Shown here: positions 1 to 64,000 of the stretch, one piece after another | How positions within the stretch are numbered: the first letter of the stretch is position 1 | Layout: each line of letters opens with the position of its first letter | Origin: a virus | Strand: one strand, 5' to 3' | IMG/VR virus record: IMGVR_UViG_3300032523_001366 | Location: 4,016 to 68,015 of that record | DNA: 64,000 bases | Notes under the pieces: generated by a model | Databases searched by the model: none | What the model saw: only the letters and a program-made list of their open reading frames with translations | Told to the model about the DNA's origin: nothing | Translations under genes and position numbers: made by a program

Positions 1-15
1 CCCGGACTATGATGA

Positions 16-26
16 TTTTTAGCTAT
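16..26 (+). terminator. T-tract-AGCTAT cassette-end motif (cassette body would lie upstream of the window)
   Basis: TTTTTAGCTAT, same motif as the cassette ends at 52410, 62162, 62720, 63083 and 63379. Confidence 0.5.
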
Positions 27-107
27 CAGATATTGTTTTATAGTAGAGTACTTAGTACTCTTACATAGGAATGGTACGTTTAATATTTCTAAAGAAAGGC
101 GCCTAAA

Positions 108-380
108 ATGATCAAGGCAGTTTCAGCGAAGAGTGAGAGGGTTGGCAGTAAGGCCTCTATTTGCGTAGAGGCGGCCACTATAGAAGAGGCCCAATCACAA
201 GGGTCGAGGGAAATAGCCATCGAGCATTCAAAAACGCTCGGCATGGCCCGGCCTGGGATTTCGGGGAACCCGTGGCTAGAGTGGTGTGATAAAGAGGGGA
301 AAGCTATTCCCCAAACAGAGTTTCAAGAAGCACCTTATAAGGTGGTCCATATCACATGGCCGACCCAGGAAGGGCTTTAA
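108..380 (+). CDS. hypothetical protein
   Basis: 90-aa ORF, AAAGG SD-like element, stop overlaps next ATG. Confidence 0.6.
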   Translation: MIKAVSAKSERVGSKASICVEAATIEEAQSQGSREIAIEHSKTLGMARPGISGNPWLEWCDKEGKAIPQTEFQEAPYKVVHITWPTQEGL

Positions 381-1102
381 TGAATGCTCCCACGCCCCAA
401 GGCGGGGCCCACAGTAAACCAAATAAGGGCATGGAGTCCATGCGTCCTATATGGACGAGCGAAGACTCCTATGCCACAACTCTGGTGGTGTGCTTTATTG
501 ATGTGTATGGAACAGAAGGTCTCGAGTGGGACCCTATGACTATACGCAACGAAATAGAGGACGATTTTAAAGTTAAGGTACCGGCTAGAACTTTTAATAA
601 GTTAATGGCAGGTATAAACTTAGCCACTACAGATCAGTTTTACACTAACCTGCCGGACTTCATAGACTTATGTAATATATTGTCCGGGGATATACTGGAC
701 CCAAGATGGTTTGATCCAGCTGACCCAGGGGAGTGCGCTTGGGGTATAACAGAGGCGATGTTTATATCACCTCCTGAAAAGGATGACGAGAACCCGTTCT
801 CTCAGGATATCGTTGGGTATATATCTCAAGTGGTAAAGTCCCATGGTATACAAAACCCGCCCGATGTTCTTAGATTGGGGTTGAGAGAAGATGCTGGACA
901 GATAGCGGAAAACGTGGCTCAAACCTTTTCTGATGACCCTGAGATGTACTCTGCCATATGGAAGGTACAACAAGAAAAATCAGAGGATATAAAGACCTAC
1001 GTTAAAGAGAACATAAAAAGCATGTTCGCTCAGATAGAACAGCTTAAGCTGAATAATGGAGACGTCTCCAACATAATGAAGAGGCTGATGAGTCAGGTAT
1101 AG
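380..1102 (+). CDS. hypothetical phage protein (acidic)
   Basis: Long ORF; ATG 380 with AGGAAGG upstream preferred over 356; followed by a terminator. Confidence 0.7.
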   Translation: MNAPTPQGGAHSKPNKGMESMRPIWTSEDSYATTLVVCFIDVYGTEGLEWDPMTIRNEIEDDFKVKVPARTFNKLMAGINLATTDQFYTNLPDFIDLCNILSGDILDPRWFDPADPGECAWGITEAMFISPPEKDDENPFSQDIVGYISQVVKSHGIQNPPDVLRLGLREDAGQIAENVAQTFSDDPEMYSAIWKVQQEKSEDIKTYVKENIKSMFAQIEQLKLNNGDVSNIMKRLMSQV

Positions 1103-1128
1103 GCCTCTATTAAATTTATCTACTATGT

Positions 1129-1159
1129 AAGCCAGCAGACGTTTCTGTTGGCTTTTTTT
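1129..1159 (+). terminator. intrinsic terminator
   Basis: AAGCCAGCAGA-CGTT-TCTGTTGGCTT followed by T run. Confidence 0.75.
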
Positions 1160-1191
1160 ATTGGAAAACAAACATCAAGAGGAGAAACGCC

Positions 1192-1821
1192 ATGGGCGTA
1201 GAGACGTTTAGAAGGACTGCAGCCAAAAAGGCTGGAGAGATGGTAGAAAGAAACACCCGGTTGGAGATCAGGGTGGACTTCGCAAAAGAGAGGCTAATCC
1301 CGCCGGTAGCTCGATTTATGAAAGAGTTGTCTGAGGCGGTTAAGCCCATCCCTTCGACTATCGTTCGAGGGTTAAACCCAGATATGTACAGTATACTAGA
1401 CGGAGCCATCTTAAAATCTGGAGGTGAGCTTAACATCTCAGGAATAATGAATCTGGGAGGAATAAATATAAAGTGCTCCCCTACTTCCAATAACAGCTAC
1501 ATAAGCCTCTTAGTAGGGTTCAGGCCTAATGAAGAGATCATAAGCATCTTTGCATGCTTAAAGCCGAAGATAGATTACCCACAGGATCTATGGGATGCCT
1601 GCAGCATTGTAGTGTCGAAGGAGATCCCTAAGTTCAAGCTTAAGGACGGAACGACTGCACCACAGGGTACCTTCAAAGCTATCAGATCAGATAAGAGAGA
1701 GATTAATGTGCTGGAGGCTAAAGCGCCTTGGCCTATGATATGCGGGGAAGAGTTTTACAACTACCTATCAGCAGCTTGGGCGCTGATAGCGGATACTTCT
1801 TTTGACCTTATTGGAGAATAA
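1192..1821 (+). CDS. hypothetical protein
   Basis: 209-aa ORF with GAGGAG SD. Confidence 0.7.
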   Translation: MGVETFRRTAAKKAGEMVERNTRLEIRVDFAKERLIPPVARFMKELSEAVKPIPSTIVRGLNPDMYSILDGAILKSGGELNISGIMNLGGINIKCSPTSNNSYISLLVGFRPNEEIISIFACLKPKIDYPQDLWDACSIVVSKEIPKFKLKDGTTAPQGTFKAIRSDKREINVLEAKAPWPMICGEEFYNYLSAAWALIADTSFDLIGE

Positions 1822-1822
1822 A

Positions 1823-2698
1823 ATGGAGCCAGAATTCAAGAACAAGGCTGAGTTTATTAAGTTTATTGTAAACGGCATCTCCGAAATAATCGGAGAGAAA
1901 AACGGAGAGGAGGAAGAGCTCTCCCAATGCACAGAAGAGCGCATGAAAAAACTAGACGGGTTTTTGTCTAAGTATAGGGACCACGTACGGTTCTTTGAAA
2001 TAGAGGTTCCCTCTATAATCAGCGGCTTGTCTAACAGGTTCTCAAACTTTGCAAAAGGCGAGACCGAGACGGATGGAGTGATCTCGAAAAGGGTCCTCCT
2101 GGATGACATTATAATAATGGATAAGTCCGGAATAATACTTCCGACTGGTCAGGTAACGAAGTCGGAGCTTTTAAACCCGCCGGCCCTACTTCAGTTCTGC
2201 GTAGAGTGCCTTTTGAAGCTGTACCAGAAGTATGTCAGTTCCGCCCGGGATCTGATAGACGGCTGCAACGATGAGGAAACAGCAGCGGTAGTTGCCAGGA
2301 CATATCATATGTTAATGTCAATTGGCGGCGCCGAGGATAAGATCAGCTTACGTTCGTTAAACCTCATGATAATGGGAGATGCGGGAAAGGCTGCTGAACA
2401 AACAGCAAAGTACCTAGACGAGATAGGCATAAAGAAATCGGATGCTATCATCCAAATCCTTCCCATTCATGATATGAGGAGAATGGCGATGATCATTAGG
2501 TCAAAGGGTATGTTCTTTGCCGGCTGTTTCAAGTATAACTCTGAATTTAAGATAGATAGGGAGGTAAACGTTAAGGAGTGTTTCGCCGACCCTGACGAGT
2601 TTGCTAAGTTTGTGGAAAATAACTCGGACTCCCAGGTCAATAAGGCAACCAGTAAAGGGGCATCGCCTAAGTTTAGCTCAAAGATGTTTTTCAACTAG
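1823..2698 (+). CDS. hypothetical protein
   Basis: Long ORF, GGAG SD before ATG 1823. Confidence 0.7.
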   Translation: MEPEFKNKAEFIKFIVNGISEIIGEKNGEEEELSQCTEERMKKLDGFLSKYRDHVRFFEIEVPSIISGLSNRFSNFAKGETETDGVISKRVLLDDIIIMDKSGIILPTGQVTKSELLNPPALLQFCVECLLKLYQKYVSSARDLIDGCNDEETAAVVARTYHMLMSIGGAEDKISLRSLNLMIMGDAGKAAEQTAKYLDEIGIKKSDAIIQILPIHDMRRMAMIIRSKGMFFAGCFKYNSEFKIDREVNVKECFADPDEFAKFVENNSDSQVNKATSKGASPKFSSKMFFN

Positions 2699-2706
2699 GA
2701 GGCTTT

Positions 2707-2937
2707 ATGTTCTACAAAGAATACTCTAAAGAGGTATTGGAGGCTAAGTACGGAGAAGACAACGTGCTGACTGAGGAGGAGTTTGATAAAAGGTATACAA
2801 ACAAACTCCAAGTAAATGATCAACTGGTAGTAGCTTTTGACGCCGATGGAGATCAGGTGTCCTGCTTTTTCCAGGAAAACCCAAGACTATACTACGATAT
2901 CATCTCAAAAGGGCAAAAAGCTCAGAACTGGGGGTGA
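2707..2937 (+). CDS. hypothetical protein
   Basis: 76-aa ORF with AGGAGG SD. Confidence 0.65.
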   Translation: MFYKEYSKEVLEAKYGEDNVLTEEEFDKRYTNKLQVNDQLVVAFDADGDQVSCFFQENPRLYYDIISKGQKAQNWG

Positions 2938-2958
2938 TGCATCAGGGCCGTAGAAATA

Positions 2959-3303
2959 GTGGAACTAGACATGCTATCTAAAGCTGAGGGGTTTACTACA
3001 AACCTAAGCCGTAGGTTTGTAGGGCAGGTAAAGCTCCTAAAGGGAAAAGTTATGTGGGAAGCAGCCAAGGTGCTTCCTATGTATGTTCTAAATAATGTAG
3101 AGGTAAAAAGATATTTCCGAGTGTTCTTTAAACTAACACTCGGAAGAGAGCACAGATGGCTAGACGAGTACACGATAGACAGTATGAATAACAGTCAGTT
3201 AGCGGCAATTGTTGGGCTGCAGTCTTTCTCCCTTGATGTAGGGGAAGAGACTTATGTAAAATTCTTTGGTGATTTTGATGAACAGGAGTTGGAGAATGAT
3301 TAA
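2959..3303 (+). CDS. hypothetical protein
   Basis: 114-aa ORF filling the operon gap; start uncertain. Confidence 0.5.
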   Translation: MELDMLSKAEGFTTNLSRRFVGQVKLLKGKVMWEAAKVLPMYVLNNVEVKRYFRVFFKLTLGREHRWLDEYTIDSMNNSQLAAIVGLQSFSLDVGEETYVKFFGDFDEQELEND

Positions 3304-4357
3304 TAAAGTTAATGCGGATGGCGTAGTGCACGAAGATACCGAGAACACAATAATTACGGGGGAATTCGACATGGCGGGATATATCAGTCGGTTGAAGGCG
3401 AAAGAAGTGGTAGCGGAGGAAGAAAGGGCCACGGAATCTAAAGAGGAGGACAGCTTCTCGTACCTTAACGGTACCTACGTTCCAGATGTAGATCCTTCCT
3501 ACGTCATGCCGCCAGATACGGCAAAGCTGTTTGAGGTTCTTAATCAGGGCCGCAAGGAGATGTCAGAGAATGTACTGCTCGTAGGTCCTACCGGTTGTGG
3601 TAAGACCGAGCTGGCGAAGCAATTTGCCGCAAGAGTAGGTCTTCCCCTCTTAAAGATGGATTGCAGCAATATCACTGAGGCTAGTCAGTGGTTTGGTAGG
3701 CTGGATATGAAGAACTCCTCGTTGGAGTATCTTGAGGCTCCATTCTCTCGAATCGTAGCTAGAGGGAATCATGTAATTCTCTTAGACGAGATCAATCGTG
3801 CTAGCTCCGAAGTGCTTAACTGTCTACTTCCATTGCTAGACACGACTAGGAGTACGTTCATTCAAGAACGTAAACCAAGTCCCATCCTTAGGGATGGCGG
3901 TGGTCTTATTTGGTTTGCGACTATGAATGAGGGGAGTCAATACACTGGCACTATGAGATTAGATCGCGCTCTGCGCGGTAGATTCTCAAATGTGGTAGAG
4001 TTAACTTATCTGAGCAAAGCAGATGAGATAGCATTGCTGGTAAGGCGTACAGGTATTGATGTAGAAAATGCCACCAAGTTGGTGGATATCGCTGATACCA
4101 TTCGCTTAAAGGCAAAGGGTATCAACAGCATCTATACGCATGTACTCTCTACACGAGAGTTGCTTAATGCAGCTAAGAAGTTCGTAAGAGGCGGTATTAA
4201 GACTTTGCGCTTTACTGTGCTTAATCACTTTGATGGTGGTAACGGCGTAGACTCAGAGCGAGGTCATGTCCTTAAGATGCTCGAAGGTAAGATGGGTAGT
4301 ATTAACGGCTTGGGAGACAAGCCAAAATCTGCAAGCGATATGATTGCAGGTTCCTAG
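3296..4357 (+). CDS. MoxR/CbbQ/CobS-like AAA+ ATPase
   Basis: Walker A GPTGCGKT, Walker B ILLDEINRA, sensor ATMN, arginine finger ALRGRF. Confidence 0.9.
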   Translation: MINKVNADGVVHEDTENTIITGEFDMAGYISRLKAKEVVAEEERATESKEEDSFSYLNGTYVPDVDPSYVMPPDTAKLFEVLNQGRKEMSENVLLVGPTGCGKTELAKQFAARVGLPLLKMDCSNITEASQWFGRLDMKNSSLEYLEAPFSRIVARGNHVILLDEINRASSEVLNCLLPLLDTTRSTFIQERKPSPILRDGGGLIWFATMNEGSQYTGTMRLDRALRGRFSNVVELTYLSKADEIALLVRRTGIDVENATKLVDIADTIRLKAKGINSIYTHVLSTRELLNAAKKFVRGGIKTLRFTVLNHFDGGNGVDSERGHVLKMLEGKMGSINGLGDKPKSASDMIAGS

Positions 4358-4416
4358 TTGTTTTAAAACGGTGGCAGGGCTAGCGCCTTGCCACTTTACT
4401 CTTGGAGGTAAATAAT

Positions 4417-6465
4417 ATGGCATTCAAAGACTGGTACGAAAACCCTAAGTATGAAGCCGGAACAGGCAAATCATACTGGGGGTCATGGTCTAAGTGGAGC
4501 TACTTAGACGCCCCACTTGACGACTATGATAAGAAAGACGGATCCCTTAAAAAGGATAAGGACTCAAATAAGAGGGCGTGTGAGGATGCCCTAAGGTCAG
4601 TTAGTAGATCTGCAAATGTGATTCTTAACTCAGGATCGCAGGAGAGGTCTCTGACCGTTAAGTTTTCCAATGGGGAAAATGTAAATACCCTAAAGGATGA
4701 CACGATATACCTATCCCCGGACGCTCTGCTAGATTGCGTCACGCGGGATGAGAAGGAAGACACTATAGATAGTATGAGCGGGCAGGCGATGTTATCTGCT
4801 CAGCTGAAGCGGCAGCTAGACCCTAATACCTACCAGGAGTTCCTGGCATCTAAGGACCGGGAAATAAGGTCTCTATGGAGCTCTATAGAGCTAGCCATCG
4901 CTAGAGGCGAGGTAATAGGTGACTGGGCAGGGTTTAAGCCGTACTTTGATATGTACGCAAAGACCAGCTCAAAAGTCACCAGCACGGTGATCAAGAGAGA
5001 GCTAAGCAAGCATAACGGAACTAGTGAGGATAAGCCCACTAGTGCTAAGGCGTTTGTTATGGGAGTGGCATGGAACCTGTACCATAGCCATGATCCTATA
5101 CGAATACCCCCCGCCTACAATGACGGTAAGATGCTGGTGGCTGCGGGCCTTAGAGGGGCAGAAAGCTGCAAAGAGCGATGGAACTTTTGCAGCTTGGTGG
5201 TGGCGGAGCTTCGTCGCATGTACGACACCGCTCCACCTCCTGGAAAAGGCCCAGGCGCGCCAGAAGGTAGTAGGCCTATGGACTTTGAGGAGTCCGCAGA
5301 AGGGGTGGACATGCTCGAGATGATTAAGAAGCTCGAGAAGATAAGAAAAGAAGAGGACCCTGCAACGCCAAAAAAGAGTGTGCCAAAGAGGGGCGCTGAT
5401 AAGTTCACTGGTGTGGACGAAGAGCTGTTTGGTGTGGATAAGATAGCTAATAAGAAGTGCAAGGAGGCTGGAGATATCGACGCGATAAGCGGAGATTCTA
5501 CTTCAGAGCTAAAGGACTCTGTAAGCGCCCCGTCTATTCCAGGGCCCGGAGGCTATAGAGGCCGGACCGTAAAGAGGGGTATTCCCTTCTGGCTCCCTAA
5601 GGACAAACCATCTAGGGAGAGCAAGAAGCACTTTGATAAAAGCAAGATAGCGGAGCTGAATAGAGTGGCTGAGGTTATTAAGGATAGCTTCGGTTTCACT
5701 GATAAGCTTGCTAAGCGAAAAATATACGGGCTTAAGTCCGGAGTAATCCGTCCTGAGGCGCTGTATAGACTGGAGCTGGGCTCTGATGAGGTATTCTACA
5801 AGACCACTTTGGTCGACGTAGATAAAGTATCAGTGTGTCTGCTAATAGACCAGTCAGGCAGTATGGGAAGCCACAGCCGCGGATCTGCTGCTGAAAAAGT
5901 AGTAGAGGCCGCGGAGGTAGCGTATGTACTTGCGCACCTATGCAAAGATCTGAAGCATATGGACCTGTCTGTTATAGGCTTCAGTGCCCAGGAAAGTTGT
6001 GATGAGGCTCGCCTCAAGCTTACTTCTGGATCGGACGCTGACGGCGAGGTAGATATGCGGCTCATCTATGACTCGATGGACCCTAGTAATAGCAACATCG
6101 AAGACATATGCCACATTCGGTCACACTCCAATAACCTAGACGGGTTTTCACTCTGGTATGCTGCTAAGCACATGTCGGAGACGAGAGCAGATAGGAAGCG
6201 TAAGGTACTTATAGTGGTGTCTGACGGATCCCCTAACGGTAGAGGATACGGCGGAGACGAGGCGGAGGCGCACGTAGCGTTATGTAAGAAAGATGTCAAA
6301 GCTCGCTTTGGCATTGATACATACGCCATTGGCATCTCTAACGCCTACACTCAACATGAGGGTGATAAGATGTACGGAGCTGGAAACAACATCATTATCG
6401 GTGATGTTAAATCTAGCGTAGGCTTTCTTTCCAGATTCCTTAATCAGGTTTCTCAGATAGCTTAG
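4417..6465 (+). CDS. vWA (MIDAS) domain protein, CobT-like partner of the AAA+ ATPase
   Basis: LLIDQSGSM MIDAS motif and IVVSDGSP in the C-terminal third; adjacent to MoxR-type ATPase; GGAGGT SD. Confidence 0.85.
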   Translation: MAFKDWYENPKYEAGTGKSYWGSWSKWSYLDAPLDDYDKKDGSLKKDKDSNKRACEDALRSVSRSANVILNSGSQERSLTVKFSNGENVNTLKDDTIYLSPDALLDCVTRDEKEDTIDSMSGQAMLSAQLKRQLDPNTYQEFLASKDREIRSLWSSIELAIARGEVIGDWAGFKPYFDMYAKTSSKVTSTVIKRELSKHNGTSEDKPTSAKAFVMGVAWNLYHSHDPIRIPPAYNDGKMLVAAGLRGAESCKERWNFCSLVVAELRRMYDTAPPPGKGPGAPEGSRPMDFEESAEGVDMLEMIKKLEKIRKEEDPATPKKSVPKRGADKFTGVDEELFGVDKIANKKCKEAGDIDAISGDSTSELKDSVSAPSIPGPGGYRGRTVKRGIPFWLPKDKPSRESKKHFDKSKIAELNRVAEVIKDSFGFTDKLAKRKIYGLKSGVIRPEALYRLELGSDEVFYKTTLVDVDKVSVCLLIDQSGSMGSHSRGSAAEKVVEAAEVAYVLAHLCKDLKHMDLSVIGFSAQESCDEARLKLTSGSDADGEVDMRLIYDSMDPSNSNIEDICHIRSHSNNLDGFSLWYAAKHMSETRADRKRKVLIVVSDGSPNGRGYGGDEAEAHVALCKKDVKARFGIDTYAIGISNAYTQHEGDKMYGAGNNIIIGDVKSSVGFLSRFLNQVSQIA

Positions 6466-7580
6466 ATATAGTCTTCGACCCTTACAGCATTGTGAGATGC
6501 TTGTTTGTAGGCAGTCTTAACTCCAAGACTGTCTACAAGGGTGTCGAAGAGACCTGCATCTCCTCTAGGAAGAGTAGATAGCTCTTCAGCTAATTTTTCA
6601 GAGTCAACAAACAGGCCACCGCTAGAGACTCGCTCAGCGAAATCGACTCCAAACATGTCTTCGATTTCATTGAGCTTGATGTTCTCTAGCTGGGCCTTCT
6701 TGTATACTGAGCCGTTAGTAAGTTGTACGTGATCATTAACGATGCTCTTAGCTTCCTTTACTGTAATAGTGTAAAGGTCGTTTACAGAGCCTAATGATTT
6801 AAACCTATACTCATCATCAACTGAGCTAATTATTGATGCTGCTTTATCCATAACCTCTGTTGAGTTATCTTTAAGGACGTGCTGTGCAGTCTTGGCCAGC
6901 ATGAGTTGAATGTCTTCGTCCTTCTTTAAGGTCTTAAGAGCTTTGGCTCTATCGAATAACATGTTAGCTACCTTGGTCCTAGATACTAGCCCGTTGGCGG
7001 CGTACCTAATTATTTCTGTTTCTCCTGTAAGTGCTACGCCAAACTCGGAAGCCTTTTCTAATATCTTATTGGCGATAGTTCTTCGGTCTGTGAAGTTAAT
7101 ATCGCTGGCATTCTTTTGCATCCAATCTGCAGCCGCCTTAACTTCCATAGCATTTCGAATAGGATACGTTCGACTTTTATGCCCGGTTTCAAACTTAACT
7201 ACGATAGCAAAGTCATCATCTCGAAGATCTTCTTCGGAATGTTTTTGCATTAGACTGTGGTTTTCTATAAGCTGATCGAGGTGTGGTCTTACTCCAAAGA
7301 AGTCTCCTGCCTTTAGGATTCTATCTTTTACGGAGTTAGCCAGCTTTCCGAATTCTTTCTCCTGGTCTAAAAAGTAGGCCATAGAGATATATGTAGATGA
7401 AGAAGTGTGACATGGGAACTTCAAAGTTCTAGGATCCCCATAAGCACTAGAAGGGAGGGATGAGCCGGATCCAGTCAAATCTACTGAAGAGGCTGACTTG
7501 ACGAACTCTGGCATACGATAGAGCTTAGTAAGATTGTGTAACTTAACTCCACCCTTATCATCAACTTGGTCAATAATCAT
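6462..7580 (-). CDS. hypothetical phage protein with two related repeats
   Basis: 372-aa ORF; YGDPRTLKFPCHT and RTYPIRNAMEVKAA segments resemble each other. Confidence 0.7.
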   Translation of the reverse strand: MIIDQVDDKGGVKLHNLTKLYRMPEFVKSASSVDLTGSGSSLPSSAYGDPRTLKFPCHTSSSTYISMAYFLDQEKEFGKLANSVKDRILKAGDFFGVRPHLDQLIENHSLMQKHSEEDLRDDDFAIVVKFETGHKSRTYPIRNAMEVKAAADWMQKNASDINFTDRRTIANKILEKASEFGVALTGETEIIRYAANGLVSRTKVANMLFDRAKALKTLKKDEDIQLMLAKTAQHVLKDNSTEVMDKAASIISSVDDEYRFKSLGSVNDLYTITVKEAKSIVNDHVQLTNGSVYKKAQLENIKLNEIEDMFGVDFAERVSSGGLFVDSEKLAEELSTLPRGDAGLFDTLVDSLGVKTAYKQASHNAVRVEDYI

Positions 7581-7632
7581 GGCATATACTCCAGTAATGT
7601 TACTTAACTATAGTGTTCAGTGGCGCACAGTG

Positions 7633-10068
7633 ATGGATCTGGTTAATGTATCTCCGGATTCAAACTTCCTTCCGTGCAACTGCCCCTGCCCTAATTGTAG
7701 CAGTAATCTTACCATATATAAAGATATTACAGCAACATCGGCTCAGTGGTTCTATTGCAAGAACTGTGAGCTTTCCGGTGACACTATAGAACTACTAGCA
7801 GCATATATGAAATTAGGGCTAATGGACACCATTAATTTTCTAGTTTCTAAAGGGATAATAGACAATACAAAGGAAAACTACTCCAGAAGGGTGTTTGAGT
7901 ATATAAACAGGCAAGCTGGGTATCGTAACAAAATACTGTCGTTTTGGAATATGATTAAGGGGTGCGAGGAGAGAATAACCAAAGAACACATGGACATAAT
8001 TTCTATCTTAAACCTAAGTGGTAGTAGTAGCGACACTAAAGGTGTAAAGCAAGTATTTGGCTTCAGCAATAGAGCAGAGGTGCTTAAAAGCCTAGTCATA
8101 GGAAACTCATCGGCAGGAGCTGACGGAGGCTGTAACAGGGTGTTTAAAGGCAAAGGCTGGAAGAGCGTGTGCATGGTAGCAGCTTTTGATATGCCAGGAA
8201 GAATAAAGTCATTCATAATATTTGGCCAGCTATCCTCTGGTAACGTCTCAGTCATAATAAGGCACATATGTTACAAGACCTGGAATGCGTATGAGACTGA
8301 GCCTGGGCTAATGTTCCTAAACGAGGCCGCATCCAGTGAGTGTAAGTCAGCGATAGTAGTAACTGACACCATGCAGGGCCTTAAGATAGTTATTGATTAT
8401 ATAGATAAGTACGGTAAATTTCCGCCTATAGTTGTATCTACGCCCGACGAGGAAAAGAGATCTTGCGCATGGAAAATTCTTATGGAGGAAAATAAAGACG
8501 TAATAATAACAGGACCAAAGACATCAGAGATAGCCCCATTCAGCCTAGAGGCCTATGTAAGTGAGTTCTCAGAGGGCTGGGATAGTTCCTGGGTAGGGTC
8601 CGCTAAGTGGGTAACAAAGACTATAGAGAAGAAAGCAAAACAAAAGATAATGGAGACGTCTCCAAAAAAAGATGACAGGAAAATGGTGCTCTTTAATAAC
8701 ACAGTCTACGAATGTAAAAAAGACGGAATGTACGCCGGGGCGCGGACATTTAGTACCCTAGTAATGGACGCTTCTTTAAACATAGAGGAGATACTTCTTA
8801 CCAAAGGTGATCAGTACTATATAGGAACTATTACATCACATTCTAGCGGAGATACCGCAAGCTTTAAAGTAAGGTCTGCTTTACTAGACCACAGGTTCTA
8901 CCACTGGCTTAAGGCATTTAGTCTAAAAAAAGGCATAGGTCATATAATGTGCAGAAAAAGCTACACACCCTACGCAGTTAAAGTATCCATTCTGCTTAAT
9001 CCGCCGAGAATAGTAACTGACTTAAGAGAAGACGCTGGAGAGGGTATAGCATACAGATTTTCTAAGCACAATATAATGAAAAGCGGCAGAGTAGTAGAGC
9101 TGCCTGCTGTTAAGAAGTTTAGAGAAGGCTCCCTATGCTTAAGCGAGCCCTTGAGCCCCTTTGAGAAAGATGCCTTGGGAGATGAGAGAAACGAGTTAGC
9201 ATGGGCGGTAATAGTGGCCTGCATGTCTAACGCCATGTCTAACATAACTAATAAGCCTAAAATAGGAGTAGCTGTAGACCCGGCCTGCTTTGATGACGTA
9301 AGGGCCATAGCTGAGGCCGTAGGATCAAGGGTGTGCTCGTTATCCAATAAGGGAATTAGAAAAGCAGGGGTAGCAGGCATCCTAGACATGGAGGCTAGGT
9401 CTAACTTTCCTATAGTGATAGACCCATCTGTGCTTGTAGTGCCCTCACACAGAGAGGCCATAGAGATGGCCAGTGGTCCTAGGAATTGTATAATTACGCT
9501 GAGCGAGGCGTCCATGCTGGGAGCTAGAACTATAACAAGATGGGTTCGTATTAAGGACGGAACCCATACTATGACTGAGTCATTGAGGTCAGCCTGTAAG
9601 AAAATCGGTATACTTTTTCTTACATGGATTATCAAGACTAAGCACAGGCCTTTAGGCACTAACAGCATAAAGAAAGCTGTAGAAGCCCTGTCAGAGTGGT
9701 GCGTAAAGAGCGACATAACACTCGATGGGCTGCATAAGGGTATAGGCCTTTTAGACCACGACCTAGACAGCGCAGATAATAAGTCTAAGGCCAACGCATT
9801 TAAGGCTGCTATGGGTCTGGTTATTAATTCTGAAGGCCTGTCTAGTAATGGGGACGGCGCAGTAGATGGTGAGATAACCTGGGTAGCGTGTAAGGACATT
9901 TACAGCGTACTTAGTAAACACTCTATACCCATTGCTAATAGGGGATCATTAGCTAAAGCTCTTCTAGAGACTCGCACTATAAAAGAGTATGCAATGTTTA
10001 AGGGAACCAATAATCCTAGCTGGGCTATACTGACCTCTGACTTAGAAGTATGGGCCAGGCATATGTAG
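7633..10068 (+). CDS. large protein with N-terminal primase-type zinc-binding domain
   Basis: CPCPNC...WFYCKNCELSGDTIELL resembles the CHC2/primase Zn-ribbon pattern FxCxxCxxxGDxI; start uncertain (7534/7579/7633). Confidence 0.6.
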   Translation: MDLVNVSPDSNFLPCNCPCPNCSSNLTIYKDITATSAQWFYCKNCELSGDTIELLAAYMKLGLMDTINFLVSKGIIDNTKENYSRRVFEYINRQAGYRNKILSFWNMIKGCEERITKEHMDIISILNLSGSSSDTKGVKQVFGFSNRAEVLKSLVIGNSSAGADGGCNRVFKGKGWKSVCMVAAFDMPGRIKSFIIFGQLSSGNVSVIIRHICYKTWNAYETEPGLMFLNEAASSECKSAIVVTDTMQGLKIVIDYIDKYGKFPPIVVSTPDEEKRSCAWKILMEENKDVIITGPKTSEIAPFSLEAYVSEFSEGWDSSWVGSAKWVTKTIEKKAKQKIMETSPKKDDRKMVLFNNTVYECKKDGMYAGARTFSTLVMDASLNIEEILLTKGDQYYIGTITSHSSGDTASFKVRSALLDHRFYHWLKAFSLKKGIGHIMCRKSYTPYAVKVSILLNPPRIVTDLREDAGEGIAYRFSKHNIMKSGRVVELPAVKKFREGSLCLSEPLSPFEKDALGDERNELAWAVIVACMSNAMSNITNKPKIGVAVDPACFDDVRAIAEAVGSRVCSLSNKGIRKAGVAGILDMEARSNFPIVIDPSVLVVPSHREAIEMASGPRNCIITLSEASMLGARTITRWVRIKDGTHTMTESLRSACKKIGILFLTWIIKTKHRPLGTNSIKKAVEALSEWCVKSDITLDGLHKGIGLLDHDLDSADNKSKANAFKAAMGLVINSEGLSSNGDGAVDGEITWVACKDIYSVLSKHSIPIANRGSLAKALLETRTIKEYAMFKGTNNPSWAILTSDLEVWARHM

Positions 10069-10070
10069 TG

Positions 10071-11873
10071 CTATACATTCCATCCTTCTAGCCCGGCTTC
10101 TTGAGCTTGCTCCTTGGTGACAGAGTACTTCTCAGTACGGAAATCAGGCCAAGCCCCGGTCATATGCCATAAACATAAAGCACCAATATTTACAGACTGG
10201 GCAAAGTCGTCAGACATAGCAGGATTTCTTTGAATGGTGTATATGTCAGATCCGGAGGCTGTGGTTGTCTTATTCTCCACCAGGGCTAGGAAGTCCTGTA
10301 TTAATCCAGGATCTTCGGAGCTTACATAGTCGTATGCAAAAAACTTAAGCTTCTTTGTTCGTATTGCCATACATGTGGTTAAAAGACTTCTAGTTTTATC
10401 TGCCCTATAGTGGGCTCTAGGATTTGTAGGACAGGCCTGAATAAATGTAAACATCATCTTACTAGCTGCCCTAACATACTGAACAGGTAATAGGCACTTT
10501 AGTGATACTCCTGATTGCACTAGTACGGTCTCTCTCACAGACCCGGCTCCAGAGTAGTCATGAGTTATAAACTCACACTTGTACATTCTGTATATCTTAA
10601 GACACTCAGAGGCCTCAGCCATATGATCGTGCGGGGTTAGTAGCCTCTTAGCCCATATAACTTCTATAACGCCTGAGGCGGTTATTCCCATGACGGCTAA
10701 AACAGTAAGGCTAACGCCTTTCTCACCGCCACCACCCCAGTCCACCGCTAGAACTCTATGAGAGTATCTTCTTAGTATATCGTCAGTACAGTTTGTAGCC
10801 GGATTACGAGAGCAGTTCTTAAGGTCTGGATTAGAGGCGGCCTGTAGCTCTAGTAGGGAAACGAGCTGTAGCCCACTTCCAGAGCTCTCACCTAGAACTT
10901 CATTTAAGAATCTTTCATGCGTATAGTTTCCCATTCCTTCCTTCTTTGCATTCAGCTCCGCCCACTTATCTCTTCGGGCGTAGTGTATATGCATAATTGG
11001 TTGAGGTATATGATAACCGGCGTAATTAAACCTTCTTTCTGGGCACTTGTGAACCCATCTTCCTGTAGATGGATGTATTACTCTATCACACTTAGCACAA
11101 ACTGTTCCTGGATTGTCCTCTGTTATATCGTCTCTTGTAGGTCCTATCATCTTAATTAGATCATGAGATATAGACGATACATTAGTGTAGTTACAGGCTG
11201 GGCAGGTAATGCACCACTCAGCTTGAGAAGAGGATAACCATTCTCGTTCAATTGTATTATCTAAAGTTTTTGGGGTTCCAGCTATTTTCATGGTGCCCCA
11301 CTCGCTGGCGGACATTGTCTCACGAATAATAGGAATGTGATCACCATCCATGTCCTGGACTTCGTCTATGACAACTTGATCCGCCCGTATACCACGTACC
11401 CTGTCTGCATCCAATAGGGCGAATGAGAACTGCATCATGCTGTTGTTGCGAAAGCTTCGCTGCAAGACGCTGTTCTCGGTCTCTGGACCGATCAATAAGG
11501 ATTTGATCGGGGACTGCTCTATGAAAGGCCTTATGTAGTTACTAGATAAGCGCCTAACTTGTTCAAAGAGAGGAGTTACATATAAGTTGCGAAAGTAAGG
11601 TATAGTGGCGCATGTTATAACGCCATGTGCGGATATAACTGTGCTTTTACCAACTTGACGCCCAGTCTTAAGGACTGTCCTTCTGGGCATGTGTATACTA
11701 AAAAGAGGTTCAAACTGATAATGCTTAGAGAGGCCGTAGGGTTTACCGTCTAGACTTAGGATCGTTGGCAGGAGAGGAGAAAGGTTTGGCAACTTACCAT
11801 TCTTCAGTTTTAAAATAGTGTCAGACACTAGGCCTTGGTCTTTGGTATCAGGTTGAATAGTATTGGAGTTCAT
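10071..11873 (-). CDS. terL: terminase large subunit (GpA-like)
   Basis: Walker A GRQVGKST, Walker B VVIDEVQD, GTP coupling motif, CPAC/CAKC pair, nuclease LAVDWGGG and DDFAQS. Confidence 0.85.
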   Translation of the reverse strand: MNSNTIQPDTKDQGLVSDTILKLKNGKLPNLSPLLPTILSLDGKPYGLSKHYQFEPLFSIHMPRRTVLKTGRQVGKSTVISAHGVITCATIPYFRNLYVTPLFEQVRRLSSNYIRPFIEQSPIKSLLIGPETENSVLQRSFRNNSMMQFSFALLDADRVRGIRADQVVIDEVQDMDGDHIPIIRETMSASEWGTMKIAGTPKTLDNTIEREWLSSSQAEWCITCPACNYTNVSSISHDLIKMIGPTRDDITEDNPGTVCAKCDRVIHPSTGRWVHKCPERRFNYAGYHIPQPIMHIHYARRDKWAELNAKKEGMGNYTHERFLNEVLGESSGSGLQLVSLLELQAASNPDLKNCSRNPATNCTDDILRRYSHRVLAVDWGGGGEKGVSLTVLAVMGITASGVIEVIWAKRLLTPHDHMAEASECLKIYRMYKCEFITHDYSGAGSVRETVLVQSGVSLKCLLPVQYVRAASKMMFTFIQACPTNPRAHYRADKTRSLLTTCMAIRTKKLKFFAYDYVSSEDPGLIQDFLALVENKTTTASGSDIYTIQRNPAMSDDFAQSVNIGALCLWHMTGAWPDFRTEKYSVTKEQAQEAGLEGWNV

Positions 11874-11876
11874 ATA

Positions 11877-12017
11877 ATGTATAAGATTACTGAGCGTGTC
11901 GAAGCTGAGTACGGTCCTGCTGATCAAAGTAAATTAGCTAACGTTCTTGAGCCTTTCGGTATAATTTCCACTATCACCGTTGGGTTCTTGATAATATACT
12001 CCGCCTTCTTCTGTTAA
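11877..12017 (+). CDS. small membrane protein
   Basis: 46-aa ORF with hydrophobic C-terminus; no clear SD. Confidence 0.3.
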   Translation: MYKITERVEAEYGPADQSKLANVLEPFGIISTITVGFLIIYSAFFC

Positions 12018-12070
12018 GATGAGGCTAGTATATAAAGTTATGTTATAGACTAATCAGGAGGTTACATACA

Positions 12071-12280
12071 ATGCCAAGCCGCTCATCTAGAAGGTTTTTA
12101 GAGAGATCAGGGTTAATAGTTACACAAAGGCTCCCTCAATCAAGGGTTGCGATAGGTAATCTAAATTCCCTAAAGTATCCTCTAAACCCTCCATACCCTG
12201 CAGAGCATAGTCGACCTAATGAAGGCAACCCTCCACCTGACAGGGGCATATCTAGAGAGTGGCCGTATGGAGCTACTTAG
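12071..12280 (+). CDS. hypothetical protein
   Basis: AGGAGGT SD upstream of ATG. Confidence 0.5.
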   Translation: MPSRSSRRFLERSGLIVTQRLPQSRVAIGNLNSLKYPLNPPYPAEHSRPNEGNPPPDRGISREWPYGAT

Positions 12281-12282
12281 AC

Positions 12283-12576
12283 ATGAGCAGACACGAAAGA
12301 TACTCAGCAGAAGACGATAAAAGAACAATAGCCTTTTGGATATTGTCGGGAGGTGCAATAGCTTCCGTTGTTACACTATGCCCGTTTTTCTTTATCTTCA
12401 CTCTGGCGGTCACCTATATGATAACTAGAGGCCTTGAGAATATAGATGCAGGCCGGCCTGTTTACATGCCAGGCAAGCACTCTAGACATCTTAGAGAATC
12501 TATTGATCGAGCTAGTTCCCCAAAGGCTTATAGCGGAGGCTATGCCCGAAGGACAAGAAGGGACCGTAATTATTAA
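12283..12576 (+). CDS. hypothetical membrane protein
   Basis: Hydrophobic stretch IAFWILSGGAIASVVTLCPFFFIFTLAV; followed by terminator. Confidence 0.55.
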   Translation: MSRHERYSAEDDKRTIAFWILSGGAIASVVTLCPFFFIFTLAVTYMITRGLENIDAGRPVYMPGKHSRHLRESIDRASSPKAYSGGYARRTRRDRNY

Positions 12577-12591
12577 TAGACCGTATTAACC

Positions 12592-12627
12592 GGGCTCCGC
12601 TGCTCGTTGCAGCGGAGCTCTTTTGTT
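12592..12627 (+). terminator. intrinsic terminator
   Basis: GGGCTCCGCTGC-TCGTT-GCAGCGGAGCTC then TTTTGTT. Confidence 0.75.
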
Positions 12628-12661
12628 GCCTCACTAGGAATTTAGTATAAGGAGGTTTAAA

Positions 12662-12832
12662 ATGCCAAATCTATCTGGTTTTTCTAGGGCTTGGAGACAT
12701 CTCTCTAAGAACTCAGCCCGGTACTACAGAGCTGAGCTTAAGAAGCGGCGCTCTCGCCTTAACCGGAGAGAGGGTAAGCTCCATTTTGAGGATGCGACAA
12801 TTCACAGATTGAGCGAAAGAAAAGTTACATAA
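12662..12832 (+). CDS. small basic protein (56 aa, not in ORF track)
   Basis: AAGGAGGT SD; MPNLSGFSRAWRHLSKNSARYYRAELKKRRSR... Confidence 0.55.
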   Translation: MPNLSGFSRAWRHLSKNSARYYRAELKKRRSRLNRREGKLHFEDATIHRLSERKVT

Positions 12833-12846
12833 CAAAAGGAGAAGTC

Positions 12847-13173
12847 ATGATTGATGTTTTGATAGCTACCTTTTTGGTGGCAGCGGCCTCTAAGGCCACA
12901 TTAGATGCCTGGTTCGAAGGGACTATCTTCGGCACGGCAAGGGCCTACGCAGAAGCGTGGAAGGTATCAGACCGCTGGGTGGTTAGCACTTTTGGGGAGC
13001 TATTGTCCTGCAGGTTCTGCCTGGGGTATCATGCCTCCTTTATTCTGTCGTGTATATTTTACTTCTTATTACCAGACTGGACTATACTCCTGGTTGTTGC
13101 TCTAGCGGCCCGGGGTATTGAGTACGAGGTAAATAGGTACGTAGAAAGGATTTATGATGATACCCCGAAGTGA
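12847..13173 (+). CDS. DUF1360-like membrane protein
   Basis: FGELLSCRFCLGYH matches the GELLxCxxCxxxW pattern; transmembrane segments. Confidence 0.6.
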   Translation: MIDVLIATFLVAAASKATLDAWFEGTIFGTARAYAEAWKVSDRWVVSTFGELLSCRFCLGYHASFILSCIFYFLLPDWTILLVVALAARGIEYEVNRYVERIYDDTPK

Positions 13174-13564
13174 TGATATTAAACCCCGGCACGTCGAGGT
13201 AGCAGACGCTATTCGAGACACTATAAACAACCTACTAGCGGGAGTGCCCGAGCTAAAGTCCGTAGGAGTAGTCATCGACTGGAACATCGGTAAGAATGAC
13301 TTCCCCTTCGGTATGATGATAGGTAGGGAAGGTATGGTTAGGTCTCCTGACGAGTTGTTCTCGTTAATGGAGCAAACAGCCAAGCTTTGCAACTTTCAGG
13401 CAAAGGCCATGGCTGAGATACTGGTAAGAACGGATGCCCAGGCTGTAGAGGTCTTGAATAAGATCAAGAGTATAACAGAGCAGCTTAGGGAAGCGGAGTC
13501 AAGGAGAGACAAACTAGCACAAGAAAGTGCACAAGAAAGGGACAACGATGAAAAAACTAAGTAG
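13154..13564 (+). CDS. hypothetical protein, coiled-coil C-terminus
   Basis: 136-aa ORF, AAGGA SD. Confidence 0.6.
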   Translation: MMIPRSDDIKPRHVEVADAIRDTINNLLAGVPELKSVGVVIDWNIGKNDFPFGMMIGREGMVRSPDELFSLMEQTAKLCNFQAKAMAEILVRTDAQAVEVLNKIKSITEQLREAESRRDKLAQESAQERDNDEKTK

Positions 13565-13769
13565 ACAGGCAAAAGCTAGAAAAGTTATAATCATAACTAC
13601 CAGGAGAATGATATCCAACCTCTTGGATTTAAAACCTAAGACCCTTAAGGGGCATCGCCTCTTTGAGGACGCGGAGGCCTGCGCATTGATACGGGACATT
13701 TACCAGATTAACAACCAGCAACCTGACCGTCTGAGCAGGGCTTATGACCTGGCGGACGTAATCAGGTAA
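13548..13769 (+). CDS. hypothetical protein
   Basis: ORF overlapping previous stop, AAGGGA SD. Confidence 0.5.
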   Translation: MKKLSRQAKARKVIIITTRRMISNLLDLKPKTLKGHRLFEDAEACALIRDIYQINNQQPDRLSRAYDLADVIR

Positions 13770-13780
13770 GGAAGGTAGGT

Positions 13781-13933
13781 TTGAAAAAAGCAAAGGTTAC
13801 TAAGATCGAGCTTTTGCAGTGGAATAAGTATCTGGTTAAACTATCGTGTGGTCATTGGTTTATAAATGACACCTCGGTAACAAAGATCAAGGACATGTCT
13901 CAGTTCATTAACTGCATGAAGTGTAAGGAGTAA
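13781..13933 (+). CDS. small Zn-ribbon protein (50 aa, TTG start, not in track)
   Basis: LSCGHW...CMKC; AGGAAGG upstream. Confidence 0.5.
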   Translation: MKKAKVTKIELLQWNKYLVKLSCGHWFINDTSVTKIKDMSQFINCMKCKE

Positions 13934-13959
13934 CACACCTCAGGCACTCACTTTAACAC

Positions 13960-13997
13960 GGGCCACTGCTCTATCTGAGTAGTGGCCTTTTGTTTTT
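13960..13997 (+). terminator. intrinsic terminator
   Basis: GGCCACTGCTC-TATCT-GAGTAGTGGCC then TTTTGTTTTT. Confidence 0.75.
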
Positions 13998-14023
13998 ATA
14001 TACAACACTATTAAGGAGATAAC

Positions 14024-14308
14024 ATGAGTAACCCTATAAAGGTACCTAATGAAATGCGTGATAAGGCTCTAGACATACTTATTAATAGTAGCTTTGACGA
14101 GTTGTTGAAGCTGTTCTTAAGAGGTGAGTCTCGTCACATACCCATAGGCGATCAAAAAGTATTTGAGTTAGCGCCTGTAGAGATAAAGTGCACAGGCGAT
14201 AGAGTATTCACCTTCATGTTTGCAATAACCCACGAGTGTCCAGATGACAGGTCTCATTGGGTTAATGATGCTTTCCTGGAAGTAATAAAAAGAAAAGAGG
14301 AGGACTAG
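14024..14308 (+). CDS. hypothetical protein
   Basis: AAGGAG SD, 94 aa. Confidence 0.65.
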   Translation: MSNPIKVPNEMRDKALDILINSSFDELLKLFLRGESRHIPIGDQKVFELAPVEIKCTGDRVFTFMFAITHECPDDRSHWVNDAFLEVIKRKEED

Positions 14309-14309
14309 T

Positions 14310-14546
14310 ATGAGTAGAACATGGGCTCCAACGGACCACGATCTTGAGTGGTTCAAAGATATGTTCTCATCACTAAACGAAAACGGGACCTGGGTTGTCC
14401 CAGACACAGGCCAGACGTTCATAAAGAAAGGAGACGCCCTGGTTTGGTCTAATGAGTACCTGGGCGATAAGAACCTGGTATATGAGAGATCCAAGTCTAT
14501 AGGCAGCGGTCTTGGAATAGACGTTATCAAGGAGAGCGAGCTGTGA
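14310..14546 (+). CDS. hypothetical protein
   Basis: GAGGAGG SD, 78 aa. Confidence 0.65.
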   Translation: MSRTWAPTDHDLEWFKDMFSSLNENGTWVVPDTGQTFIKKGDALVWSNEYLGDKNLVYERSKSIGSGLGIDVIKESEL

Positions 14547-15001
14547 ATATATTCGCTCTGTCATATGACGTAACAGAGGCTGCTCAGCTTCATATGGATA
14601 GGCACGTAGTAAAGATGCCGCTGGAAAGTGCGCAGATGCTATGCACGGCTGTTCACATTCATGGCGGCTCTGCCGTATATAAGAAGGCATTTGTTAAACA
14701 CCCGTGCACTATATGGGCAGCCAAGACAAGGTCTAACTTTGACTGGTTAACTAAATTTGGAATAGCTCTGTGTGTCGAGTATCAGTACAGATACAACAGA
14801 GTACATGCATGTAGGCTTGTAATAGAGGACTGCGTGTCTAAACGAGAATGCATACCAGAAGGTGAGTTAACCACATTTGCTCAGGCTATGCCTGAGGAAT
14901 ATAAGAACATGTGCACTGTAGAGGCGTACAGAGAGTACTACAGAAAAGGTAAGTCACATCTCGCCGTATGGAAAGGCAGAGAAAAACCACAATGGTATTA
15001 A
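14543..15001 (+). CDS. pyrimidine-dimer DNA glycosylase-like protein (Pyr_excise family)
   Basis: MNIF...DRHVVKMPLESAQMLCTA...HPCTIWA...FAQAMPEEYK...AYREYY family signature. Confidence 0.75.
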   Translation: MNIFALSYDVTEAAQLHMDRHVVKMPLESAQMLCTAVHIHGGSAVYKKAFVKHPCTIWAAKTRSNFDWLTKFGIALCVEYQYRYNRVHACRLVIEDCVSKRECIPEGELTTFAQAMPEEYKNMCTVEAYREYYRKGKSHLAVWKGREKPQWY

Positions 15002-15012
15002 AGGAGGATGGT

Positions 15013-15273
15013 ATGAACGACCCATATAAGGATGAGGTTATTGCAAAGGCCGCGACAGAGTCTCTACGAGCCTTGGACATGATAATGCAGCTAGTAAAGC
15101 AGAATAAGCTAGATGTTTGCTCCTATGAAGATTTTATCAAGATGATAAACAGCCCTGAGTACGCTCAGGTCAGGGCTGTGTTGGATAAAACAAAGGCCGA
15201 ATTAGAAAGTAATGACGTCAGGCGAAGCGAACTTAGGGTAGAAGTAAACAAACAAAGGGAAGGCCTGGAATAA
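15013..15273 (+). CDS. hypothetical protein
   Basis: AAGGAGG SD. Confidence 0.6.
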   Translation: MNDPYKDEVIAKAATESLRALDMIMQLVKQNKLDVCSYEDFIKMINSPEYAQVRAVLDKTKAELESNDVRRSELRVEVNKQREGLE

Positions 15274-15391
15274 CAGAAGGGGTTACCGAGCCCTTCATGT
15301 TGGTTTGGGGGTCCTTGGTGAGATAAGGACAGCCCATAGATAGGTTCTACAGGCACCCCAAACATTTAACTCTTATTACGTAAGGTTTGAC

Positions 15392-15550
15392 ATGGCATCT
15401 AAGATTAAAGGTTCTAGCAAATGCCCTAAGTGTAACAAAGTAGTTAAAAAATACCACCACCTGTCGTCTTATGCTGACAGGTTGTGCGCAAAGTGTTTAG
15501 ATAAACACATTAATAAGGCTGAAAAAATAAGAAGCGGTACACATATCTAG
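15392..15550 (+). CDS. small CxxC-CxxC protein (52 aa, not in track)
   Basis: CPKC...CAKC; TAAGG upstream. Confidence 0.45.
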   Translation: MASKIKGSSKCPKCNKVVKKYHHLSSYADRLCAKCLDKHINKAEKIRSGTHI

Positions 15551-15604
15551 GCCTCATACATTTGTATGGAGGCGTCTCCACAATCTCAAAAGGAAATTAT
15601 TAAA

Positions 15605-15820
15605 ATGACTACACCACCACGCTATGAAATATCAGGTGATATTATAAACGAGATCAGGCTAAGCACTGGCACTGATACAGAGAGCAAAATTGAGGTGACG
15701 AAAAATACCAAGGGGTATAACTGGACAGTGTCTATGGGTTGTCCAAGAGGCGATGAAGACAACCTGGTGTCAAGGTTGTCGGAACTAAACAAGGTCCTAC
15801 TAGCTAAGTTTGGAGAATAA
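15605..15820 (+). CDS. hypothetical protein
   Basis: AAGGA SD; coupled to next gene. Confidence 0.55.
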   Translation: MTTPPRYEISGDIINEIRLSTGTDTESKIEVTKNTKGYNWTVSMGCPRGDEDNLVSRLSELNKVLLAKFGE

Positions 15821-15821
15821 A

Positions 15822-18038
15822 ATGAGCAGAGAAAATCAAGTAAAAGTCCTTACGTCCGCGACCGCCAAGAGCTATGCCGCAGGAAACACGTATCTGGAGT
15901 TCGACCGGCTGGAGTCACTACAGAAGCCTGACGTGCTTAAGGTTCTAACTAACAGTGAACCGACGTGCGTAAAAAAGAGAGGCATAGTCTTAGGACGGGC
16001 GTTCAAAATAAATGCGTCTACATCGGTAAATATTCCTGAACTTATGACGGAGGGGCTTGAGCTACTGGGGCCTATAGCCCTTAGTAGAGAGGAGACGATA
16101 AAGTTTCTAATTAGGCTAGGAACCTCTGAGATTAGTCGTGTAAACTTCAAGAGAGACGCAGCCTATGACATTATGAAGCTATTTAATGAGGGTCAGATAA
16201 CCGATGAGTACATAGAGGAGGCCGCCAGATCTATGGGGTACTCGGATGTGCGCCTGGAAAATATACACATAGAAGTAAGCTATTACGACAGCTTAAAAAC
16301 CGAGTACATAAATACTGGGAACAAGCACGGCGTTAGAATTAACAGAATACTTATACACACTATGAGATCTATGGAGCTTCTTAGCTTCACGTCTGTCTCA
16401 AGTTCGAGTGAAATAGAGGAATGCGAGGTGAGAGGCGGAGTGCTTTGCATACACAGCAAGGTTTTGAACCTTATAGTGGGGGATGCAGGTATTTCAGTGG
16501 ATGACGAGAGAATTAGCTCAGTCCTGATAAGAAGGAACATAGATGGGCTTATGAACATGTTAAAGGACACTATGGGCCTACGCACCGACACTCCAGCTCA
16601 CTTTTGCAATTCGAAAGACGAGAGGCGCGGTTTCCGCAAAGATAATGTAACGTACGCAGACGAGCTAGAGGCGATATTTAGTCTAGAGAAGAGTTCTTCT
16701 ATAAAGCTAAATATAGAACTTAGAGACAGTGGCATCTACTTTGATATATTTAAGCCCAACATAGAGGGGTGGTCAGCCTCTAACATGTCGGAGGCGTATG
16801 GTGCCTACGCTGATCACTGCGATTGGGATGATAGCGAGGAGAAGACTAAAATCGTAGCCTCGTGTATAGATAGGTTCCGGTTGGCTATAAGAATACTGGC
16901 AGATGAGTGTATTAAGCTTAAAGAATACATTAGCGAATCTACTGGATTTTTAAGCTCAAACGACTCCGCAAGTATTACTTGCGGAAAGGAAGTAGAGAAT
17001 AGGAGAGCCGGATCTATTATAAGGATGTCTATTAGACAGGATGGGGATATATCGTCGAGTGACATCATGGACCTAATCGGTAAAGTAGACGGTAGAATAA
17101 AGGTATTACCAGGCAGCAGGGTAGTGCCTAGGCTGGATAAAAACGAGTTCACCCTAACAGATGATTCGGGTACCAGGGAGGTAAAAACACTAGCAACGAT
17201 AAACGCCGCTAATATCGCAGAGTTCAGAGGCAGAGAGATCCACTTAGAGGGGGTTGATCCTCTAAGCATACCGCCCGGAGCTATGTCTCGGCTAATAGAG
17301 AACGTAAGAGGCAGGTCAGATATAAGGTTAAAAACTAGAAGATTCAATTCAGATGAAAAAGCTCAAATAAAAATCTCTTTTTGCGATTTTTCCGCAATTC
17401 CAGATCATATCTTTGAGGAAATGTTCTCCTCTATGTGTGGTATAGAGTTTGTGGATAGTAGACCGGTCTACAACTCCGCACTAAGAAGAGTAAGGTATAA
17501 TGGAGCCGTCTCCACTATGTTTCTTCCAGCTACTGACGACATAACCTGTGTCTTGCGAGTGCCAGATACATGTGTAGTGTCTAGTAAGTGGTCTAACTAC
17601 CTTGCGTATATCTACTCTATAACCAGAGGAGACATTATGAACGCGTCCAGTATTAAGTACCTAGGTGCTAATACGGTGGACCCGCGTGTGATAAGTGATA
17701 ACACTCCTCCTTGCAGGTACTTTGACTTAAGGATTGGCTGGTTGCTGCTGGGATACGATAAGGAAGGAATACCTATTTACTCGTCCTGTGGAGACAGAGG
17801 AAGGATGTCCGACCTGATTAAGACCGGGGTAGAGAACAAGAACGCTAAGTTCTCTGGAGAGACCCGCATAGGTAGGCGCAAGAGTACAGTAGGACTAAGT
17901 TCGCTCAGCTTGGTAATAATCGGCCTAAAGGCAGAAGATAATCCAACCAGACTGGAGTACCTTAGGCTTGCAGGCACTACGAGTCTTAGCCTAAAAGAGC
18001 TATCCTCTATAGTGGCAGAGGGATTAAAGACACTGTAG
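15822..18038 (+). CDS. large hypothetical protein
   Basis: ~740-aa ORF, GGAG SD, no motif recognised. Confidence 0.75.
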   Translation: MSRENQVKVLTSATAKSYAAGNTYLEFDRLESLQKPDVLKVLTNSEPTCVKKRGIVLGRAFKINASTSVNIPELMTEGLELLGPIALSREETIKFLIRLGTSEISRVNFKRDAAYDIMKLFNEGQITDEYIEEAARSMGYSDVRLENIHIEVSYYDSLKTEYINTGNKHGVRINRILIHTMRSMELLSFTSVSSSSEIEECEVRGGVLCIHSKVLNLIVGDAGISVDDERISSVLIRRNIDGLMNMLKDTMGLRTDTPAHFCNSKDERRGFRKDNVTYADELEAIFSLEKSSSIKLNIELRDSGIYFDIFKPNIEGWSASNMSEAYGAYADHCDWDDSEEKTKIVASCIDRFRLAIRILADECIKLKEYISESTGFLSSNDSASITCGKEVENRRAGSIIRMSIRQDGDISSSDIMDLIGKVDGRIKVLPGSRVVPRLDKNEFTLTDDSGTREVKTLATINAANIAEFRGREIHLEGVDPLSIPPGAMSRLIENVRGRSDIRLKTRRFNSDEKAQIKISFCDFSAIPDHIFEEMFSSMCGIEFVDSRPVYNSALRRVRYNGAVSTMFLPATDDITCVLRVPDTCVVSSKWSNYLAYIYSITRGDIMNASSIKYLGANTVDPRVISDNTPPCRYFDLRIGWLLLGYDKEGIPIYSSCGDRGRMSDLIKTGVENKNAKFSGETRIGRRKSTVGLSSLSLVIIGLKAEDNPTRLEYLRLAGTTSLSLKELSSIVAEGLKTL

Positions 18039-18081
18039 AAAATAAAAAGCCCCGTATCCATTATAAGCGGTACGAGGCTTG
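18039..18081 (-). terminator. terminator between convergent genes
   Basis: A-tract then AAGCCCGTATC...GGTACGAGGCTT hairpin. Confidence 0.5.
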
Positions 18082-18107
18082 GTTAGTGTATAAAGTTTAT
18101 AAGAAGC

Positions 18108-18380
18108 TTAGCGACAACGCTTTGCAAAGACTGAAACCCTACTCTTTAGCTTCCTGTGAAGGGTAGCTACTGGCTTCTTTCCACATGCTTCAGCAGTAAC
18201 CTTGGAGGATTTAATCTCCTGAGGTTTTGCTGGGGCTTTAGTGGCGGGAGCGGCTTCTGCTGCCTTAGCACTAGACGAGGAGCAGGACCCTCCGGAGCAC
18301 GAGCCTGACCGGTTGAATATGATTCCGTCCACGGACTCAGAGCCAACGGCCATACTCAAAGCAATAACTGTCTGAAACAT
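18108..18380 (-). CDS. small putatively exported Cys/Ser/Ala-rich protein
   Basis: GGAGGT SD on - strand; hydrophobic N-terminus; SCSGGSC motif. Confidence 0.65.
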   Translation of the reverse strand: MFQTVIALSMAVGSESVDGIIFNRSGSCSGGSCSSSSAKAAEAAPATKAPAKPQEIKSSKVTAEACGKKPVATLHRKLKSRVSVFAKRCR

Positions 18381-18475
18381 AGTAACCTCCTGTAAAATCT
18401 GTCTACCAGCCCTGTTGCTGGAGATGAAAGTTTACAACTGTTAAGTACTTTGTCAATGATACGACTCAATAATAT

Positions 18476-18527
18476 TTTATTTAAAGCTTTAAAGCCTTTT
18501 GTATAAAGGGTTTAAAATTTAAATAAA
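18476..18527. repeat. AT-rich imperfect inverted repeat in divergent intergenic region
   Basis: TTTATTTAAA-GC-TTTAAAGCCTTT / AAAGGGTTTAAA-A-TTTAAATAAA. Confidence 0.7.
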
Positions 18528-18564
18528 CACAGTTCAAACAACAAAAAATCAGAAAGGCAAGACA

Positions 18565-18822
18565 ATGAGCGATCCAACAAAAGAAGCAGATGAGATCACA
18601 AGACTCCGTTTACTAGACGAGTACGTCGAGCTAAAAATGAACATGATGGTAGAAGACGATGGCGGCGGCACACACGGCTCTGAAATGGCGTGGTACGCCA
18701 AACAGGCGCTTACCACGGAAAGCGAGAATCTTACCATAGAAGACCTTGAGGAACTAATCCGAGAGATAGGAGAGTTTAACGGGGATGAGGAAGATGAAGG
18801 AGATGAAAATGAAGACGAGTAA
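18565..18822 (+). CDS. small acidic protein
   Basis: 85 aa, D/E-rich tail, AAAGG SD. Confidence 0.6.
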   Translation: MSDPTKEADEITRLRLLDEYVELKMNMMVEDDGGGTHGSEMAWYAKQALTTESENLTIEDLEELIREIGEFNGDEEDEGDENEDE

Positions 18823-18838
18823 CTCAAAGGAGGGTAGT

Positions 18839-19282
18839 ATGAAAACCGTAGAGGACTACAACAAAGGCATAATAAAAGTCTATAGGGCTATAAAAAGAAG
18901 AGGAGAAGCTGGTCTAAAGACCACTGACCTGGATATAAGCGAATCTACTAAGCTCTCCCTAGGTACGGTCTATGTGTACCGCTTAACCTTGGTCAACGAC
19001 GGATTTGTCTCTAGAGATGGGTCACGGCGTAAGAGAGGTAGAAAGAGGCTGGCCTGGGGATGCCTTAAATCCTTACAAAGCAATAAGGGTGAGGCAAAGG
19101 CTGGCAAAGTGTATCTTCCGATGAAATCGGAGGCATACAGGGCCCGTAATAAGGGCACAGCAACTAAGGCTAGAGTGCCTCAATCCTTTAGCTCAACTAT
19201 GGCCGGAAAGCAAGTTGTGCGCTCAATAGAGAAACTCTGTGTGCTTATCCTCAAAGCCCTTAATAAGGACTTAACGTCATGA
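18839..19282 (+). CDS. basic protein with winged-HTH-like segment
   Basis: TDLDISESTKLSLGTVYVYRLTLVNDGFV; AAGGAGG SD. Confidence 0.55.
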   Translation: MKTVEDYNKGIIKVYRAIKRRGEAGLKTTDLDISESTKLSLGTVYVYRLTLVNDGFVSRDGSRRKRGRKRLAWGCLKSLQSNKGEAKAGKVYLPMKSEAYRARNKGTATKARVPQSFSSTMAGKQVVRSIEKLCVLILKALNKDLTS

Positions 19283-19623
19283 AAAAGTCTAAAGCTAAGG
19301 TTACTTACGAGGACTTAGTAAGGCTGTATGTCTTTACTAAGTCGGTTAAGAGGGTTGCGGGCATCGTTAAGATGACCGTGGCTAAGGTAAAAAGGGCCTT
19401 GATTGAATTAAGGTCTATAGGCGTGGTAATCGCCATGGACATATCATCAAAGCTAGGAGGTTATTCTAAACCTCAGATAGACCCAGGACACATAGACATT
19501 TACCACCTTAATGTGATCATTAAGGTGGCTAGAGCGATCCTAAGAACCAGATACCAAGCCGGACTGGTTAAACGTAACATAGCCAGACTAAAACAGAGGC
19601 AACCCGTACTTGTCTCTGTATGA
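19279..19623 (+). CDS. basic protein, possible HTH
   Basis: SVKRVAGIVKMTVAKVKRALIELRSIGV; ATGA overlap. Confidence 0.5.
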   Translation: MKKSKAKVTYEDLVRLYVFTKSVKRVAGIVKMTVAKVKRALIELRSIGVVIAMDISSKLGGYSKPQIDPGHIDIYHLNVIIKVARAILRTRYQAGLVKRNIARLKQRQPVLVSV

Positions 19624-19682
19624 TCACTTTGATCGGTAAGTGCAGCTATGGCAGTATTCTACTGAACATATGGATACCAAAT

Positions 19683-19724
19683 AGTTGCACTTAACTCATA
19701 ATACTCTAAAGAGTATTATAATTG
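19683..19724. repeat. 42-bp inverted-repeat arm (left) with internal palindrome
   Basis: Exact reverse complement of 20154-20195; core ATAATACTCT-AA-AGAGTATTAT. Confidence 0.95.
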
Positions 19725-19748
19725 TATTAAAAACAAAAGGATGACAAA

Positions 19749-20147
19749 ATGGCAGCCACAAAAGTAATAAAGTTACTGGTACTGATGAATAATAGGGATA
19801 GGCAAATGAAAAATAGAGCTCCTATTACAGTTAATAATGAAACCGGCGAATGCGAAGCCATTACTAATGAAGATGGGTTGTTTGGGTCTTACTCTGTGGT
19901 ATGTGTAAAGGTGAGATGCACCTTTGAACAGTTCGTAGCTGGGGATGCTCATGAATCCGCTATAGCTTCTGGAAAGAAGTTTATCCACAAGAGAGGTAAA
20001 AGCAGTGAAGACTACGATCTTCTTTGCTTTGACAGACACGAAGGTCACTTTGTTAACCCAGCGGTGTGGAAGATGAAACACTGGAAGGTATCAGAGATAA
20101 AAGACATAAGCAAGGACAAGGCCACTAAAAGTAACCAAGAAGAGTAA
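19749..20147 (+). CDS. hypothetical protein bracketed by inverted repeats
   Basis: 132-aa ORF, AAGGA SD; stop TAA is the first 3 nt of the 50-bp repeat. Confidence 0.65.
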   Translation: MAATKVIKLLVLMNNRDRQMKNRAPITVNNETGECEAITNEDGLFGSYSVVCVKVRCTFEQFVAGDAHESAIASGKKFIHKRGKSSEDYDLLCFDRHEGHFVNPAVWKMKHWKVSEIKDISKDKATKSNQEE

Positions 20148-20252
20148 GCGAAGCAATTATAATACTCTTTAGAGTATTATGAGTTAAGTGCAACTTTAAG
20201 ACTAAGCGAAGCAATTATAATACTCTTTAGAGTATTATGAGTTAAGTGCAAC
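20145..20252. repeat. two identical 50-bp direct repeats (20145-20194, 20203-20252)
   Basis: TAAGCGAAGCAATTATAATACTCTTTAGAGTATTATGAGTTAAGTGCAAC twice, 8-nt spacer. Confidence 0.95.
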
Positions 20253-20364
20253 ATCTTAGTGTACAGCTGTTCTCTATTTACACTGACACCCAATAGGAGG
20301 ACAATAACATTAGTTACGTACTTATATGGTTTCGAGGAATGTGTATAGTTAAAACGGAGGCCTC

Positions 20365-20625
20365 ATGAAGACCCTAGATCTGGATACCGAATCTCAGGAA
20401 CTGGATGAGCCAAAGAAACCGAAGGCCAGCGTACCGGCCAAGATACTAACCAGCCTAAGGAAGCTTGTAAGCTTTCCTGACAACCCTGTAAAGGTTGAGG
20501 CTTTAAACGTTTACTCCACTAGGTGGAGAGTTAACGTGTGGACTGTAGGAGATAACAACGCCAGGGTAGAAGCGTCCTGGTTTGTAGTTGCCACTGACAA
20601 GGGCGACATAGTTTCGTTTAACTAG
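20365..20625 (+). CDS. hypothetical protein
   Basis: GGAGG SD; followed by terminator. Confidence 0.7.
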   Translation: MKTLDLDTESQELDEPKKPKASVPAKILTSLRKLVSFPDNPVKVEALNVYSTRWRVNVWTVGDNNARVEASWFVVATDKGDIVSFN

Positions 20626-20643
20626 TTCAGAGTCTTTATTCCC

Positions 20644-20676
20644 GGCCTCGACTATAGTTTAGTCGAGGCTTTTTTG
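20644..20676 (+). terminator. intrinsic terminator
   Basis: GGCCTCGACTA-TAGTT-TAGTCGAGGCT then TTTTT. Confidence 0.8.
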
Positions 20677-20702
20677 TTTCGATAACTTAAAGGAAAAGTA
20701 AC

Positions 20703-21230
20703 ATGGCGATTAAGAAAAGCAGTAAGAGTAAAGTTAAGGGTAAGGTAAAAAGCCCTAAGGAGATTTATGTTCTAGATTACAGAGGACTCACCTACAACGG
20801 GTCTACAGTTATTAAGAACCCGGCATTATTGAAATCGACTCTAAAGAAAAATAAACTTGATAGAGAGGCTTTTTTACTTGAGCGGAAGGCCGCCTTAGAG
20901 AAAGAGCTAAAAAGGTATCCTGTATTAAAGGCTTCACCTAAAGTTAAAGCTAAAACAACTACGATGGTTGTGGACAGTAAGTCCATTCTAAGAAAAACCA
21001 ATGGAAGGTACGTAATGGACGCCTTTGACCTTAATAATTTGATGGGTACGCTTGTTCAGATGGCCAGCAACCATCAAACTGGTCATAACCTCTTTGGTAG
21101 ATCCGGCCTCATTACCAACATAAAAGACTTTAGTATTAAAATTACATATCGTAATCATGGTGTTAATATGAGAGCCATGGTGGATGGGTCTCAGAGAGAT
21201 ACGTGGAGAAGGAAAGGCGAAAAGGGTTAG
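20703..21230 (+). CDS. hypothetical Lys-rich protein
   Basis: 175 aa, AAGGA SD. Confidence 0.65.
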   Translation: MAIKKSSKSKVKGKVKSPKEIYVLDYRGLTYNGSTVIKNPALLKSTLKKNKLDREAFLLERKAALEKELKRYPVLKASPKVKAKTTTMVVDSKSILRKTNGRYVMDAFDLNNLMGTLVQMASNHQTGHNLFGRSGLITNIKDFSIKITYRNHGVNMRAMVDGSQRDTWRRKGEKG

Positions 21231-21292
21231 TATGTATTAAGCACTAAGTGCTCTCACGTAGAGGGCACTACTTTTATCATAGGAGAATAGAA

Positions 21293-21754
21293 ATGGGTAT
21301 GGACGTTTATGGTGTAGAGAACAAGGAAGCTTACTTTAGGGCGAATATCTGGTCGTGGGCAGCTATTCATGACCTTATAAGGAAGCTAGGGGCTGACCTT
21401 GTGGACCAGAAAACTTTGGAAAATATGGGCTCCAATAGTGGAGCCGGAATAACCGATCCAAAGGACTGCGTTACATTAGCAAACCGAATGGACATGTGGA
21501 TGGAGCACAATACAGCCGGGTCTGAGATACTTCCTCAGGCCGGTGATATGGTGTTCTCTATGGGAGAGGCAATTAGGTCTGCGGTCGCCGGCCTCATAGA
21601 CAACATGAAAAGTGAGGCCGAGGCCAAAGGTAAAGAGTTTGATGAGTCTGAAGTAACCCTAAGCAATGACGCGTTTACCTACAAGGTAGAGGACGACCAC
21701 CTTAAAGAGTTTATCACTTTCCTTAGGGGGTGTGGTGGCTTTGAGGTGCACTAA
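21293..21754 (+). CDS. hypothetical phage protein
   Basis: MGMDVYG...YFRANIWSW...FLRGCGGFEV; AGGAG SD. Confidence 0.7.
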   Translation: MGMDVYGVENKEAYFRANIWSWAAIHDLIRKLGADLVDQKTLENMGSNSGAGITDPKDCVTLANRMDMWMEHNTAGSEILPQAGDMVFSMGEAIRSAVAGLIDNMKSEAEAKGKEFDESEVTLSNDAFTYKVEDDHLKEFITFLRGCGGFEVH

Positions 21755-22626
21755 TGAAAAAGAAAACTGCTCACAGGTTCTATAAAGAGTGCTTCTTTAA
21801 GCATCTTAGTGATGTAGTCGATAAGGTAAAACCTACAAGGTCATATCTAGCTAGGTTTTATGAACTCGCTAGAGACAAAAGAATAAAGTTCCTTAATAGG
21901 TTAATGAAGCGTAGTCCAGAAATAAAAGAAAAGCATAAATATCTTTGTTTTGCTTTATCCAAGTGCAAAATGCCGCTTTACCTAGCAGTAAAAGGTTTTG
22001 CACCTAAGTCTGGTGGCGCTTCTTTATACTGCAGCAAGACTAGGTTCTGTGCTCATTGTTGGGTGCGAGTTACCTGCAGCTCTTTTATAGAAATGGTAAA
22101 AAAGATGACTAGGTATGACCACTACGCGTTTGCATACAAGGAGAAAATTAGCTTTATAGACCTAGATGCATCCGTAGGGCATATATTTATAGAGTGTAGT
22201 AGAATGTTTACCAAGAGGCATAGGTTCTCTAAGGCTAATCTTAACAGGGATGGTATTCTAGGAATTACTGAAACCCTGTGTGTGTATCCTATGGTTATGC
22301 AAGGTAAAAAAGTTTTAGCTTTGCAGCTTAGGCAGTTAGCTTATTGTAGCAATATCTCTGGATTCTACGAGTCTTCGACCATTAGGTCAGAGGTAAAACT
22401 AGGAGAGCCTTCTATACAGTTCTGCAGCTACCCAGCGAGATCTCTTAGAGGAAGTGCCGAGACTCAAATAAAAATAGACCATGTATTAAAGAGACTTAGG
22501 CTTACACGAAGGGCGGGTATTATGTATAACCCCTGTATACCCTTGCCGCCTATACCGGTAAAAGTGGAGACGTCTCTTCTATTACCTAATACAATTAGTT
22601 TAGATGCCGTCAAAACTATAACCTAA
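21754..22626 (+). CDS. hypothetical basic protein with Cys cluster
   Basis: 290 aa; YCSKTRFCAHCW. Confidence 0.6.
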   Translation: MKKKTAHRFYKECFFKHLSDVVDKVKPTRSYLARFYELARDKRIKFLNRLMKRSPEIKEKHKYLCFALSKCKMPLYLAVKGFAPKSGGASLYCSKTRFCAHCWVRVTCSSFIEMVKKMTRYDHYAFAYKEKISFIDLDASVGHIFIECSRMFTKRHRFSKANLNRDGILGITETLCVYPMVMQGKKVLALQLRQLAYCSNISGFYESSTIRSEVKLGEPSIQFCSYPARSLRGSAETQIKIDHVLKRLRLTRRAGIMYNPCIPLPPIPVKVETSLLLPNTISLDAVKTIT

Positions 22627-22638
22627 GAAAGAACAACT

Positions 22639-23112
22639 ATGGTAAATGAATTAAAACTAAAGGCCTATATAGTTATGGTTCCACCTGTATTTGCAGTACT
22701 TACGGCTAATCTTCCTAAGTACCCTGCTCCAGGTGAGTCCTATAACCATAAGCAGATGGTAGACGTTCTTACCATATTTGATAAGAGGTGGAAGGCTGCG
22801 GGCTCTCCGGCTGATAGAGAGCCCTATGCCCTGTCTTCTAACAAAGATGGTATTGTGGAAAATCTTCCCGTAAGGTTAACTCATGATCAGATTTATTCTG
22901 AGCTAGCTGCCGATGCCTATATAGAGGCCGTAGCCGAGAAGGAGTCCTCAAACCTGTTGTTGAAAGAACTCCTCAGCTTAGATAACAGCCATGAAGGCGA
23001 TCCTGATGATATCGATAACTACAGCGAGCCACATGGAGGTGGCGAAAAGTGCGAAATAAGAAAGACAAACAAGACAAAGGCGAAAAGCCTAAGTTTGAAA
23101 AAGAAAAAGTAG
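22639..23112 (+). CDS. hypothetical protein
   Basis: 157-aa ORF in operon. Confidence 0.6.
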   Translation: MVNELKLKAYIVMVPPVFAVLTANLPKYPAPGESYNHKQMVDVLTIFDKRWKAAGSPADREPYALSSNKDGIVENLPVRLTHDQIYSELAADAYIEAVAEKESSNLLLKELLSLDNSHEGDPDDIDNYSEPHGGGEKCEIRKTNKTKAKSLSLKKKK

Positions 23113-23306
23113 CTAAGCACAAAAAGCGCTATCCATCTGGCGGAGTTAAAAAATGCTTACGTTGCGACGAGGAATTTCTATCCAGCGACGTAATCTCCAA
23201 CAGAATATGCGTGAACTGTTCTAGACTAATAAATAAAGAGTGGATCCCGGACGTACATAAATCTGGGTATAGCTCTCCTCTTGAGTCTGTAGACGATTGG
23301 TTTTAA
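23049..23306 (+). CDS. small zinc-finger protein
   Basis: CLRC...NRICVNC; GGAGGT SD. Confidence 0.65.
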   Translation: MRNKKDKQDKGEKPKFEKEKVAKHKKRYPSGGVKKCLRCDEEFLSSDVISNRICVNCSRLINKEWIPDVHKSGYSSPLESVDDWF

Positions 23307-23313
23307 GCTACCA

Positions 23314-23511
23314 CTATCTTGATATGTCTTTCTCCTCTAAGGATATTGTTTTTCTTATCGTTCTGCTGCAGGGCTCTTCTCTGGATACTCTTACACTTTC
23401 CGGGGCCTCTATTCCAACTTTAACCTGGCTATTGCCTATTCTGGTAATAGTTATATAAATATTATTATTTATAACTATGGTTTCATTGACTCGCCTTGAT
23501 ATCACTAGCAT
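23314..23511 (-). CDS. csrA: carbon storage regulator CsrA/RsmA homolog
   Basis: MLVISRRVNETIVIN...QVKVGIEAPESVRVSREE matches CsrA consensus; AAGGAGG SD on - strand. Confidence 0.9.
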   Translation of the reverse strand: MLVISRRVNETIVINNNIYITITRIGNSQVKVGIEAPESVRVSREEPCSRTIRKTISLEEKDISR

Positions 23512-23608
23512 ATAAAGCCTCCTTACTGGTAACGGGGTGCTACATATTTTGTATTGATTTGCTACAAAGTTTCAACCAGTTATGGAACAATTTTTAATTG
23601 GAGATTAA

Positions 23609-24346
23609 ATGCGTAAACTTGCACAAAGACCCAGGCACCCTAACCTAGACCAGGCCTGGGAAGACCACAAAAAGCTAATTGTATGGTGGGCAAATAAGTT
23701 AAAGAAGTGGACTAGTAGCTTAAACCAAGCATCGCAACAAGATAGAGATTCGATAGTGTCCTACCTATTCCTTAAGCTGAATAATGACCTGTGGTTATGG
23801 GACCCTAAAAGGGGGGTTAAGTTCTCCACATATTTTTCCGTCCATATACCCCAGCACTATGCTCTGCACTATTTACGGTTTGAGTCCGACGCTGGAATGG
23901 CCGCCTGGGTGGCTAGGTCTACAAAGAGCACCAAACTGTTTAAGTGTAAAGTTATAAACGAGTCAGTCTTGATCGGAAGACGCGATGTCAATAGGAACAC
24001 TAAAGAACCTTCTACCGGGTACTACGATATAGAGTCTAAAGATAGAAGAGACTACTATAGCTGGGTTTACGATGTCATAGGTGAGATGGGCGGTAAGGAA
24101 GAGGCGTGGAAGAAGCTTACTATGAACATGGATAAGAAAAATGTAAGGATACTTCATAGAAGATTTGTTTTAGGAGAAGCTCTAAAGCAAGTAGGCAAGT
24201 TCTTTGGCTTAAGCAAGGAAAGAATAAGGCAGGTAGAGTTTGCAGCCCTATGTAAAATGAGCAGAAGATTCAACGCGGATAAATCGCTGAAGACCATAAC
24301 CAAAGAACACGGGTTAAAAACTAGGCATACTTATCCATCATACTAG
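23609..24346 (+). CDS. sigma-70-family RNA polymerase sigma factor
   Basis: Region 2 WDPKRGVKFSTY; region 4 LKQVGKFFGLSKERIRQVE. Confidence 0.85.
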   Translation: MRKLAQRPRHPNLDQAWEDHKKLIVWWANKLKKWTSSLNQASQQDRDSIVSYLFLKLNNDLWLWDPKRGVKFSTYFSVHIPQHYALHYLRFESDAGMAAWVARSTKSTKLFKCKVINESVLIGRRDVNRNTKEPSTGYYDIESKDRRDYYSWVYDVIGEMGGKEEAWKKLTMNMDKKNVRILHRRFVLGEALKQVGKFFGLSKERIRQVEFAALCKMSRRFNADKSLKTITKEHGLKTRHTYPSY

Positions 24347-24358
24347 ATCGGAGATTCA

Positions 24359-25513
24359 ATGACTGACCTTCTCAAGAATATAAAGTTTAAATCTAAGCCG
24401 GTAGCCGTAGTCAGCTCAGATTGGCACTTGGCCTTTAATGCATGGAAGAAGCATCCCGACATAAATGGCGATGCTGAGCACTCCTTGACTCAGATAGTAG
24501 ATATCTCTATAGAGATGGGGGTTCCACTAATAGCTGCTGGTGATCTATTTGATAAGAAGACAACAGACTCGTACTCTGTTATAGCTGCATCTACTCAGAT
24601 GAGTAGAATGCATGCTAAGCGGCTTCCGGTGTATTATGTACAGGGTCAGCATGAGATGTCTCATCCGACATGGATGAGTCTATTCCCAACATGCATTAAC
24701 GTACATAATGAATTCTTCAAGATAGGTAACTTTAACTTATTTGGGTACGACTACTTCGTACCCACGTCTGTAGAGGACTCATATAGCAGGTTTAAAGAAG
24801 CCGATATATTAGTAACCCATCAGACTTGGTCTGAGTTGTTGCCTAAGCATAGGTCCAACCTTTATTGCTCTTATGGCCTTGTAGCTAGTAACATTCCGTA
24901 CAAGGCCATAATAAGCGGAGATTATCACTCACACTTCGTGGATAAGATACACGGATCAAACTGTGTATTTGTTTCTCCAGGAAGTACCTGTCTTCAGGAC
25001 CTAAGTGAACCACCAAATAAAGCAGTGTGGGTTATGACTGAGAACATGGAGTTTGTTTCCGTTCCTATAAGGTCAAGGGTTCTTATAAACGTGACCATAA
25101 ACTCTGATAACGATTTATTTGTGTCTGTTAGCCTGGCCGATAAAATGGTAGTCGGCGATTTAACTAATGGTATAGGTAAGCCCATCTTGCGTATAAAATA
25201 TAACACAGACATAAAGAATGTGTACGCAGCTATGAACAACGCCTACAAAGATAAGGCGTACCTAGACTTCAAACCTATCATAGAGGAAGAAGTTACAGAT
25301 AATCCTGTAGACTACCACCCTATAAAGATGGCCACTAGCTCTATAGGGGAGATATTCTGTGAGTCATTGAGCACCTGTTTTCCTAAGGATCACAGAGGCA
25401 TTACAGATGTTGGAAGGCTATGGAGCACCACCACTCTGGACGAACTTAGAAAAGAGATAGGGGCTATATCCGGTGAAATAAAGGATATTGATAACACTAA
25501 ACCAAAGGAGTAG
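24359..25513 (+). CDS. sbcD: SbcD/Mre11-like nuclease
   Basis: Metallophosphoesterase motifs SDWH, AGDLFD, GQHE, THQ, GDYH; next to SbcC. Confidence 0.85.
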   Translation: MTDLLKNIKFKSKPVAVVSSDWHLAFNAWKKHPDINGDAEHSLTQIVDISIEMGVPLIAAGDLFDKKTTDSYSVIAASTQMSRMHAKRLPVYYVQGQHEMSHPTWMSLFPTCINVHNEFFKIGNFNLFGYDYFVPTSVEDSYSRFKEADILVTHQTWSELLPKHRSNLYCSYGLVASNIPYKAIISGDYHSHFVDKIHGSNCVFVSPGSTCLQDLSEPPNKAVWVMTENMEFVSVPIRSRVLINVTINSDNDLFVSVSLADKMVVGDLTNGIGKPILRIKYNTDIKNVYAAMNNAYKDKAYLDFKPIIEEEVTDNPVDYHPIKMATSSIGEIFCESLSTCFPKDHRGITDVGRLWSTTTLDELRKEIGAISGEIKDIDNTKPKE

Positions 25514-25515
25514 AC

Positions 25516-27663
25516 ATGAGATTAGAAAGACTTAAGCTGAAGAACTTTTGTCAACATAGGGAACTAGACTGGACGTTCCCTAGCGGTATTGTTGCTATCA
25601 CAGGCCCTAATGGTTCTGGTAAGTCTAATTCTATTAAGGCAGCTTACGCTGCCTTAACAGGTGACTTCAAAAGGAACGAAGGCGTAGCGATAGACAATAT
25701 TAATAAGTTGTGCCTTGAGAAAGACGAAAGCTCTATAGAACTTACGTTCTCTACTAGTGGAAACGTATCCACTATTATCAGATCACTAAGGCCTAACAAA
25801 AGGTCTCTAGTCATAAATGGAGGATCCCCTATCATTGCCGATAAAGATATATCGGCAGCTATAGAAGGCCTAATAGGCGTTAACTCAAACATACTGAGCG
25901 AGTACATCTTTGTTGACCAGTGGAAGATGTTCGAGGTATTCACAGCCTCTAAATCTGAAAGGATGTCAGCCCTTCAGTCGTTATACGGCCTAGGCAGGGC
26001 AGAGGTGTGCTACGACGAGATATCTAAAACAATAAGCAAGATAAACATTCCTACTCCTTCTGAGTCTGTAGAAGACTTAGACTTGCAGATAAGGGAGAAG
26101 AGGCTTGTACTGAATGACTTTAAAAAATCATTGTCATCTATAACCCCTGAGTCTATAGATGTATCTTCACTTAATGACCAGCTGAAGTCAGTTAGGCAGA
26201 TGAAGGCAGATAAGTCTAAGATAATTGAGCTAAAAGACAGCCTAGCCAAGGTCACTACTACTCTAAGGAACTTAGCAGCATCCTATGAGTCGTTTAACAT
26301 AGAAGGTATTCTTTGCGGCTTTAAAAACTTAGAAGAAATAAACTCTGCTATTAGATTACAGGAAGAAAACCTAGCCGCGTGGGGAGTTATAAGTGAAATA
26401 GGTCACAGGATGTCTCACTACCAAAATGAAATATCTGAATTTGAATCGCAAATTAAAGATTTAGGACCAGGCCCCGTTAAACCTGCTAAGTACTACGAGT
26501 CCGGTGGTGAAGATATGGAGCTGTTTAACTCTATGACAGGTTTACTTAGCTCTCAGACCTCTTGCCTAAAAGACCTTACAGGTAAAAACGAGTGCCCGGT
26601 GTGCAAGTCTTCAGGATCAGTACTAATAGAGGCTACTCAAGCACTAGAAGACTCTATATCTAAGCTTACACCGACTGTTGCTAAGATGAAAGAAGACTAC
26701 GTTACTAGTAGGAACTATGACCGTAGGTGGCTTATTTACTCCGAAGAGCTAAGCAAAATCTCTAATTACAAGTTCGTTAATAAAGAGAAATTAGACAAGC
26801 TTAAAAATACACAGGCTTTAAAACTTGAAAAGAAACCAGATAGAGACCATACATATTGCGTAACCGAAAAAACCAGGCTCTGCGATATAAAGAATAAGTA
26901 CGAATCCGCTTTAGTTAAACAGTCGGAGGAGATGTCTTTATTGGGATTCTACCGAGGCCAAGCTGACTCTATGACAGAGCAAATCTCAAAGCTAGAATTG
27001 TCTTGCCCAGAAGTTAACAGCTTAGACGATTACTCTAGAGTAGAGTCTGCTCTTTTGGAGTCTATAGCCACTAGAAGTAATAACAAAGAGATTCTTATAA
27101 GAATCGAAGAAGGTATAAAATCTTATACTGAATCCATAGAGTACTTAGAGAACAGAAGGAAGAGAATATCTTTGGACTTAGACGAGGCTAGGATTAATAT
27201 AGATATAAGAAACCACCTAGAGACTCTTAAAGAGGTTATGCATAAGTCTAACCTACCTAGGAAGGTGGCGGTTAATTATCTTAAACAGACTGTGTCTAAG
27301 ATGAATAACTACTTAGAGGACTTCCACGCACCCTTTAGAGTTTACTCAGATGATGAGCTAACTTTTTGGGCTAAGTTTAATGACAACAGAAGCCTTCCGG
27401 CATCTAGGTTATCAGGAGGCGAAAAAGTATTGCTCTCTTTAGCGTTTAGGTTGGCTGTTCAGTTTGGAGTAGCCTCTAGTGTTAATTTGCTAGTTCTTGA
27501 CGAGCCCACTGTCGGACTTGACGATGATAACATAGAATGCTTGGAGACCGCGTTCAATAGGTTACGAGCAATGTCAGTATCTTCAGGCCTTCAGGTATTG
27601 GTAGTCAGTCATGAAAAGGCCATGGAGAGAATGTGTGATCATACGCTTTCCTTATATAGGTGA
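25516..27663 (+). CDS. sbcC: SbcC/Rad50-like SMC ATPase
   Basis: GPNGSGKS, coiled coil, CPVC zinc hook, LSGGE signature, LVLDEPT, VVSH. Confidence 0.92.
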   Translation: MRLERLKLKNFCQHRELDWTFPSGIVAITGPNGSGKSNSIKAAYAALTGDFKRNEGVAIDNINKLCLEKDESSIELTFSTSGNVSTIIRSLRPNKRSLVINGGSPIIADKDISAAIEGLIGVNSNILSEYIFVDQWKMFEVFTASKSERMSALQSLYGLGRAEVCYDEISKTISKINIPTPSESVEDLDLQIREKRLVLNDFKKSLSSITPESIDVSSLNDQLKSVRQMKADKSKIIELKDSLAKVTTTLRNLAASYESFNIEGILCGFKNLEEINSAIRLQEENLAAWGVISEIGHRMSHYQNEISEFESQIKDLGPGPVKPAKYYESGGEDMELFNSMTGLLSSQTSCLKDLTGKNECPVCKSSGSVLIEATQALEDSISKLTPTVAKMKEDYVTSRNYDRRWLIYSEELSKISNYKFVNKEKLDKLKNTQALKLEKKPDRDHTYCVTEKTRLCDIKNKYESALVKQSEEMSLLGFYRGQADSMTEQISKLELSCPEVNSLDDYSRVESALLESIATRSNNKEILIRIEEGIKSYTESIEYLENRRKRISLDLDEARINIDIRNHLETLKEVMHKSNLPRKVAVNYLKQTVSKMNNYLEDFHAPFRVYSDDELTFWAKFNDNRSLPASRLSGGEKVLLSLAFRLAVQFGVASSVNLLVLDEPTVGLDDDNIECLETAFNRLRAMSVSSGLQVLVVSHEKAMERMCDHTLSLYR

Positions 27664-27666
27664 TTA

Positions 27667-28671
27667 ATGACCAATATAATCGATAGTTCTTATTTAAAGG
27701 CCACCTCTGATGAGGACGGTAAGATATGGATTATAGACGGCGATAAGATGCCTAAGAAGGTTGGTATAGGCGTTGGTGAGTTCGTAGACAGCATGCTAGA
27801 CTCCAAGGAACACAAGTTTGTTAGAGTCTTAGCTTCCCCTTTGAACTACCCGCTAATAACAAAGCTATACCAATTAAAGAAAGTCGGAAACATAGACTCA
27901 GTACAGATAGCTACACCTCTTCTTATGCAGAAGAATCGACCAGAGAGCTCACTTCTCAGAATGCGTTTGTGTACTTTGCCCGCTTCATTAGGTGGATTTC
28001 ACGAGGTTACTTGTGACGATTTTGCAATGTACACTTTGGCTGGTATGGTCGATTCATTAAGGAAGGTAGAACTCAATAAAAAGAAAGATGGATCTCTTAC
28101 GATTAAGTCACAAAAGGAATACGACAAGCTCTGCCTAGCCGTAACCGATCTTCTAGCCGCCCAGCCTATATGGAGTTACGTTAGCTTTATAGACTCTCTT
28201 GACCCTGTGTTAATGGCTGCAGTTCTTACTAGCATAGGAGATCCTAGATGGTTTATTAACCCAGATAGGCCTGATAGGTTATCCAAGCTTTACTCTTGGA
28301 TGGGACTTTCAGGAGACAGAAGCTGTGACGGCAAAACTTACAGAAGAAAATGTACAGAGCTATGCTGGTATGGTGGAAGCCTAGGAGGATACAGGGAGTA
28401 CAAAGATTTTCCTACAATACTTAAGGACAAGATGGGCGACCCAGGCTGCTTTGTAGTAAAGTACGCTTTTGATAAGTGGGGGCCTGACCCTTCATTATGG
28501 CCTCATGATAGGATATCAAAGTTCCTAATAAAGTTTGTAAGGCTGTCTTGGCTGGACTGCATATACCCCTACCCTAATCCTTGGATGGAAGGTCTTTTTG
28601 ATTATAAGAGCATCTTTAAATCTAAGGGCAGTGCTAGGGCCTTCGAGAGTTTTATTAAAAAAATAATTTGA
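27667..28671 (+). CDS. IS110-transposase/Nop-domain-like protein, apparently lacking DEDD catalytic residues
   Basis: FIDSLDPVLMAAVLTSIGDPRWF...SKLYSWMGL resembles the IS110 C-terminal pattern IPGIGPxxAAxLLAEIGDxxRF...LxxYxGL. Confidence 0.55.
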   Translation: MTNIIDSSYLKATSDEDGKIWIIDGDKMPKKVGIGVGEFVDSMLDSKEHKFVRVLASPLNYPLITKLYQLKKVGNIDSVQIATPLLMQKNRPESSLLRMRLCTLPASLGGFHEVTCDDFAMYTLAGMVDSLRKVELNKKKDGSLTIKSQKEYDKLCLAVTDLLAAQPIWSYVSFIDSLDPVLMAAVLTSIGDPRWFINPDRPDRLSKLYSWMGLSGDRSCDGKTYRRKCTELCWYGGSLGGYREYKDFPTILKDKMGDPGCFVVKYAFDKWGPDPSLWPHDRISKFLIKFVRLSWLDCIYPYPNPWMEGLFDYKSIFKSKGSARAFESFIKKII

Positions 28672-28854
28672 CGTAACTTGTTGGTATAACGAGCCTTTTG
28701 ACCCAGCCTCTTTAAAGTTGGCCTTAACCGGTTGACTGTTACCCCACATAGAAATAGAATTAGAGCCTAGACAACAACCAAGCTGATGCAGGGGCTGATA
28801 TTTTCACCCACCGCAGTGATTCAATTCTTGGAACATAAGGCGAAAGGTATATAC

Positions 28855-30384
28855 ATGGAAGTTAATTTCACTATAGGCAATTCCCTATTGCAGATCTCTT
28901 CACCCTCTGGTGACCTTCCTATAGATCTAAAGAAAAAGCTAGAAAGCAGACTATGCTATTCTCATGTCTCGTTCAATAACACAGGGGCCTTCAGAAGGCA
29001 TCCAAGCTTCTCGTCCGAGGTTAGAATCGTGTTCAGGTATGATGCTAAAAACAACTTAGTGTGCCCCAGGGGATTTGCAAGCCGACTAAAGAAAGAGCTG
29101 ACTGACTCGGGTGTAAAAGTTAACATGTTTGATATAGATGCTGATTACCATAAGGGAGCAGCCTTCAACATCGACATAGACAGGATGGCCAGAGTCCTTC
29201 AGCTTAGAGATAAGCAGGATGACTGCCTAGCAGCCCTGATGTCAAGCAGAGATGGCCTTATCGTAGCTCCTACGGGTTTTGGTAAGTCATTTATGTTCTC
29301 TGCCATATGCATGGCCTACCCTAACGCTAAGATTCATATCGTAACCCGAAGAGTTGATGTTATGAAGAGGCTGTACGGATCCCTATCAAAGCTAATACCA
29401 ACCATAGGCATGGTAGGTAGCGGAAGTAACAGATGGGGTAGGGTAACTGTAATAACAGCCGACAGCATGCACAAGATAAGTCACGCAGGAGAGCAGTGTG
29501 CTGATATTCTTTTATACGATGAAGCCCACGAAGCTGTAGCCGATTCGTATCAAGCTGAGCTAGGTAAGTATTTAAAGACTCGTAAGTTTGGATTTACAGC
29601 TTCCCCTGACGGTAGAATGGACGGGGCGCACTTCTTGCTAGAGGCTATATTTGGACCTAGAATATTTGAAATGTCATATGATCAAGCAGTCAAATCTGAC
29701 CTAGTAGTGCCTATCAAGGTTGAATGGATACCAGTTGATTGCGTAAACCCTTGTGGGGATCTAAATGGTGTACCAAAGGAGAGGTGGGGCATATGGCGCA
29801 ACGACGTCAGAAACTCAGCCATAGCTGAAAAGGCTAAGACATATGGAGATGACGAGCAGGTTCTGATAATGGTCAAGTCAGTAGAGCACGCAGTTTACCT
29901 TAAGCAATTTCTTCCTGACTATAAGCTGTGCTATGACAGCATGGATCCTCCAGACTACCAAAGGTACATAAAGAAGGGCCTACTAACCGAACTTGATGAA
30001 CCCTTAATGGTGCCGGCTAGACGTGAGAGTATGCGGGTTAAGTTTGAAAGAGGAGAGCTCAAGAAGGTTATAAGCACAGATGTGTGGAGCACCGGAGTAG
30101 ACTTCGCACAGCTATCAGTCCTTATACGGGCTGACGCAAGAGCCAGCAAAATAGTAGACATACAAGCCCCCGGTAGGGTATCCAGAAAGCATGATCCCTC
30201 TAGCAAGAAGAGCGGACTTGTAATTGATTGCATGGACAACTTTGACTTCTCGTTTATGAACAGAAGCCGCAGCCGTAAGCTGTCTTACAAGAAGATGGGA
30301 TGGGAAGAAGTAAGACCAAACACAAAAACTCCAATACAACCATCAGACTCCATAGAAATAATGGAAGAGGCATTTGATGAATGA
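28855..30384 (+). CDS. superfamily 2 helicase (UvsW-like)
   Basis: APTGFGKS, YDEAH, TASP, STGVD, QAPGRVSR; AAAGG SD before ATG 28855. Confidence 0.9.
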   Translation: MEVNFTIGNSLLQISSPSGDLPIDLKKKLESRLCYSHVSFNNTGAFRRHPSFSSEVRIVFRYDAKNNLVCPRGFASRLKKELTDSGVKVNMFDIDADYHKGAAFNIDIDRMARVLQLRDKQDDCLAALMSSRDGLIVAPTGFGKSFMFSAICMAYPNAKIHIVTRRVDVMKRLYGSLSKLIPTIGMVGSGSNRWGRVTVITADSMHKISHAGEQCADILLYDEAHEAVADSYQAELGKYLKTRKFGFTASPDGRMDGAHFLLEAIFGPRIFEMSYDQAVKSDLVVPIKVEWIPVDCVNPCGDLNGVPKERWGIWRNDVRNSAIAEKAKTYGDDEQVLIMVKSVEHAVYLKQFLPDYKLCYDSMDPPDYQRYIKKGLLTELDEPLMVPARRESMRVKFERGELKKVISTDVWSTGVDFAQLSVLIRADARASKIVDIQAPGRVSRKHDPSSKKSGLVIDCMDNFDFSFMNRSRSRKLSYKKMGWEEVRPNTKTPIQPSDSIEIMEEAFDE

Positions 30385-31078
30385 AGACATGGAGATGAGA
30401 AGCCTTGAGGCCAGAAGACTGTACTGCGCTTTTATGACCAAGCATATGCAGCGCACAAGAGGTTCTTCCTTTGAGTACGGGCGCAGGGTTTTACCTCATT
30501 ACGATGGTACCTCTACTGAAAGGCCTAAGCACGGTAAGGCTATAGTGCACAAAAGCGGTAGAGACTATAAGCCAGTGTGGCCTAAAATAGCTAAGTCTGC
30601 TCTTGATAGCTCGCTAACAATACTGGAGCTCATAAGATCCCAGTTTGATGCAGCTGTAGGAGGACCTCCTTCGGCTAACTCTTGCCACGGGGCCAGAGCC
30701 GTAAGGGTTGCTATAGCCCGAAGGGAATCCGCCTTACAAGAGAGCGCCAACTTATTTAACTCATTCAAGAAGACAGTAGATGTTGATCTTACAACTATGC
30801 ATAAGCTCCTTTCTTCAAAAGAGTCTGTAGTAGATGTAGTTCTTTTAAGTAAGGTGCCAGCCATATGTAAAGTTAATATACTTATGATGATGCAGCTTGA
30901 GGATTATGTACCGCCAGATTTGCTTTTAGAGGCGTCTGAAGAGTACATGCTCCAGCCGGATGTGTACGACTTAGCGTGGGGAGGGGCTTTGCATAGCTCG
31001 TTCTTGGATAAGGCAACTAAACACATACAATTCAAAAGAATTGAATTTGGAATTAGAACAGATAAGGTAGTTCTGTAA
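30377..31078 (+). CDS. hypothetical protein (replication module)
   Basis: 234-aa ORF coupled to neighbours. Confidence 0.7.
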   Translation: MNEDMEMRSLEARRLYCAFMTKHMQRTRGSSFEYGRRVLPHYDGTSTERPKHGKAIVHKSGRDYKPVWPKIAKSALDSSLTILELIRSQFDAAVGGPPSANSCHGARAVRVAIARRESALQESANLFNSFKKTVDVDLTTMHKLLSSKESVVDVVLLSKVPAICKVNILMMMQLEDYVPPDLLLEASEEYMLQPDVYDLAWGGALHSSFLDKATKHIQFKRIEFGIRTDKVVL

Positions 31079-31090
31079 CACGGAGGTGGA

Positions 31091-32749
31091 ATGTATAAGC
31101 TAGATAAAAATAGCCTATCAAGAGAATCCTCTTATAGGCTAGATGTCGACTCCATAGATTTTATGGTAAGGCACTATTCGAATGATGACGACCTAGTTTC
31201 GGAATGCTCTTCCCTCTTTAAAGATAACTACTTCTCAGAGGATGAAAAGCATTACATGATAGCGGTTAAGTGTATAAGGCTTTATAGGGTGGACTTCGGT
31301 GACCGCCCTAATCAAGAAGCCCTAAGACTTATGGTAAGTGATAATGATATGGTCCGAAGTGGGTATGTTATGGGAAACCAGATACCTCTTAAAGACGCCT
31401 GCATGGATCTAGTAAAGGCTGTAGGATCTTTTACAAGCGAAGAGATCATAAAGAACAGGAATACCTGTAGGAGCCTTATAAAAAGGTTTTTGATAGAGCG
31501 CGGTTTTCACGATGCCATCTACAACAATGTAGCCGGAATAAACTCATCTCAGAGTGTTATAAAAGAACCATCCAAGTTCGTTGAAGACATAACAAACGTA
31601 TTAGGCGAGATACAGTCTGTAGAGTCCTCTGCAGTGTATAGCGTCATGCCAGATGTCTGGAAACCAAACATTATTGTAGGAGACTCTATAGGTATGCCTT
31701 ACTTTGATATTTTTATGACGGGAGGGGTTAGAGCTGGAGACGTCTACGGAGTACTGGGAGGATTCGGCAGCGGTAAGACGTGGATGGGTATAAATATAAT
31801 CACAAGCTTCTGTAGAATAGAAAACTACAAAAAAATAAAAGCAAGGATGAGCGGCCTAGAGTACAAACCTAAGATAGGTGTTTTATTACACTATGAGGAT
31901 AGCCTTGATAGCATGCGGTTTAGGTTATTAGCCAGTATGGCTGAGATGCCCATGAAGCACGTTATGAATCATGTCATCAGTGGTGACCCTCTATCGACTC
32001 GGTCTAGCTATAGGGACTACGAACTAAAGAGATATGCTGGAATATCTGATAGCTCCGTAAAGCGCCCTGAGTCTGAAAGGTTTGCGGATGCAAAGACAAT
32101 TCTATCCGAGCATTGCCGAATCATATCCCTAAACGGCGAGAATCAACAGCATAAGGGTAAAGGCTACATAGACGAGATTACAGCGCAGCTAAATGCCTGC
32201 CTGAAGTCTTCCGGCGCGGACCTAGGAACATTTGTAATGGATTACGCTAAGTTGTGTGCCGAAAGGCATGCTACTGGCACTAAGGACGGCTACCAGAACT
32301 TGAGACACTACATACGAGCTATTCCTGAAAAAATATCTCTAGAGGTGTGTAATAAGTTTAAGTGCCACGCCTTTATACTTCAGCAGCTTAGTGGCGCCTC
32401 CACTAAGACTAGGCCGGGTATGCCGATACACCACTCAGAGGCATCTGAGTGTAAAGACTTTGCAGAAAACTGCCATAGAGTATTTTGTCTAGGCAATAAG
32501 CATCCTCAAAGCGGTGTTCAGCGGTTTGACGCGTCTAAGCGAAGAAACGATGAGTTCACATCAAAGAACCACGCTATAGTTAGGTTTAACGGGGATACAT
32601 GTAACTACGAAGTGGATACTGAATGGGAGGTGGATGAACACTCTGGATTTGTACCTGCAGGTATAGCAGGTGCAGCTATGGGTGTTGCTCCTACCAGAAA
32701 GCCTTCAACAACAAGCTTATCGTCACTCGAAGAAGATGACGGTATATGA
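31091..32749 (+). CDS. DnaB-like replicative helicase
   Basis: GGVRAGDVYGVLGGFGSGKT, HYED, FVMDY, ILQQL; adjacent to primase. Confidence 0.8.
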   Translation: MYKLDKNSLSRESSYRLDVDSIDFMVRHYSNDDDLVSECSSLFKDNYFSEDEKHYMIAVKCIRLYRVDFGDRPNQEALRLMVSDNDMVRSGYVMGNQIPLKDACMDLVKAVGSFTSEEIIKNRNTCRSLIKRFLIERGFHDAIYNNVAGINSSQSVIKEPSKFVEDITNVLGEIQSVESSAVYSVMPDVWKPNIIVGDSIGMPYFDIFMTGGVRAGDVYGVLGGFGSGKTWMGINIITSFCRIENYKKIKARMSGLEYKPKIGVLLHYEDSLDSMRFRLLASMAEMPMKHVMNHVISGDPLSTRSSYRDYELKRYAGISDSSVKRPESERFADAKTILSEHCRIISLNGENQQHKGKGYIDEITAQLNACLKSSGADLGTFVMDYAKLCAERHATGTKDGYQNLRHYIRAIPEKISLEVCNKFKCHAFILQQLSGASTKTRPGMPIHHSEASECKDFAENCHRVFCLGNKHPQSGVQRFDASKRRNDEFTSKNHAIVRFNGDTCNYEVDTEWEVDEHSGFVPAGIAGAAMGVAPTRKPSTTSLSSLEEDDGI

Positions 32750-32758
32750 TAGGAAAGG

Positions 32759-33823
32759 ATGTTTATGAACATGACAGACGAAAGCGAAGTTTTATGCCCG
32801 GAGCTTTACTATAAACTAAAGAAACTATTTAATAAGGTTCTTGTATCCAATAAAGGCGTCGCTATGGTCGAGAGGACCGCTAGCGACGGCTCCTCTTCGC
32901 TTTTAGTAAGCGGAGAGCACTATAGGGTATGTTGCCCGTGGTGTAACGATAGCAGGTTTCGCTTGTACATAAACCATAGGTGGTTTGAAAACCGTTTCAT
33001 GGCTAGCTGCTTTAACGAGACAGCTTGTACAAAGGGCGAGGCAGGCAGAAGCCGACTAGACCAGCTTCACGTATGGCTATTTGGAACTACAGCTAAGATG
33101 TCGCTACCAGTAAGGCAGGTAAAGCTGTCAGATTCTGAAGCTGCTCACTTGCTGGAGTTTAAGCCTCCGCAAGGATGCGTAGCTTTATCGGACCTGTCTG
33201 ATGACCATGAGGCTCTAGTTTACCTCAGGGGCAGAGGCTATGACACTAAGAGGCTAGAGAGGTATCTAGGCTTAGGCTGGATAACTGATCAAGGCATTCC
33301 AGCTCTAAGAGACAGAATATATATCCCCATATACCAAGGGGCAAAGTTAATGGGGTACCAAGCTAGGGTAGCCGGCACGGGCAAACTAAAGACTCGTCAG
33401 AAGTATATAAATCCTATCGGAATGCGTAAGTCGACTCTTCTGTACAACCTAGACAACGCAATTAACCAAGGCTGTCTAGTTGTATGCGAAGGACCGGCGG
33501 ATGTTTGGTCTGTAGGCCCTGCAGGCATAGCAATCTTTGGCAGTGATTGCAGTCATAGTCAACTGTCCTCCATAGGTAAGCACTTTAACGGTAAGCCTAT
33601 AGCTATAGCTTTAGATGCTGATGCCAGTGATAAGGCTAACCAGTTAGTAGCTAAGATACAGCAGATAGTTCCTAGGTCACTTGTAGTAAAAATAGAAATG
33701 GAGGGTGACGAAGATCCAGGAACTCTTAGATTAGAGTTATGGAGACGTTTCCACAATAAAATCTCAGCCAGTGGTATGGAAATACCAAAGGTAATAATGG
33801 AGTGGCCCCCAAGCTATGAGTGA
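32759..33823 (+). CDS. DnaG-type DNA primase
   Basis: CCPWCND zinc domain, YLRGRG, RIYIPI, TOPRIM VCEGPAD and ALDAD. Confidence 0.88.
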   Translation: MFMNMTDESEVLCPELYYKLKKLFNKVLVSNKGVAMVERTASDGSSSLLVSGEHYRVCCPWCNDSRFRLYINHRWFENRFMASCFNETACTKGEAGRSRLDQLHVWLFGTTAKMSLPVRQVKLSDSEAAHLLEFKPPQGCVALSDLSDDHEALVYLRGRGYDTKRLERYLGLGWITDQGIPALRDRIYIPIYQGAKLMGYQARVAGTGKLKTRQKYINPIGMRKSTLLYNLDNAINQGCLVVCEGPADVWSVGPAGIAIFGSDCSHSQLSSIGKHFNGKPIAIALDADASDKANQLVAKIQQIVPRSLVVKIEMEGDEDPGTLRLELWRRFHNKISASGMEIPKVIMEWPPSYE

Positions 33824-36800
33824 TAAATTAGACCTATCAAAGCACTGCACGTTTGAGAACTTCGTGCTGCTAATAGAAAAAGCTGGCCCTCTACTAGAGT
33901 GGCCTTTTGTTTTTCCAAGCGAGAATATGCACCTGTTTAACAAGATGGGTCCGGACTTCTTTCAGCTAGCTAAGCTTTTATCTGGCTCCGAGGATAAGGT
34001 AATATTAGATGCATACTCTGACTTCTTATACTTTAGAGCTTTATACGATAGTAACTTCATGCTTCCCGTAAGGTTTAACGGGCACATGCTCGAAGCTAGG
34101 ACCGTCCCAGGTAGTGGATGGATGCCTAACTGCAGAGTAGGACCGTTTAGACAGTACAAGTATATGGTAGTAGGAAAGGCTCCCACTGATGAAGACATAT
34201 ACCTAGGCAAGGTCACGTTTGGTCAAGGTGCTGAGCTTCTGTGGGAGTATCTTTCTGATCATGAGTTTACTAAGTCAGACTTCTATCTTACTTATGTTGT
34301 GAAGCATAAGACTTTAGACCCGTCTTCGAATGGTATTAAGTCTGTATGGATAAATAATTGCTCTCCCATACTAAAGCTAGAGATGATGCTAGCTAAGCCT
34401 GACTTCATACTCCTTACCGGGGATGAAGCATTAAAGGCAGTAGTTGGCAGAGATAAGAAACTATCAGATGCTGTAGGTAAGGTATTTGATGTACCTATAC
34501 AGTGCCCGGATGGATCTATTCATATTGCAAAAGCTATTGCAGCTGTAAGTCCTGCCTATGTAATGAGATACCCTGAGCACTCCGAAAGGCTTAGGTCATC
34601 TATAGCTCACTTCTCCGCCCTGTGCAAAGGAGAAGAGTTTCTGTCTAACGAGACAGACATACAGCACTTTGAGATAAGGACCAGCGATGAGCTCACTGTA
34701 ATAAGAGACGAGATACTAAAAGATAGATCTCCAGTTATAGCCATAGACCTAGAGTGGCATGGAGATTGGCCGACTGAGAAGAATGCATACGTCAGAACCT
34801 TGCAGTTGTCCTGGAGGCCAAAGTTTGCTTGTAGCATAGTTGTGAATAAAGCTGGCGGAGGCCTAGAGTTTGATAGCACCTGCAGAGCCCCCTCTAGAGG
34901 TATGGATAACCTAAGGCATCTACTTAACTCTATATTCTTTCCCGAGGACGGAAGAAAGGTAAGAATAGTAGGACACTATCTTACAGCCGATCTTCCTTGG
35001 CTAAAGTCATTAGGAGTAGATCTATCTACTCTGTTCATGGCACCTGATGATGATGACTTTGAAGCAATAAAGACTAAGGCTGATGCTGATGCTTTTAAGT
35101 TTGGGTTTGAGAAGACTAAGTACGAAGGAGGCTTTGACACCCTTCTAGCAGCACACTCAGTAAACGAGACTGACATATTCAACTTGGAGGAGCAGGCCGT
35201 AAGGTACTGCAACGTACCAAGATGGGAAGGTCCGCTTATTGAATGGCGAAAGAAGTATTGCAAGGATAAAGGCATAAAGGATTCAGCCTTAGGTGGTTAT
35301 GGCGATTGCCCTGACGAAGTACTCATACCGTATGGTTGCTACGATGCTGACGTAACTAGAAGGTTATTTGATTACTATAATGGAGACGCCTCCACTATAG
35401 GTAAGTTAGATAAAGATAGGTACGGCAATAACTGTAGGGTTCCTTTCTGGACTTCTATGAGAGCATATCCAGGCTTTATAGAGATGAGGCAGAAGGGAAT
35501 ATGTATAGATGAAGCTAGAGTTAGAGAGCTCACAGAATTATACGAGGCCCTACACGAAAGCTTGTCAGCTAAGCTTAAGACTATGCTCAGATGGCCAGAC
35601 TTTAATGCCTCAAGCACCTTTCACAAGCGGGAGCTCCTATTCGGAGAGCGCCTGTCCGGTAAGAGGGATGCCGATGGTAATCCAGTAAGGCAGCGCCCTG
35701 ATGACGCTGTGTGCCTGCATCTTGTGCCCTATAAGAGTACAGGATCTGGATCTAAAGGAAAGCTGTGGGCAGAGCTAGTCGCCAGGGGTACAGAGAATAT
35801 GTACTCGCCCGGCACTGACAAAGAGTCGCTTACTATATTAAGTGATGGAAACATGGTCATATCTACGCTTAGGGATGTAAGAGCATTACATTACCTTAAG
35901 ACTACTGTGCTCAGATCTCCTGAGTGCGATAAGGACGGCATAGAGGTAGTGGACGATGATGGAGATCAGGTCTACGAGAAGGGTCTGTTATCTTATGTAA
36001 ACTCTGACAATAGAGTTCGCTCTATGTTTAGTCAGGCTAAAGAAACAGGTAGAGCTTCGTCTTCTAGACCTAATATGCAAAACTTAGGAAAGACCATAGA
36101 GGACAGATATAAAGCTATCTTCTCGGCTCATGGCCCTAGTCTTTCTCTAGAGTACTCTTATCCGCTTAGATCTGCGATAAGTGCTAAGGCTGGTCACGTT
36201 CTGGTAGAGGCAGATTATACCGGAGCTGAGCTGGCTATCATGGCTTGGCAGTCAGGCGATAAGAATATGATAGATCATGTTCGTCGGGCTAATCTCCCTG
36301 AGAGTGATCCCGACTACTATGACATTCACAGTAACGTAGCTGTGAGTACGTTTAAGTTGTCATGTGCACCCACTAAGAAAGGACTAAAGGATGCAGGTAA
36401 GGCAGGTCTAAGGACTGCAGCTAAGGCTGTGGTGTTTGGATATGCTTATGGTCAAGGAGCTGACTCTACTGCAAGAAAAGCTAAGCAAGAAGGAGTGGAC
36501 ATCTCCGTAAAGGAAGCTCAGGATCTAATTAACGGCTTGGTAGCCATGTATCCAGGATTACCAGCTTACTTTCAAGAGTGCAGGTCTAGGGTTAAAGACC
36601 CAGGCTGGATCTGTAACTCATTTGGAAGGTTTAGAAGGTTCTCGCCTTCTAAAGACAGGGCTGTAGTCGCTGAGTACGAGAGACAGAGCATGAATTTCCC
36701 TATTCAATCTTGCGTAGCGGACGTTATGTCTAGGGCATTAGATCATATACACTCATACAGAGACAGCGCACCCTTAGGTATGACATACGACATCATACTA

Positions 36801-37052
36801 CAGGTTCATGATGCTGTTATTCTTGAAGTGCCGTATGCTTGTGTGCCATGGGTAGTGGACGAAGTTCTTCCAGTATGTATGGTAGATAAGGTAGGTATAT
36901 ATTCTTGTAAGTTAGATGGTTCTATTAGAGAAGAAAACTGTGGTCCTTTTCATTTGGGCATAGCGACAGAAGTATTTACCAAGTGGTCGATACCGCTTAC
37001 TCAAGAGGACTGCAAAGTTATGGGCATACCCGAAAGGTTTGCCCAGCATTAG
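33816..37052 (+). CDS. polA: family A DNA polymerase with N-terminal UDG-like domain and 3'-5' exonuclease
   Basis: Exo IDLE and YGCYDADVT; TGRASSSRPNMQN; motif A EADYTGAEL, motif B RTAAKAVVFGYAYG, motif C QVHDAV. Confidence 0.93.
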   Translation: MSDKLDLSKHCTFENFVLLIEKAGPLLEWPFVFPSENMHLFNKMGPDFFQLAKLLSGSEDKVILDAYSDFLYFRALYDSNFMLPVRFNGHMLEARTVPGSGWMPNCRVGPFRQYKYMVVGKAPTDEDIYLGKVTFGQGAELLWEYLSDHEFTKSDFYLTYVVKHKTLDPSSNGIKSVWINNCSPILKLEMMLAKPDFILLTGDEALKAVVGRDKKLSDAVGKVFDVPIQCPDGSIHIAKAIAAVSPAYVMRYPEHSERLRSSIAHFSALCKGEEFLSNETDIQHFEIRTSDELTVIRDEILKDRSPVIAIDLEWHGDWPTEKNAYVRTLQLSWRPKFACSIVVNKAGGGLEFDSTCRAPSRGMDNLRHLLNSIFFPEDGRKVRIVGHYLTADLPWLKSLGVDLSTLFMAPDDDDFEAIKTKADADAFKFGFEKTKYEGGFDTLLAAHSVNETDIFNLEEQAVRYCNVPRWEGPLIEWRKKYCKDKGIKDSALGGYGDCPDEVLIPYGCYDADVTRRLFDYYNGDASTIGKLDKDRYGNNCRVPFWTSMRAYPGFIEMRQKGICIDEARVRELTELYEALHESLSAKLKTMLRWPDFNASSTFHKRELLFGERLSGKRDADGNPVRQRPDDAVCLHLVPYKSTGSGSKGKLWAELVARGTENMYSPGTDKESLTILSDGNMVISTLRDVRALHYLKTTVLRSPECDKDGIEVVDDDGDQVYEKGLLSYVNSDNRVRSMFSQAKETGRASSSRPNMQNLGKTIEDRYKAIFSAHGPSLSLEYSYPLRSAISAKAGHVLVEADYTGAELAIMAWQSGDKNMIDHVRRANLPESDPDYYDIHSNVAVSTFKLSCAPTKKGLKDAGKAGLRTAAKAVVFGYAYGQGADSTARKAKQEGVDISVKEAQDLINGLVAMYPGLPAYFQECRSRVKDPGWICNSFGRFRRFSPSKDRAVVAEYERQSMNFPIQSCVADVMSRALDHIHSYRDSAPLGMTYDIILQVHDAVILEVPYACVPWVVDEVLPVCMVDKVGIYSCKLDGSIREENCGPFHLGIATEVFTKWSIPLTQEDCKVMGIPERFAQH

Positions 37053-37061
37053 GAGTTTGAT

Positions 37062-37253
37062 ATGGCAGATAAAGTTCACAAAATAGTGCTGACTGACGGA
37101 ACTACGGTTTCGGTAATTGAAACAGAAGGGTCTATATACTTAGAAGTTCACGACCAAGTTAGGGACAGTGACTTAATCAAAGACCCCCAGGCCAAAGGTA
37201 GATCACTTTTTAGCACATCTTATAAAATACATAAGACCGTTATCGCTAGCTAA
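37062..37253 (+). CDS. hypothetical protein
   Basis: AGGAG SD, 63 aa. Confidence 0.6.
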   Translation: MADKVHKIVLTDGTTVSVIETEGSIYLEVHDQVRDSDLIKDPQAKGRSLFSTSYKIHKTVIAS

Positions 37254-37274
37254 AGTGTAGTTTTATTTAATCAC

Positions 37275-37298
37275 GATCCCTAAAGCAATTTAGGGATC
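37275..37298 (+). terminator. hairpin, probable terminator
   Basis: GATCCCTAAA-GCAA-TTTAGGGATC; weak T-tract. Confidence 0.5.
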
Positions 37299-37324
37299 AT
37301 ATCTTTAACCAATTTAACTAGGAG

Positions 37325-37882
37325 ATGAATATGTCCAGTCGTAAAATATTGAGCATTGTTTCCCCGCAGGAGGGGTGGGTAGCAAAGTTTAAACAAGAAG
37401 ACGGTACGACAGTACGAAATCCAGTTATGGTTTGGGCAGTTGTCCAAGACGAGAAAGGCGAGGGTAACAGCCTTACCAGCTTTAGTGGTACGTCAGGGCC
37501 TGTTGACTCGCCAGGGGATACTTATATAGAGCCAGACAACGAGATGTCAAACTTTATTGGCTGGGAAAGGCTTGGCTATGACGCTGCGGCTAGTGCAGCA
37601 ACAAACGCCGAACTTATGCTGAGCCACTTGATGTCTCATAGTCCGATATTAGGCAAACCAGTTTTTCCTACTTTAAATGTTACACCAAAAACTAGAAGAC
37701 GCATTGAACGGTACTTTAAAGGGACACGCCTTTCAGAATTTGTTCAGTTTAGCGCTGACGATATACGCATGTGGAGAGATACTGGCGAACGTACTGTTGA
37801 AGAAATACGTTTCGAATTACAAAAGCTAGGACTGCACTTAAGGGGAGACCGGCTTTGCAGTACCACTGAGGAGGAGTCATGA
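37325..37882 (+). CDS. protein with C-terminal RNAP alpha-CTD-like domain
   Basis: LNVTPKTRRRI...LSEFVQFSADDIRMWRDTGERTVEEIRFELQKLGLHL aligns with the alpha-CTD HhH pattern. Confidence 0.65.
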   Translation: MNMSSRKILSIVSPQEGWVAKFKQEDGTTVRNPVMVWAVVQDEKGEGNSLTSFSGTSGPVDSPGDTYIEPDNEMSNFIGWERLGYDAAASAATNAELMLSHLMSHSPILGKPVFPTLNVTPKTRRRIERYFKGTRLSEFVQFSADDIRMWRDTGERTVEEIRFELQKLGLHLRGDRLCSTTEEES

Positions 37883-38211
37883 CCGCCGAACAAAAGGATA
37901 GAGTGTTAGCTGAGCAGCCTAAGATGGATGTTAGACCTGCTCTTCGCTCTAGTAATAATACAGAGTGCTCGTGCTGTAAAGACATTATAACCCATGACAG
38001 AGTACTAAAAACGGCTCGTTACCACGTTTTATGCCTTGCATGCTACCGCGAACTACGCTCAGGCAAGATTGTAAATCAGAACATATCGTTCTTCGGTGGT
38101 AGGTCTGACTACAACTGGGAAAATTACGAGAACGAAATGAGCGGAGCCCAATCAAACGCTATAAGAGCTATGGAAGGGCCTGATGGTATTTTTGATGATT
38201 TTTTCAATTAA
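37879..38211 (+). CDS. hypothetical Zn-finger protein
   Basis: CSCC...CLAC; GAGGAG SD. Confidence 0.6.
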   Translation: MTAEQKDRVLAEQPKMDVRPALRSSNNTECSCCKDIITHDRVLKTARYHVLCLACYRELRSGKIVNQNISFFGGRSDYNWENYENEMSGAQSNAIRAMEGPDGIFDDFFN

Positions 38212-38225
38212 AAAGGAGAAGTAAA

Positions 38226-38435
38226 ATGGCCTCTGTAGATGGAAAAAAAGTAAAAGTTGGGGATTGGGTCAGCTTTAAAGCTGACATATAACAATCCGGT
38301 AAGATTGTAAAAATTAAAGATAACATGTTAATTTTACAAGCCGGGGATAGCGATGATGATGGAGATACCTTCGATGGTGACTACATCGGGGGAGATTCTA
38401 TAACAGAAGTACGAGCAAGCGATTGCTGGCTTTAA
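38226..38435 (+). pseudogene. small phage gene interrupted by in-frame TAA at 38289-38291
   Basis: AAGGAG SD; MASVDGKKVKVGDWVSFKADI*QSGKIVKIK...GDYIGG...ASDCWL continues in frame. Confidence 0.6.
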
Positions 38436-38452
38436 AACTAAGGAGAGAAAGA

Positions 38453-38644
38453 GTGAGTAACCTTTCAAAGCATATAACGGCGCTACTACTTAGGCAGAGG
38501 GGGCAGAACGGCCCCCTCTGCTCTGAGTTAGAAGAGAAGCTTTCCCCTGAGGGAACTGAGAGACTGTTTAGAATACTGCAAGATATGGAACTAGAGGTAG
38601 GAAGAGCTAAAAGAAGACACCCCTGGCTTCCTGGCCAGGTGTAG
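38453..38644 (+). CDS. hypothetical protein
   Basis: AAGGAG SD before GTG. Confidence 0.55.
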   Translation: MSNLSKHITALLLRQRGQNGPLCSELEEKLSPEGTERLFRILQDMELEVGRAKRRHPWLPGQV

Positions 38645-38672
38645 TCTTCGAGGCCCTAATAAGGAATAACTT

Positions 38673-39146
38673 ATGATCGCTTTCTGCGGACACGGCAGAT
38701 CAGGCAAAGATGAATCTGCCTTTATATTTTCTAAACTAACAGGACTGCCTTATCTTGGAAGCATGTCTTGGATGGGTAAAGGCATAGTGGCCTATGCTCT
38801 AGACCTGCCAGAGCAGACAGCCTGGGATACCCGTCATGATAGAAGAATGGAGTGGTTTAATATACTAAACCGCTTGGATGACCCAACTTGGTTGGTAAGG
38901 CGATGCCTAGAGCACGCCAAGGTTTTATCAGGCATAAGAGATTTTAAAGAATTAAAGTCTAGCCTAGAAAGGGGTTACATTAAATATGCAGTGTGGGTGG
39001 ATAGGCCGGGTATTGACCCGGATCCAACCATCACTTATAATTCCTCTGATTGCACTCACGTGTTGGATAATTCTGGTGATTTAAATTTTTTAAATAAACA
39101 GATTTACCAGTTGTCAGAGCAGCTCGATTTAATAAAAAGAGCATAG
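38673..39146 (+). CDS. deoxynucleoside monophosphate kinase-like P-loop protein
   Basis: IAFCGHGRSGKDE at N-terminus; SGIR...E; WVDRPG; LDNSGDL. Confidence 0.7.
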   Translation: MIAFCGHGRSGKDESAFIFSKLTGLPYLGSMSWMGKGIVAYALDLPEQTAWDTRHDRRMEWFNILNRLDDPTWLVRRCLEHAKVLSGIRDFKELKSSLERGYIKYAVWVDRPGIDPDPTITYNSSDCTHVLDNSGDLNFLNKQIYQLSEQLDLIKRA

Positions 39147-39208
39147 TGTTAATTTTTTACTTTTGGCCAGGGTGATCTTTTCACCCGAAATTTTAATGGA
39201 GAATCTGT

Positions 39209-40576
39209 ATGGATCCTGCTCAAGGATTTAGAATGCCTAGCGAAAACGCAGCCCGGGAATCAAATCGAGGAGATCATATCCTCAAGCCCGGCGTAGGAAT
39301 GATTAAGAGGCCGTCATGGGCCAAGTCTGACCCGACTGTATTAAGGGTGCTCCCCTGTATACAAGACGGAAACTTCCAGCCAACTCGGTATAACAATACC
39401 GACTTCAGTGGTTGGTTCTACGCCGCCTCTATGGTACTAGGGTTTGGCAACCCTCAAAAGTCCTGGATTGCATATGATCCAGAAGACACTCACTATGACA
39501 CTAGGAATAATCCTGCTGTTATCTTGTACGACTTGGCTAGCCAAGTAAGTGTCGGCAAGATTAAGGGACCACAAGAGTGGGCCCTAATGATTAAGGGAGG
39601 CCAGGGCAGGTCTGCCCTTATCTCTAGGCCAGATATGGCACTTATGGTTCGGTGCGCTATTTATGAAAATAAAGGCGCTTCTAATAACCCTCCAGACGGG
39701 TTAGCTCCTAATCACCAGACTGTCTTTATGCTATTAAAGAAGTCTGCTTGGTCCTCCATGAATAAGGAGATCAATACGCCTAGCGGAGTAACCTCTGAGG
39801 ATCCTAATCTTAGATTTCAGCATGGTGACATAGTAAGCCTGACCGATGGGGCTTACATGCTGTTCTATGAAATGGGCTTTACCCCTAGAGGGTACGAGCA
39901 CCTCAAGGCTGTCAGCCCTATGGCTTATACTGGAAAGTCTAAGCCTATCGGGTATGATTGTCTTCTATCTAAGTCCTACCGTGGCCAGCCAGCCACCTTC
40001 AGTAATGAAGAGATTGCTATGATAGCTAAGCGGGTAGAAACACCCATCAAGGAGTGTGTCAATATTCCATCTGATGAGGAGCAAGTAAGATTCATCGTAG
40101 ATAGTATGAGGGACAACGCAGCTTCGGCTGGGTTGGTCGTTCACGCTCTGCGAGACAGATACGAACGCATCATGCCAGCTGACTTTGTCGGCTTCGGTAA
40201 TGAGTTCTTACGTCAGGTCGGGTTGATGGCTACATTAGTCTCTAACCCCGGGTTTAATCAGCCCGCAGTCCAGGCTCAGGCTCAATGGGCACCAAACCAG
40301 ACCCCTCTGGCTTACCAGCAGGCTACCTCTAACTTGGCGCCTGTAGGTGTTCCTGTACCGCAGCCTGTTTACGACTACTATCCTAAGGTCTCAGCACCTG
40401 CTATTCCCCATCCGGTTTCTGTGCCTAACACAGTCCCCATGGTTAATAACATGGCTGACATTCAACGGATGGTAAGCAGTAACATCTCTGAGTCATCTGA
40501 AAACTCAGAGAAAATTCAGGATATCCTAAAAGCCAAGCTTTCTAAGGCTCGGTCTACTAACGGAGCCGCTGAATAG
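39209..40576 (+). CDS. hypothetical protein, possible ssDNA-binding/recombination mediator
   Basis: 455 aa directly upstream of RecA; VLRVLP loosely like gp32 IRFLP; no acidic tail, so function uncertain. Confidence 0.4.
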   Translation: MDPAQGFRMPSENAARESNRGDHILKPGVGMIKRPSWAKSDPTVLRVLPCIQDGNFQPTRYNNTDFSGWFYAASMVLGFGNPQKSWIAYDPEDTHYDTRNNPAVILYDLASQVSVGKIKGPQEWALMIKGGQGRSALISRPDMALMVRCAIYENKGASNNPPDGLAPNHQTVFMLLKKSAWSSMNKEINTPSGVTSEDPNLRFQHGDIVSLTDGAYMLFYEMGFTPRGYEHLKAVSPMAYTGKSKPIGYDCLLSKSYRGQPATFSNEEIAMIAKRVETPIKECVNIPSDEEQVRFIVDSMRDNAASAGLVVHALRDRYERIMPADFVGFGNEFLRQVGLMATLVSNPGFNQPAVQAQAQWAPNQTPLAYQQATSNLAPVGVPVPQPVYDYYPKVSAPAIPHPVSVPNTVPMVNNMADIQRMVSSNISESSENSEKIQDILKAKLSKARSTNGAAE

Positions 40577-40592
40577 TAAGTGTAAACCTTGA

Positions 40593-40623
40593 GTACCCCT
40601 TGCTACGGCAAGGGGTACATTTA
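40593..40623 (+). terminator. intrinsic terminator
   Basis: GTACCCCTTGC-TACG-GCAAGGGGTAC then ATTTA. Confidence 0.65.
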
Positions 40624-40669
40624 TAACTACGCAGATAACAACATATTACTACATATATAAGAGGGCATC

Positions 40670-41848
40670 ATGGCCAAGAAGAAGTCGGATCTAGCACCAG
40701 ACGCACTAACAAGCTTTTTTTCTACTCAGATGGCAGCATCTCAGAACAAGCTTGGAAGAAGTGACATGTATTTAGGAAACGAATCTGAATCGGTTGTAAT
40801 AGGAATACCTCTAAGGGCTTTCAGCCTCAGGTACTTCTTTGCAAACGATTGTTTCCCTCTGTCAAGAATGACTGAGATATATGGTCCTAGTGGTTCGTGT
40901 AAGACGGCTTTTTTGTTTGAAATATTCAAGTGGCACGTAGATGGCTCAGGCGGGTATGTGTATAACCTAACAGAGGCTAGAGATACGCCAGACTTAAGAT
41001 CCAGTATTATAGGATTCGATAAAGATAAAGGGTTTCCTACTAACATATGCACCTCGGTAGAAGGTTGGCAGAACAATATAACTGCATGGTTAAAGAACAG
41101 TAGAAAAGCTTATCCTGATATAGGCGGGTGCCCTTTTCCAGTTGCTATAGGAGTAGACTCTCTTACTGGTGTTGCCACTGATTCGGATATCACTGATATA
41201 TGGGAAGAAGGTCACGCAAAGGTAGGGTTCGCTAAAGGAGCTAACCTAATCAACACCTATTGCAAGTTCCTGTTCAATGAGCTCAGAGTTTGGCCTTTCA
41301 GCTTCATCGGCGTAAACCATGTAAAGATCTCAAAGGATAGTAGGGGATTCAATCTAAAGAGAATACCCGGAGGTGATGCTCTAACCTACCACTCCACCAT
41401 GAAGATATACACTACCCTCAAGGATAAGATACAGAAGTTAAATGAGTCCGTAAGAATAGTTAAGATGGAAATGGAGAAGAACTCTTTAAGTAACGCAGGA
41501 GAAAACAGGGATATTACAGTGTCCATGAGGTGGTCTCCTGATGAAGAAGGTAGACAGAACACTGTATGGGATTGGCATGAAGCTACCATAACTACCATCG
41601 TAGATATGGATGCTACCATCAAAGGTAGAACATGCGCCTTCTTACAGTTGGAGAACATAGACAAGTCAAGGAAGACCGCTGACTGCGGACTACTAGGACT
41701 CGTCAAGGCTAAGTGGACAGACATAGGCAAAGCCATAGAAGACAATGACGAGGCTAGGACAGAGCTAGATAGAATGCACGGAATAGTAAAGCGCAATCCG
41801 TTTAAGCCTGGAGTACCTTACTGTGACCAGATGTCCGTAACCGAATAG
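40670..41848 (+). CDS. recA: RecA/UvsX-like recombinase
   Basis: PLSRMTEIYGPSGSCKT, IGVDSL, IGVNH, PGGDALTYHS, MEKN. Confidence 0.88.
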   Translation: MAKKKSDLAPDALTSFFSTQMAASQNKLGRSDMYLGNESESVVIGIPLRAFSLRYFFANDCFPLSRMTEIYGPSGSCKTAFLFEIFKWHVDGSGGYVYNLTEARDTPDLRSSIIGFDKDKGFPTNICTSVEGWQNNITAWLKNSRKAYPDIGGCPFPVAIGVDSLTGVATDSDITDIWEEGHAKVGFAKGANLINTYCKFLFNELRVWPFSFIGVNHVKISKDSRGFNLKRIPGGDALTYHSTMKIYTTLKDKIQKLNESVRIVKMEMEKNSLSNAGENRDITVSMRWSPDEEGRQNTVWDWHEATITTIVDMDATIKGRTCAFLQLENIDKSRKTADCGLLGLVKAKWTDIGKAIEDNDEARTELDRMHGIVKRNPFKPGVPYCDQMSVTE

Positions 41849-41860
41849 AAGGGTAATAAC

Positions 41861-42415
41861 ATGTTTGACGAAAAAGCTGACTTCTTTAAAGACAGGCCAT
41901 TTGGCATAGACTCAGAGGAAGCATCCTCTGAGTCGGCCTTTAAGATTCTACTAAAGAGATTCCCAACTGCTGGGCATATAAAGGAGCTGAAGGAGCTGTG
42001 TAAGGTCCAGACATCACAGTCTAGGATTACCTTATCGTGGTTTTCCGAAGAGTTTCCTAGCTTTCCAGTTAAGGTGTTCTATAAGAATGTTCCCTGGGTT
42101 AGGGACATGTGGGACGGCTTATACAGCAAGTTTAAAAAGACAGACCTTTATTCCTCGTGGAAGGAGGAAGAGGATAAGTTTAAGGGAGTACATAGCGATG
42201 GAAGGCCGTCTGTTTTGGTGTTTAACTGGCCTAAGTGGAAGACCTGCTGTATGCATAACTGTGAATCAGAAAGATTCGGTGGTTCATGGTATAGTGTGGC
42301 TTCTAATGATAAGTCCAGGGAAAGCTTAAAGATAGTAAGATCGTTAGCAACTGGAGAGACCTTTGTGATCGAACCTTTCGATCAGTTTCTCGAGAGTATA
42401 TCTTGGTCTAAGTGA
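41861..42415 (+). CDS. hypothetical protein
   Basis: 184-aa ORF in operon. Confidence 0.65.
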   Translation: MFDEKADFFKDRPFGIDSEEASSESAFKILLKRFPTAGHIKELKELCKVQTSQSRITLSWFSEEFPSFPVKVFYKNVPWVRDMWDGLYSKFKKTDLYSSWKEEEDKFKGVHSDGRPSVLVFNWPKWKTCCMHNCESERFGGSWYSVASNDKSRESLKIVRSLATGETFVIEPFDQFLESISWSK

Positions 42416-42430
42416 CCAGAAAGAGACGTA

Positions 42431-42823
42431 ATGAATACTAATACAAACTTATCCGTTCAACTCTATAAGTCTATGCACCTTCCGTGCACAGCTAAAGATA
42501 CGGAGGACACTACTATCGCGAACTCGGACCGGTATCTTGAAGTACAAGTGTCATACCTTCCTGACTGTGCGTCTGCCGTATCTATGGAGGACAGAGCCAT
42601 TAGAGAGAGCGCAGACAGGGATTGGTTTAAAGTCCTTGTAGATCTTAACCCTAACATAGACAACTTAGCCGCGGCGGTGGACCATGCTTCTAAGGTCTTC
42701 ATTGACTCCGTAATGCCACGTACCATGCAAATAAACGTAACGCTGAGCGGAACAGCGGATCGTAATGAGTTCTGTACCAAGTCTGTCTCCCTCGACTACT
42801 CCAGGGATGTAGAGGTCGTATAG
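42431..42823 (+). CDS. hypothetical protein
   Basis: 130-aa ORF in operon. Confidence 0.6.
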   Translation: MNTNTNLSVQLYKSMHLPCTAKDTEDTTIANSDRYLEVQVSYLPDCASAVSMEDRAIRESADRDWFKVLVDLNPNIDNLAAAVDHASKVFIDSVMPRTMQINVTLSGTADRNEFCTKSVSLDYSRDVEVV

Positions 42824-42824
42824 T

Positions 42825-44006
42825 ATGCCCGTCCCTAACTACAACCAGGAGTCTTTAGCCGTTGAGGTGCAAGGACTTACGTTCAACAGCACTCAATATG
42901 GTAAGCTAGTTGACTTCCTATCTGATCAAGAAAGGATTACTGAGTCTTGGCTAATAGACGACGAGTCTCAGTTGTCCCTAACCAGAAAAGGAAAGACTGT
43001 TGGAGGCGATAGAATATCCTGGTTGGCTTTACGCCAGATCTGCAAGAACCTATCTTCAGGTCTGGCTTCTTCTTTATCTGATCTTATAGGCCTACGAAGA
43101 GCAGCAGAGTCAATGGACGGGCCGGCTAGAATGAAGGCTGATCCTGATGATGACTTCACAGTAGGAGAAGCTGCTGCTCTTTATAACTTGGCCCTTAAGA
43201 AAAGGTTTGGAAGACTCTTCGGGTTTCAGGCAGTGAGAAATACGGAGACAAAGATAATAGAAGCGGTTGTTGGGTCTAGGTATAGGCGAATATCTAATAG
43301 CGAATTTCTATCGGCTGTTTCAAACATTATAGAGTCACTGGATCTGGAATTACAGTTTAGGTCTGCTGTACTCTACGATAGAAAAATATCTATTACGTAT
43401 ACTTTGAAGGGCTACGATGACTGCAGCCTAACTCCTGGACTACTAGTGAGTAACAGCGAAATAGGTGATGCAGCTATACGGGCCACTACTATACTTACCA
43501 ACAGTGAAGACTGCGTTATGTCTGCTCCTTTTGGAAAGCTAGGACGAGTAGCCCACTCAGGAAAAGATCTATTGGGTAAGCTTTCACAGCTTATTACAGG
43601 AGTATCTTCTAGACTTAAAAATAACTTATTCTCTAAAGATAGCCTAAACGACAGGGTAGAAAGTAATAAGGCTAAGTCTTTAGGGTTTAAGGGAGAAGGG
43701 GAGGATGAAGAAAGGTTTAAACAGCTAATAGAGTTCCTCACTGATAGGTGCGGTATGCCATACATTACTGCAAAGAAATGTATATCAAAAACGTTAGCTG
43801 GATCTGACTTGGAAAGAGGCACATTTTCCATGCTGGAAAGGTCTACTACCTGGCCTAAGAAGTCCGTTATGTGTTTGGTTGAGGTAATTACCAAGGAGTG
43901 CAGAGATCAGGTCCTATTGAGTTTTTTTTCAAAAGACAAACTCGAAAGGGTAGCCTGGCCTTTGTTCTTTAATAAATTATCCGTTCCGGGAACAGCCGGA
44001 GAGTAA
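42825..44006 (+). CDS. DUF932-like protein
   Basis: AVVGSRYRRISNSEFL and GLLVSNSEIGDAAI match DUF932 patterns. Confidence 0.6.
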   Translation: MPVPNYNQESLAVEVQGLTFNSTQYGKLVDFLSDQERITESWLIDDESQLSLTRKGKTVGGDRISWLALRQICKNLSSGLASSLSDLIGLRRAAESMDGPARMKADPDDDFTVGEAAALYNLALKKRFGRLFGFQAVRNTETKIIEAVVGSRYRRISNSEFLSAVSNIIESLDLELQFRSAVLYDRKISITYTLKGYDDCSLTPGLLVSNSEIGDAAIRATTILTNSEDCVMSAPFGKLGRVAHSGKDLLGKLSQLITGVSSRLKNNLFSKDSLNDRVESNKAKSLGFKGEGEDEERFKQLIEFLTDRCGMPYITAKKCISKTLAGSDLERGTFSMLERSTTWPKKSVMCLVEVITKECRDQVLLSFFSKDKLERVAWPLFFNKLSVPGTAGE

Positions 44007-44035
44007 ATTTTTTTCTATTCACATTGAGGTGTAAC

Positions 44036-44956
44036 ATGACCGATAAATTTGAGGCCCTTCATAACACTACAAAAGCCGCAGGCAATACTCATGAGGTAGA
44101 AGCTGCAGACAAGGTTAGTGGGGACGTGATGGAGCTAACGAAAGCTGAGCTAGAGCTCAGAAAGAAAGCTATAGACGGTATGGACGAGCAACTTCTAGCC
44201 ATTTATCAGCAGGAGGTTGCCGCCTATAAAGACCATAGAGGAGACATCGTAAGTTTTAATTATGATAGAGGCACCGTAGCAGCAGAGGTAAATAGAAATC
44301 CTAATTACGGTACTGCGGCAATTGACCTACTAAGTGTCGCTCTAGGACTTGATAGGTCTACGATGTATAAAACAATGCGATTCAGTAACATGTATACTAC
44401 AAAGGCGGATCTTGAAGACACACTTCAAGACGCAGACAAAAGAGGAGTAACTCTTACTTGGTCTCACTTTGTAGCCGTCCTTTCCATTCCAGAAACAGAA
44501 GGCTCGTCTGACCCACATGAAGACAGGCGTAGAATGCTGGATACTGCAGTAGAAAATAAGATGTCCGTTAGAGCATTGTCTGCTGAAGTTAAGCTGGTCT
44601 ATGGCAATAGCACAGCTACTAAGGTCAACACAGCTAGAGCTAATGTGAAGTCCTTATTCAAGCAGCTGGATGGAGGCAATACCAGGTTCGCGGTTAAGCT
44701 GAAGAGTAAGGCCGACGATTTGATTAGTGACTTTGACGAAGCTGTAGAGACAGGGTCGTCTGAAGACATTAAGCACTACCTAGAAAAAGCCTTAGCTCTA
44801 AAGTTAAGCCTCGATGCAGTTATTGACCTCGTAGGAAGGGTAAAAAGCTTCATAGATAAGTTCCCAGGTAAGATCAGTAGTGCAGTAGCCGAGAGAAAGA
44901 AGGTAGCTGACATGCGAGATGACTCTGACACTAAAAAGTCAAAGGTAGCTAAGTAA
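44036..44956 (+). CDS. protein with DUF1016/YhcG N-terminal-like helical domain
   Basis: STMYKTMRF...LTWSHFVAVL...AVENKMSVRAL. Confidence 0.5.
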   Translation: MTDKFEALHNTTKAAGNTHEVEAADKVSGDVMELTKAELELRKKAIDGMDEQLLAIYQQEVAAYKDHRGDIVSFNYDRGTVAAEVNRNPNYGTAAIDLLSVALGLDRSTMYKTMRFSNMYTTKADLEDTLQDADKRGVTLTWSHFVAVLSIPETEGSSDPHEDRRRMLDTAVENKMSVRALSAEVKLVYGNSTATKVNTARANVKSLFKQLDGGNTRFAVKLKSKADDLISDFDEAVETGSSEDIKHYLEKALALKLSLDAVIDLVGRVKSFIDKFPGKISSAVAERKKVADMRDDSDTKKSKVAK

Positions 44957-45642
44957 TGTCTACAACCATCTGTTGTTTACTGTATGGTAACTACACAAAG
45001 CTCGCTGATAGGTGCCTTAGGCCTATCAGCGAGCTTTATAACAATGGGGTAGAGGTGAGGCTTGGGTGCAACGAGACATCTCAAGATACAGAGGACTTAA
45101 TAAACAAGCTACTACCTCCGTCAGAAAGACTAACGGTGATAAGGCACAACCCTCAGATATACAAGTACCCTATTATGAGGGAGCTATTTAACGTTAAGCC
45201 TATAACTACTGACAAGGTTATGTGGTTCGACGATGACAGCTTTATAAAAGATACAAACCCTATCGGCTGGCTGAACTCTACTCAAGAGTTCATGGATAAT
45301 ACCAAAGCCAACATGATAGGGTCCCTGTACTACATGCCGGTGTCGCATAAACAACAACAGTGGAGACGTCTCCACTGTTCTTGGTTTAAGCCTGAGCTCC
45401 ACAAAAGTAAGGCCTGCTTTGCTACTGGAGGCTGGTGGACTATTAAGTCAGAGGTAATAACTAAATACGATTGGCCTCATCCTATGCTAAAGCACAGAGG
45501 AGGCGATGTACTATTAGGAGAGCTTATGAGCCACGCCGGGTTAAAGCTGGTAAGGTATAACACTGGTATAGGCATAAATTCTGACAGTGAGGGCAAAGAG
45601 TCACAATCAAAACGTAGAGGTTATGATGAGCCCCCAATTTAG
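44956..45642 (+). CDS. GT-A fold glycosyltransferase
   Basis: MWFDDDS DxD-type motif; FATGGWW; GGDVLLG. Confidence 0.6.
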   Translation: MSTTICCLLYGNYTKLADRCLRPISELYNNGVEVRLGCNETSQDTEDLINKLLPPSERLTVIRHNPQIYKYPIMRELFNVKPITTDKVMWFDDDSFIKDTNPIGWLNSTQEFMDNTKANMIGSLYYMPVSHKQQQWRRLHCSWFKPELHKSKACFATGGWWTIKSEVITKYDWPHPMLKHRGGDVLLGELMSHAGLKLVRYNTGIGINSDSEGKESQSKRRGYDEPPI

Positions 45643-45653
45643 CTGGAGTAAAA

Positions 45654-46595
45654 ATGCGTAAAAAGGATATAGAGCATGAAAAGATTAAAGTGTCTGTCAG
45701 TAAAATACAAGACGTGCGTAAAAGAGTACATGATTGTCTTCGCCCTTTTATTGGTAGTACTCTTTGTGGCGTCGTGTTTGATAGGGCTACATCTGCTCTT
45801 TCATTTTGTGTTCCCAAGTCCTGCATAAACATAACTTGTAGTCAGGACATGCTGTTAAAGTTTACTAGACAACCTGTAACAGCTAAGGATGTAAGGATTA
45901 TAGGTGCAAGGGTTGCAGGTAACCTTGAGCACATAATGTCCGGTAACCCTATGTATGACAATGACTGGAGGTCAAGGTCTGGATGGGGCTTAGTCCAGGT
46001 GTTTGGAATAGAGAAGGCTACAAGGACGTTCAAGGATGGAGTAACTCAGTCAGGAGCGTGGCTTGACCTGGATATACATTCAGGACCTGCTAGTGGGTAT
46101 AAGCTAAAGAAGTTTTGGTCTTTGGATATGTTTAACTTTGCTAAATATAGAATGGGGTTTAGTTACCCTACATCTAACCCTACCTCTAAAGCAGTATGCG
46201 GCTATCCATTTTTAGATGAGTCATATGTATTTGGCTTATACTTTTTAGGGTACTTTGATCACATGGCCCTTAGAGGAGATAAGCCGGAATACACTAAGTT
46301 CTTGTGTACTGACTACCTGGTAGACATAAACAGAAAGCTTTTAAGGAAGAGACTTAGGTCTATACACACTAAGGAGGACTTTAAATGCCCGACTTCTGTA
46401 CCTGTTTCAACCCCTTGCCACAAATGCCCTTCTGGCGTAGACGCGTGCGAAGCAGCAGTAAGAAGAAAGTCATACATATCGGGTGACTGTAAGTCGTGCG
46501 GGCAGTTATCTTGGATAGATCCCTATAAGTCTGACTCTTGCATTAATTGTAGTTCCTCGGTAAGCTTACACGTAATTACGGTACCTAAAGAATAG
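45654..46595 (+). CDS. hypothetical protein with Cys-rich C-terminus
   Basis: CHKC, CKSC, CINC. Confidence 0.65.
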   Translation: MRKKDIEHEKIKVSVSKIQDVRKRVHDCLRPFIGSTLCGVVFDRATSALSFCVPKSCINITCSQDMLLKFTRQPVTAKDVRIIGARVAGNLEHIMSGNPMYDNDWRSRSGWGLVQVFGIEKATRTFKDGVTQSGAWLDLDIHSGPASGYKLKKFWSLDMFNFAKYRMGFSYPTSNPTSKAVCGYPFLDESYVFGLYFLGYFDHMALRGDKPEYTKFLCTDYLVDINRKLLRKRLRSIHTKEDFKCPTSVPVSTPCHKCPSGVDACEAAVRRKSYISGDCKSCGQLSWIDPYKSDSCINCSSSVSLHVITVPKE

Positions 46596-46615
46596 AAGAA
46601 AGGCAGAAGATAGTC

Positions 46616-47113
46616 ATGGCAGTAAATATGATAGGACACCCAGACAAGAGAAGATACAACCCAGGCAGGGATATAGCCTATTGCTGGCCGTGGATTATGC
46701 GCTCAGCCATAGATCGCATTACATCTGGGTCTGGTGAACCGTGGGCGTTAAAGGTTATAGATAAGTACAACATAAGTAATGAAGACCTAGTAAAAGTGGC
46801 CAAGGGTTTGGCCACTTTTATGGCTTTATGCAATGACCCAGAGAAGTGCCCAGACAATCCAAAGGACACAGTAGAAGCAAGTGGTCTATTTGGGTGTAGC
46901 GAAGAGGCTAGATTACTAGTATACTCTGCGGTCGGAGAGACCATGTTGGCTGCTTTCTTTTTAGCTATCAGGGATGTTTTGTTAGAAGACGAACCATCTC
47001 CTCTTAATGATAAAAGGTTTGCAGAACTTATTCAGGCCTCCATGGATAAACTTTGTCTACGGAACGAGTCATTCTTCAGACGTTTTCTGAGGAAGATTAA
47101 GTCCTGGTTCTAA
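46616..47113 (+). CDS. hypothetical protein
   Basis: 165-aa ORF. Confidence 0.65.
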   Translation: MAVNMIGHPDKRRYNPGRDIAYCWPWIMRSAIDRITSGSGEPWALKVIDKYNISNEDLVKVAKGLATFMALCNDPEKCPDNPKDTVEASGLFGCSEEARLLVYSAVGETMLAAFFLAIRDVLLEDEPSPLNDKRFAELIQASMDKLCLRNESFFRRFLRKIKSWF

Positions 47114-47128
47114 CTAGATTGGATAGTC

Positions 47129-47911
47129 ATGGATGATGGCAGTATCTGGCTACTACAAGCTGTGTCTAAGCTTGGGCCCCTTCCAGTTAATTACCTAGTA
47201 TTCGATGTTGAATCGACGGGACTAGATCTTAAGAACGATCTAGTGGTTCAGCTTGGATACGCTGTAGTAATAAATAAGAAGCTAGTAGACTGCTCTCATT
47301 ACATACCAGATTGGACATCTGGAAAGGACAAGCACTTCTGTAACTGGCTGGAGAACAGAATGCTGATGACTAAAAATAGTATGGAGTCCCGCAACCAAGG
47401 ACAGGGGCCTATGTATAAGCACAGCACTCATAGAATGAAGGCAGAGGGAGTACCAGTTGCCGAAGCATTTACAAACTTTATGGACATCATAAAGATATGT
47501 AAGGCTAATAAGTTAAGCCTTATAGCCCACAACGGGCTTAAGTTTGACCAGCCCATTCTTAATAACAATATAAAGCAGGTTCTTGGTGAGCATGAATCCT
47601 TTGAGTTTGAAAAGATTGGAGTTGGCTATTTTGACACTATGGCAATGGAGCGAGGATTGTACAGCAGGATAGTGCCATATCCTGAGGATGATTGGATGAG
47701 CTTTACCGGCAGACTTGTAAAGGAGGGAGGAAGAATATATTCTTCTTTAGATAGGCACTGTTCAAATAAATATAATTTAGTAAACAAACATAGTATGAGT
47801 GGTAGTGCTCATGAGGCGGATTTTGACTGTAGATTAACCCACCATCTTTTTGAAGAGTACAGAGAGATGTGCGAGAGAGTCCAGCAAACCATAATCAAAG
47901 AGATTAAATGA
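47129..47911 (+). CDS. DEDDh 3'-5' exonuclease (DnaQ-like)
   Basis: FDVESTG, AHNGLKFD, FDT, AHEADFD. Confidence 0.88.
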   Translation: MDDGSIWLLQAVSKLGPLPVNYLVFDVESTGLDLKNDLVVQLGYAVVINKKLVDCSHYIPDWTSGKDKHFCNWLENRMLMTKNSMESRNQGQGPMYKHSTHRMKAEGVPVAEAFTNFMDIIKICKANKLSLIAHNGLKFDQPILNNNIKQVLGEHESFEFEKIGVGYFDTMAMERGLYSRIVPYPEDDWMSFTGRLVKEGGRIYSSLDRHCSNKYNLVNKHSMSGSAHEADFDCRLTHHLFEEYREMCERVQQTIIKEIK

Positions 47912-48546
47912 AATTCAACGTAGAAAAATATCCTGAAGACCTAGGAGAAAAGGTATCTGCCCTCAGGGTAGATAACACCAAGACAGTACTAGGATTAGAC
48001 CTAGGTACTAACTGCGGGTACTCTTACTGCTTCATAAATACCAAAATTGAAAGCAAGACTAGAATACACGCCGGACAGCTGGATCTATCAGCCGGCCCTT
48101 ACGATTCCGGAGCTATAAGGTTTATACGACTTAGGCAGTTCTTGTCTGCTATAAAGCCTGACCTTATATGCTACGAAGACGTAAAGTATACTCCATCAGG
48201 ACAGGGCTTTATGAGTGTAGGAGCTATTATAGCTAGAGCTGCCCCTGCTTGCGAATGGTTCGGAGCCCTTAAGGCTACAGTAAGTACTTGGGCTGAAGAG
48301 AATAATGTTCCTTGCTCTGGAATACCTATCGGTACTATAAAGAAGAGGGCAACTGGAAAAGGTAACGCAAATAAGGTAGATATCATAAAGGCTTGTAACA
48401 GCGAGTTTGGATTCGACTTTGACCATGAGGGTTATGAGAGCTCCGGAGTGGACAACATAGCAGACTCCGTGTACGTATGTGCTTTGGCAGTAGAAACTTA
48501 TGGATTAGGATTTAAAGAACAGAAAGAGGTTTTAGATGCACGCTAA
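47908..48546 (+). CDS. ruvC: RuvC-like Holliday junction resolvase
   Basis: LGLDLGTNCG, CYED, IKKRATGKGNANK, DNIADS. Confidence 0.85.
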   Translation: MKFNVEKYPEDLGEKVSALRVDNTKTVLGLDLGTNCGYSYCFINTKIESKTRIHAGQLDLSAGPYDSGAIRFIRLRQFLSAIKPDLICYEDVKYTPSGQGFMSVGAIIARAAPACEWFGALKATVSTWAEENNVPCSGIPIGTIKKRATGKGNANKVDIIKACNSEFGFDFDHEGYESSGVDNIADSVYVCALAVETYGLGFKEQKEVLDAR

Positions 48547-49495
48547 TCACGTTAACAACAGTAAGGTAGCTCACGCTACAAAAGACCCTTTAAAGTCAGC
48601 CCTGCTATATGAGGCAGAGGGCCCCGGAAGTCTATACTTTATGGACGCCCTAAAGCTGTCTAGGATGCTAGAGACAGCAGCCTTGGCAGACGTACAGGCT
48701 AAAGCATCAGCAATGGGTGCTAGTAGTGAGGCAGTGGATAAGCTTAAGCGCGACGTGGTCTATATGGCCAGGTCAAACCCCATAGAGAGCTTTAGAATAT
48801 CCAAGGCCTGTAGTAAGGCTTCAAAGTACCTATCAGACTCCTCTGAAAAGCACTCTAAAGGCTCTGGCTCAATACCTTCAAAAAAATGCAAGCCCCTTTA
48901 TAACAGGGAGAAGTATATGCAGAGGTTTGATGCTGGCTTAAATAACGATGAGCTTATAACTTCAAGTATACCAAACCTATTTACGGGTAAGAGAGAAGAC
49001 CTAGACTTAGTTATCTCTTACATACTAGATAGGTGTGAGATAAACGAGAACTGTTGCTTGCACTTAAGCTCAAAGAGCTTTAACAAGAAGCTTAATAAGA
49101 ACTACAAAAGGCTTAAACCAGAAGACTGGGAAGGAAAGTTAAAGGCTAGGAATAACTCAGGCATGAAAGGCTTGATAGCTATAGGAAGCATGCTTAAGCC
49201 GCTTGAAGTGTTAATAGTAGATGACCTAAGCCTTGGTTATGGCTATTCTGATAAGGCTTACTCTAATCTTAGAAAGGCTCATATGTGCTACAATAGCTGC
49301 AGCCTTAGCACATGCGCTAGGGGCGTAGTATTGTTAGCGTTTCAGGAAGCTGTATCTGACGATAAGATAAAAGACTCTTTCGCTATGACATCTATGATTG
49401 AAAAGTCAAACTATTACGAATGTCTGTCTGACGGTAAGAGTGTGTTCTTAAGGGATAAGTCTTTCAACCTAGTCCTAACTATACCTAAGGAGTAG
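48536..49495 (+). CDS. hypothetical protein
   Basis: 319-aa ORF, GAGGT SD. Confidence 0.65.
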   Translation: MHANHVNNSKVAHATKDPLKSALLYEAEGPGSLYFMDALKLSRMLETAALADVQAKASAMGASSEAVDKLKRDVVYMARSNPIESFRISKACSKASKYLSDSSEKHSKGSGSIPSKKCKPLYNREKYMQRFDAGLNNDELITSSIPNLFTGKREDLDLVISYILDRCEINENCCLHLSSKSFNKKLNKNYKRLKPEDWEGKLKARNNSGMKGLIAIGSMLKPLEVLIVDDLSLGYGYSDKAYSNLRKAHMCYNSCSLSTCARGVVLLAFQEAVSDDKIKDSFAMTSMIEKSNYYECLSDGKSVFLRDKSFNLVLTIPKE

Positions 49496-49496
49496 C

Positions 49497-50162
49497 ATGT
49501 CAGATAAAAGACTATCACATGAGGAAGTTGAAATCCTAGTAAGCGGAACTCCAGACACTGAATTTGTGGGGCGGGCTCCTGTAGACGAAGGCATAGTTGA
49601 TGGCAAAATAGACTCACCCTCTATGAGTGAGCTTAAAAAGCTGCCAGCCTTGAAAAGAGTAGAGCTATCTGACTCTCTGTCAAGCCTTACCAATGACTTT
49701 GTGTTCTTTAACCATACTATGCTGTTTTCAAAGGGAGGGTTAGACTTTGACCCCCTTATGGAGTATCAGGCGTGGTGCGGTAAAGATAGCGCTGTAAACT
49801 ACATGGTATTCAATAGGAAGATATTCAATAACTTCGACTTTCCAGATAAGAGCGGGGGTCATGACAGCCTTCTAGCCTTCACTACTGTAGAGCACTGGCC
49901 CGTAATAGAGAAAGCCATAGGATCACTTACTATTCTTAATCGAAGTAAGGATTACATGTTTCTTTGTGAGCTAGCTAAGGTTAAGATACCTGACCCCAAG
50001 AACCCTAAAATGTTCATAGAGCCTTATATATGGAACCTGAGAGGATCGATCTGTAGCTGGGAGTGTTCAGGATACCCAGTACCCCAGCTTATAAAGAAAC
50101 CAGCTAACTACGAAGCAAAACGACTTATGAGGGCCATTAAAAATGAGCGACTTGATCCCTGA
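49497..50162 (+). CDS. hypothetical protein
   Basis: 221 aa, AAGGAG SD. Confidence 0.7.
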   Translation: MSDKRLSHEEVEILVSGTPDTEFVGRAPVDEGIVDGKIDSPSMSELKKLPALKRVELSDSLSSLTNDFVFFNHTMLFSKGGLDFDPLMEYQAWCGKDSAVNYMVFNRKIFNNFDFPDKSGGHDSLLAFTTVEHWPVIEKAIGSLTILNRSKDYMFLCELAKVKIPDPKNPKMFIEPYIWNLRGSICSWECSGYPVPQLIKKPANYEAKRLMRAIKNERLDP

Positions 50163-50442
50163 TAGAAGATTCTTAAAGACTAAGACCTTTGTTGAAGAGA
50201 GAGTCTACGAGAGACCCGTAGGAGCAGCTCCAGATGACTGGCGCTTAGTTAAAGTAACAGAGCCCCTAGACGATACAGTTAATAACTGGGTCGTTAAAGA
50301 AAGGGTTACTATTGTAAGCACATCTCCTCCTGGAATTAACAGCAGGTGGCTAGACAAGGACATGACCAGTAGGGCAGTACTGATTGCTTTGACGATCATA
50401 TATGAAGGCGGCATAAATGAACAATGGCCAGAACGAGTCTGA
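50143..50442 (+). CDS. hypothetical protein
   Basis: 99 aa, overlapping operon gene. Confidence 0.55.
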   Translation: MSDLIPDRRFLKTKTFVEERVYERPVGAAPDDWRLVKVTEPLDDTVNNWVVKERVTIVSTSPPGINSRWLDKDMTSRAVLIALTIIYEGGINEQWPERV

Positions 50443-50761
50443 TTCAGGCCATGAAGGCGGGAATGACAATAAGTTCTACCTTATGATCATACCCGCTCAT
50501 GGTAAGCCGGAATGCAAGGAGTTTATATCGAAAGACGACCTTGTTTCCGAATTAAGATCCCTGTCTAAGAAAAGGGTATCTTGTCATGTATTTGAAGGGC
50601 AGCGCTGGCACATATCTTTACCTCCTCGCAAGCTTATTTCTCCAGACGGATCTATAGAGGCTGACCTATCTCACAACCCAGACTCAATAGACATAGACTT
50701 AGAAGGGTACCTTTTTGAAGACCCAGCTGTAGTCGACGACGAGGATGAATTCGAAGTTTAG
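50417..50761 (+). CDS. hypothetical acidic protein
   Basis: 114 aa, last gene before cassette A. Confidence 0.6.
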   Translation: MNNGQNESDSGHEGGNDNKFYLMIIPAHGKPECKEFISKDDLVSELRSLSKKRVSCHVFEGQRWHISLPPRKLISPDGSIEADLSHNPDSIDIDLEGYLFEDPAVVDDEDEFEV

Positions 50762-50777
50762 CGACATATCTACCTCC

Positions 50778-50805
50778 TAAATTCAGCTAAAAAACGCGTC
50801 ATAAT
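50778..50805 (+). promoter_or_regulatory. cassette promoter motif
   Basis: TAAATT...CGCGTCATAAT; one of six copies. Confidence 0.7.
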
Positions 50806-50851
50806 CATATGTTACGGCTACCCGCCGTCAACTGAAAGGGAGGGTGCAGAT

Positions 50852-51112
50852 ATGGAGATCATTGTTCTCCTATCCCTTGTCATATTTCTTGTCTGGGCGT
50901 GCTCGTCACGCAAAGGCAAGAAGCAGCCAGAAGGCGTAGTGCCCATGAGGCCTTACGTACTTCTGGATGGCCAACTCAGGGAAGTTGTCCATCGGAAAAG
51001 AATGGGTGGATCCGTAGTGTGTACGGTGAAGCCATTGGAGAAGGGCTGCCCTCGGGCCCGAGTAATCGTTCCTGCGGAAGGGAATGATATAACCTGGTTA
51101 CCTAAAAGGTAA
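50852..51112 (+). CDS. small membrane-anchored hypothetical protein
   Basis: GGGAGG SD; hydrophobic N-terminus ending WACSS. Confidence 0.6.
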   Translation: MEIIVLLSLVIFLVWACSSRKGKKQPEGVVPMRPYVLLDGQLREVVHRKRMGGSVVCTVKPLEKGCPRARVIVPAEGNDITWLPKR

Positions 51113-51136
51113 CCTCTTTATGAAGGATATAACACG

Positions 51137-51868
51137 ATGTTATCAGCTAATGGAGTGGTAGGTGGTGGTGTTTCTGGTTTAACCAAAGCGGCCTTAGAGG
51201 CCTTATTTGGTGGCGCTTACGATAGTAACGCCTGGGTCCTATGGCTGCCTGATGACGGGCAGTCGACCACCTTTAAAGGTGGGGACTTATTCACGGAGGA
51301 GAGGGTGATAGCCCTCGTGCGGTACGGAAACAAAAATGTTTCCGTCTGGAAGAGCATTGAAGGTCAAATGACGCCTATGTGCGTCTTTGTCCCCGCTAAG
51401 TGGGGATTTGGCAAGAATAAGAATATCCCAATAGCTTCGGCTTATGCTGAAGGCTTGTTGGGAGTGACGCCCGCCGACGGGTTCCTTGATCACCTAACCC
51501 TCCCAAAGAGGGTGGTAGGGTTTAGGGATGCAGACCTAGAGACGTTTGACGTCTCGGAATGCAATCAGAAGTACCTCTCGTCTCTGGCTAGGTCTAACGA
51601 CCCTGCCAAAATGGAGGCGTCATTTGAGGCCCTCAAGGCGAAGAAAATAGGGGGTATGAGCTTTATCCCCGAGGCGGTCTTACCGGACAGTTATGTTCGA
51701 GGTATAGATCAGCCATCTTTACTAGACTTATCAGGTTTGATCGATCATTTCAGGGAGCCGATTCCCCAAATGGTCTACCAGACTGCCTTAACCAAGCACG
51801 GGCTCGGTTATGGCGCCGCCCTCGGAGGAATCCGTAGGCGGGAGAAGAATACCCGAGGAAGGGCGTAA
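51137..51868 (+). CDS. hypothetical protein
   Basis: 243 aa, AAGGA SD; stop lies in a GTAA tetraloop hairpin. Confidence 0.65.
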   Translation: MLSANGVVGGGVSGLTKAALEALFGGAYDSNAWVLWLPDDGQSTTFKGGDLFTEERVIALVRYGNKNVSVWKSIEGQMTPMCVFVPAKWGFGKNKNIPIASAYAEGLLGVTPADGFLDHLTLPKRVVGFRDADLETFDVSECNQKYLSSLARSNDPAKMEASFEALKAKKIGGMSFIPEAVLPDSYVRGIDQPSLLDLSGLIDHFREPIPQMVYQTALTKHGLGYGAALGGIRRREKNTRGRA

Positions 51869-51869
51869 G

Positions 51870-52170
51870 CCTTTCCTCGGATAGGGCTATGGCGTTCTCT
51901 CCATAGCTTTGCAGGACCTGCGGTAGCGCTTATAATTCCTGATGCCGCTTAGACGGCTAGGGTGTAGTATGCGCTGCAGTAAGAGCTGCCCTTCAATGGG
52001 TAGAGAAGCTTAGGGGCACAAATGGTAACTCCTAAGTAGTATTCCAGGCCCCTGTTCGGCTAACCCTTCAATAAGGTGAACGACAGTCCAATACCGGTGC
52101 TCCCGGTTCTGAAGACTGGTTTGAGCGGGGGGCAGTTTAACTTCGACAGCCTCAGCAATGGGGCTGTCAT
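51870..52170 (+). ncRNA. candidate structured non-coding RNA
   Basis: ~300 nt with no ORF in the track; consecutive stems, e.g. GACAGCCTCA-GCAA-TGGGGCTGTC, CTTAGGGG/CTCCTAAG, CAGTC/GACTG. Confidence 0.45.
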
Positions 52171-52194
52171 TTAACATTAGCCAGGAGGGTAGTT

Positions 52195-52374
52195 ATGTTA
52201 TATGAAGCAGAAGTTATTGGGGAGTGGCGGGTTGATGCCGCTGTCGAAAGACAGTGCGTCCTCGCCGCGTTAAAGAGTGCCGAAAGGCACGGACCCGGAG
52301 ACTTCCGGGTTTTAACAGCTACCTCTGGAGGTAGCGTAGACGTGGTATACGTAAAAGTATACCTAATTAACTAG
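52195..52374 (+). CDS. 59-aa hypothetical protein (not in track)
   Basis: AGGAGG SD; MLYEAEVIGEWRVDAAVERQ...; five hairpins within the CDS. Confidence 0.5.
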   Translation: MLYEAEVIGEWRVDAAVERQCVLAALKSAERHGPGDFRVLTATSGGSVDVVYVKVYLIN

Positions 52375-52382
52375 ACCTAAAC

Positions 52383-52424
52383 CACAGGAGCCTTAAACGG
52401 CTTCTGTGATTTTTTTTTAGCTAT
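52383..52424 (+). terminator. terminator with AGCTAT tail
   Basis: CACAGGAGCC-TTAAAC-GGCTTCTGTG, T9, AGCTAT. Confidence 0.85.
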
Positions 52425-52656
52425 TAGATATCGTTACCTAGGATTACTTCTAGTACTAGAGGGATACCGTATCCCACCAGATATATGGAGGACATAATTA
52501 AAATCACATGATAGTAGGGATTGCCAGTTATGAAGTATCCTATATTATCTGCAATCCATACTATCCGATCTTCTAATCTCATGTTGCTTATTGCTCCAAT
52601 AAACAGTAGAAAGTTATAGTATAAGTTATTGCTTCAATATACTCGAAAGGATAATC

Positions 52657-53424
52657 ATGAACGGATATAACGGTCTAAGGTCTGTAACGGATGGATCAAA
52701 CATAGATCCAAATAGGAAGACAACCAAAATAATCGTAGATCCTCATGAGCTGGACTCATTCACTATAGACATAAGTGCTATGAAGTCGGCAGCTAATCCT
52801 CATGCAGTAAAGTGGCCCGATAAGCAGGCTGATCTTAGGTCCCTCAACGGTGTGGATAGGTCAAAGTTAATATCCGACAATCTTAGAAAGATGTCTAGGG
52901 ACGTAACTCAGGAGTCTCCCCCCAACCTAGGTACAGTGTCCGCTACTATTGATGGGGGTAATCACGCTAACCCGTCTGCAATGTTACCCGGTTCAGCCGT
53001 AACTCCACCGTCTGTAAGGGTTTATTTCGATATGCCAGGGCTGGCTACTCTTAACTCTAAGTATCATGGAGCAGCCTTAGTACCTGGGTACCTTGTCCTC
53101 ACGACGGATATGCGGTATGCAGGCCCAGGCGAGTTTTACCCATTTACTAGTAAGCTAGCTAACGAGTCTTCGGCATACATTGGAGTTATGGTAGAGGGCA
53201 TAGATAGCCTATTTCTCATCAGACCTCCAGCTATTACTCATAAGTTCGGACCTTACGAGCACTGCCTTGTACCTATCAGCCAAGAAAAAGAGCTTCCAGA
53301 AGAGATTAAGAAGAACGTTGATAAGGATAAAGAAGTGGAGGCGTCTCCACAAACAGAGTATGATGATAAAGTTGGTTATGAGGAATATGATAAAAAATCT
53401 AGCGACGATATCGGTGTACTTTAA
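52657..53424 (+). CDS. hypothetical protein
   Basis: 255 aa, AAGGA SD. Confidence 0.7.
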   Translation: MNGYNGLRSVTDGSNIDPNRKTTKIIVDPHELDSFTIDISAMKSAANPHAVKWPDKQADLRSLNGVDRSKLISDNLRKMSRDVTQESPPNLGTVSATIDGGNHANPSAMLPGSAVTPPSVRVYFDMPGLATLNSKYHGAALVPGYLVLTTDMRYAGPGEFYPFTSKLANESSAYIGVMVEGIDSLFLIRPPAITHKFGPYEHCLVPISQEKELPEEIKKNVDKDKEVEASPQTEYDDKVGYEEYDKKSSDDIGVL

Positions 53425-53472
53425 TATAAAGACATAAGATCGGTATCACATAAGCCTTAGGAGACTGGTTTC

Positions 53473-55425
53473 ATGCCCGACTATTCAGAAGGAGCCCTAG
53501 GACGCGGATGGGCACTAAACGGCCGAGGGGATGAACCGTTTCCAGATCCATTTATGGATTATGCCTCTACAGTTATGCCTGAGAATATCAGGGATGGCCT
53601 AAGGTACTGCGAGTTTATCTTTCATTCAAACTCAATGATAAGAGAAGCGGCTAGAAGGGTCTTAAGCTATTTTATCACTGACGTAGAGATAAGAGGCTTA
53701 AACGGTAAAGACTTAGGCGATGACGAGCGCCAGAAGTATGTATCATTCCTGGCTGAGACTCTAGACATAAAGACCATCCTGCACTCAGTAGGCCTAGACT
53801 TTCTCTGCTACGGCAATAGCTTTACCACTCTAGTAGTTCCCTTTAGAAGGTATCTCTACTGCCCTAAGTGCGGCCTTGATGTTCCACTAAAGAACATGAT
53901 TAATAATCCTAGCTTTGCATTCAAGTGGTCCATGCCTGAGTTTCAGGCTGTTTGCCCTAAATGTAAGTTCACTGGTAACTGGAAGCGAGTAGATAGGCGC
54001 ACTAACGAACCAGAAGAGGTGCGTATTAGGCGCTGGCCAGCCGTAGAAATGGAAATAAGACATGACCCAGTAAGGGATAACCGAGATTACCTGTGGCGTA
54101 TACCAGAAGACTATAGGCTTCAAGTACGCAGAGGTGACCCCCAAATCCTAGAGACTGTACCATGGGAGATAGTCGAGGCTGTGGCCGCTAATGGGTTTCT
54201 TCTATTCGACAAGAAGGCTGTACATCATATGTATGAGCCTACTCTATCTGGAGTAAGGTCTAGAGGTTGGGGCATCTCTAGAACCCTAGTTAACTTTAGG
54301 CACGCTTGGTATGTGCAGGTGCTTCATCGATACAACGAGGCTATCGCGCTAGACTACGTTATTCCGTTCAGGGTACTAACTCCAGAGCCACAGTCTAGCT
54401 CAATGCCAGAAGCCGGTGATCCACTTATGAACATGGATCTAGGCGGCCTCAGAGGCCAAGTCCAAGCCATGCTCAGAAAGCGAAGAAGAGATCCGGCATC
54501 ATGGAACTTCCTTAGCACTCCTATTAAGTACCAGATGCTTGGCGGAGAGGCTAGAAACTTAGCGCCTACAGATCTGCTAGAGGCAGGTATAACTAACTTA
54601 CTTAACGGCTTTGGTATGCCAGCTGAACTATACAGAGGCACCCTTAGTCTTCAGGCTGCTCTTCCAGCTATTAGACTCTTTGAGTCCAGCTGGCAGTACC
54701 TTGTTCACTGCCTTAATAGCTTCCTAGCTGAGACCATAAAGTCAGTAGGGGACGCATTTGGCTGGGAGCCAGCTACTTGCAGACTTATCAAGCCCTCTAT
54801 GCTTGACGATGTTCAGCTTATCATGTCCAAGATGCAGCTTATGCAGGCCCAGCAGGTCAGCCAGACTGGCGTGCTTAGAAGTATGGGTATGGACTTCAAA
54901 GAAGAGCAAAGGCAGATTCTCGACGAGCAAAGATTTGTTCAAGAGGAGCAAGCCAAGCTTCAGAAGAGTATGGAAGACTCTTCTATTATGGAGCAAATGG
55001 CTCCATCTGTAACTGGGCAGTTCATGCAGTCTATGCAGCAGGGAGGACAGCCTCCTCAACCAGGCGGAGCCCCTGCACCGCAAGGAGCTCAGCCACCTCC
55101 GGGACCTGCTCAGAGCGCACCTCAAGGCCAAGGAGCCCCTCCCCCTCAGGGAGCTGCAGGTATGGCCGCCCAAGGTCTGTCGCTATCTACTCCTACTGGG
55201 CCTAACCAGAAGGTAACTCCTCAGGACATGCAGGCAAAGGCACAGGCATTAGCGGATCAACTGCTAGCTATGCCTGAGTCTCAAAGACAGTCTGAGATGA
55301 CTAAGCTTAAATCCCAAGATCCGATTATTCATAGCTTGGTTAAACAGACCATAGGTAACATTAGACAGCAGGCCCAGACACAGGGAGCTAGAATGATGCT
55401 ACAACAACAATACGGCGTACAGTAG
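53473..55425 (+). CDS. probable portal protein with CPKC...CPKC insertion and Q/P-rich tail
   Basis: 650 aa; size and low-complexity tail fit large-phage portals; no diagnostic motif, so function is inferred. Confidence 0.5.
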   Translation: MPDYSEGALGRGWALNGRGDEPFPDPFMDYASTVMPENIRDGLRYCEFIFHSNSMIREAARRVLSYFITDVEIRGLNGKDLGDDERQKYVSFLAETLDIKTILHSVGLDFLCYGNSFTTLVVPFRRYLYCPKCGLDVPLKNMINNPSFAFKWSMPEFQAVCPKCKFTGNWKRVDRRTNEPEEVRIRRWPAVEMEIRHDPVRDNRDYLWRIPEDYRLQVRRGDPQILETVPWEIVEAVAANGFLLFDKKAVHHMYEPTLSGVRSRGWGISRTLVNFRHAWYVQVLHRYNEAIALDYVIPFRVLTPEPQSSSMPEAGDPLMNMDLGGLRGQVQAMLRKRRRDPASWNFLSTPIKYQMLGGEARNLAPTDLLEAGITNLLNGFGMPAELYRGTLSLQAALPAIRLFESSWQYLVHCLNSFLAETIKSVGDAFGWEPATCRLIKPSMLDDVQLIMSKMQLMQAQQVSQTGVLRSMGMDFKEEQRQILDEQRFVQEEQAKLQKSMEDSSIMEQMAPSVTGQFMQSMQQGGQPPQPGGAPAPQGAQPPPGPAQSAPQGQGAPPPQGAAGMAAQGLSLSTPTGPNQKVTPQDMQAKAQALADQLLAMPESQRQSEMTKLKSQDPIIHSLVKQTIGNIRQQAQTQGARMMLQQQYGVQ

Positions 55426-55431
55426 AAGGCT

Positions 55432-55968
55432 ATGGAACTTATTATGAGCACTATAAGCAATTTCTTTAAAATGATTATGGACAGCGGTCCGGCCACGGAT
55501 CACCCCGAGGACGCAGCCATGCTTACTAGCGATGAAGTTACAGAACTTCTTACCTTGAATAACAAGACAAGAAACGTATATAACCTTCCACCTTTAGCGG
55601 TAGATGATGACTGCTCCTTGGTTGCTAGGTCTCATGCTATATGGATGTCAAACTCTCAAAATGTATCCCACATGGGATTCAGCTTCTTTGGCCCTGTTCA
55701 GCGTATGGCTATAGTAGGTAAGGAGCCGGAGAGCATAGGCGAGTGCATCTCTTACTCTATAGGGTCTGATGTAAAGGACTTGATGAAGGCCTGGTTCCTG
55801 TCTGAAAGTCATAGAGTTATTATACTAGGTAAGTACGATAGATTCGGCGTGGGCAGAGTACTAGGCCCTCATGATGGTAATTACTATTGGTGCGCCATAT
55901 ACAGCACCTGTAAGGGTGCTCGCAATGCCCCTATTGTAAAGATGTCAGACAGCATAGTGGATCTTTAG
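55432..55968 (+). CDS. CAP/SCP domain protein
   Basis: NKTR...LPPL...ARSHAIWM...SH...GECI...WFLSESHR...YWC. Confidence 0.8.
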   Translation: MELIMSTISNFFKMIMDSGPATDHPEDAAMLTSDEVTELLTLNNKTRNVYNLPPLAVDDDCSLVARSHAIWMSNSQNVSHMGFSFFGPVQRMAIVGKEPESIGECISYSIGSDVKDLMKAWFLSESHRVIILGKYDRFGVGRVLGPHDGNYYWCAIYSTCKGARNAPIVKMSDSIVDL

Positions 55969-55979
55969 AAAGACACATC

Positions 55980-56585
55980 ATGTCTAAAGCAAATATGACC
56001 CCATTCTTCGAGTGGTTCAAGACCTTATCATCTACAAAGCCCTGGTTGGTCGTAGGTAAAGGCCCAAGCTTTAGTAAGGTAAGCAGTATAAATCTTGAAG
56101 ACTACTTAGTAGTAGGTCTAAACCATGTTATGTTTAAAATACCGTGCCTTTTAGGGCATGCTATAGATTATGAGGTTTACAATAAGTCGGATAATAAGTT
56201 TCTTTGCCAACATTTAGTAACTCCATGGGAGCCGCACATAGGCTTTAAGCCAGGAAACAAGAGCTTAGTAGATTTGGATGCCGCTAACAGAATAGGGCAC
56301 AAAGATGTACTATACTACAACAGCAGCAGGACAAGAAAAGTAAGCATGAGGCGCGGAGGCCCAGAGGTAAGGGTTAGACTATTCGGGGCGGTGGCTGTAA
56401 TGAACTTACTAGCCATGGCTGGTGTCAGACTAGTTAATACCCTAGGCATTGACGGCGGTACCAGTTATCATGATGAGTTTAACAAGAGGGATCTTCTCTG
56501 TAATGGAAGGTCATCATTTAATGACCAATTTTCAGAGTTTAATTTCACGAAGAAGAAGTATGGATTAGTTATAAGACCTATGTAA
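55980..56585 (+). CDS. DUF115/Maf-like sugar-transfer protein
   Basis: VVGKGPS, VGLN, LGID motifs. Confidence 0.55.
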   Translation: MSKANMTPFFEWFKTLSSTKPWLVVGKGPSFSKVSSINLEDYLVVGLNHVMFKIPCLLGHAIDYEVYNKSDNKFLCQHLVTPWEPHIGFKPGNKSLVDLDAANRIGHKDVLYYNSSRTRKVSMRRGGPEVRVRLFGAVAVMNLLAMAGVRLVNTLGIDGGTSYHDEFNKRDLLCNGRSSFNDQFSEFNFTKKKYGLVIRPM

Positions 56586-56650
56586 TTAAAATAAACATCG
56601 CTATTTGTTTATAAATCAGTTACTATGCCTCGTTAATATTGGAGAATACT

Positions 56651-57403
56651 ATGCCGAAGGGACCTATAAAGATTTTTGTTGGTACTGAACTTAAAACCAA
56701 GATAGCCTTGGACGTGCTTTCCCATTCCATTAAAAGAAATACTAGCAGCAATGTTGTTATAATTCCTATGATGGGTCCAGAATGGGAAGTACCAAAAGGC
56801 CTTCATCAGGGCACAGGGTTTAGCCTTAGAAGATTCATGATACCTCATTTTTGCAACTATGAAGGACACGCTATCTACCTTGACGCTGATCAGCTAGTCT
56901 TCGGGGACATATCCGAGCTCTGGGGATATGCAGACAGCCTTAAAGATGAGGCAGTAGCCTGTACTTACCAACCCGATAAGTTCAATAAGCAGCCATGGCC
57001 TCAAAGCTCTGTAATGGTTATAGATTGTGCTAAAGTTGGTTGGAACCCCGTAGACATGTGGGACACACTTAGAAGGGGATATAAGTATAGCGACTTCATG
57101 CACTTAACGTTTAGGCCTAATCTCCCGCTTAAGATACCTAATTTCTGGAATAGCCTTAATGTCTATGAGGACGCAACTACTAGGCTTCTACATTACACCA
57201 AAGAGCCCGAGCAGCCTTGGTATAAGCCAGGGCATCCCTTATCCCATTTCTGGGAAGCGGAGCTTGCAAAGGCAATAGCAGCTAAAGCAGTATCAAAATC
57301 TGACTTCCAATTTGCTTTAGACCTTTGGCATAAACCTAAGTTGGATAAGAGGTTAAGCCAAGGCCTTAATCCGTACTACAAGACTTATCTAGGAAAGTTC
57401 TAA
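56651..57403 (+). CDS. GT8-like glycosyltransferase
   Basis: TGFSLRRFMIP, AIYLDADQL, SSVM, WNSL, LLHYT...QPW. Confidence 0.8.
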   Translation: MPKGPIKIFVGTELKTKIALDVLSHSIKRNTSSNVVIIPMMGPEWEVPKGLHQGTGFSLRRFMIPHFCNYEGHAIYLDADQLVFGDISELWGYADSLKDEAVACTYQPDKFNKQPWPQSSVMVIDCAKVGWNPVDMWDTLRRGYKYSDFMHLTFRPNLPLKIPNFWNSLNVYEDATTRLLHYTKEPEQPWYKPGHPLSHFWEAELAKAIAAKAVSKSDFQFALDLWHKPKLDKRLSQGLNPYYKTYLGKF

Positions 57404-58116
57404 TGCGTATAGATAAGCTATACAACATTCATAGAGACTGTGACATATATATAGTCGGCACTGGCCCAACGGCTAGAGTTCTTCCAAAGGATATGTTTGT
57501 AGACAGAATCACCATAGGGCTTAACCAAGCCTACAAGAGCTTTAATGTTAGTTACTCTATAACAGTTCACCCTGAGCTGGAGATGGAACATAGCGTGCTC
57601 ATTAAATCTAACCCCAGGCTAAAGACTAGATGGGTAGTAAAGCATAAGTCACCAACCCGACTGCCATTTGACGATCCTGAACGGTATGTGTTTAATACTA
57701 GCCCCGAGTGGTCTAGCTTTTTAGGTAAAGACAAAGAAACCCTATTCATAGGCAGGGGTGTGCAGCAGACAGCTATAGACCTGGCTTGTAGAATGGGGGC
57801 TAGAGCTATATTTCTAGTAGGGGTTGACATGTCAGACGTTGGAGGAGATCATCACTCTCACAAGCAGCACGTAAGGTTTCATGGCCTTGCGCCGAAAGAC
57901 GTGTATGGTGAATATAGGGAATGGACTTATAAAGCTAGAAAACTGGCTAGAGAAAAGGCAAGAATTCCTGTATTATCTATTTCACCTCTCTTAGGGTGTG
58001 GTGGGTCTATACATGATGCTGATTACATTCAGTTAAGAGATGAGTTTGGGCTGGCTCCGTTGCCTGCTCCAAAAGACACCTCTGGGTATACCAGAGATAG
58101 CATAGATAAACCTTAG
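57403..58116 (+). CDS. DUF115/Maf-like sugar-transfer protein
   Basis: IYIVGTGPT, IGLN, MGARAIFLVGVD. Confidence 0.6.
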   Translation: MRIDKLYNIHRDCDIYIVGTGPTARVLPKDMFVDRITIGLNQAYKSFNVSYSITVHPELEMEHSVLIKSNPRLKTRWVVKHKSPTRLPFDDPERYVFNTSPEWSSFLGKDKETLFIGRGVQQTAIDLACRMGARAIFLVGVDMSDVGGDHHSHKQHVRFHGLAPKDVYGEYREWTYKARKLAREKARIPVLSISPLLGCGGSIHDADYIQLRDEFGLAPLPAPKDTSGYTRDSIDKP

Positions 58117-58130
58117 TTAGGAGCATTACG

Positions 58131-59366
58131 ATGCCAAGCAGATACGACAACCTTAATGCGGCTGTAACCGCTACAGTAAAGGATAGCAAGAATAACAAGC
58201 CTTACCGCATCGTAGAGATCGGTGTACATCATGCTGTCAGAGCTGTAATGATGGTAAAGCTTGCTAAGAAGCTAGGAAGAACGAACATAGAGTACTATGG
58301 CTTTGACCTATTTGAAGACATGACTCCAAATGTTAACTCCATTGAGTTCGGAAAGCCAGCTTTGGCTATGAGCCGAGATGCCGCTAGAAAGCTAATACTT
58401 GCAGCGGGCGCAGCCAAGGTTCAGTTAATAAAAGGCGATACTAAGCTCTCCATGCCTCAAGCTGTTAAAGATATTCCTACTGCTAACGTTGTATTCCTTG
58501 ATGGCGGGCACACACTTGAAACTATAGCAAGTGATCTTGAGAATATTCTTAATTGCTGCAGCTCCAACACCCACATTCTTTTAGACGATTACTACCCTGG
58601 CGTGTATGACAAAGGATGTGCTTTTATTTCCAAATGCTTTACTATGCTAAAGGAACATGGAATAAAGATAGAAGATCTTAATCCTGTAGATGTTGTTGGG
58701 GACAATAAATTAAGCATAAGGATGCTGTCTCTTAGATGCGCTGCCCAGCTGACACCTTCTACCCTCTTAGGCTTTGGAGCTAAGCTACTCAACGAAGCTT
58801 GCCCTACCGCTGAGCCAGAGCCACAAGAGTTTATTCCTCAGGCTACATTTATTGATGACTCGCCTGTAGATACCTCCATTACTTGGCCTGAGTGTAACTT
58901 GGCTAATGTAGAAAAAGCCTTTCAAGAACACGTAAGTAAGCAAGCTAAGACGGAGGTGGTCAGCCCAGTGGCTGACATTACGTTTCCCCCCGCTGATAGC
59001 GGTTGTGATACCGACGTACAACCAGTTCGAGTACGCAAAAATAGCTGTGGAAAGCTGCCTGAAGAACACTGCGAATTGCCTAGTGATTCTTGTGGACGAC
59101 GGGAGTCCTCAATGGAACCTTGCGGATTGGGAGAAGTACCCGAAGAGCCAGCTGCTGCTGCATCGGTTTCCGAAGAACAACAAGAACCTAACCAGATCGT
59201 GGAACCAGGGAATCCTCTTGGCCTTGGAACACCGTGCCAAAGTAATAGTGGCGGGGAACTCCGACCTGAAGTTTCCCCCGAATTGGAGCAAGGGAATAGT
59301 AGAGGCTCTAGAAGAAGGCGCAGGCGTAGTGGGCCCTCTGACGAACGCTCCGGGCCACAGAGCTAA
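58131..59366 (+). CDS. class I SAM-dependent methyltransferase (sequence after ~58990 probably out of frame)
   Basis: IVEIGV, YYGFDLFE, LIKGDT, FLDGGH, LLDDY. Confidence 0.8.
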   Translation: MPSRYDNLNAAVTATVKDSKNNKPYRIVEIGVHHAVRAVMMVKLAKKLGRTNIEYYGFDLFEDMTPNVNSIEFGKPALAMSRDAARKLILAAGAAKVQLIKGDTKLSMPQAVKDIPTANVVFLDGGHTLETIASDLENILNCCSSNTHILLDDYYPGVYDKGCAFISKCFTMLKEHGIKIEDLNPVDVVGDNKLSIRMLSLRCAAQLTPSTLLGFGAKLLNEACPTAEPEPQEFIPQATFIDDSPVDTSITWPECNLANVEKAFQEHVSKQAKTEVVSPVADITFPPADSGCDTDVQPVRVRKNSCGKLPEEHCELPSDSCGRRESSMEPCGLGEVPEEPAAAASVSEEQQEPNQIVEPGNPLGLGTPCQSNSGGELRPEVSPELEQGNSRGSRRRRRRSGPSDERSGPQS

Positions 59367-59727
59367 GCAGCAAGTACTCAAGTATGTAAAAGGATATACT
59401 GTTAGCGATTCTGACCTGAAGCTCGCCCAGGTGTCTGCCCGCCTATTAAAGGAAAGGGCAGGCACCACGGAGTCTGGCCCTCTTAATGGGTTCTGCTTGG
59501 CTGCTCTAGCTAAGACGTGGATCACAGGTGCCCATAGCCTAGGAAATAACCAGTTCTTTAATCCCAAATTCAAGATGATCCGTAATGAGGACGAGTTGAT
59601 GGGAAGATGGAAGAAGCTAGGCCTATCAAGTCGTATAGCCCTGTCTAGCTTCGTCTTTCATTATAGGGGAGTAACGAGAAACCCCTCAGGAAGGAAAGCC
59701 GGCACAGGTAATCTAAGGATTAAGTAA
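59005..59727 (+). CDS. GT2 glycosyltransferase, +1 frame relative to the methyltransferase
   Basis: (LIAVV)IPTYN, VILVDDGS, SWNQG, NSD, VFHY. Confidence 0.8.
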   Translation: MIPTYNQFEYAKIAVESCLKNTANCLVILVDDGSPQWNLADWEKYPKSQLLLHRFPKNNKNLTRSWNQGILLALEHRAKVIVAGNSDLKFPPNWSKGIVEALEEGAGVVGPLTNAPGHRAKQQVLKYVKGYTVSDSDLKLAQVSARLLKERAGTTESGPLNGFCLAALAKTWITGAHSLGNNQFFNPKFKMIRNEDELMGRWKKLGLSSRIALSSFVFHYRGVTRNPSGRKAGTGNLRIK

Positions 59728-60347
59728 TGAGGTACTGGAAAGCCAAGAGCATTACACCTGGGTCTAAAGTATGCATATCTGTAGTTACGTATAATCAAAC
59801 TAACTGCTTATCATCTCTCATACATGCCCTTAGAGCCCAAACATTTAAAGACTTCAAAGCATATATATTACATGATGGCCCTTGGTCTAATGAAGCCTCC
59901 ACCCATTACTTAAACGCAGTAGGCAGTGACCATAGATTCGTTAAGTTAAATAGTCCTACAAGAGAGGCTAAGTTCGGGCATCACCTTAGACAGGTAGGGT
60001 TTGATATGGGCACGGCTGACAAGTGCAACTGGCTATGCACTATGAACGCTGATTGCTGGTATGCTCCCGTTTATTTAGAGTGGATGCTAGGCTCAGCCCA
60101 TGAAAATAAATCCAACTTTATTTACTGTAACATGGTTCACAGCCACAAGTTATGGAAACCGATGAAGTCGGACCTCAAGAGAGGAGCTATAGACGCAGGC
60201 AACTGGATAGCTCATACTAGCCTTGTGGGCGATACTAAGTGGAATAGCAATAGCTTTTCAGCTGACTGGGAGTATGTTAATAAACTTAAAAATAAACCTG
60301 ACTTTAAGCCCTCTAAAGTTGATGGTTATATATTTACACACAACTGA
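59727..60347 (+). CDS. GT2-like glycosyltransferase
   Basis: ISVVTYN, ILHDG, MNAD, ADWE. Confidence 0.75.
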   Translation: MRYWKAKSITPGSKVCISVVTYNQTNCLSSLIHALRAQTFKDFKAYILHDGPWSNEASTHYLNAVGSDHRFVKLNSPTREAKFGHHLRQVGFDMGTADKCNWLCTMNADCWYAPVYLEWMLGSAHENKSNFIYCNMVHSHKLWKPMKSDLKRGAIDAGNWIAHTSLVGDTKWNSNSFSADWEYVNKLKNKPDFKPSKVDGYIFTHN

Positions 60348-60349
60348 AC

Positions 60350-61390
60350 ATGAAGATAGGCTTTGATGTACAGTATAAACCTCATGATGCCGTGTATGCG
60401 GCGTTAAGGTTGTCTGATTCGTTTAGGTTCTTAGGCTACGATACAACTCTATTCAGCAGTAAGGCCCCTAACCATATCTATGGGTGCAATTGGGATAACC
60501 TAGTAGTAACTCCTAATGACATGCCTTATGATAAGTGGTTAAAGGGGCTCAGCCATGTAGTGTGGCCAGTTCCTCCTAGTAAGGATGTAGTGCAAAGGGT
60601 TGGCAAATCAATAGTTACGATAGCTCTAGCTCCATGGGATTGTCTTCCTGGGTACATAAAGGGATCACTTAAGTTTTGTGCCCATGTAGTAACTCCTTGC
60701 TTAGAGAACTCAGCCATTGTTCGTAAAGAGTCTAATATTAGAGACGTCTCCACAATTGAATGGGACAGCTCTATACCTATGACTAGAAAGGACATAGGAG
60801 ACACAGATGCTTCAAGACCTAAGGTTCTAATACCACTTCACTCCAGCCAGGGGCTTAGATGTGACTTGGAGTCTTTATTTCAGATAATCTCCGGAGTTCA
60901 AGACAAGTGCCCTCAAGCCGATATAACTGTTTCATATAGCTCTAAAGGATCTCCATGGGAAGTGAAGAGAGCCCTAGCTAGGTATGTAAAAGGCAATCGA
61001 AACATAAAAATCGTCATAGACGAAACCACTTGTACTAGCTCCCTTCTTCTATATGGGCATAGCGATATAGTATTGTGGCCAGCAGAGATAGAGGGGTTTG
61101 GCTTAGTAGGAATAGAGTCTATATACATGGGAACACCAGTAGTGGCCTATGATATACCACCGATGTCAAATATAATTACAAATGGCGTTAACGGTATGTT
61201 GGTTTCGTGTGACTCGGGAGGCTCTAAGGGCGGAGTAATGTATGCTGAGCCTAATCCTTCTGAGTTTATAACTGTAGCAGCGAATGCCATAAACGAAAGA
61301 ATACTGGATCTTAATAAGAACACCAAAGTAGGCAGAAGATCAGTTAGAAGCATGTTTTACTCACAATGGAAGAAGATCATAGAGGGCTAA
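60350..61390 (+). CDS. GT4 (GT-B) glycosyltransferase
   Basis: EGFGLVGIESIYMGTPVVAYD EX7E motif; NGVNGMLV. Confidence 0.85.
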   Translation: MKIGFDVQYKPHDAVYAALRLSDSFRFLGYDTTLFSSKAPNHIYGCNWDNLVVTPNDMPYDKWLKGLSHVVWPVPPSKDVVQRVGKSIVTIALAPWDCLPGYIKGSLKFCAHVVTPCLENSAIVRKESNIRDVSTIEWDSSIPMTRKDIGDTDASRPKVLIPLHSSQGLRCDLESLFQIISGVQDKCPQADITVSYSSKGSPWEVKRALARYVKGNRNIKIVIDETTCTSSLLLYGHSDIVLWPAEIEGFGLVGIESIYMGTPVVAYDIPPMSNIITNGVNGMLVSCDSGGSKGGVMYAEPNPSEFITVAANAINERILDLNKNTKVGRRSVRSMFYSQWKKIIEG

Positions 61391-61393
61391 CTC

Positions 61394-61759
61394 ATGGACG
61401 TACTAGCTGTAAGACAAGAAGAGAAGCTATGGGGCCGCAACCATATCATTCATTTGGACAACTCCTTTCAGATATGCCACATACATATTCTCAAAGGCGG
61501 ATACTGCTCTAATCACTTTCACCAGCATAAGTGGAATCAATTCTATATAGTCTCAGGCAAGCTAATGATCAGCTGCTACAACTCAGATGGCACTATAAAG
61601 AGCAGCATCATGCTTAGACCTACCGAGTGCATTAAGATACCGCCTGGCTTGCACCATAAGTTTGAAGCTATAGAAGAGACTGAAGCTTTGGAGATCTATT
61701 GGTCTGAGCTATCTGAGCACGACATTGTGCGTACAGACATAGGCGGCATCAAGGCTTAA
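61394..61759 (+). CDS. cupin-fold protein (sugar isomerase-like)
   Basis: KLWG, SNHFHQHK, IPPGLHHKF. Confidence 0.75.
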   Translation: MDVLAVRQEEKLWGRNHIIHLDNSFQICHIHILKGGYCSNHFHQHKWNQFYIVSGKLMISCYNSDGTIKSSIMLRPTECIKIPPGLHHKFEAIEETEALEIYWSELSEHDIVRTDIGGIKA

Positions 61760-61783
61760 TTCAACCCATAAGTGCGTCATAAT
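61756..61783 (+). promoter_or_regulatory. cassette B promoter motif
   Basis: TTAATT...GCGTCATAAT. Confidence 0.7.
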
Positions 61784-61791
61784 AGTATGGA

Positions 61792-61873
61792 AGGATAGGT
61801 TTATCAGTCATCTAACAGGTGACGCCTAATCCTGTACGGGCAGGTATGCCCACTTTTACGAAAGGAAAATACC
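61792..61873 (+). promoter_or_regulatory. conserved structured 5' leader (copy 1)
   Basis: AGGATAGGT..GTCATCT-AAC-AGGTGAC-GCCTAATCCT plus GGGCA-GGTA-TGCCC. Confidence 0.65.
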
Positions 61874-62122
61874 ATGACCCAGAACGAATTCCACCCACAC
61901 ATGGCTAGAATGGCGGCAGCTCTCGAGCAAGCGAAGGCCCTAGACTTGGAGCAGCTTCACGAAGAAGCTGCCCAGGTCTTAAGGGCCTCGTTCTCAAAGA
62001 GCGGGCCCTGGATAGGAGGGGAGGTGCCAGAAGGCTACCTCGACCTTGTCGGTAAAATCATTCAGGAGGAACAACGCCAGCTTCGCCGTCACGCATTGCT
62101 TCGCTCTTACCTAGATTTCTAG
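61874..62122 (+). CDS. hypothetical protein (cassette B)
   Basis: 82 aa, AAGGA SD. Confidence 0.65.
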   Translation: MTQNEFHPHMARMAAALEQAKALDLEQLHEEAAQVLRASFSKSGPWIGGEVPEGYLDLVGKIIQEEQRQLRRHALLRSYLDF

Positions 62123-62131
62123 GTAAGGGCC

Positions 62132-62176
62132 AATCACATATGGGCTATGCCTAATATGTGATTTTTTTTTAGCTAT
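62132..62176 (+). terminator. terminator with AGCTAT tail
   Basis: AATCACATAT...ATATGTGATT stem, T9, AGCTAT. Confidence 0.8.
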
Positions 62177-62187
62177 TATACGCCCCC

Positions 62188-62215
62188 TTAATTCAGAGCA
62201 TAATCGTGTCATAAT
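62188..62215 (+). promoter_or_regulatory. cassette C promoter motif
   Basis: TTAATT...GTGTCATAAT (one mismatch to consensus). Confidence 0.65.
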
Positions 62216-62220
62216 ATAGT

Positions 62221-62726
62221 GATACCGCTTAGGTATTAAGAATGAAGGCCTTCAGCCCTGCCGATCTGACACGGCCGCTTGGAGGGATTCGACTTAATAC
62301 CTAGGTTACTCTGGTGTTCTATGGCAAGTGCCTATAGAACGGTCAGTAGGATATTAAGCCACACACCTAAGGCCCCACGGCCTAAGAACAGTGGGCGGTA
62401 ACCAACCGTAGGTAAGTGGGCGTGGATGAAAGTTCCACAAACGTCCAGTAACTACGGACGTAACACTAGCGGCACCTTAGTGAGGTGCGCGTCCTGAGTA
62501 GGACTATAAACTGCTTAGAGAACGCCACACTCTTAAAATATGTGGGACACCCGGTGAGAGCCGGGGAATAGGGTGGAAACCCCTTCTTCTTCTTTTAAGG
62601 TAACCCGCCTACCATAAATGGGGTATGGATGAAACTTCCATATATCTTCCTATACCCACGGGAGATATTCCTCGCACCTGGAGGGAGGGTGCCGTCCTGA
62701 GCAGGACGTTAAGCTGCTCTTTTTTT
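62221..62726 (+). ncRNA. ~500-nt structured non-coding RNA (cassette C)
   Basis: Own promoter motif and T-tract, no ORF in the track, 13-bp stem 62228-62240/62293-62305, two homologous domains with compensatory changes. Confidence 0.7.
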
Positions 62727-62741
62727 AGCTATCACTCCTCC

Positions 62742-62769
62742 TTAACCCGGCCTATAAGCGCGTCATAAT
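62742..62769 (+). promoter_or_regulatory. cassette D promoter motif
   Basis: TTAACC...GCGTCATAAT. Confidence 0.7.
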
Positions 62770-62777
62770 AGTATGAA

Positions 62778-62818
62778 AGGATAGGTTATCAGTCATCTAG
62801 CCGATGGCACCTAATCCT
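62778..62818 (+). promoter_or_regulatory. conserved structured 5' leader (copy 2)
   Basis: AGGATAGGT-TATCA-GTCATC-TAGCC-GATGGC-ACCTAATCCT. Confidence 0.65.
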
Positions 62819-62838
62819 CATTTAACACGGAGGTTACC

Positions 62839-63051
62839 ATGATAAACCCATCAACCCCTCTGGGGTTCGCCTGGATAGCCAGGCTCCGCCGAGGCGGAAA
62901 CCTGTTTGTCCTGACGGCAGGGCATAGCAACCGTAAGAAGGCTCACATAGCCCTTGTGGATGCTGCCAAAAGTATTGAGGGGGTTACCAATGACCGGTTA
63001 ACCGCCCTTATAGACAAGGGCTTGCTTAGCCTTGTCTATGTTGATTTATAA
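62839..63051 (+). CDS. hypothetical protein (cassette D)
   Basis: 70 aa, GGAGGT SD. Confidence 0.65.
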   Translation: MINPSTPLGFAWIARLRRGGNLFVLTAGHSNRKKAHIALVDAAKSIEGVTNDRLTALIDKGLLSLVYVDL

Positions 63052-63055
63052 AAGC

Positions 63056-63096
63056 ACACACCATGCCTTCGGGTATGGTGTGTTTTTTTTAGCTAT
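63056..63096 (+). terminator. terminator with AGCTAT tail
   Basis: ACACACCATGCC-TTCG-GGTATGGTGTGT, T-tract, AGCTAT. Confidence 0.85.
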
Positions 63097-63145
63097 CACA
63101 CATCCTATCTCATTATGTTAATTGAGCTTATAAACGCGTCATAAT
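63084..63145 (+). repeat. 62-bp terminator/promoter junction repeat (copy 1)
   Basis: Matches 63379-63440 with 3 mismatches. Confidence 0.9.
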
Positions 63146-63149
63146 GAGT

Positions 63150-63238
63150 TGTAAGGAGTAGTCTTTAGTCATCTATAGTGGATGGCACCTATTCCTACAT
63201 GGGCAGGTATGCCCCTTTTTTGACGAAAGGAAAATACC
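63150..63238 (+). promoter_or_regulatory. conserved structured 5' leader (copy 3)
   Basis: GTCATCTA-TAG-TGGATGGC-ACCTATTCCT; GGGCAGGTATGCCC and ACGAAAGGAAAATACCATG identical to copy 1. Confidence 0.65.
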
Positions 63239-63286
63239 ATGGCAGTAGGAAAAGGCGGAAGAAAAGGCGGAGGGGGAGGTTGTTGA
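63239..63286 (+). CDS. 15-aa peptide MAVGKGGRKGGGGGC (cassette E)
   Basis: Same SD/ATG context as the 82-aa gene at 61874. Confidence 0.55.
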   Translation: MAVGKGGRKGGGGGC

Positions 63287-63351
63287 CTCCTTTCCAGAGG
63301 CACTCACACTTGCAGTTGCAGGTGTGGGTGCGCCGGTGGGGTCTAACCATC

Positions 63352-63391
63352 CGTCCTGAGCAGGACGTTAAACTGCTCTTTTTTTAGCTAT
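63352..63391 (+). terminator. pseudoknot, T-tract, AGCTAT cassette end
   Basis: CGTCC-TGAGCA-GGACG-TTAAAC-TGCTC, T7, AGCTAT. Confidence 0.65.
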
Positions 63392-63440
63392 CACACATCC
63401 TATCTCATTACGTTAATTGGACTTATAAACGCGTCATAAT
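63379..63440 (+). repeat. 62-bp terminator/promoter junction repeat (copy 2)
   Basis: Matches 63084-63145; ends in GCGTCATAAT. Confidence 0.9.
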
Positions 63441-63516
63441 CTATTGGTTACCCGTACCTGTAAAAACGGGGGCTGGTCAGAGAGCTATTCTTTGACGATG
63501 TTAAGCGGGAGATAGG

Positions 63517-64000
63517 ATGTTTACTCTAGTTAGAGTTAAAGGAAGTTTTATAGAGGCCTCCACTGGCCATACCGTAAATGTCTCGGAGTTTGCTATCTCA
63601 CCAAAGGTCACTGTAAAGATGTGGTATATGTTCGGAATGAACAGAACTGTATCTGGACAGTGGTGGTCTTCTCAGACTATCCCTTGGAACGCAAACCATG
63701 ACGACCCTATAACCAGCGTGTCTTGGTACGACTGCCAAGAATTCATTAGCAGGCTAAACAAGAGTAGGCCAGGTAAGTCAGCTTTTAGGCTACCGACTCA
63801 GGCTGAGGTTGAACTTGCCAGTGCAAAAAATGTGTTGGAGGAGGCCCCGACACTGGGCGCTAGAGGCGAGTGGTGTCAAGATTATAGCTATGACGGGTAC
63901 TATAGATACTGCTACAGCTGCTGGAACGGTAAGAGCTGGTCTTACCAAAATAGTTTAAACTTCACTGGAGGTATACTAGGTTTAGAGAGCTTTGAGTTAA
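63517..64000 (+). CDS. FGE-sulfatase (C-type lectin-fold) domain protein, runs off the window
   Basis: My translation: PITSVSWYDCQEFISRLN...FRLPTQAEVE...EWCQD; GGGAG SD; missing from the track because no stop lies in the window. Confidence 0.75.
   Translation, partial: MFTLVRVKGSFIEASTGHTVNVSEFAISPKVTVKMWYMFGMNRTVSGQWWSSQTIPWNANHDDPITSVSWYDCQEFISRLNKSRPGKSAFRLPTQAEVELASAKNVLEEAPTLGARGEWCQDYSYDGYYRYCYSCWNGKSWSYQNSLNFTGGILGLESFEL

Follow-up and report, generated by a model that had tools for sequence, protein, structure and literature searches.

The DNA considered here, which we call the window, is a stretch of 64,000 nt from a viral contig of 68 kb, and it holds two cassette regions, at 50773-52424 and 61751-63391 (Table 1). 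Each unit in them opens with a conserved promoter-like motif, TTAAT..ATAAnCGCGTCATAAT, and closes with a hairpin, then a T-run, then AGCTAT. A scan of the 68-kb contig for the promoter motif gave seven sites, every one of them upstream of a cassette. At five junctions the hairpin, T-run and AGCTAT are followed, no more than about 30 nt downstream, by the next TTAAT..CATAAT, which has the makings of a stem-loop terminator joined to a sigma-70-like promoter in one predicted composite intergenic element. Terminator and next promoter together span about 90 nt and are 91-97% identical to the junctions of related phages, compared with 64-79% for core genes. Judged by these motifs, this large lake phage appears to carry its cassettes as autonomous transcription units, with a putative promoter and terminator apiece.

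What the cassettes carry is varied: genuine genes for small proteins, one or more RNAs without an ORF and a tRNA (which lies just outside the window). Their GC content is 0.47-0.51 (0.498) against 0.44 (0.439) for the genome, and between near-identical strains their ORFs diverge faster than the core (3.4-8.5% vs 0-2.2%). None of the five cassette ORFs in the window, ORF86 included, belongs to a family in Pfam or PHROGs, and a blastn search of a phage GenBank collection returned no match. Rfam 15 gave no match at the gathering score across the whole window; with E values up to 5, the two cassette regions yielded 0 and 3 sub-threshold matches, the best of which scored 18.8 bits where the cutoff is 93. 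The phage itself has a terminase that matches the gpA-type ATPase, a UvsX-like recombinase and a DnaB-like helicase.

Table 1. Cassette features in the window, with positions counted from its first nucleotide.
Feature	Position	Strand	Description or basis
C1 promoter-like motif	50773..50811	+	TAAATTCAGC..AAAAAACGCGTCATAAT; repeat family D1, motif scan
ORF86 (C1)	50852..51112	+	Small protein, hydrophobic N-terminus
Hairpin over ORF86 stop codon	51096..51114	+	8 bp, AAA loop; then TCTTTAT
ORF243 (C1)	51137..51868	+	Strongly structured protein gene; homologues, third-position substitutions
Hairpin in ORF243	51267-51282		CCACCTTTAAAGGTGG
Hairpin in ORF243	51301-51316		GAGGGT-GATA-GCCCTC; 5 Watson-Crick pairs and 1 G-T
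Hairpin in ORF243	51324-51345		ACGGAAACA-AAAA-TGTTTCCGT
Hairpin in ORF243	51539-51555		GAGACGT-TTG-ACGTCTC
Hairpin over ORF243 stop codon	51853..51880	+	11-12 bp; GTAA loop contains the stop TAA
Intercistronic stretch (C1)	51869..52194	+	326 nt, both ends structured
ORF59 (C1)	52195..52374	+	Coding; five hairpins, two with GAAA loops
Five ORF59 hairpins	inside 52241-52363		
C1 end, intrinsic-terminator-like	52383..52424	+	Hairpin, T9 run, AGCTAT; repeat D4
C2, whole unit	61751..62176	+	
C2 promoter motif	61751-61789	+	
C2 shared 5' leader	61790-61873	+	
ORF82 (C2)	61874-62122	+	
Hairpin over ORF82 stop codon	62103-62130	+	12 bp
C2 putative terminator	62133-62176	+	With T-run and AGCTAT
C3	62183..62732	+	Putative promoter and terminator; no ORF >47 aa
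C4	62737..63096	+	Putative promoter, leader, ORF70, putative terminator
ORF70 (C4)	62839-63051	+	Putative coding frame
C4 putative terminator, hairpin	63056-63083	+	12 bp, TTCG loop; then T-run and AGCTAT
C5	63113..63391	+	Putative promoter, C2-like leader, 15-codon frame from 63239, putative terminator; repeats D5, D8, D13
C6, start	63408..64000	+	Promoter motif and ORF from 63517, truncated by contig end

The contents of the cassettes

The first site holds a single cassette, C1. Its promoter motif includes a -10-like CATAAT at 50800-50805, and the same motif occupies the same site in relatives. ORF86, with orthologues at 91% identity in L003 and 40% in a relative, G001, has a modest folding excess of -2.9 kcal per 100 nt, and the hairpin over its stop codon sits just upstream of the ribosome-binding site of ORF243. 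ORF243 has homologues at 47-48% identity, and 52 of its 62 differences from a 98%-identical strain, L002, fall at third codon positions. By synonymous shuffles it has a z of -5.2 for the whole gene and an excess of -5.5 kcal per 100 nt. An AlphaFold model of its protein from four sequences reached a pLDDT of 33.6, too low to be of use, and a search of viral contigs for its relatives gave no loci. The intercistronic stretch that follows contains, upstream of the ORF59 ribosome-binding site, a hairpin of 10 bp whose loop is GCAA (52145-52168). Two relatives lack this stretch in their cassettes at site 1, and RNA contigs from lakes, described below, continue across it. Those RNA contigs, as well as L001 and L002, carry a 47-nt insertion after 51946 that includes a perfect 18-nt palindrome. 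ORF59 differs from its L002 counterpart at 14 sites, 13 of them third codon positions, and none of the differences changes an amino acid; its folding excess is -9.2 kcal per 100 nt (dinucleotide z -4.3).

The second site is an array. ORF82, in C2, has the largest folding excess among 77 genes (-12.3 kcal per 100 nt) and 10 homologues of 80-83 aa at 72-96% identity, and a search for its relatives in viral contigs and genome contigs gave no loci. C3 lacks any ORF longer than 47 aa and is therefore a candidate non-coding RNA. Its mean z is -1.41, it contains a decayed terminator-like copy at 62489-62515, it matches no Rfam family, and a search with its 3' motif found one relative, L043, and nothing else. 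ORF70 in C4 has an excess of -7.6 kcal per 100 nt; a library of 1.84 billion proteins gave just one 96%-identical protein, the other hits being weak, repeat-like and uninformative, to very long proteins, and we therefore treat its coding status as putative. C5 has a mean z of -2.58. The truncated ORF of C6 has an FGE-sulfatase-like domain and is 68% identical to a cassette gene of G001.

Excess folding in the cassettes

The original prediction for this DNA was that cassette coding sequences are tiled with hairpins, including over stop codons, at a density not noticed in core genes. All the hairpins it named are found in the sequence, those inside ORFs and the three over stop codons alike. An RNAfold scan (1279 segments of 100 nt, step 50, 25 dinucleotide shuffles each) gave a mean z of -2.01 for cassettes (n=66) and -0.66 for the rest (n=1213; Mann-Whitney p = 9e-11; block permutation p = 2e-4). 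Segments fully within cassette ORFs (n=25) average -2.41, and 14 of the 15 lowest-z blocks of 1.65 kb fall in the two cassette regions; nowhere else in the window is the predicted folding so strong. Composition does not account for this pattern: z in the core shows no correlation with GC (rho -0.02), and cassette segments have lower z than the others in every GC bin.

Preserving the protein gives the same picture. In synonymous-codon shuffles, which were run on 77 of the 78 genes, the five cassette ORFs average an excess of -7.5 kcal per 100 nt against -2.2 for the other 71 genes (p = 2e-4), and cassette ORFs take places 1, 2, 4 and 8 among the 77. The five cassette ORFs contain 12 perfect hairpins (stem of 6 or more, loop 3-8) where 3.2 were expected, and the other 72 genes contain 138 where 78.8 were expected. 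A hairpin lies over the stop codon in three of seven cassette frames and in five of 68 core genes. The supposed contrast with the core holds as a matter of degree: core genes are indeed weaker than cassettes, but they are mildly over-structured themselves, with a negative excess in 64 of 71, and four non-cassette genes (19279-19623, 12662-12832, 38423-38644 and 2959-3303) reach cassette values.

The excess is also uneven from unit to unit. The mean z of a single cassette can be as weak as -0.78 or as strong as -5.06, and the terminator accounts for most of the excess in some units. Palindromes without a spacer are barely enriched (1.5 vs 1.0 per kb), and neither these nor the spectra of loop lengths carry a clear cassette-specific signal. 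Ribosome-binding regions are predicted to be little more open than the bodies of the ORFs, which gives no clear indication of a design for efficient translation.

Probable selection on the sense RNA

Natural variation offers a test of whether the folding matters. ORF243 differs from its L002 counterpart at 62 sites, yet the predicted folding of the two is equally stable. The L002 variant has a mean MFE of -35.95, whereas spectrum-matched synonymous nulls give -30.34 +/- 1.16, and none of 150 reach the natural value. The same test gives p about 0.03 for each of ORF59 and ORF86, and z between +0.4 and -1.8 for six core genes. Natural variants keep their folding, which therefore appears to be selected. 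At Watson-Crick pairs, single changes left G-U 13 times and A-C three times, with five double compensatory changes besides; with the L002 structure as reference the bias is weaker (15 vs 8). Transitions overall are symmetric.

G-U tolerance points to RNA, and so does a comparison of strands. Subtracting the antisense MFE from the sense MFE leaves -4.0 for cassettes and -1.9 for the core in the window, and -4.8 vs -1.3 in relatives, where the difference survives correction for G+T skew (p = 1.5e-6). Even so, the antisense strand of cassettes still has a z of -1.57, and most of the excess is strand-symmetric. GNRA and UNCG loops show a sense bias in the window (6/32 vs 0/25) that is not replicated in relatives (6/63 vs 4/48), and we therefore give it little weight.

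The evidence supports the view that cassette sense RNA is under selection to fold. Selection for folded single strands, as originally proposed, has thus found a strand, the sense RNA. The ssRNA or ssDNA intermediate suggested along with it is not supported, given that each unit has its own promoter motif and terminator-like hairpin, that differences in content fall between junction repeats, in the manner of PeSL-type recombination between double-stranded DNAs, and that the folding is strand-biased.

Related phages

A 16-nt promoter pattern occurs at 67 loci in viral contigs, and five of these belong to true relatives by blastn (L011, L028, L035, L043 and L066). The remaining loci have no blastn relationship to our phage and were dropped as chance matches. 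Three related phages have units at the same two sites with partly different content, and the site-2 arrays of the window, L043, L011 and G001 vary in both number and content. These differences in content fall between the conserved junction repeats of about 90 nt. The folding excess goes with the cassettes: mean z for cassettes and rest is -2.06/-0.40, -2.07/-0.53, -1.58/-0.25 and -2.30/-0.41 in relatives.

G001, a 190-kb relative, has nine promoter-to-terminator units and supplies the most extreme case. One of its cassette genes encodes a predicted 2H phosphoesterase, with two H-x-T/S motifs (HHxT and KHIT, conserved in 12 sequences) and a modelled 2H fold (pLDDT 96.9). In Foldseek the model matches catalytic domains of CNPases best (TM 0.61-0.74); Acb1, an anti-CBASS enzyme of phages, appears at rank 50 with a TM of 0.45, and the family profile found nothing significant among PDB sequences. 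The gene has an MFE of -192.3 against -124.7 +/- 5.6 for shuffles, a z of -12, whereas homologues from other phages at 36-38% identity have z of +0.5, +0.45, -0.4 and -2.9. The folding is imposed on the gene and not dictated by the protein.

Transcripts from lakes

Four metatranscriptome runs from four lake studies, picked for containing C1, hold RNA contigs that start at 50822-50832 and end at 52372-52390, near the predicted C1 promoter and terminator. DNA contigs continue past the positions where these RNA contigs stop, a weak hint that the two predicted elements may be active. Contig depth, a poor proxy for expression, ranges over 6.7-56 for C1 and 34.6-131.6 for C3, compared with 2-7 for core genes, and C3 contigs are the deepest in all four runs. 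Where RNA contigs do not cover the window, we did not count it as silent.

Why fold the message?

Our preferred reading, to which we give an even chance, is that cassette sense RNA has been selected for many short hairpins, the most likely result being compact, long-lived transcripts that accumulate. Selection would fold the RNA into short local hairpins, within coding sequence and over stop codons; the hairpins would protect it from ribonucleases that cut single strands and from 3' exonucleases, and maybe from Rho as well; and the resistant transcripts would build up to high levels. Stabilisation is the likeliest purpose we can suggest for the folding. The same signals of selection on sense RNA would be expected if the hairpins shielded transcripts from type III or type VI CRISPR or from ribonuclease toxins, by hiding single-stranded targets in the first genes to act, those for counter-defence for example. 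Target RNA structure would hinder Cas13, the cassette ORFs outpace the core in strain divergence, and the G001 phosphoesterase belongs to a fold class that includes Acb1. But its best structural matches are CNPases and not Acb1, and a tRNA and an ORF-less RNA occupy the same type of unit, so we think shielding from immunity unlikely. We would rate a bolder version a little higher, though still as improbable: that a group of large freshwater phages runs a class of 'armoured'-RNA units, with existing protein genes such as one for a 2H phosphoesterase recoded by selection into near-continuous hairpins of 9-12 bp so that the message survives an RNA-directed attack by the host at the start of infection, in which the attackers may be ribonuclease toxins, type III or VI CRISPR, or the degradosome. 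Hairpins might instead tune translation by slowing ribosomes, by setting ORF ratios through the stop-codon hairpins, or by limiting toxic host-takeover proteins. The surplus of hairpins over cassette stop codons, the position of the one ahead of ORF243, and ribosome-binding regions that are not clearly open all fit, but the folding is spread over whole ORFs and not placed at their starts, C5 shows the excess with no convincing ORF, and the high RNA depth is left unexplained. We consider this as doubtful as shielding.

A cause at the level of DNA would be intrastrand template switching that creates and perfects inverted repeats in DNA that is often single-stranded, or ssDNA or cruciform structures that serve cassette movement via a single-stranded intermediate. 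Many stems are perfect Watson-Crick repeats, the 47-nt strain indel brings its own palindrome, relatives differ in cassette content and the excess is mostly strand-symmetric. However, sense folds better than antisense beyond composition, and this bias argues against a purely DNA-level cause. Stems also tolerate G-U over A-C (with transitions overall symmetric), spacer-less palindromes are scarcely more frequent than elsewhere, every unit has its own promoter motif, unlike integron cassettes, and the conserved junction repeats are enough for ordinary homologous exchange; we put the chance of such a cause as slim. There is, finally, the prospect that structure was never selected, and that we are looking at foreign, GC-richer composition or at non-coding RNAs misread as ORFs. 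Cassettes are indeed richer in GC, C3 and C5 have no real ORFs, and the coding status of ORF70 is putative. Yet both the dinucleotide and the synonymous shuffles control for composition, z is indifferent to GC, the substitutions in ORF243 and ORF59 favour third positions, homologues exist for ORF86 and ORF82, the G001 gene gives a confident enzyme model, and folding is preserved across natural variation. This explanation, very improbable in our estimation, is already largely refuted.

If our preferred reading is confirmed, a phage can single out a small class of transcription units through the promoter and terminator that they have in common, and in that class selection for RNA folding acts on synonymous sites and even on the choice of amino acid. 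The effect would be detectable from sequence alone, with whole-gene z down to -12, and in metagenomes it could serve as an easily computed marker of phage transcripts that are highly expressed or protected. It would extend a shuffling system like the PeSL of T4-type phages beyond the T4 group. It would also provide a test bed, wild type against synonymously recoded genes, for how structure in coding sequence controls the fate of bacterial mRNA. Were the 'armoured' units real, the folding of coding sequence would itself be a counter-defence trait, one that could be read from sequence alone.

Known systems compared

Integron cassettes are promoterless and end in a single attC site that folds as ssDNA. 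Our units resemble them in being small, exchangeable gene units, and in the folded single strand that the original prediction invoked, but differ in having a putative promoter and terminator per unit, hairpins throughout their ORFs and a bias to sense RNA. We rejected an integron identity because each unit has its own promoter motif and no integrase was found among the proteins scanned. The morons of lambdoid phages are genes with their own promoter and terminator, sitting between core genes and deviating in composition (PMC2839356). Our units have the same arrangement and position, and a GC content of 0.49-0.51 against 0.44 (0.498 against 0.439); unlike morons as portrayed in the relevant part of that paper, they are bounded by conserved repeats and show excess mRNA folding (PMC2839356).

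Also comparable are the promoter-early stem-loop (PeSL) elements, mobile regulatory cassettes of T4-type phages (PMC2839356, PMC4122927). A PeSL is a terminator-plus-promoter element of about 100 bp, present in many copies around small orphan genes in variable regions (PMC2839356). Ours is likewise a repeated composite of predicted terminator and promoter, conserved within the genome and between relatives; it flanks small orphan genes, each of which would have its own promoter and terminator, and it is conserved where the enclosed content varies between relatives. The differences are that the motif sequence is another one, that this phage, which has a gpA-type terminase and in which no T4 core set was noticed, may well not be T4-like, that there are just 7-9 units per 68-190 kb, that the units also hold a tRNA and an ORF-less RNA, and that their coding sequences are rich in hairpins, a feature that does not come up in the relevant parts of the PeSL papers (PMC2839356, PMC4122927).

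For the folding itself there are precedents. The late genes of phage lambda have been selected for strong local folding in their coding regions, a signal that its early genes lack, according to the account in PMC5737525, and regions of high mRNA stability in E. coli are described as local folding selected inside coding regions (PMC3785496). As in those accounts (PMC5737525, PMC3785496), folding energy here lies below that of protein-preserving shuffles and stems show compensatory changes. What sets our phage apart from lambda is that the signal centres on a single class of short units, defined by their promoter, and is far stronger, with z for a whole coding sequence down to -12 and runs of perfect hairpins of 9-12 bp.

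Cassette architecture

The window is 64 kb out of a 68,015-bp viral contig from a lake phage. Nearly all of its genes lie on the plus strand, and the recognisable ones include a gpA-type large terminase, a MoxR-like AAA ATPase with its VWA partner, helicases, a DNA polymerase, a UvsX-like recombinase, a methyltransferase and glycosyltransferases. Set among them in two regions are the cassettes, units whose boundaries we defined by repeat analysis and motif scans. At the start of each stands a promoter-like motif, TTAAT..ATAAnCGCGTCATAAT, which is conserved; at the end, a T-run and AGCTAT come after a hairpin. A scan of the contig found this motif seven times, always on the plus strand and ahead of a unit. 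One unit, situated directly upstream of the 64 kb, holds a tRNA gene, so the class also drives a stable RNA.

Cassettes and other features, with folding excess per 100 nt against synonymous shuffles
Feature	Coordinates	Content	Excess
tRNA unit	genome 3586-4041 (window -430 to 26)	same promoter-terminator type; tRNA-Met(CAT) at genome 3810-3883	
Large terminase	10071-11927	minus strand	
C1	50773-52424	three ORFs and 326-nt gap	
ORF86	50852-51112	in C1	-2.9
ORF243	51137-51868	in C1	-5.5
ORF59	52195-52374	in C1	-9.2
C2	61751-62176	ORF82	
ORF82	61874-62122	in C2	-12.3
C3	62183-62732	predicted promoter and terminator; no ORF >47 aa	
C4	62737-63096	ORF70	
ORF70	62839-63051	in C4	-7.6
C5	63113-63391	15-codon frame only	
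C6	from 63408	FGE-sulfatase-like ORF, truncated by contig end	

C2, C4 and C5 have in common a 5' leader of ~80 nt (61790-61873, 62776-62838, 63152-63238), containing the hairpin GGGCAGGTATGCCC and then ..ACGAAAGGAAAATACCATG. A similar leader precedes one unit of L043, a locus of a related phage, and the element may serve stabilisation or translation control.

The C3 and C5 terminators (62692-62725, 63351-63384), like several in relatives, can form either of two mutually exclusive hairpins, GTCCTG-AGC-AGGAC or GAGCAG-N9-CTGCTC, with the T-run after the latter; an antiterminator/terminator switch is possible. Inside C3, a decayed terminator-like copy lacking a T-run (62489-62515) suggests that the unit is a fusion of two former ones. 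The palindrome GGAGACGTCTCC recurs at 1057-1070, 8651-8664 and 45356-45379, where it is lengthened to 24 nt, with partial copies at 53338-53352 and 60741-60755. It also sits between terminator and promoter at cassette junctions of G001, a 190-kb relative, and may be a regulator binding site.

Folding excess

The original prediction held that cassette coding sequences are tiled with hairpins, even over stop codons, and every hairpin it listed was found, with its position off by a few bases at most. We folded 1279 windows of 100 nt (step 50) with RNAfold, each against 25 dinucleotide shuffles. Mean z was -0.73 for the whole stretch, -2.01 in the cassette regions (66 windows) and -0.66 in the remainder (1213 windows; Mann-Whitney p = 9e-11). 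Because the windows overlap, we also drew random contiguous blocks of equal sizes, and fewer than 1 in 5000 were as extreme as the observed cassette mean (p = 2e-4). Of the 15 lowest 1.65-kb blocks, 14 fall inside the two cassette regions, and windows entirely within cassette ORFs average -2.41 (n=25). Core windows show no correlation of z with GC (rho -0.02); in every GC bin, cassette windows have the lower z.

Shuffling synonymous codons (20 times for each of 77 genes, all of the 78 but the DNA polymerase gene) gave the same picture, with cassette ORFs ranking 1, 2, 4 and 8 of 77 and a median excess of -1.9 per 100 nt for 71 other genes (cassette versus others, p = 2e-4). Perfect hairpins with stems of 6 or more and loops of 3-8 occur 12 times in the five cassette ORFs against 3.2 expected, and 138 times against 78.8 in the other 72 genes. 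Since the excess survives both kinds of shuffle and every GC bin, cassettes do not merge with core genes after GC and codon correction, and the finding is not overturned.

The core is itself mildly over-structured, with a negative excess in 64 of 71 genes. Four non-cassette genes outside motif-bounded units (19279-19623, 12662-12832, 38423-38644 and 2959-3303) have comparable excess, the 114-aa ORF at 19279 reaching a dinucleotide z of -3.6 with an 11-bp hairpin; they may form another class of structured transcripts.

Coding and selection

Two public metagenome contigs, L001 and L002 (the latter contained in a 126-kb contig), are ~98% identical to the window across 43138-59789; a third, L003, is 87% identical across 48202-51301. 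Within the first span, divergence from L002 is 3.4-8.5% for the cassette ORFs (50852-52374) versus 0-2.2% for 17 core genes. The ORF243 differences cluster in 51319-51821. Such a pattern points to either a recombined patch or accelerated evolution. Both L001 and L002 also carry a 47-nt insertion after 51946, in an intercistronic stretch, and this insertion, which holds a perfect 18-nt palindrome, recurs in RNA contigs of four runs.

Sequence comparison indicates that four cassette ORFs are coding. Third codon positions account for 52 of 62 differences from L002 in ORF243 (6 amino-acid changes; homologues at 47-48% identity) and 13 of 14 in ORF59 (no amino-acid change). ORF86 has orthologues in L003 and G001, and ORF82 has 10 homologues (80-83 aa, 72-96% identity) whose indels are whole codons. 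The coding status of ORF70 is unproven.

The L002 variant of ORF243 equals the window sequence in folding stability (-35.95 vs -34.23). Not one of 150 sets of random synonymous changes, in which the number, type and codon position of changes were kept the same as in the variant, attained its value (mean -30.34 +/- 1.16). The same test gave p ~0.03 for ORF59 and ~0.03 for ORF86, and z from +0.4 to -1.8 for six core genes. In the predicted C1 transcript structure, changes on both sides keep pairing at 5 pairs and break it at 1. Single changes at Watson-Crick pairs produce G-U 13 times and A-C 3 times (15 vs 8 from the L002 structure), while transition counts are symmetric overall.

The sense strand folds better than the antisense by 4.0 kcal per 100 nt in cassettes versus 1.9 in core (cassette z -2.01 sense, -1.57 antisense, p = 0.003). 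In relatives the figures are 4.8 versus 1.3, and the advantage survives regressing out G+T skew (p = 1.5e-6). The strand bias of G-U pairs proposed as a check is present in the window (11.7% of sense-strand pairs, 8.7% of antisense-strand pairs). GNRA loops were the other strand check proposed: an excess of GNRA/UNCG tetraloops on the sense strand alone appeared in the window (6/32 vs 0/25) and is discounted because relatives do not reproduce it (6/63 vs 4/48). Spacer-less palindromes are barely enriched. Taken together, these comparisons point to the RNA more than to the DNA.

Metatranscriptome RNA

Parts of C1 occur in six lake metatranscriptome runs, and we mapped contigs for four, from four studies. 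RNA contigs start at 50822-50832, 10-20 nt past the start expected just downstream of CATAAT (50800-50805), and end at 52372-52390, at the C1 terminator stem; a single 1594-nt contig covers all of C1. The DNA contigs L001 and L002 continue past both boundaries. Contig depth was 6.7-56 for C1, 34.6-131.6 for C3 and 2-7 for core genes, though assembled-contig depth is a poor expression measure and runs were picked for holding C1, C3 playing no part in the choice. We take ends and depths as a consistent hint of expression that falls short of proof. In each of the four runs the RNA contigs were deepest on C3, and adapter sequence adjoining 62247 in two runs suggests an RNA 5' end there. C3 matches no Rfam family; it is a candidate for an abundant non-coding RNA of the phage.

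Related phages

A promoter-motif search of viral contigs returned 67 loci. Blastn identified five of them as true relatives, namely L011 with L035 (one phage), L028 with L066 (a second phage) and L043; the others matched by chance. In the relatives, units of this architecture occupy the same two sites of the genome, and three loci of G001 carry nine promoter-to-terminator units between them. Junction identity between phages is 91-97%, against 64-79% for core genes. Array content at site 2 varies from phage to phage; the site-1 unit retains an orthologous, strongly diverged gene pair. C3 and its L043 counterpart have only the first ~40 and last ~110 nt in common.

Mean z for cassette versus rest was -2.06 vs -0.40 (L043), -2.07 vs -0.53 (L066), -1.58 vs -0.25 (L011), and -1.77 vs -0.63 and -2.30 vs -0.41 at further G001 loci; two L080 units duplicate units already counted in L066. 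The excess is uneven, with per-unit means from -0.78 to -5.06 and the terminator the main contributor in some.

The extreme case is a 125-aa G001 cassette gene (L083:1501-1878, contig ~106.8-107.2 kb), an almost continuous series of perfect 9-12-bp hairpins with a whole-CDS MFE of -192.3, where synonymous shuffles give -124.7 +/- 5.6 (z -12). Its 11 homologues (43-68% identity), two conserved H-x-T motifs and AlphaFold model (pLDDT 96.9; best structural matches CNPase-type 2H phosphoesterases) mark it as a genuine protein gene, predicted to encode a minimal 2H phosphoesterase. The phage anti-CBASS enzyme Acb1 appears lower among the matches; counter-defence and RNA repair are candidate roles.

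A 65%-identical homologue on an unrelated 459-kb contig (L084:1340-1990) has z -4.1; it preserves 89 of 136 predicted pairs, where shifted controls preserve 38-54, and shows 8 compensatory changes, so the phenomenon may extend to other large phages. It has neither promoter nor terminator motif, yet long perfect hairpins flank it. Homologues at 36-38% identity have z +0.5, +0.45, -0.4 and -2.9; the G001 hairpins are thus not dictated by protein sequence and were imposed within its lineage.

What the hairpins may do

The best-supported reading treats cassettes as strongly represented transcription units, each autonomous, with selection for compact folding of their sense RNA. The hairpins would stabilise that RNA by hindering exonucleases, nucleases specific for single strands and perhaps Rho. 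Such a purpose fits hairpins that span stop codons and close the units, a unit type common to tRNA and ORF-less RNA, and the RNA depth. Possibly they instead shield RNA from RNA-targeting immunity, tune translation or originate at the DNA level. The openness of ribosome-binding regions barely exceeds that of ORF bodies, which favours none of these readings. Passage through an ssRNA or ssDNA intermediate, also put forward in the original prediction, found no support.

Comparison with known systems

We found no description in the open-access literature of hairpin-tiled coding sequences restricted to a promoter-defined phage unit class. An E. coli study reportedly deals with high-stability mRNA regions (PMC3785496). 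In phage lambda, selection for strong folding is reported for late, not early, genes (PMC5737525). Closest in organisation are the PeSL elements of T4-type phages, for which two papers describe the same arrangement of conserved junctions and variable content (PMC2839356, PMC4122927). The cassettes also resemble morons, more loosely, as these are described in the first paper (PMC2839356).

Follow-up and report, generated by a model that had tools for sequence, protein, structure and literature searches.

How are the small genes of an uncultured lake phage that lie in a row at the right end of the window (the whole 64,000-nt stretch of DNA analyzed here) expressed and exchanged, and what is the role of the hexanucleotide AGCTAT at their ends? 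This row is a cassette array, in which self-contained genes have common start and stop signals. The initial annotation proposed a modular cassette system in which AGCTAT is either a recombination core or a sequence-specific termination or processing signal.

Organization of the Array

The array comprises five putative promoters, with the consensus CTTAATTC-N10-GYGTCATAAT-N4-TG, and four complete putative terminators, each consisting of a hairpin, a T7-9 run, and AGCTAT; the contig ends at the window end, so the fifth unit is cut. The features of the window, in which the box is AGCTAT with the bases that follow it, are, from left to right:

16..29, + strand: boxed terminator, T5 + AGCTATCAG, closing a 421-nt unit
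23609..24346, + strand: phage-encoded sigma-70-family factor, 245 aa (Sigma70_r4, E 3e-7)
40670..41848, + strand: UvsX-like recombinase (PHROG 97, E 2.6e-14)
46958..46971, + strand: orphan T5 + AGCTATCAG, weak hairpin, inside a listed ORF; terminator status uncertain
50778..52427, + strand: isolated unit with array-type grammar, ORFs of 86, 243, and 59 aa
50778-50811, + strand: promoter of the isolated unit, −35 variant TAAATT
52410-52418 and 52419-52427, + strand: terminator of the isolated unit, T9 and box AGCTATTAG, respectively
61394..61759, + strand: left flank, cupin-fold gene, 121 aa (Pfam Polysacc_synt_C and Cupin_2)
61756..61789, + strand: promoter 1, TTAATT-N12-GCGTCATAAT-N4-TG
61790..62122, + strand: unit 1 payload, 82-aa ORFan at 61874-62122
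Unit 1 5′ leader: stem-loop and GGGCAGGTATGCCC hairpin (61837-61850), both before the SD
62134..62179, + strand: terminator 1, hairpin 62134-62161 (−15.2 kcal/mol), T9 62162-62170, box AGCTATTAT 62171-62179
62188..62221, + strand: promoter 2, TTAATT-N12-GTGTCATAAT-N4-TG
62222..62698, + strand: unit 2 payload, predicted non-coding RNA, two copies of a ~130-nt module
62699..62735, + strand: terminator 2, hairpin GAGCAG...CTGCTC 62699-62719, T7 62720-62726, box AGCTATCAC 62727-62735
62742..62775, + strand: promoter 3, TTAACC-N12-GCGTCATAAT-N4-TG
62776..63051, + strand: unit 3 payload, shared leader and 70-aa ORFan at 62839-63051
63056..63099, + strand: terminator 3, 12-bp hairpin 63056-63083, T8, box AGCTATCAC 63091-63099
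63118..63151, + strand: promoter 4, within the 62-bp junction repeat 63084-63145
63152..63357, + strand: unit 4 payload, shared leader, 15-codon ORF at 63235-63282, and ~100 nt of unique sequence
Unit 4 leader: terminator-like hairpin 63201-63214 plus T6
63358..63394, + strand: terminator 4, T7 63379-63385, box AGCTATCAC 63386-63394
63413..63446, + strand: promoter 5, within the second copy of the 62-bp junction repeat, 63379-63440
63517..64000, + strand: unit 5 payload, FGE-sulfatase-domain gene (PF03781, E 5e-9), cut by the contig end

The TAA stop codon of the cupin gene falls within the −35 element of promoter 1. The promoter of the 421-nt unit ending at 16..29 lies just upstream of the window, at G000 position 3610; no recognizable promoter was found upstream of the orphan at 46958..46971.

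A pattern scan of the window for TTAAYY-N12-GYGTCATAAT returned exact copies at 61756, 62188, 62742, 63118, and 63413 (promoter cores at 61774, 62206, 62760, 63136, and 63431) and a sixth copy with one mismatch at 50778, all on the + strand. These six matches compare with 0.01 expected, and six were reached in 0/100 shuffles; T7 followed by AGCTAT (≤1 mismatch) also matched six times in the window, likewise on one strand only, versus 0.23 expected (0/100 shuffles). The five unit starts of the initial annotation are borne out by sequence and pattern scans alike, far above chance, and the four complete units close as it described: AGCTAT starts at 62171, 62727, 63091, and 63386, after T9, T7, T8, and T7, respectively, with a hairpin of −10.8 to −17.3 kcal/mol ahead of each T-run. 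Read directly from the sequence, the last two junctions (63084-63145 and 63379-63440) are 62 bp each, with three mismatches between them. Conservation is wider than first described for both signals, extending to CTTAATTC...GYGTCATAAT-N4-TG in the promoter and to AGCTAT-Y-A-(G) in the box, and a whole-genome scan finds both motifs outside the array as well, for example in the unit at 50778.

Each annotated payload (82-aa ORF, non-coding RNA, 70-aa ORF, 15-codon ORF, and FGE-sulfatase gene) was found. The 82-aa and 70-aa ORFs are both SD-led, and Pfam and PHROG searches assigned neither to a family. Unit 2 (~500 nt) contains no SD-led ORF and matches no Rfam family; its homologues occur only in L005, L006, and L007, and Alifold analysis of seven copies of its module gives 19 pairs, five of them with a compensatory change. 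RNA-library contigs from two studies cover unit 2 from 62236/62247 to 62676/62678, and those from two runs cover the unit 3 stretch 62785-62982; because such contigs break at repeated modules, their extents need not be transcript ends. The leader of unit 1 is common to units 3 and 4 and to L005_11359, and terminators 2 and 4 are one module, which recurs in relatives too. In the relative L002 the FGE-sulfatase gene (265 aa) stands alone with its own promoter and boxed terminator, and unit 5 has 79% nucleotide identity to L002_11614. The possibility that this payload is the target of a diversity-generating retroelement was rejected, given that reverse transcriptase PF00078 is absent from G000-G003 and that the gene forms its own unit in L002.

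Variation among Related Phages

The array is a hypervariable island whose flanks, a cupin gene on the left and a membrane-protein gene on the right, are conserved. The cupin protein has 92-96% amino acid identity in seven related loci, and homology at the left extends to position 367-398 of the left-flank region. Relatives with a cupin this similar carry 2-5 cassettes of differing content and order (5, 3, 3, and 2-3 between the conserved flanks), and about 16 payload families are found, in differing orders, in seven phages. Homology breaks at the promoter/leader, the terminator hairpin, and the T-run/AGCTAT; at the right edge it resumes exactly at the last T-run/AGCTAT, where the four hairpins are unrelated. 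L002 and L003 differ by one cassette, with promoter repeats at its bounds. These comparisons show, on genomic evidence, that related phages acquire, lose, reorder, and recombine units, with breakpoints in promoter, leader, terminator hairpin, and T-run/box. The modular system proposed initially is upheld: it had named identical cassette order without breakpoints at the junctions as contrary evidence, and that test of itself fails, since close relatives differ in how many cassettes they carry, in which order, and with what content, and lose homology to one another at the regulatory modules.

DNA contigs of a run from another study contain the joints 62216→62776 and 61800→62789, which correspond to cassette-precise deletions at promoter/leader repeats, weakly so in that one side is only 30-34 nt long. 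In DNA contigs of run X5, position 63100 connects backward to 62183, and 63398 to 61755, each through a repeated module of 30-34 nt; these back-joints fit circles and other cassette orders in related strains alike.

Association of the AGCTAT Box with Terminators

In G000-G003, 25 of the 27 evaluable GYGTCATAAT promoters are paired with a boxed terminator, defined here as T4+AGCTAT lying no more than 2 kb downstream and ahead of any other promoter; one additional promoter, cut off by its contig end, is not counted among the 27. One of the two unpaired promoters lacks both the −35 element and N4-TG and is probably a chance match, and variant promoters lie upstream of two of the four orphan terminators. 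AGCTAT is kept in all 29 boxed terminators of the four genomes, which form 22 hairpin clusters and consist of hairpins of −8 to −21 kcal/mol followed by T5-9 (T7 or T8 in 22/29). Position +7 after AGCTAT is C (21) or T (8), +8 is A (28), and +9 is G (21), with positions beyond +9 unconstrained; the TAGCTA core of the box is a palindrome. Seventeen of these terminators are isolated, with no promoter following them, and in the other 12 a promoter follows 9-22 nt downstream, as at all four complete array junctions.

The near-complete relative G001 carries the box at 9/24 strong hairpin + T-runs on the coding strand versus 0/25 on the other strand, which points to two terminator classes. All 10 of its coding-strand T4+AGCTAT sites follow hairpins, nine of them strong, and AGCTATYA without a T-run and hairpin occurs 25 times on the + and 29 times on the − strand, with no enrichment. 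One copy (G001rc 116068) is conserved in G002, G003, and further loci; it directly adjoins the 3′ terminus of a ribonucleotide reductase gene that is oriented toward it. Directly after several boxed terminators come an SD and start codon (within 3-20 nt in several phages), and no promoter intervenes; this arrangement is also compatible with a terminator that is regulated or attenuates, or with a site of restart.

Across IMG/VR, 78 of 116 distinct T7AGCTATYAG sites lie after a strong hairpin (−8 kcal/mol or stronger) and 38 do not, versus 3/88 for the scrambled control T7AGTCATYAG. The loci of these 78 sites span 32-60% GC, and the hairpins group into 67 clusters, 56 of which have no common element downstream. 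A homologue of a G001 protein is present in 86/118 test loci and in none of the remaining 32, versus 10/118 control loci; box-bearing relatives have 25-65% protein identity and 32-60% GC. AGCTAT also follows 12/78 of the remaining strong terminators in the test loci, versus 0/47 in controls, and promoter-like sites number 36 on the terminator's strand and one on the opposite strand. In an uncontrolled count, 27/120 sites in bacterial and archaeal genomes also lie after strong hairpins. These distributions show that the box belongs to the predicted terminator and not to the sequence downstream. Since it is found at diverse hairpins both genome-wide and clade-wide, AGCTAT is not array-specific but a clade-wide part of the predicted stop signal; of the roles first proposed, a link to termination gains support, and the box may act in termination itself or in RNA processing.

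Phage Type and Transcription Apparatus

Family A enzymes are the best match to the DNA polymerase (~22% identity). The sigma factor scores above the cut-off for Sigma70_r4 and weakly for r2, and an NCBIfam sigma-70 superfamily match spans residues 13-218 below the cut-off; the factor is a candidate reader of the cassette promoters. G001 encodes a fused β-β′N plus a β′C RNA polymerase, whose nearest cultured relative (31.5%) is phage Arash, named an "orphan phage" in the title of its paper. In the nearest cultured fused-polymerase phages, T5AGCTAT has one copy (Arash) and none (Vibrio D69). A search for a T7-like polymerase gave no match, but its controls gave none either. We rejected an identity as a T4-like myovirus on the basis of the family A DNA polymerase, the phage's own sigma factor, and the fused multisubunit RNA polymerase of G001; to our knowledge, T4-like phages have a family B polymerase and no multisubunit RNA polymerase of this sort.

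The −10 element CATAAT agrees with the sigma-70 consensus at 5/6 positions, with a 16-nt spacer, and the −35 element (TTAATT or CTAAAT) at ~3/6, unlike TTGACA; a generic sigma-70 consensus scan (9-of-12) passes one of the five array promoters and fails four. GYGT upstream and N4-TG downstream are additional invariant bases. Conservation of both signals, promoter and box, in relatives of 32-60% GC makes it more probable that they are recognized by phage-encoded components (the sigma factor and/or the multisubunit RNA polymerase) than by the host enzyme alone. Alternatively, the box may influence the host RNA polymerase, work at the RNA level when transcripts read through, or be bound by a protein as DNA.

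Comparison with Known Systems

The PeSLs of T4-type phages, in the available portions of the reports describing them, pair a stable stem-loop, serving as terminator or attenuator, with an early promoter ahead of the SD and start of the next gene; this promoter equals or nearly equals the host sigma-70 consensus (TTGACA-N17-TATAAT) or lineage variants such as TTTACW...TAYWAT. They sit in hyperplastic regions near ORFans, with indels, replacements, and displacements at the elements, and recombination between nearby elements yields mini-circles (Arbiol et al. 2010, PMC2839356; Comeau et al. 2014, PMC4122927). The array is similar with respect to its intergenic composites of terminator stem-loop and promoter (4/4 junctions and 12/29 boxed terminators, from sequence alone), its lineage-specific motifs, the proposed role of repeat recombination as driver, and its hyperplastic setting, with ORFans, ~16 payload families, and breakpoints at the elements. 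In contrast to the T4-type carriers of PeSLs, the array phage is not T4-like (family A polymerase, own sigma factor), and its array promoter appears to be further from the sigma-70 consensus. Furthermore, its stem-loop forms part of a complete intrinsic terminator, long T-run included, that precedes the −35 element by 9-22 nt; the invariant AGCTATYA box is not described for PeSLs in those portions; and the same terminator class closes isolated units too.

Morons (Juhala/Hendrix) of lambdoid phages are reportedly genes lodged between two others, each with a promoter and a factor-independent terminator of its own. The array units are likewise self-sufficient, carry accessory cargo, and lie between genes that are adjacent or differently spaced in relatives. 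Unlike morons they are tandem, with one shared and highly conserved promoter/terminator grammar; at least one payload is a non-coding RNA, and no prophage context is evident. The array is, in its predicted organization, a PeSL/moron architecture in a non-T4-like phage.

Integron cassettes, which are mostly promoterless, are moved by a tyrosine-recombinase integrase at attC sites with inverse-core and core. The array shares with them tandem unrelated small payloads, conserved boundaries that bear imperfect hairpins, and variability between close relatives, but no integrase was found in G000-G003, every unit brings a promoter of its own, the hairpins are T-run terminators and not attC sites, and the breakpoints spread over several modules. 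The class II termination signal of T7 RNA polymerase, ATCTGTT, is also a short conserved sequence by a U-run tied to stopping, in a phage with its own apparatus; in contrast, the box lies downstream of the U-run, beside a canonical hairpin, and its function is predicted. The array terminators have the GC-rich hairpin and coding-strand T-run of intrinsic terminators; the box falls outside that definition.

Proposed Mechanism and Alternatives

On balance, the best overall explanation is a hypervariable island of autonomous units, of which the window holds the beginning, each unit running from a clade-specific promoter to a boxed intrinsic terminator. Each unit would comprise the two-part promoter CTTAATTC-N10-GYGTCATAAT-N4-TG, a short structured 5′ leader, a payload (ORFan, small RNA, or accessory enzyme), and an intrinsic terminator, in which a GC-rich hairpin and T5-9 run are followed at once by AGCTAT-Y-A-(G). 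The start and stop signals recur in the rest of the phage genome and in a large clade of uncultured phages. The box would be the sequence-specific half of a two-part stop signal, ending transcription begun at these promoters, and boxed terminators would insulate neighboring units and gene blocks. Units would be exchanged by homologous recombination between short repeats, as proposed for the PeSLs of T4-type phages, possibly with the UvsX-like recombinase, which is a candidate enzyme for such homology-driven exchange.

A stronger version, which we put forward only tentatively, holds that promoter and boxed terminator form the private start/stop code of a phage-encoded machine (sigma factor with or without the fused β-β′ polymerase), that release needs AGCTATYAG beyond the U-tract, and that cassettes move between co-infecting phages at these signals.

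It is unlikely that the box instead marks conditional terminators of immediate-early units, where a later phage antiterminator would let polymerase into long blocks, as in lambda-like logic. At least one such unit lies ahead of each long co-directional block, a 91-nt G001 unit preceding a 62-kb replication block; the strong terminators elsewhere that lack the box could form a class handled differently, and the unit 1 and 4 leaders have an extra terminator-like hairpin before the SD. However, the analysis turned up no antiterminator, beyond the convergent-gene copy there is nothing for read-through to reach, and read-through within the array would enter only the next self-sufficient unit.

Somewhat less probable still is a restart signal, with T-run + AGCTATYAG as a minimal phage-polymerase promoter or an RNA-processing site giving a defined 5′ end. 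The clade has its own polymerase, an SD and start codon can follow within 3-20 nt of the box, and long G001 blocks begin right after boxed terminators (7.0-69.9, 70.9-81.0, and 84.2-114.1 kb), with none boxed inside. Against this, the copy at G001rc 116068 runs into a convergent gene end, so that a promoter there would yield only antisense RNA; the G001 box is neither strand-biased nor enriched away from a T-run and hairpin, its coding-strand T4+AGCTAT sites all follow hairpins, and downstream contexts are heterogeneous (56/67 clusters without a common element).

We consider it improbable that the units have ordinary host sigma-70 early promoters and intrinsic terminators, the box being a passive relic of a single ancestral terminator-promoter junction, functionless in itself and spread by duplication and gene conversion. 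The −10 match and 16-nt spacer fit this account, junctions have clearly been copied (the 62-bp repeat in the window and repeated junction families in G001), and T4-type PeSLs are explained likewise in the available portions of their descriptions (PMC2839356, PMC4122927). Yet six box positions are invariant while the hairpins have diverged (22 clusters in four genomes, 67 clade-wide), the box persists at 25-65% protein identity and 32-60% GC, the scrambled control is hairpin-associated in only 3/88 cases, and the −35 element is unlike TTGACA, with 4/5 array promoters failing the sigma-70 scan.

Least probable, and very unlikely given that no integrase or resolvase was found (tyrosine recombinase PF00589 and serine recombinase/resolvase PF00239 are absent from G000-G003, one record being 92% complete, whereas control searches matched in 14 and 12 of 14 genomes), is the initially proposed recombination core, an integron-like site-specific crossover at AGCTAT in which excised circles would insert at the box. 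In its favor, four relatives with unrelated hairpins have the island's right edge at the T-run/AGCTAT, and the run X5 joints put box-proximal sequence before an earlier promoter. Those joints, however, rest on a 30-34 nt repeat and may reflect a different arrangement of cassettes in related strains; promoters, leaders, and terminator hairpins hold breakpoints too; 17/29 boxed terminators have no promoter following them; and distant relatives retain the box where ordinary genes end, the convergent ribonucleotide reductase gene among them.

Implications

The autonomous-unit island is thus our preferred reading. If transcription from its promoters requires the phage sigma factor, its units, unlike PeSLs, would not be "early." Should the more tentative private code prove true, AGCTATYAG-dependent release would constitute a new, two-part kind of terminator, and units would move between co-infecting phages via recombination at the signals. 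With every unit bounded by that code, the island would act as a plug-and-play expression array, in which any captured DNA or RNA gene would be expressed at once.

An Array of Putative Transcription Units at the End of the Contig

Pattern scans and shuffles confirm that the array of promoter and terminator motifs described in the initial annotation is a real and well-supported feature. The window belongs to a 68,015-bp IMG/VR viral contig (G000; CheckV completeness 33%), where it occupies positions 4016–68015, the array being at the 3′ end of the contig. The promoter pattern TTAAYY-N12-GYGTCATAAT gave six matches in the window (five exact, one with 1 mismatch), all on the plus strand, compared with 0.01 expected, and a count of six was reached in 0 of 100 shuffles. 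T7 followed by AGCTAT (≤1 mismatch) likewise matched six times, compared with 0.23 expected. The four complete units end in hairpins of −10.8 to −17.3 kcal/mol located 5′ of their T-runs, and the final two junctions are copies of one 62-bp repeat that differ at 3 positions. In G000, the core GYGTCATAAT and T5+AGCTAT each occur seven times on the plus strand and not at all on the minus strand; crude gene calls place 79 of 90 genes on the plus strand, i.e. the window is almost wholly co-directional. Below, “box” denotes AGCTAT(YAG) directly 3′ of a T-run, and “boxed terminator” the combination of hairpin, T-run, and box.

Features of the array and its promoter class in the window
50778, plus strand, promoter copy with 1 mismatch
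61756, 62188, 62742, 63118, and 63413, plus strand, exact promoters of units 1–5
62171, 62727, 63091, and 63386, plus strand, AGCTAT starts, preceded by T9, T7, T8, and T7, respectively
62222–62698, unit 2, non-coding RNA (ncRNA) payload, two copies of a ~130-nt module
63235–63282, unit 4, 15-codon ORF
Unit 5, truncated at the contig end, gene with an FGE-sulfatase domain (E = 5e-9)

Promoters and Boxed Terminators Alternate Genome-wide

The whole-genome motif scan advised in the initial annotation was extended to the full length of three related records, G001 (190 kb, 92% complete), G002 (102 kb), and G003 (101 kb). Along all four genomes, promoters alternate with boxed terminators, so this grammar is genome-wide and extends beyond the array. 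One of the 28 strict promoter cores runs off its contig; for 25 of the remaining 27, a T4+AGCTAT terminator is reached within 2 kb and without an intervening promoter, giving units of 91–1614 nt. One of the two unpaired promoters, which has no −35, probably matches by chance, and variant promoters (GGGTCATAAT and GCGGCATAAT) are present upstream of two of the four orphan terminators. Alignment yields the promoter consensus CTTAATTC-N10-GYGTCATAAT-N4-TG, with the TG present in all 27 credible promoters. The 29 boxed terminators of these genomes fall into 22 hairpin clusters, yet AGCTAT is retained in every one; it is followed by C (21) or T (8), then A (28), and in most cases G (21), with further positions unconstrained. 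On the coding strand of G001 the box accompanies 9/24 strong hairpin+T runs and 1/149 weak ones, compared with 0/25 strong runs on the other strand, implying two terminator classes, of which the boxed class accompanies this promoter class.

Searches for further signals added little. Intergenic 7-mers in G001, screened for a third promoter class, returned only the Shine-Dalgarno (SD), promoter, and terminator/box motifs; TAAATAG/TATTTAA and TAGTAYT, considered as promoter candidates, showed no enrichment or consistent position and were dropped; and a strand-asymmetric 8-mer screen of the clade loci recovered nothing beyond coding bias and the selected motif itself.

Several other regularities were observed at the junctions. 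In G000–G003 the −35 TTAA lies either 9–11 nt or 21–22 nt past the end of AGCTAT, two spacings that differ by approximately one helical turn; the upstream T-run may double as an UP-like element, to judge by its position, or the two spacings may only reflect a few junction families. A perfect 16-bp palindrome, GTGGAGACGTCTCCAC, which could be an operator, adjoins the −35 of three cassette promoters (G001 reverse-complement coordinates 81025, 83150, and 83680) and recurs at 87886 in the same coordinates, at ~10441–10456 of the related locus L002, and at the start of a loose end behind window position 63100 in X5, a DNA run from another study. Two hairpins that exclude each other are possible in the commonest terminator module, CGTCCTGAGCAGGACG or GAGCAG-N9-CTGCTC followed by T7; the module is found at 62691–62726 and 63350–63385 and in the related loci L002, L004, and L007, with a degenerate copy lacking the T-run inside the ncRNA at ~62486–62520. 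The 91-nt unit of G001 (reverse complement 6931–7030) precedes a 62-kb replication block; TATAGCTATAGCTATCA, a tandem of the box sequence and its complement, lies among the first bases of the unit.

The Box Is Part of the Terminator

The box is real and strongly non-random, and it belongs to the terminator rather than to the sequence downstream. A promoter lies downstream of only 12/29 boxed terminators, at 9–11 or 21–22 nt; the others are followed by an SD sequence and start codon, or by unrelated sequence. In G001, AGCTATYA without a T-run occurs 25 times on the plus and 29 times on the minus strand, i.e. without strand bias.

One alternative reading is that the boxed terminator is conditional and subject to antitermination; another is that the box is a passive relic. 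Intrinsic terminators of the textbook kind are not known to carry any sequence-specific element 3′ of the U-tract, so a box of 6–9 bases that does not vary behind dozens of unrelated hairpins is a concrete and testable lead. A further alternative is a restart promoter or processing site. A conserved boxed copy (G001 reverse complement 116068, with equivalents in G002, G003, and further loci) runs directly up to the stop codon of a ribonucleotide reductase gene that converges on it from the minus strand (ATP-cone, E = 1.5e-12), where a promoter role would make no sense. (This reductase is class II-like.) The proposal that AGCTAT is a site-specific recombination core particular to the array is unlikely, since the motif is terminator-linked and clade-wide and G000–G003 yielded neither an integrase nor a resolvase. 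A search of the same records for a reverse transcriptase was also negative. A limited literature search on motif strings returned no description of the box among the papers listed.

Distribution across Related Phages

An IMG/VR scan with T7AGCTATYAG returned at least 120 stretches, many with several sites, compared with 118 stretches, each with a single site, for the scrambled control T7AGTCATYAG. Among the matches listed, a hairpin of ≤−8 kcal/mol precedes 78/116 T7AGCTATYAG sites but only 3/88 control sites; 86/118 loci encode a homologue of a G001 protein, compared with 10/118 for the control; and AGCTAT follows 12/78 other strong terminators in the same loci, compared with 0/47. The 78 hairpin-linked sites among the matches listed form 67 hairpin clusters in loci of 32%–60% GC. 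The relaxed promoter YTWAAT-N12-16-...CATAWY occurs, among these matches, 36 times on the terminator strand versus once on the opposite strand, in 23/118 loci, and the relatives of high GC content carry the form GCTAAATAA...CGGTCATATT-N4-TG. The persistence of the motifs in these relatives, together with the wide GC range, implies that both signals are conserved across deep divergence. The box is thus tied to hairpin+T-run terminators throughout the related loci and marks a large clade. The earlier suggestion that AGCTAT is a termination or processing signal therefore stands as regards its association with terminators; how it might act is considered below.

A general host terminator feature was considered and rejected: in five hit-bearing bacterial genomes, T6AGCTAT occurred 1–6 times per 3.8–6.6 Mb, compared with 0–4 for the reversed control. 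In genome contigs, 27/120 sites followed hairpins, a fraction left uninterpreted as no control scan accompanied it.

A Hypervariable Island of Exchangeable Units

Seven related loci were located via the cupin protein (92%–96% identity). Four of the eight contigs, the window included, end inside the array, as repeats or microdiversity would lead one to expect. In the loci that retain both flanks, the cupin gene precedes five units in L002, three in L005 and L007, and two to three in L006 (at least five in the window), and a conserved gene for a 112-aa membrane protein closes the island. At the left edge, homology stops at the cupin stop codon (inside the −35) or just past the −10; at the right edge it restarts exactly at the last T-run/AGCTAT, and the four hairpins there are unrelated. 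Approximately 16 payload families occupy different ranks among the loci: the FGE gene is in unit 5 of the window and unit 3 of L002, and the ncRNA is in unit 2 of the window and L007 and unit 1 of L005 and L006. Promoter-plus-leader modules, payloads, and terminator modules assort independently; the terminator of unit 3 recurs with a 105-aa family in L002, L003, and L005, and the leader of unit 1 recurs in L005_11359. L002 and L003 differ by exactly one unit, with promoter repeats at its bounds.

In a DNA run of another study, some contigs connect 62216 with 62776 and 61800 with 62789, corresponding to unit-precise deletions at promoter/leader repeats, and others lead from 63100 back to the earlier position 62183 and from 63398 to 61755; these joints are weak because their short sides hold only 30–34 nt of repeated module. 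Unit number, order, and content thus vary among relatives with breakpoints at the junctions, rather than showing a fixed order without breakpoints, in agreement with the modular gene/RNA cassette system initially proposed.

L002 and L003 also have ~87 extra nt (10367–10453) between the cupin stop codon and the first promoter, containing four tandem TGTCCTAY/CGTCCTAC repeats. Upstream of the array in the window (52657–61759) are glycosyltransferase, methyltransferase (Methyltransf_24), and cupin genes, which suggests a block for sugar or surface modification.

Payloads

The payloads agree with those first described: ORFs of 82 and 70 aa, a non-coding stretch, the 15-codon ORF, and the FGE-sulfatase-domain gene. 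The 82-aa and 70-aa proteins are ORFans without a Pfam or PHROG family, the payload proteins gave no informative PHROG, and blastn of the array against cultured phages gave no match. The payload of unit 2 comprises ~500 nt without an SD-led ORF. Rfam at gathering thresholds found no family in the whole window, and the two sole matches at E up to 5, CssrA (18.8 bits, cut-off 93) and EGFOA-assoc-1 (14.7, cut-off 224.5), were rejected; searches for tRNA and tmRNA in the window found none. The ncRNA module contains the hairpins GCGGUAACCARCCG and UGGAUGAAASUUCCA among others, some with compensatory changes in an alignment that is shallow (seven copies, four close relatives). Homologues of the ncRNA are confined to arrays in three close relatives, where the number of modules varies.

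Two studies (2025 and 2017) yielded RNA-library contigs, 539 and 527 nt long, that cover the ncRNA (62222–62698) at the highest depths seen across the stretch, the contigs carrying no information on transcript ends, strand, or level. Cover was absent over the upstream glycosyltransferase genes and units 1 and 4, an absence that is uninformative. In one RNA run, a single contig has an adapter-like loose end at 62247, a possible sign that fragments often end there.

In the unit 1 and unit 4 leaders, the hairpin GGGCAGGTATGCCC (61837–61850 and 63201–63214) is followed by a T-rich run and then SD and ATG; the hairpin and T-rich run look like an attenuator or a riboswitch expression platform within the unit. 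A conserved 5′ stem-loop, AGTCATC...GATGGC/GTGAC, lies upstream of this hairpin in both leaders.

Transcription Apparatus and Proposed Mechanism

The runs holding the stretch are labelled as freshwater or lake metagenomes. The window encodes helicases, a DnaB-like helicase, a UvsX-like recombinase, and a family A DNA polymerase with ~22% identity to those of cultured phages. The transcription proteins of the window and G001 are as follows.

Transcription proteins
Window, 23609–24346, divergent sigma-70-family factor, 245 aa (region 4 above the cut-off, region 2 weak)
G001, L015:3408–7865, minus strand, RNA polymerase β fused to N-terminal β′, 1485 aa (Rpb2_6, E = 2e-49; Rpb1_2, E = 3e-21; motif GADFDGD)
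G001, L014:17691–19610, minus strand, C-terminal part of β′, 639 aa (β′ domain 5)

The sigma factor of the window has a below-threshold superfamily match across its whole length and weak FliA/WhiG-type matches; its G001 counterpart has 238 aa. The nearest cultured relatives of the fused polymerase are in Salmonella phage Arash (31.5% identity) and some Vibrio phages; T5AGCTAT occurs once in Arash and not in Vibrio phage D69. A search for a T7-like polymerase (PF00940) gave no match and was uninformative, the controls being equally silent.

The units are self-contained, with common start and stop motifs at which units and sub-modules are exchanged among relatives. We propose that transcription of each unit would begin at its promoter and end at its terminator, with the box acting as the sequence-specific half of the stop signal. 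The repeated regulatory modules could supply homology for recombination, for which the UvsX-like recombinase would be available. The reader of the box may be phage-encoded, because both signals are clade-specific and persist over a wide GC range, because the −35 is unlike TTGACA and only 1/5 array promoters passed a generic sigma-70 scan, and because a sigma factor and a polymerase are encoded within the clade itself. The promoter geometry, TAAA/TTAA-N14-GCGTCATAA, resembles that usually given for sigma-28/sigma-D promoters (TAAA-N15-GCCGATAA/T), which provides a lead rather than a test.

Relationship to Known Systems and Significance

Promoter-early stem-loop (PeSL) elements of T4-type phages are described as composites of a terminator stem-loop and an early promoter that are dense in hyperplastic regions and through which modules are shuffled (PMC2839356; PMC4122927). 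They are the closest system, alike in architecture, location, and evolutionary behavior, but differing in host lineage, probably in promoter class, and, as described there, in lacking the full T-run terminator and the invariant box after it; “early” is an attribute of the PeSL promoter and should not be assumed for the units of the window. The array falls outside the integrons. The moron concept also fits each single unit. Reading the array as cassettes was thus right, and it represents a known, PeSL/moron-like kind in a new phage clade.

These findings extend PeSL-type evolution of mobile regulatory cassettes past the T4-like phages to a large uncultured clade of lake phages of ~190 kb that has its own sigma factor and RNA polymerase. 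They provide clean natural cases in which payloads, among them a non-coding RNA seen in RNA libraries, have been exchanged. Both motifs are useful for annotation, where they delimit transcription units and flag accessory or possible anti-host genes, and for identifying members of the clade in metagenomes. The box itself may point to a new mechanism of termination, insulation, or processing, and to the factor that reads it.

What the first reader, a model, noticed from the sequence alone, without database searches (positions are those of the whole stretch)
62221..62726. ~500-nt ncRNA with two homologous, co-varying structured domains
Seen: own promoter motif and T-tract, and no ORF of 60 aa or more. 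Domain 1 (62397-62516) and domain 2 (62599-62719) share order and spacing: GGTAACC; GTGGA-TGAAAGT-TCCAC vs ATGGA-TGAAACT-TCCAT; a stem with different sequence (ACGTCC/GGACGT vs ATATCTTCC/GGGAGATAT); GCACCT/(A/G)GGTGC; then a pseudoknot. GGTAACC to pseudoknot is 94 vs 95 nt. The 5' part is a multibranch domain closed by a 13-bp stem, and the loops resemble T-loops. Inference: a functional RNA (decoy, scaffold, antitoxin-like or ribozyme) that I cannot assign to a family.
Basis: partly seen in the sequence, partly recalled or inferred. Interest (0 to 1): 0.8.

Follow-up and report, generated by a model that had tools for sequence, protein, structure and literature searches.

The report
New modular structured RNA of phages
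An uncultured freshwater phage carries a gene for a roughly 500-base folded RNA, built from repeated structural modules and matching no catalogued RNA family, whose job is still unknown.

Summary
Window 62221-62726 is an ORF-poor cassette between a repeated promoter-like motif and a hairpin followed by seven T. It folds far better than shuffles (z -6.41). Its two domains are homologous: 84 of 126 aligned bases identical, z 11.5.

No Rfam family reaches its threshold. The only weak lead, EGFOA-assoc-1 at 14.7 bits, does not recur in relatives.

Relatives occur in seven other phage contigs. Modules are shuffled between them, and helices keep pairing through compensatory changes (96.8% and 98.8% of cells paired). 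These include a loop-linker pseudoknot that shows all four Watson-Crick pairs at one position.

In four lake metatranscriptome runs from four studies, one contig of 527-545 nt spans almost the whole RNA.

I read it as a genuine structured phage RNA, probably expressed, of an uncatalogued family (about 0.9). Each module holds a pseudoknot, a T-arm-like hairpin, two hairpins with complementary loops, and a 3' pseudoknot that is also the phage's standard terminator.

The function is inferred only. A multivalent decoy or scaffold for a protein that binds tRNA or structured RNA is my best guess (about 0.35).

The parts
62188..62215 (+). Promoter-like motif (TTAATT, 16 nt, CATAAT). It is shared by the neighbouring cassettes and by the RNA cassettes of relatives.
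   Evidence: 11 cassette starts aligned, with invariant TTAA..ATAA..G.GTCATAAT. One search lists the overlapping TTCAGA-17-TATAGT at 62192-62220.
62221..62366 (+). 5' domain. It has a conserved start (GATACCG..TAGGTAT), a long irregular hairpin closed by the 13-bp stem 62228-62240/62293-62305, and a second, hypervariable hairpin arm.
   Evidence: z -4.61. The stem is kept in L022 with a G-C to A-U double change. The 5' start is conserved in 7 of 7 RNA cassettes. The rest of this domain differs between lineages.
62367..62396 (+). Conserved lead-in to domain 1 (candidate helix P0: CCCAC ... GTGGG).
   Evidence: 93% identical over 75 nt to L007, and 89% over 73 nt to L010. In other copies the equivalent helix changes from CCCA/TGGG to CCCG/CGGG (by reading).
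62394..62522 (+). Domain 1 (type 1). P1 62396-62399/62405-62408. Loop CCA 62402-62404 pairs with TGG 62417-62419 (pk1). T-arm-like hairpin P2 62422-62438, with its loop at 62427-62433. P3 62441-62446/62456-62461. P4 62472-62477/62483-62488. 3' pseudoknot 62491-62516, with no T-run after it.
   Evidence: Model R1 scores 113.8 bits.
62517..62595 (+). Linker with three small hairpins and a pyrimidine-rich run.
   Evidence: z is only -1.04. There is no informative variation in relatives.
62596..62726 (+). Domain 2 (type 2). P1 62598-62601/62607-62610. Loop CCC 62604-62606 pairs with GGG 62620-62622 (pk1). P2 62625-62641. P3 62643-62650/62660-62667. P4 62674-62679/62687-62692. 3' pseudoknot that is also the terminator hairpin, 62694-62719. 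T-run 62720-62726.
   Evidence: Model R1 scores 132.5 bits. The terminator form recurs 19 times with a T-run.
62721..62734 (+). Conserved tail TTTTTTAGCTATCA, which joins the terminator to the next cassette's promoter.
   Evidence: 7 matches against 0.11 expected. families D1, D4 and D5.

Best explanation
WHAT IT IS (about 0.9). Window 62221-62726 is a stand-alone gene for a structured RNA of about 500 nt, probably expressed, in an uncultured freshwater phage. It belongs to an uncatalogued family of modular phage RNAs. The cassette has its own copy of the phage's standard promoter-like motif and ends at the phage's standard terminator.

STRUCTURE. The RNA is a string of compact modules. Each full module has four parts:
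(i) a small hairpin, P1, whose loop (A-C-C-N) pairs with N'-G-G in the A-rich linker behind it, forming an H-type pseudoknot;
(ii) directly after it, a 5-bp hairpin with a 7-nt loop shaped like a tRNA T-arm;
(iii) two hairpins, P3 and P4, whose loops are complementary to each other;
(iv) a small 3' pseudoknot: G-T-C ... G-A-C, an A-rich loop, then a strand that pairs with the hairpin loop.
The two modules of one RNA use different, mutually orthogonal pairings. Each can therefore fold on its own.

HOW IT WORKS (inferred, about 0.35). The RNA acts in trans through its fold. Most likely it is a stable, multivalent decoy or scaffold that presents T-arm-like and pseudoknot surfaces to a protein that normally binds tRNA or other structured RNA. 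Candidates are a host RNA-processing enzyme, a host defence nuclease, or a phage factor that recognises the pseudoknot terminator.

Shown: the gene boundaries by motif, the homology of the domains, the helices by covariation, presence in RNA libraries, and the absence of any catalogued family. Inferred: the T-loop geometry, the trans action and the partner.
For: BOUNDARIES AND NON-CODING NATURE.

STRUCTURE
- Whole-RNA z is -6.41, and the + strand folds better than the - strand.
- On 10 full domains, 96.8% of 282 cells are paired and 12 of 29 pairs change on both sides. The covariation score is 0.339 against 0.159 in shuffles (0 of 500 reach it). Slid controls give 35-47% paired.
- On 14 core modules, 98.8% of cells are paired. 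The loop-linker pair shows CG 6, AU 4, GC 3 and UA 1, with none unpaired.
- RNAalifold predicts pk1, P2, P3 and the terminator helix on its own.
- P4 is paired in 58 of 60 cells. The P3-loop/P4-loop pairs are paired in 29 of 30 cells, against 11-17 of 30 at slides of -1 and +1 to +3 (12 of 26 and 12 of 20 cells at -2 and -3). Two of these pairs change on both sides between the domain types.
- The 3' pseudoknot helix keeps pairing in internal copies with changed sequence.

FAMILY
- Model R1 finds 10 distinct full domains at 102-135 bits, and partial modules at 33-54 bits, in 8 distinct phage contigs counting the window.
- The order and number of modules differ between relatives.

RNA LIBRARIES
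- Six metatranscriptome runs hold 0.40-0.42 of the words.
- In 4 of 4 runs laid, from 4 studies, one contig of 527-545 nt bridges the 5' domain, domain 1, the linker and most of domain 2.

tRNA LINK
- In L021 two core modules lie in about 790 nt between tRNA-Thr and tRNA-Lys, in an island with further tRNAs and a group I intron.
- Two of the 3 new viral hits to a relaxed form of the hairpin pattern are T-arms of phage tRNA-His genes.
- The loop variants seen (TGAAAGT, TGAAACT, TGAGACT, TGCAACT) vary only where the recalled T-loop consensus U-G/U-N-R-A allows.

NOT AN ANTISENSE REGULATOR OF ITS OWN GENOME: 1 complementary 12-mer, against 1.6 expected.
Against: - No partner protein is identified and the host is unknown. 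The best isolate matches of the DNA polymerase are 21-26% identical.
- The alignment is shallow. There are 8 lineages, several rows are nearly identical, and many double changes separate just the two domain types, so independent events are few. The structure was also derived from these same sequences, which favours it in the slid control.
- The G-T-C/G-A-C helix of the 3' pseudoknot never varies, so it is untested (helix 5).
- One extra P3-P4 unit in L035 has a mismatch in the proposed loop-loop pairing (by reading).
- No tRNA, tmRNA or Y-RNA model matches the RNA.
- None of the 27 chance loci that carry the strict hairpin pattern is a tRNA.
- Contigs from RNA libraries cannot prove transcription, give true ends or rank genes (warning).
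- The RNA is accessory. A relative estimated 92% complete has no domain.
- Internal pseudoknot copies could be scars of recombination at terminators.
Confidence: 0.4

Rival explanations
1. Self-assembling architectural RNA. Like the large phage-associated RNAs ROOL and GOLLD, it would form a homo-oligomeric particle or scaffold through loop-loop and pseudoknot contacts made between molecules rather than within them.
For: It is a large (about 0.5 kb), ornate, phage-borne RNA from lakes. In one relative its modules sit in a tRNA island, a context I recall for GOLLD and ROOL. The complementary loop pairs could in principle pair between molecules. Natural RNAs of this kind do form multimers (abstract of bioRxiv 10.1101/2024.12.08.627333 in the listing; passages of 10.64898/2026.07.01.735769).
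Against: No Rfam hit to GOLLD or ROOL, even at E up to 10. Within one RNA the two modules carry different matched pairs (CCA:TGG and CCC:GGG in the window, CCT:AGG and CCC:GGG in L021). That fits folding within a module better than symmetric contacts between molecules.
Confidence: 0.15
2. Precursor of several small stable RNAs. The transcript would be cut between modules, for example by tRNA-processing enzymes that recognise the T-arm-like hairpins, and the pieces would act separately, each protected at its 3' end by a pseudoknot.
For: Every full module ends in a 3' pseudoknot. Modules occur alone or in other orders in relatives. In L021 they lie inside a tRNA operon, which must itself be processed.
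Against: RNA-library contigs of four studies bridge both domains and the linker, so unprocessed RNA exists. No processing site is identified.
Confidence: 0.15
3. Base-pairing regulator (sRNA or sponge) that acts on host or phage transcripts.
For: It is an independent, probably abundant small-gene cassette with a terminator, as for many sRNAs.
Against: Complementarity to the phage's own + strand is no more than chance: one 12-mer against 1.6 expected. Conservation lies in paired helices and loop-loop partners, not in a single-stranded seed. Host targets could not be tested.
Confidence: 0.08
4. No function of its own. It would be a by-product of cassette shuffling: a chain of leftover terminators and untranslated leaders, joined by recombination at the repeated terminator-promoter elements.
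For: The cassette lies in a hypervariable array bounded by repeated composites of terminator and promoter. This resembles the PeSL elements of T4-type phages (abstracts of PMC2839356 and PMC4122927 in the listing). The slot after the cupin gene holds a protein-coding cassette in 5 of the 8 related viral loci. The 3' pseudoknot is the ordinary terminator.
Against: Compensatory changes keep helices that are not terminators: P1, pk1, P3 and the 13-bp stem. Internal pseudoknots have lost the T-run but keep pairing with changed sequence. A 75-nt non-coding piece is 93% identical to L007, although the glycosyltransferase there is only 61% identical in protein. Core modules also occur in a different context, in L021.
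Confidence: 0.07
5. Antitoxin-like RNA (type III toxin-antitoxin style), or a decoy for such a toxin. Repeated pseudoknot units would bind and neutralise an endoribonuclease.
For: The same small pseudoknot occurs several times in one RNA: 2 in the window and up to 4 in L007. Type III antitoxins are repeats that form pseudoknots (recalled).
Against: The units are not tandem identical repeats. Their spacing in relatives is 46-211 nt and their sequences differ. No toxin-sized ORF adjoins the cassette; the neighbours are 82 and 70 aa. The same element ends ordinary genes. I did not scan the neighbours against a defence-system library.
Confidence: 0.05
6. Self-cleaving or other ribozyme.
For: The fold is complex and rich in pseudoknots.
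Against: No ribozyme family is hit. RNA-library contigs run through domain 1, so no cleavage is seen there.
Confidence: 0.03
7. It encodes one or more small proteins.
For: ORFs of 40 and 47 aa lie on the + strand.
Against: The 40-aa ORF is absent from L022. The 47-aa ORF runs through the terminator, and in L003 and L036 it is frame-shifted by a 1-nt insertion (by reading). Changes are compensatory in stems rather than synonymous.
Confidence: 0.02

Closest known systems
GOLLD and ROOL (large ornate RNAs of phages and prophages)
   Same: Several hundred nucleotides long, many helices and pseudoknots, carried by phages, found in lake samples, and in one relative placed among tRNA genes. Function unknown at discovery. 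The tRNA context of GOLLD and ROOL is recalled.
   Different: No sequence or structure match to their Rfam models at any threshold tried. This RNA is built from tandem, orthogonal copies of one module. Nothing is known about oligomerisation.
tRNA T-arm and viral or bacterial tRNA-like elements (TLS, Y-RNA-like YrlA)
   Same: P2 has a 5-bp stem and a 7-nt loop with U at position 1 and A at position 5. A relaxed form of the hairpin pattern hits real T-arms of phage tRNA-His genes. The modules lie in a tRNA operon in L021.
   Different: No acceptor, D or anticodon arm. ARAGORN and the Rfam tRNA, tmRNA and YrlA models do not match the RNA. Position 2 of the loop is G, not the U that becomes pseudouridine in tRNA (recalled).
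PeSL composites of promoter and terminator in T4-type phages (PMC2839356, PMC4122927; listing and abstracts only)
   Same: A conserved terminator stem-loop is joined to a conserved promoter and repeated between small cassettes of a hypervariable region. Cassette content differs between close relatives.
   Different: PeSLs are borders of cassettes. Here one cassette is itself an RNA gene, and the terminator element is reused inside it without the T-run.
ToxI-type (type III) antitoxin RNAs
   Same: A small pseudoknot unit is repeated within one phage-related RNA.
   Different: The repeats are not tandem or identical, no adjacent toxin gene is present, and the units double as ordinary terminators.
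EGFOA-assoc-1 RNA (RF02970)
   Same: Four hairpins of domain 1 line up with model positions 128-234.
   Different: 14.7 bits against a gathering score of 224.5, with E 0.33. There is no such hit in six homologous loci, so I treat it as chance.

Membership tests
Any Rfam 15 family | Score at or above the family's gathering threshold | tested here: not met
   0 matches over the whole window. At E up to 10 over 61700-63520 there are two weak matches, of which only EGFOA-assoc-1 overlaps the RNA.
EGFOA-assoc-1 (RF02970) | A match to the model that recurs in homologs | tested here: not met
   14.7 bits against 224.5 in the window. It is absent from the 11 weak matches in L003, L007, L010, L022, L035 and L036.
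tRNA / tmRNA | Cloverleaf, or tRNA-like domain with a tag, detectable by ARAGORN or Rfam | tested here: not met
   0 genes in the window. No tRNA-clan hit on the RNA.
T-loop motif | Loop that starts U-(G/U)-N-R-A and is closed by a helix (consensus recalled) | tested here: met
   All 16 copies inspected have T-G-(A/C)-(A/G)-A at loop positions 1-5, on a 5-bp stem. This is met at the sequence level only.
T-loop motif | Reverse-Hoogsteen U1-A5 pair and an intercalation gap in three dimensions | not testable with these tools
   No RNA 3D prediction or probing was available.
H-type pseudoknot (pk1: P1 loop with the linker) | Both helices supported by covariation | tested here: met
   P1 has 3 of 4 pairs with double changes. 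pk1 pair 11-27 shows CG 6, AU 4, GC 3 and UA 1. The other two pk1 pairs are invariant C-G.
H-type pseudoknot (3' element) | Both helices supported by covariation | tested here: inconclusive
   Helix S2 varies and keeps pairing. Helix S1 (G-T-C/G-A-C) is invariant in 10 of 10 rows. Its fourth pair changes from C-G to T-A in three L035 copies (by reading).
Intrinsic terminator | GC-containing hairpin directly followed by a T-run | tested here: met
   A 6-bp helix at 62699-62704/62714-62719 is followed by T7 at 62720-62726. The simple scan missed it, presumably because the loop is 9 nt and the scan allows 3-8. The same element with a T-run occurs 19 times across the phage loci.
PeSL-like cassette border | Conserved terminator joined to a conserved promoter, repeated between variable small cassettes | tested here: met
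   for the repeats. for the differing cassette content. That recombination occurs at these sites is inferred.
Type III toxin-antitoxin antitoxin | Tandem near-identical repeats next to an endoribonuclease toxin gene | tested here: not met
   No tandem family was found. The neighbouring ORFs are 82 and 70 aa. The neighbours were not scanned against a defence library.
Y RNA / Ro system | A Ro (TROVE-domain) protein encoded in the genome | tested here: not met
   The vWA protein at 4402-6465 matches only CobT_C and VWA, next to a MoxR-type AAA protein. Only 10 large ORFs of a record estimated 33% complete were scanned.

The most novel reading that the evidence does not exclude
The RNA could be the founding example of a new class of phage RNAs. 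They would be assembled combinatorially from a small vocabulary of self-folding modules: a pseudoknot with a T-arm mimic, a kissing hairpin pair, and a pseudoknot terminator. They would be shuffled between phages like protein-domain cassettes. They would act as multivalent tRNA-elbow mimics that neutralise a tRNA-directed host defence or capture tRNA-processing machinery during infection.
Probability: 0.2. Interest if true: 0.88.

Novelty: categorically new. Interest (0 to 1): 0.75.

Why it matters
Large structured RNAs with no assigned function are rare, and they have repeatedly led to new biology.

This one has unusually good starting evidence for a purely computational find. It has defined gene borders, covariation that includes a pseudoknot pair sampling all four Watson-Crick combinations, and presence in RNA libraries of four lake studies. 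It also has a modular design in which tandem copies keep mutually exclusive pairings.

It shows that hypervariable 'small-gene' regions of phages can carry RNA genes as accessory cargo. It also shows that a phage's own terminator can be reused as a structural building block.

If the T-arm-like modules do mimic tRNA, the family would connect to the current question of how phages counter defences aimed at tRNA. The modules are small (about 50 and about 130 nt) and would suit structure determination.

Tried and rejected
1. EGFOA-assoc-1. The weak hit led me to a preprint on EGFOA oligomers, but the hit does not recur in homologs. Dropped.

2. GenBank phage isolates. No DNA match to 61700-63500.

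3. First DNA pattern in viral contigs. L001 is a chance hit inside an ORF of a GC-rich phage.

4. Bacterial and archaeal genomes. None of the 9 loci with the strict hairpin pattern was confirmed by nhmmer, and model R1 matched only the hairpin part at 14.7-24.3 bits. No host or prophage was found.

5. Metagenome pattern. 26 loci were found and 7 were confirmed by nhmmer: L021, L022, L028, L029, L035, L036 and L044. L034 (30 bits) has the hairpin in an ORF-less cassette bounded by a terminator, but no ACC loop. It is left open. The remaining 18 loci matched R1 at most in the hairpin part.

6. Are the chance pattern hits tRNA T-arms? 0 of 27 loci.

7. Antisense targets in the phage's own genome. 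None beyond chance.

8. A Ro/Y-RNA link through the vWA protein. No TROVE domain.

9. MAFFT alignment A2 of the core modules misplaced three rows, so alignments made with model R1 were used instead. Alignment A6 held one non-homologous row from L035 in the core part and was replaced by A7 without L035. L035's two core modules are therefore not in the count.

10. P4 could not be put in one register in the tool's alignment. I moved one gap in a script and counted there.

11. RNA-run contigs leave 62221-62235 and 62677-62726 uncovered, and leave most flanking bins uncovered in three runs. The word depths (17-155 for the RNA contig, 2-19 for contigs on the flanks) cannot rank genes.

12. Shares of 0.00 in runs X21-X24, and the runs I did not lay, say nothing.

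14. Literature. Searches for the two motifs as text, for T-loop, pseudoknot and phage ncRNA, and for structured phage RNAs since 2022 found no description of this RNA. PMC10690425 lists 8,495 candidate structured RNAs of 29-151 nt from the same viral collection (passages read). Its supplementary tables were not visible to me, so a sub-element of this RNA may already be listed there.
Full report
SETTING

The window is the last 64 kb of a 68-kb viral record estimated about 33% complete. Nearly all genes lie on the + strand. They include a family A DNA polymerase, helicases, a UvsX-like recombinase and a terminase. The best matches of the polymerase among isolated phages are only 21-26% identical, so the lineage is uncultured. 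DNA and RNA runs that hold the region come from freshwater, lake and drinking-water samples of 17 studies.

The finding lies in a stretch of small cassettes near the end of the record. Each cassette starts at a repeated promoter-like motif (TTAAT..ATAA..GYGTCATAAT; 6 matches against 0.22 expected; aligned). Each ends at a hairpin and a T-run followed by AGCTATCA (7 matches against 0.11 expected). This layout resembles the composite promoter-terminator elements (PeSLs) described for T4-type phages (PMC2839356 and PMC4122927, seen as listing and abstracts).

THE OBSERVATION

- No ORF overlapping 62221-62726 exceeds 47 aa.
- The RNA strand folds to -195.9 kcal/mol, against -158.5 +/- 5.8 for shuffles (z -6.41).
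- The + strand is more structured than the - strand in each of the three parts compared.
- Domains 1 and 2 share 84 of 126 aligned bases. Their alignment score lies 11.5 standard deviations above 500 dinucleotide shuffles.
- The 94 and 95 nt spacings are exact.

Four corrections apply.
1. The terminal 'pseudoknot' is the phage's generic terminator (below).
2. The stretch enclosed by the 13-bp stem is predicted as one irregular hairpin, not a multibranch.
3. The conserved region of domain 1 begins about 30 nt upstream.
4. The T-loop reading rests on sequence alone.

NOT A KNOWN FAMILY

Rfam 15 gives no match at gathering thresholds in the whole window. With permissive settings the only match on the RNA is EGFOA-assoc-1, at 14.7 bits against a threshold of 224.5. 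It does not reappear in six homologous loci, so I treat it as chance. ARAGORN finds no tRNA or tmRNA. GenBank phages hold nothing similar.

Three literature searches found no description. A 2023 catalogue of 8,495 short candidate RNAs from the same viral collection (PMC10690425, passages read) could contain a sub-element, but I could not see its supplements.

RELATIVES

A search with the upstream glycosyltransferase found 8 related viral loci.
- In three of them (L003, L007, L010) an ORF-less cassette occupies the first or second slot after a highly conserved cupin gene. It has the same promoter and the same first bases (GATACCG..TAGGTAT) as in the window.
- In L004, L006 and L008 the slot after the cupin gene holds a protein-coding cassette. 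For L005 only a terminator match was seen. In L009 the promoter and cassettes differ.
- One relative estimated 92% complete has no domain at all. The RNA is therefore accessory.

A 21-nt pattern of the T-arm-like hairpin found only these three in the viral collection and 26 loci in metagenomes. Seven of the 26 are true relatives by nhmmer.
- L022, which is nearly the same as L029 with L044, carries two such RNA cassettes about 4.5 kb apart. One is a close variant of the window's RNA with a 70-nt insertion.
- L036 carries an L003-like domain behind a different 5' part.
- L035 has a string of modules directly after an ORF.
- L021 is described below.

Nine hits in bacterial and archaeal genomes are chance. 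In all, the core module occurs in 8 distinct phage contigs, counting the window.

ANATOMY AND COVARIATION

From 10 full domain copies I built covariance model R1 (132 positions, 29 pairs). It separates full domains (102-135 bits) from partial modules (33-54 bits) and from hits to the hairpin or terminator alone (below 31 bits).

On the alignment made with the model:
- 96.8% of 282 cells are standard pairs.
- 12 of 29 pairs change on both sides.
- The covariation score is 0.339, against 0.159 +/- 0.018 in shuffles (0 of 500 reach it).
- Sliding the 3' partners by 1-3 columns drops pairing to 35-47%.
- P3 is the most informative helix, with 7 of 8 pairs changed on both sides.
- RNAalifold, run without my structure, predicts pk1, P2, P3 and the terminator helix.

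The core (P1, pk1, P2) was counted on 14 copies, including short forms and L021.
- 98.8% of cells are paired, against 34-48% when slid.
- The third pair of the loop-linker pseudoknot reads CG in 6 rows, AU in 4, GC in 3 and UA in 1, with none unpaired.
- Within one RNA the two modules always carry different pairs: CCA:TGG and CCC:GGG in the window, CCG:CGG and CCA:TGG in L007, CCT:AGG and CCC:GGG in L021.

P4 is paired in 58 of 60 cells but hardly varies. The loops of P3 and P4 are complementary at three positions in 29 of 30 cells: A-C-T with A-G-T in type 1, C-C-C with G-G-G in type 2. Slid controls give 11-17 of 30. This is essentially one evolutionary change, and one extra unit in L035 has a mismatch, so I rate the kissing contact as plausible and not shown.

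The 13-bp stem of the 5' domain is kept in L022 through a G-C to A-U double change. The 3'-side change (C to T at 62300) is also the letter read in all four RNA-library contigs.

Caveats: there are few lineages, several rows are near-identical, and the structure was derived from these same sequences.

THE 3' PSEUDOKNOT IS THE STANDARD TERMINATOR

The element GTCCT-GAGCAG-GAC-GTTAAA-CTGCTC followed by T7 ends many cassettes of these phages, protein-coding ones included. It occurs 19 times with a T-run across 12 sequences searched, and 11 of those copies are identical.

Inside the RNAs the same element occurs without the T-run and with changed sequence that still pairs. Examples are ATGCAT with CTGCAG, TAGTAA with CTGCTA, and GAGCC with GGCTC in a shifted register (and reading). 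The short upstream helix G-T-C/G-A-C is invariant, so the pseudoknot, as opposed to a plain hairpin, is untested by covariation.

A LINK TO tRNA

- P2 has the form of a T-arm: a 5-bp stem and a 7-nt loop. The loop starts T-G-(A/C)-(A/G)-A in all 16 copies. It varies only where the recalled T-loop consensus allows.
- In L021, behind a related promoter motif, two core modules lie in about 790 nt of ORF-poor sequence between tRNA-Thr and tRNA-Lys. The same island holds two tRNA-Arg genes, a further tRNA-like match and a group I intron.
- Relaxing two loop positions of the search pattern gave 3 new viral loci. Two are the T-arms of phage tRNA-His genes.

Against over-reading this: none of the 27 chance loci with the strict pattern is a tRNA. 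No tRNA-clan model matches the RNA. The pattern hits share the hairpin by construction.

EXPRESSION

Six metatranscriptome runs hold 0.40-0.42 of the sampled words. I laid four of them, from four studies, on window 60000-64000.
- In each run one contig of 527-545 nt runs from 62236, 62244 or 62261 to 62671-62676. It bridges the 5' domain, domain 1, the linker and most of domain 2.
- The contigs carry the L022-type insertion.

The tool warns that contigs in RNA libraries do not prove transcription, cannot give ends, and cannot rank genes by depth. I take this as a good hint, not proof.

WHAT IT DOES

Nothing tested here reveals the function. It is not a leader: a terminator and a fresh promoter separate it from the next gene. 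It is not coding. It is not visibly antisense to the phage's own transcripts. No Ro-type partner was found among the 10 large ORFs scanned.

Several features point to an RNA that works through its shape: repeated, independently folding, mutually orthogonal modules; T-arm-like hairpins; reuse of an element that some factor must already recognise at terminators; accessory status in a hypervariable early-gene-like region; and presence in RNA libraries of four studies.

My preferred mechanism (about 0.35) is a multivalent decoy or scaffold for a protein that binds tRNA or structured RNA. The rivals are a self-assembling architectural RNA (0.15), a precursor of several small stable RNAs (0.15), a base-pairing regulator (0.08), a functionless recombination by-product (0.07), an antitoxin-like RNA (0.05), a ribozyme (0.03) and a small-protein gene (0.02).

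VERDICT

This is a genuine structured phage RNA, probably expressed, of a family absent from Rfam 15. Its architecture is clear and its function is open.

Noticed in passing
window 61785-61873, 62771-62838, 63147-63239: The protein-coding cassettes share a conserved leader of about 70-90 nt (..GGATAGGTTATCAGTCATCTA..CCTAATCCT..). Its ends are complementary, so it may be a structured cis-regulatory 5' UTR (6 families D3, D7 and D8).
   Followed up: no
window 63240-63387: One cassette holds only a 15-codon ORF rich in Gly and Lys (63240-63287) behind that leader. About 65 nt of GC-rich sequence and the pseudoknot terminator follow. Model R1 matches its 3' part at 26.8 bits.
   Followed up: partly
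window 63441-63516; L004 about 8000, L006 about 8680, L007 about 3970, L008 about 7990: A second conserved leader type (GGTTACCCGTACCTGTAAAAACGGGG...) starts other cassettes in several relatives.
   Followed up: no
L010 8262-8530; L009 8140-8310: Further cassettes with a promoter and a terminator but no evident ORF. They may be other RNA genes of these phages.
   Followed up: no
L021 124-581 and 1034-2333: An RNA island in a related phage contig: a group I intron (81.8 bits), four tRNA genes found by ARAGORN, and a fifth tRNA-like Rfam match at 1232-1311.
   Followed up: partly
L036 about 2470-2400 (- strand) and L021 about 1600-1545 (- strand): Another shared non-coding module (GAAAAGGACAG..TGGC.CCAAC...GGCCCGGA) occurs in two otherwise different RNAs. 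This suggests a wider vocabulary of shuffled RNA modules (by reading).
   Followed up: no
L065 634-708; L067 1440-1514 and 734-1123: Phage tRNA-His genes have an unusual T-loop that starts T-G-C instead of T-T-C. A tmRNA gene lies next to one of them.
   Followed up: partly
L034 about 1080-830 (- strand): An unrelated contig has an ORF-less stretch between two terminators. It holds the same T-arm-like hairpin but no ACC-loop hairpin. Model R1 scores 30 bits.
   Followed up: partly
L007 3790-3825, L010 8190-8225, L022 860-830 (- strand): The plain terminator of the short-form modules has GTTAAAC in its loop, the same heptamer as the A-rich loop of the pseudoknot terminator.
   Followed up: no
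window 3266-6465: A MoxR-type AAA ATPase and a CobT-like vWA protein are encoded side by side.
   Followed up: no
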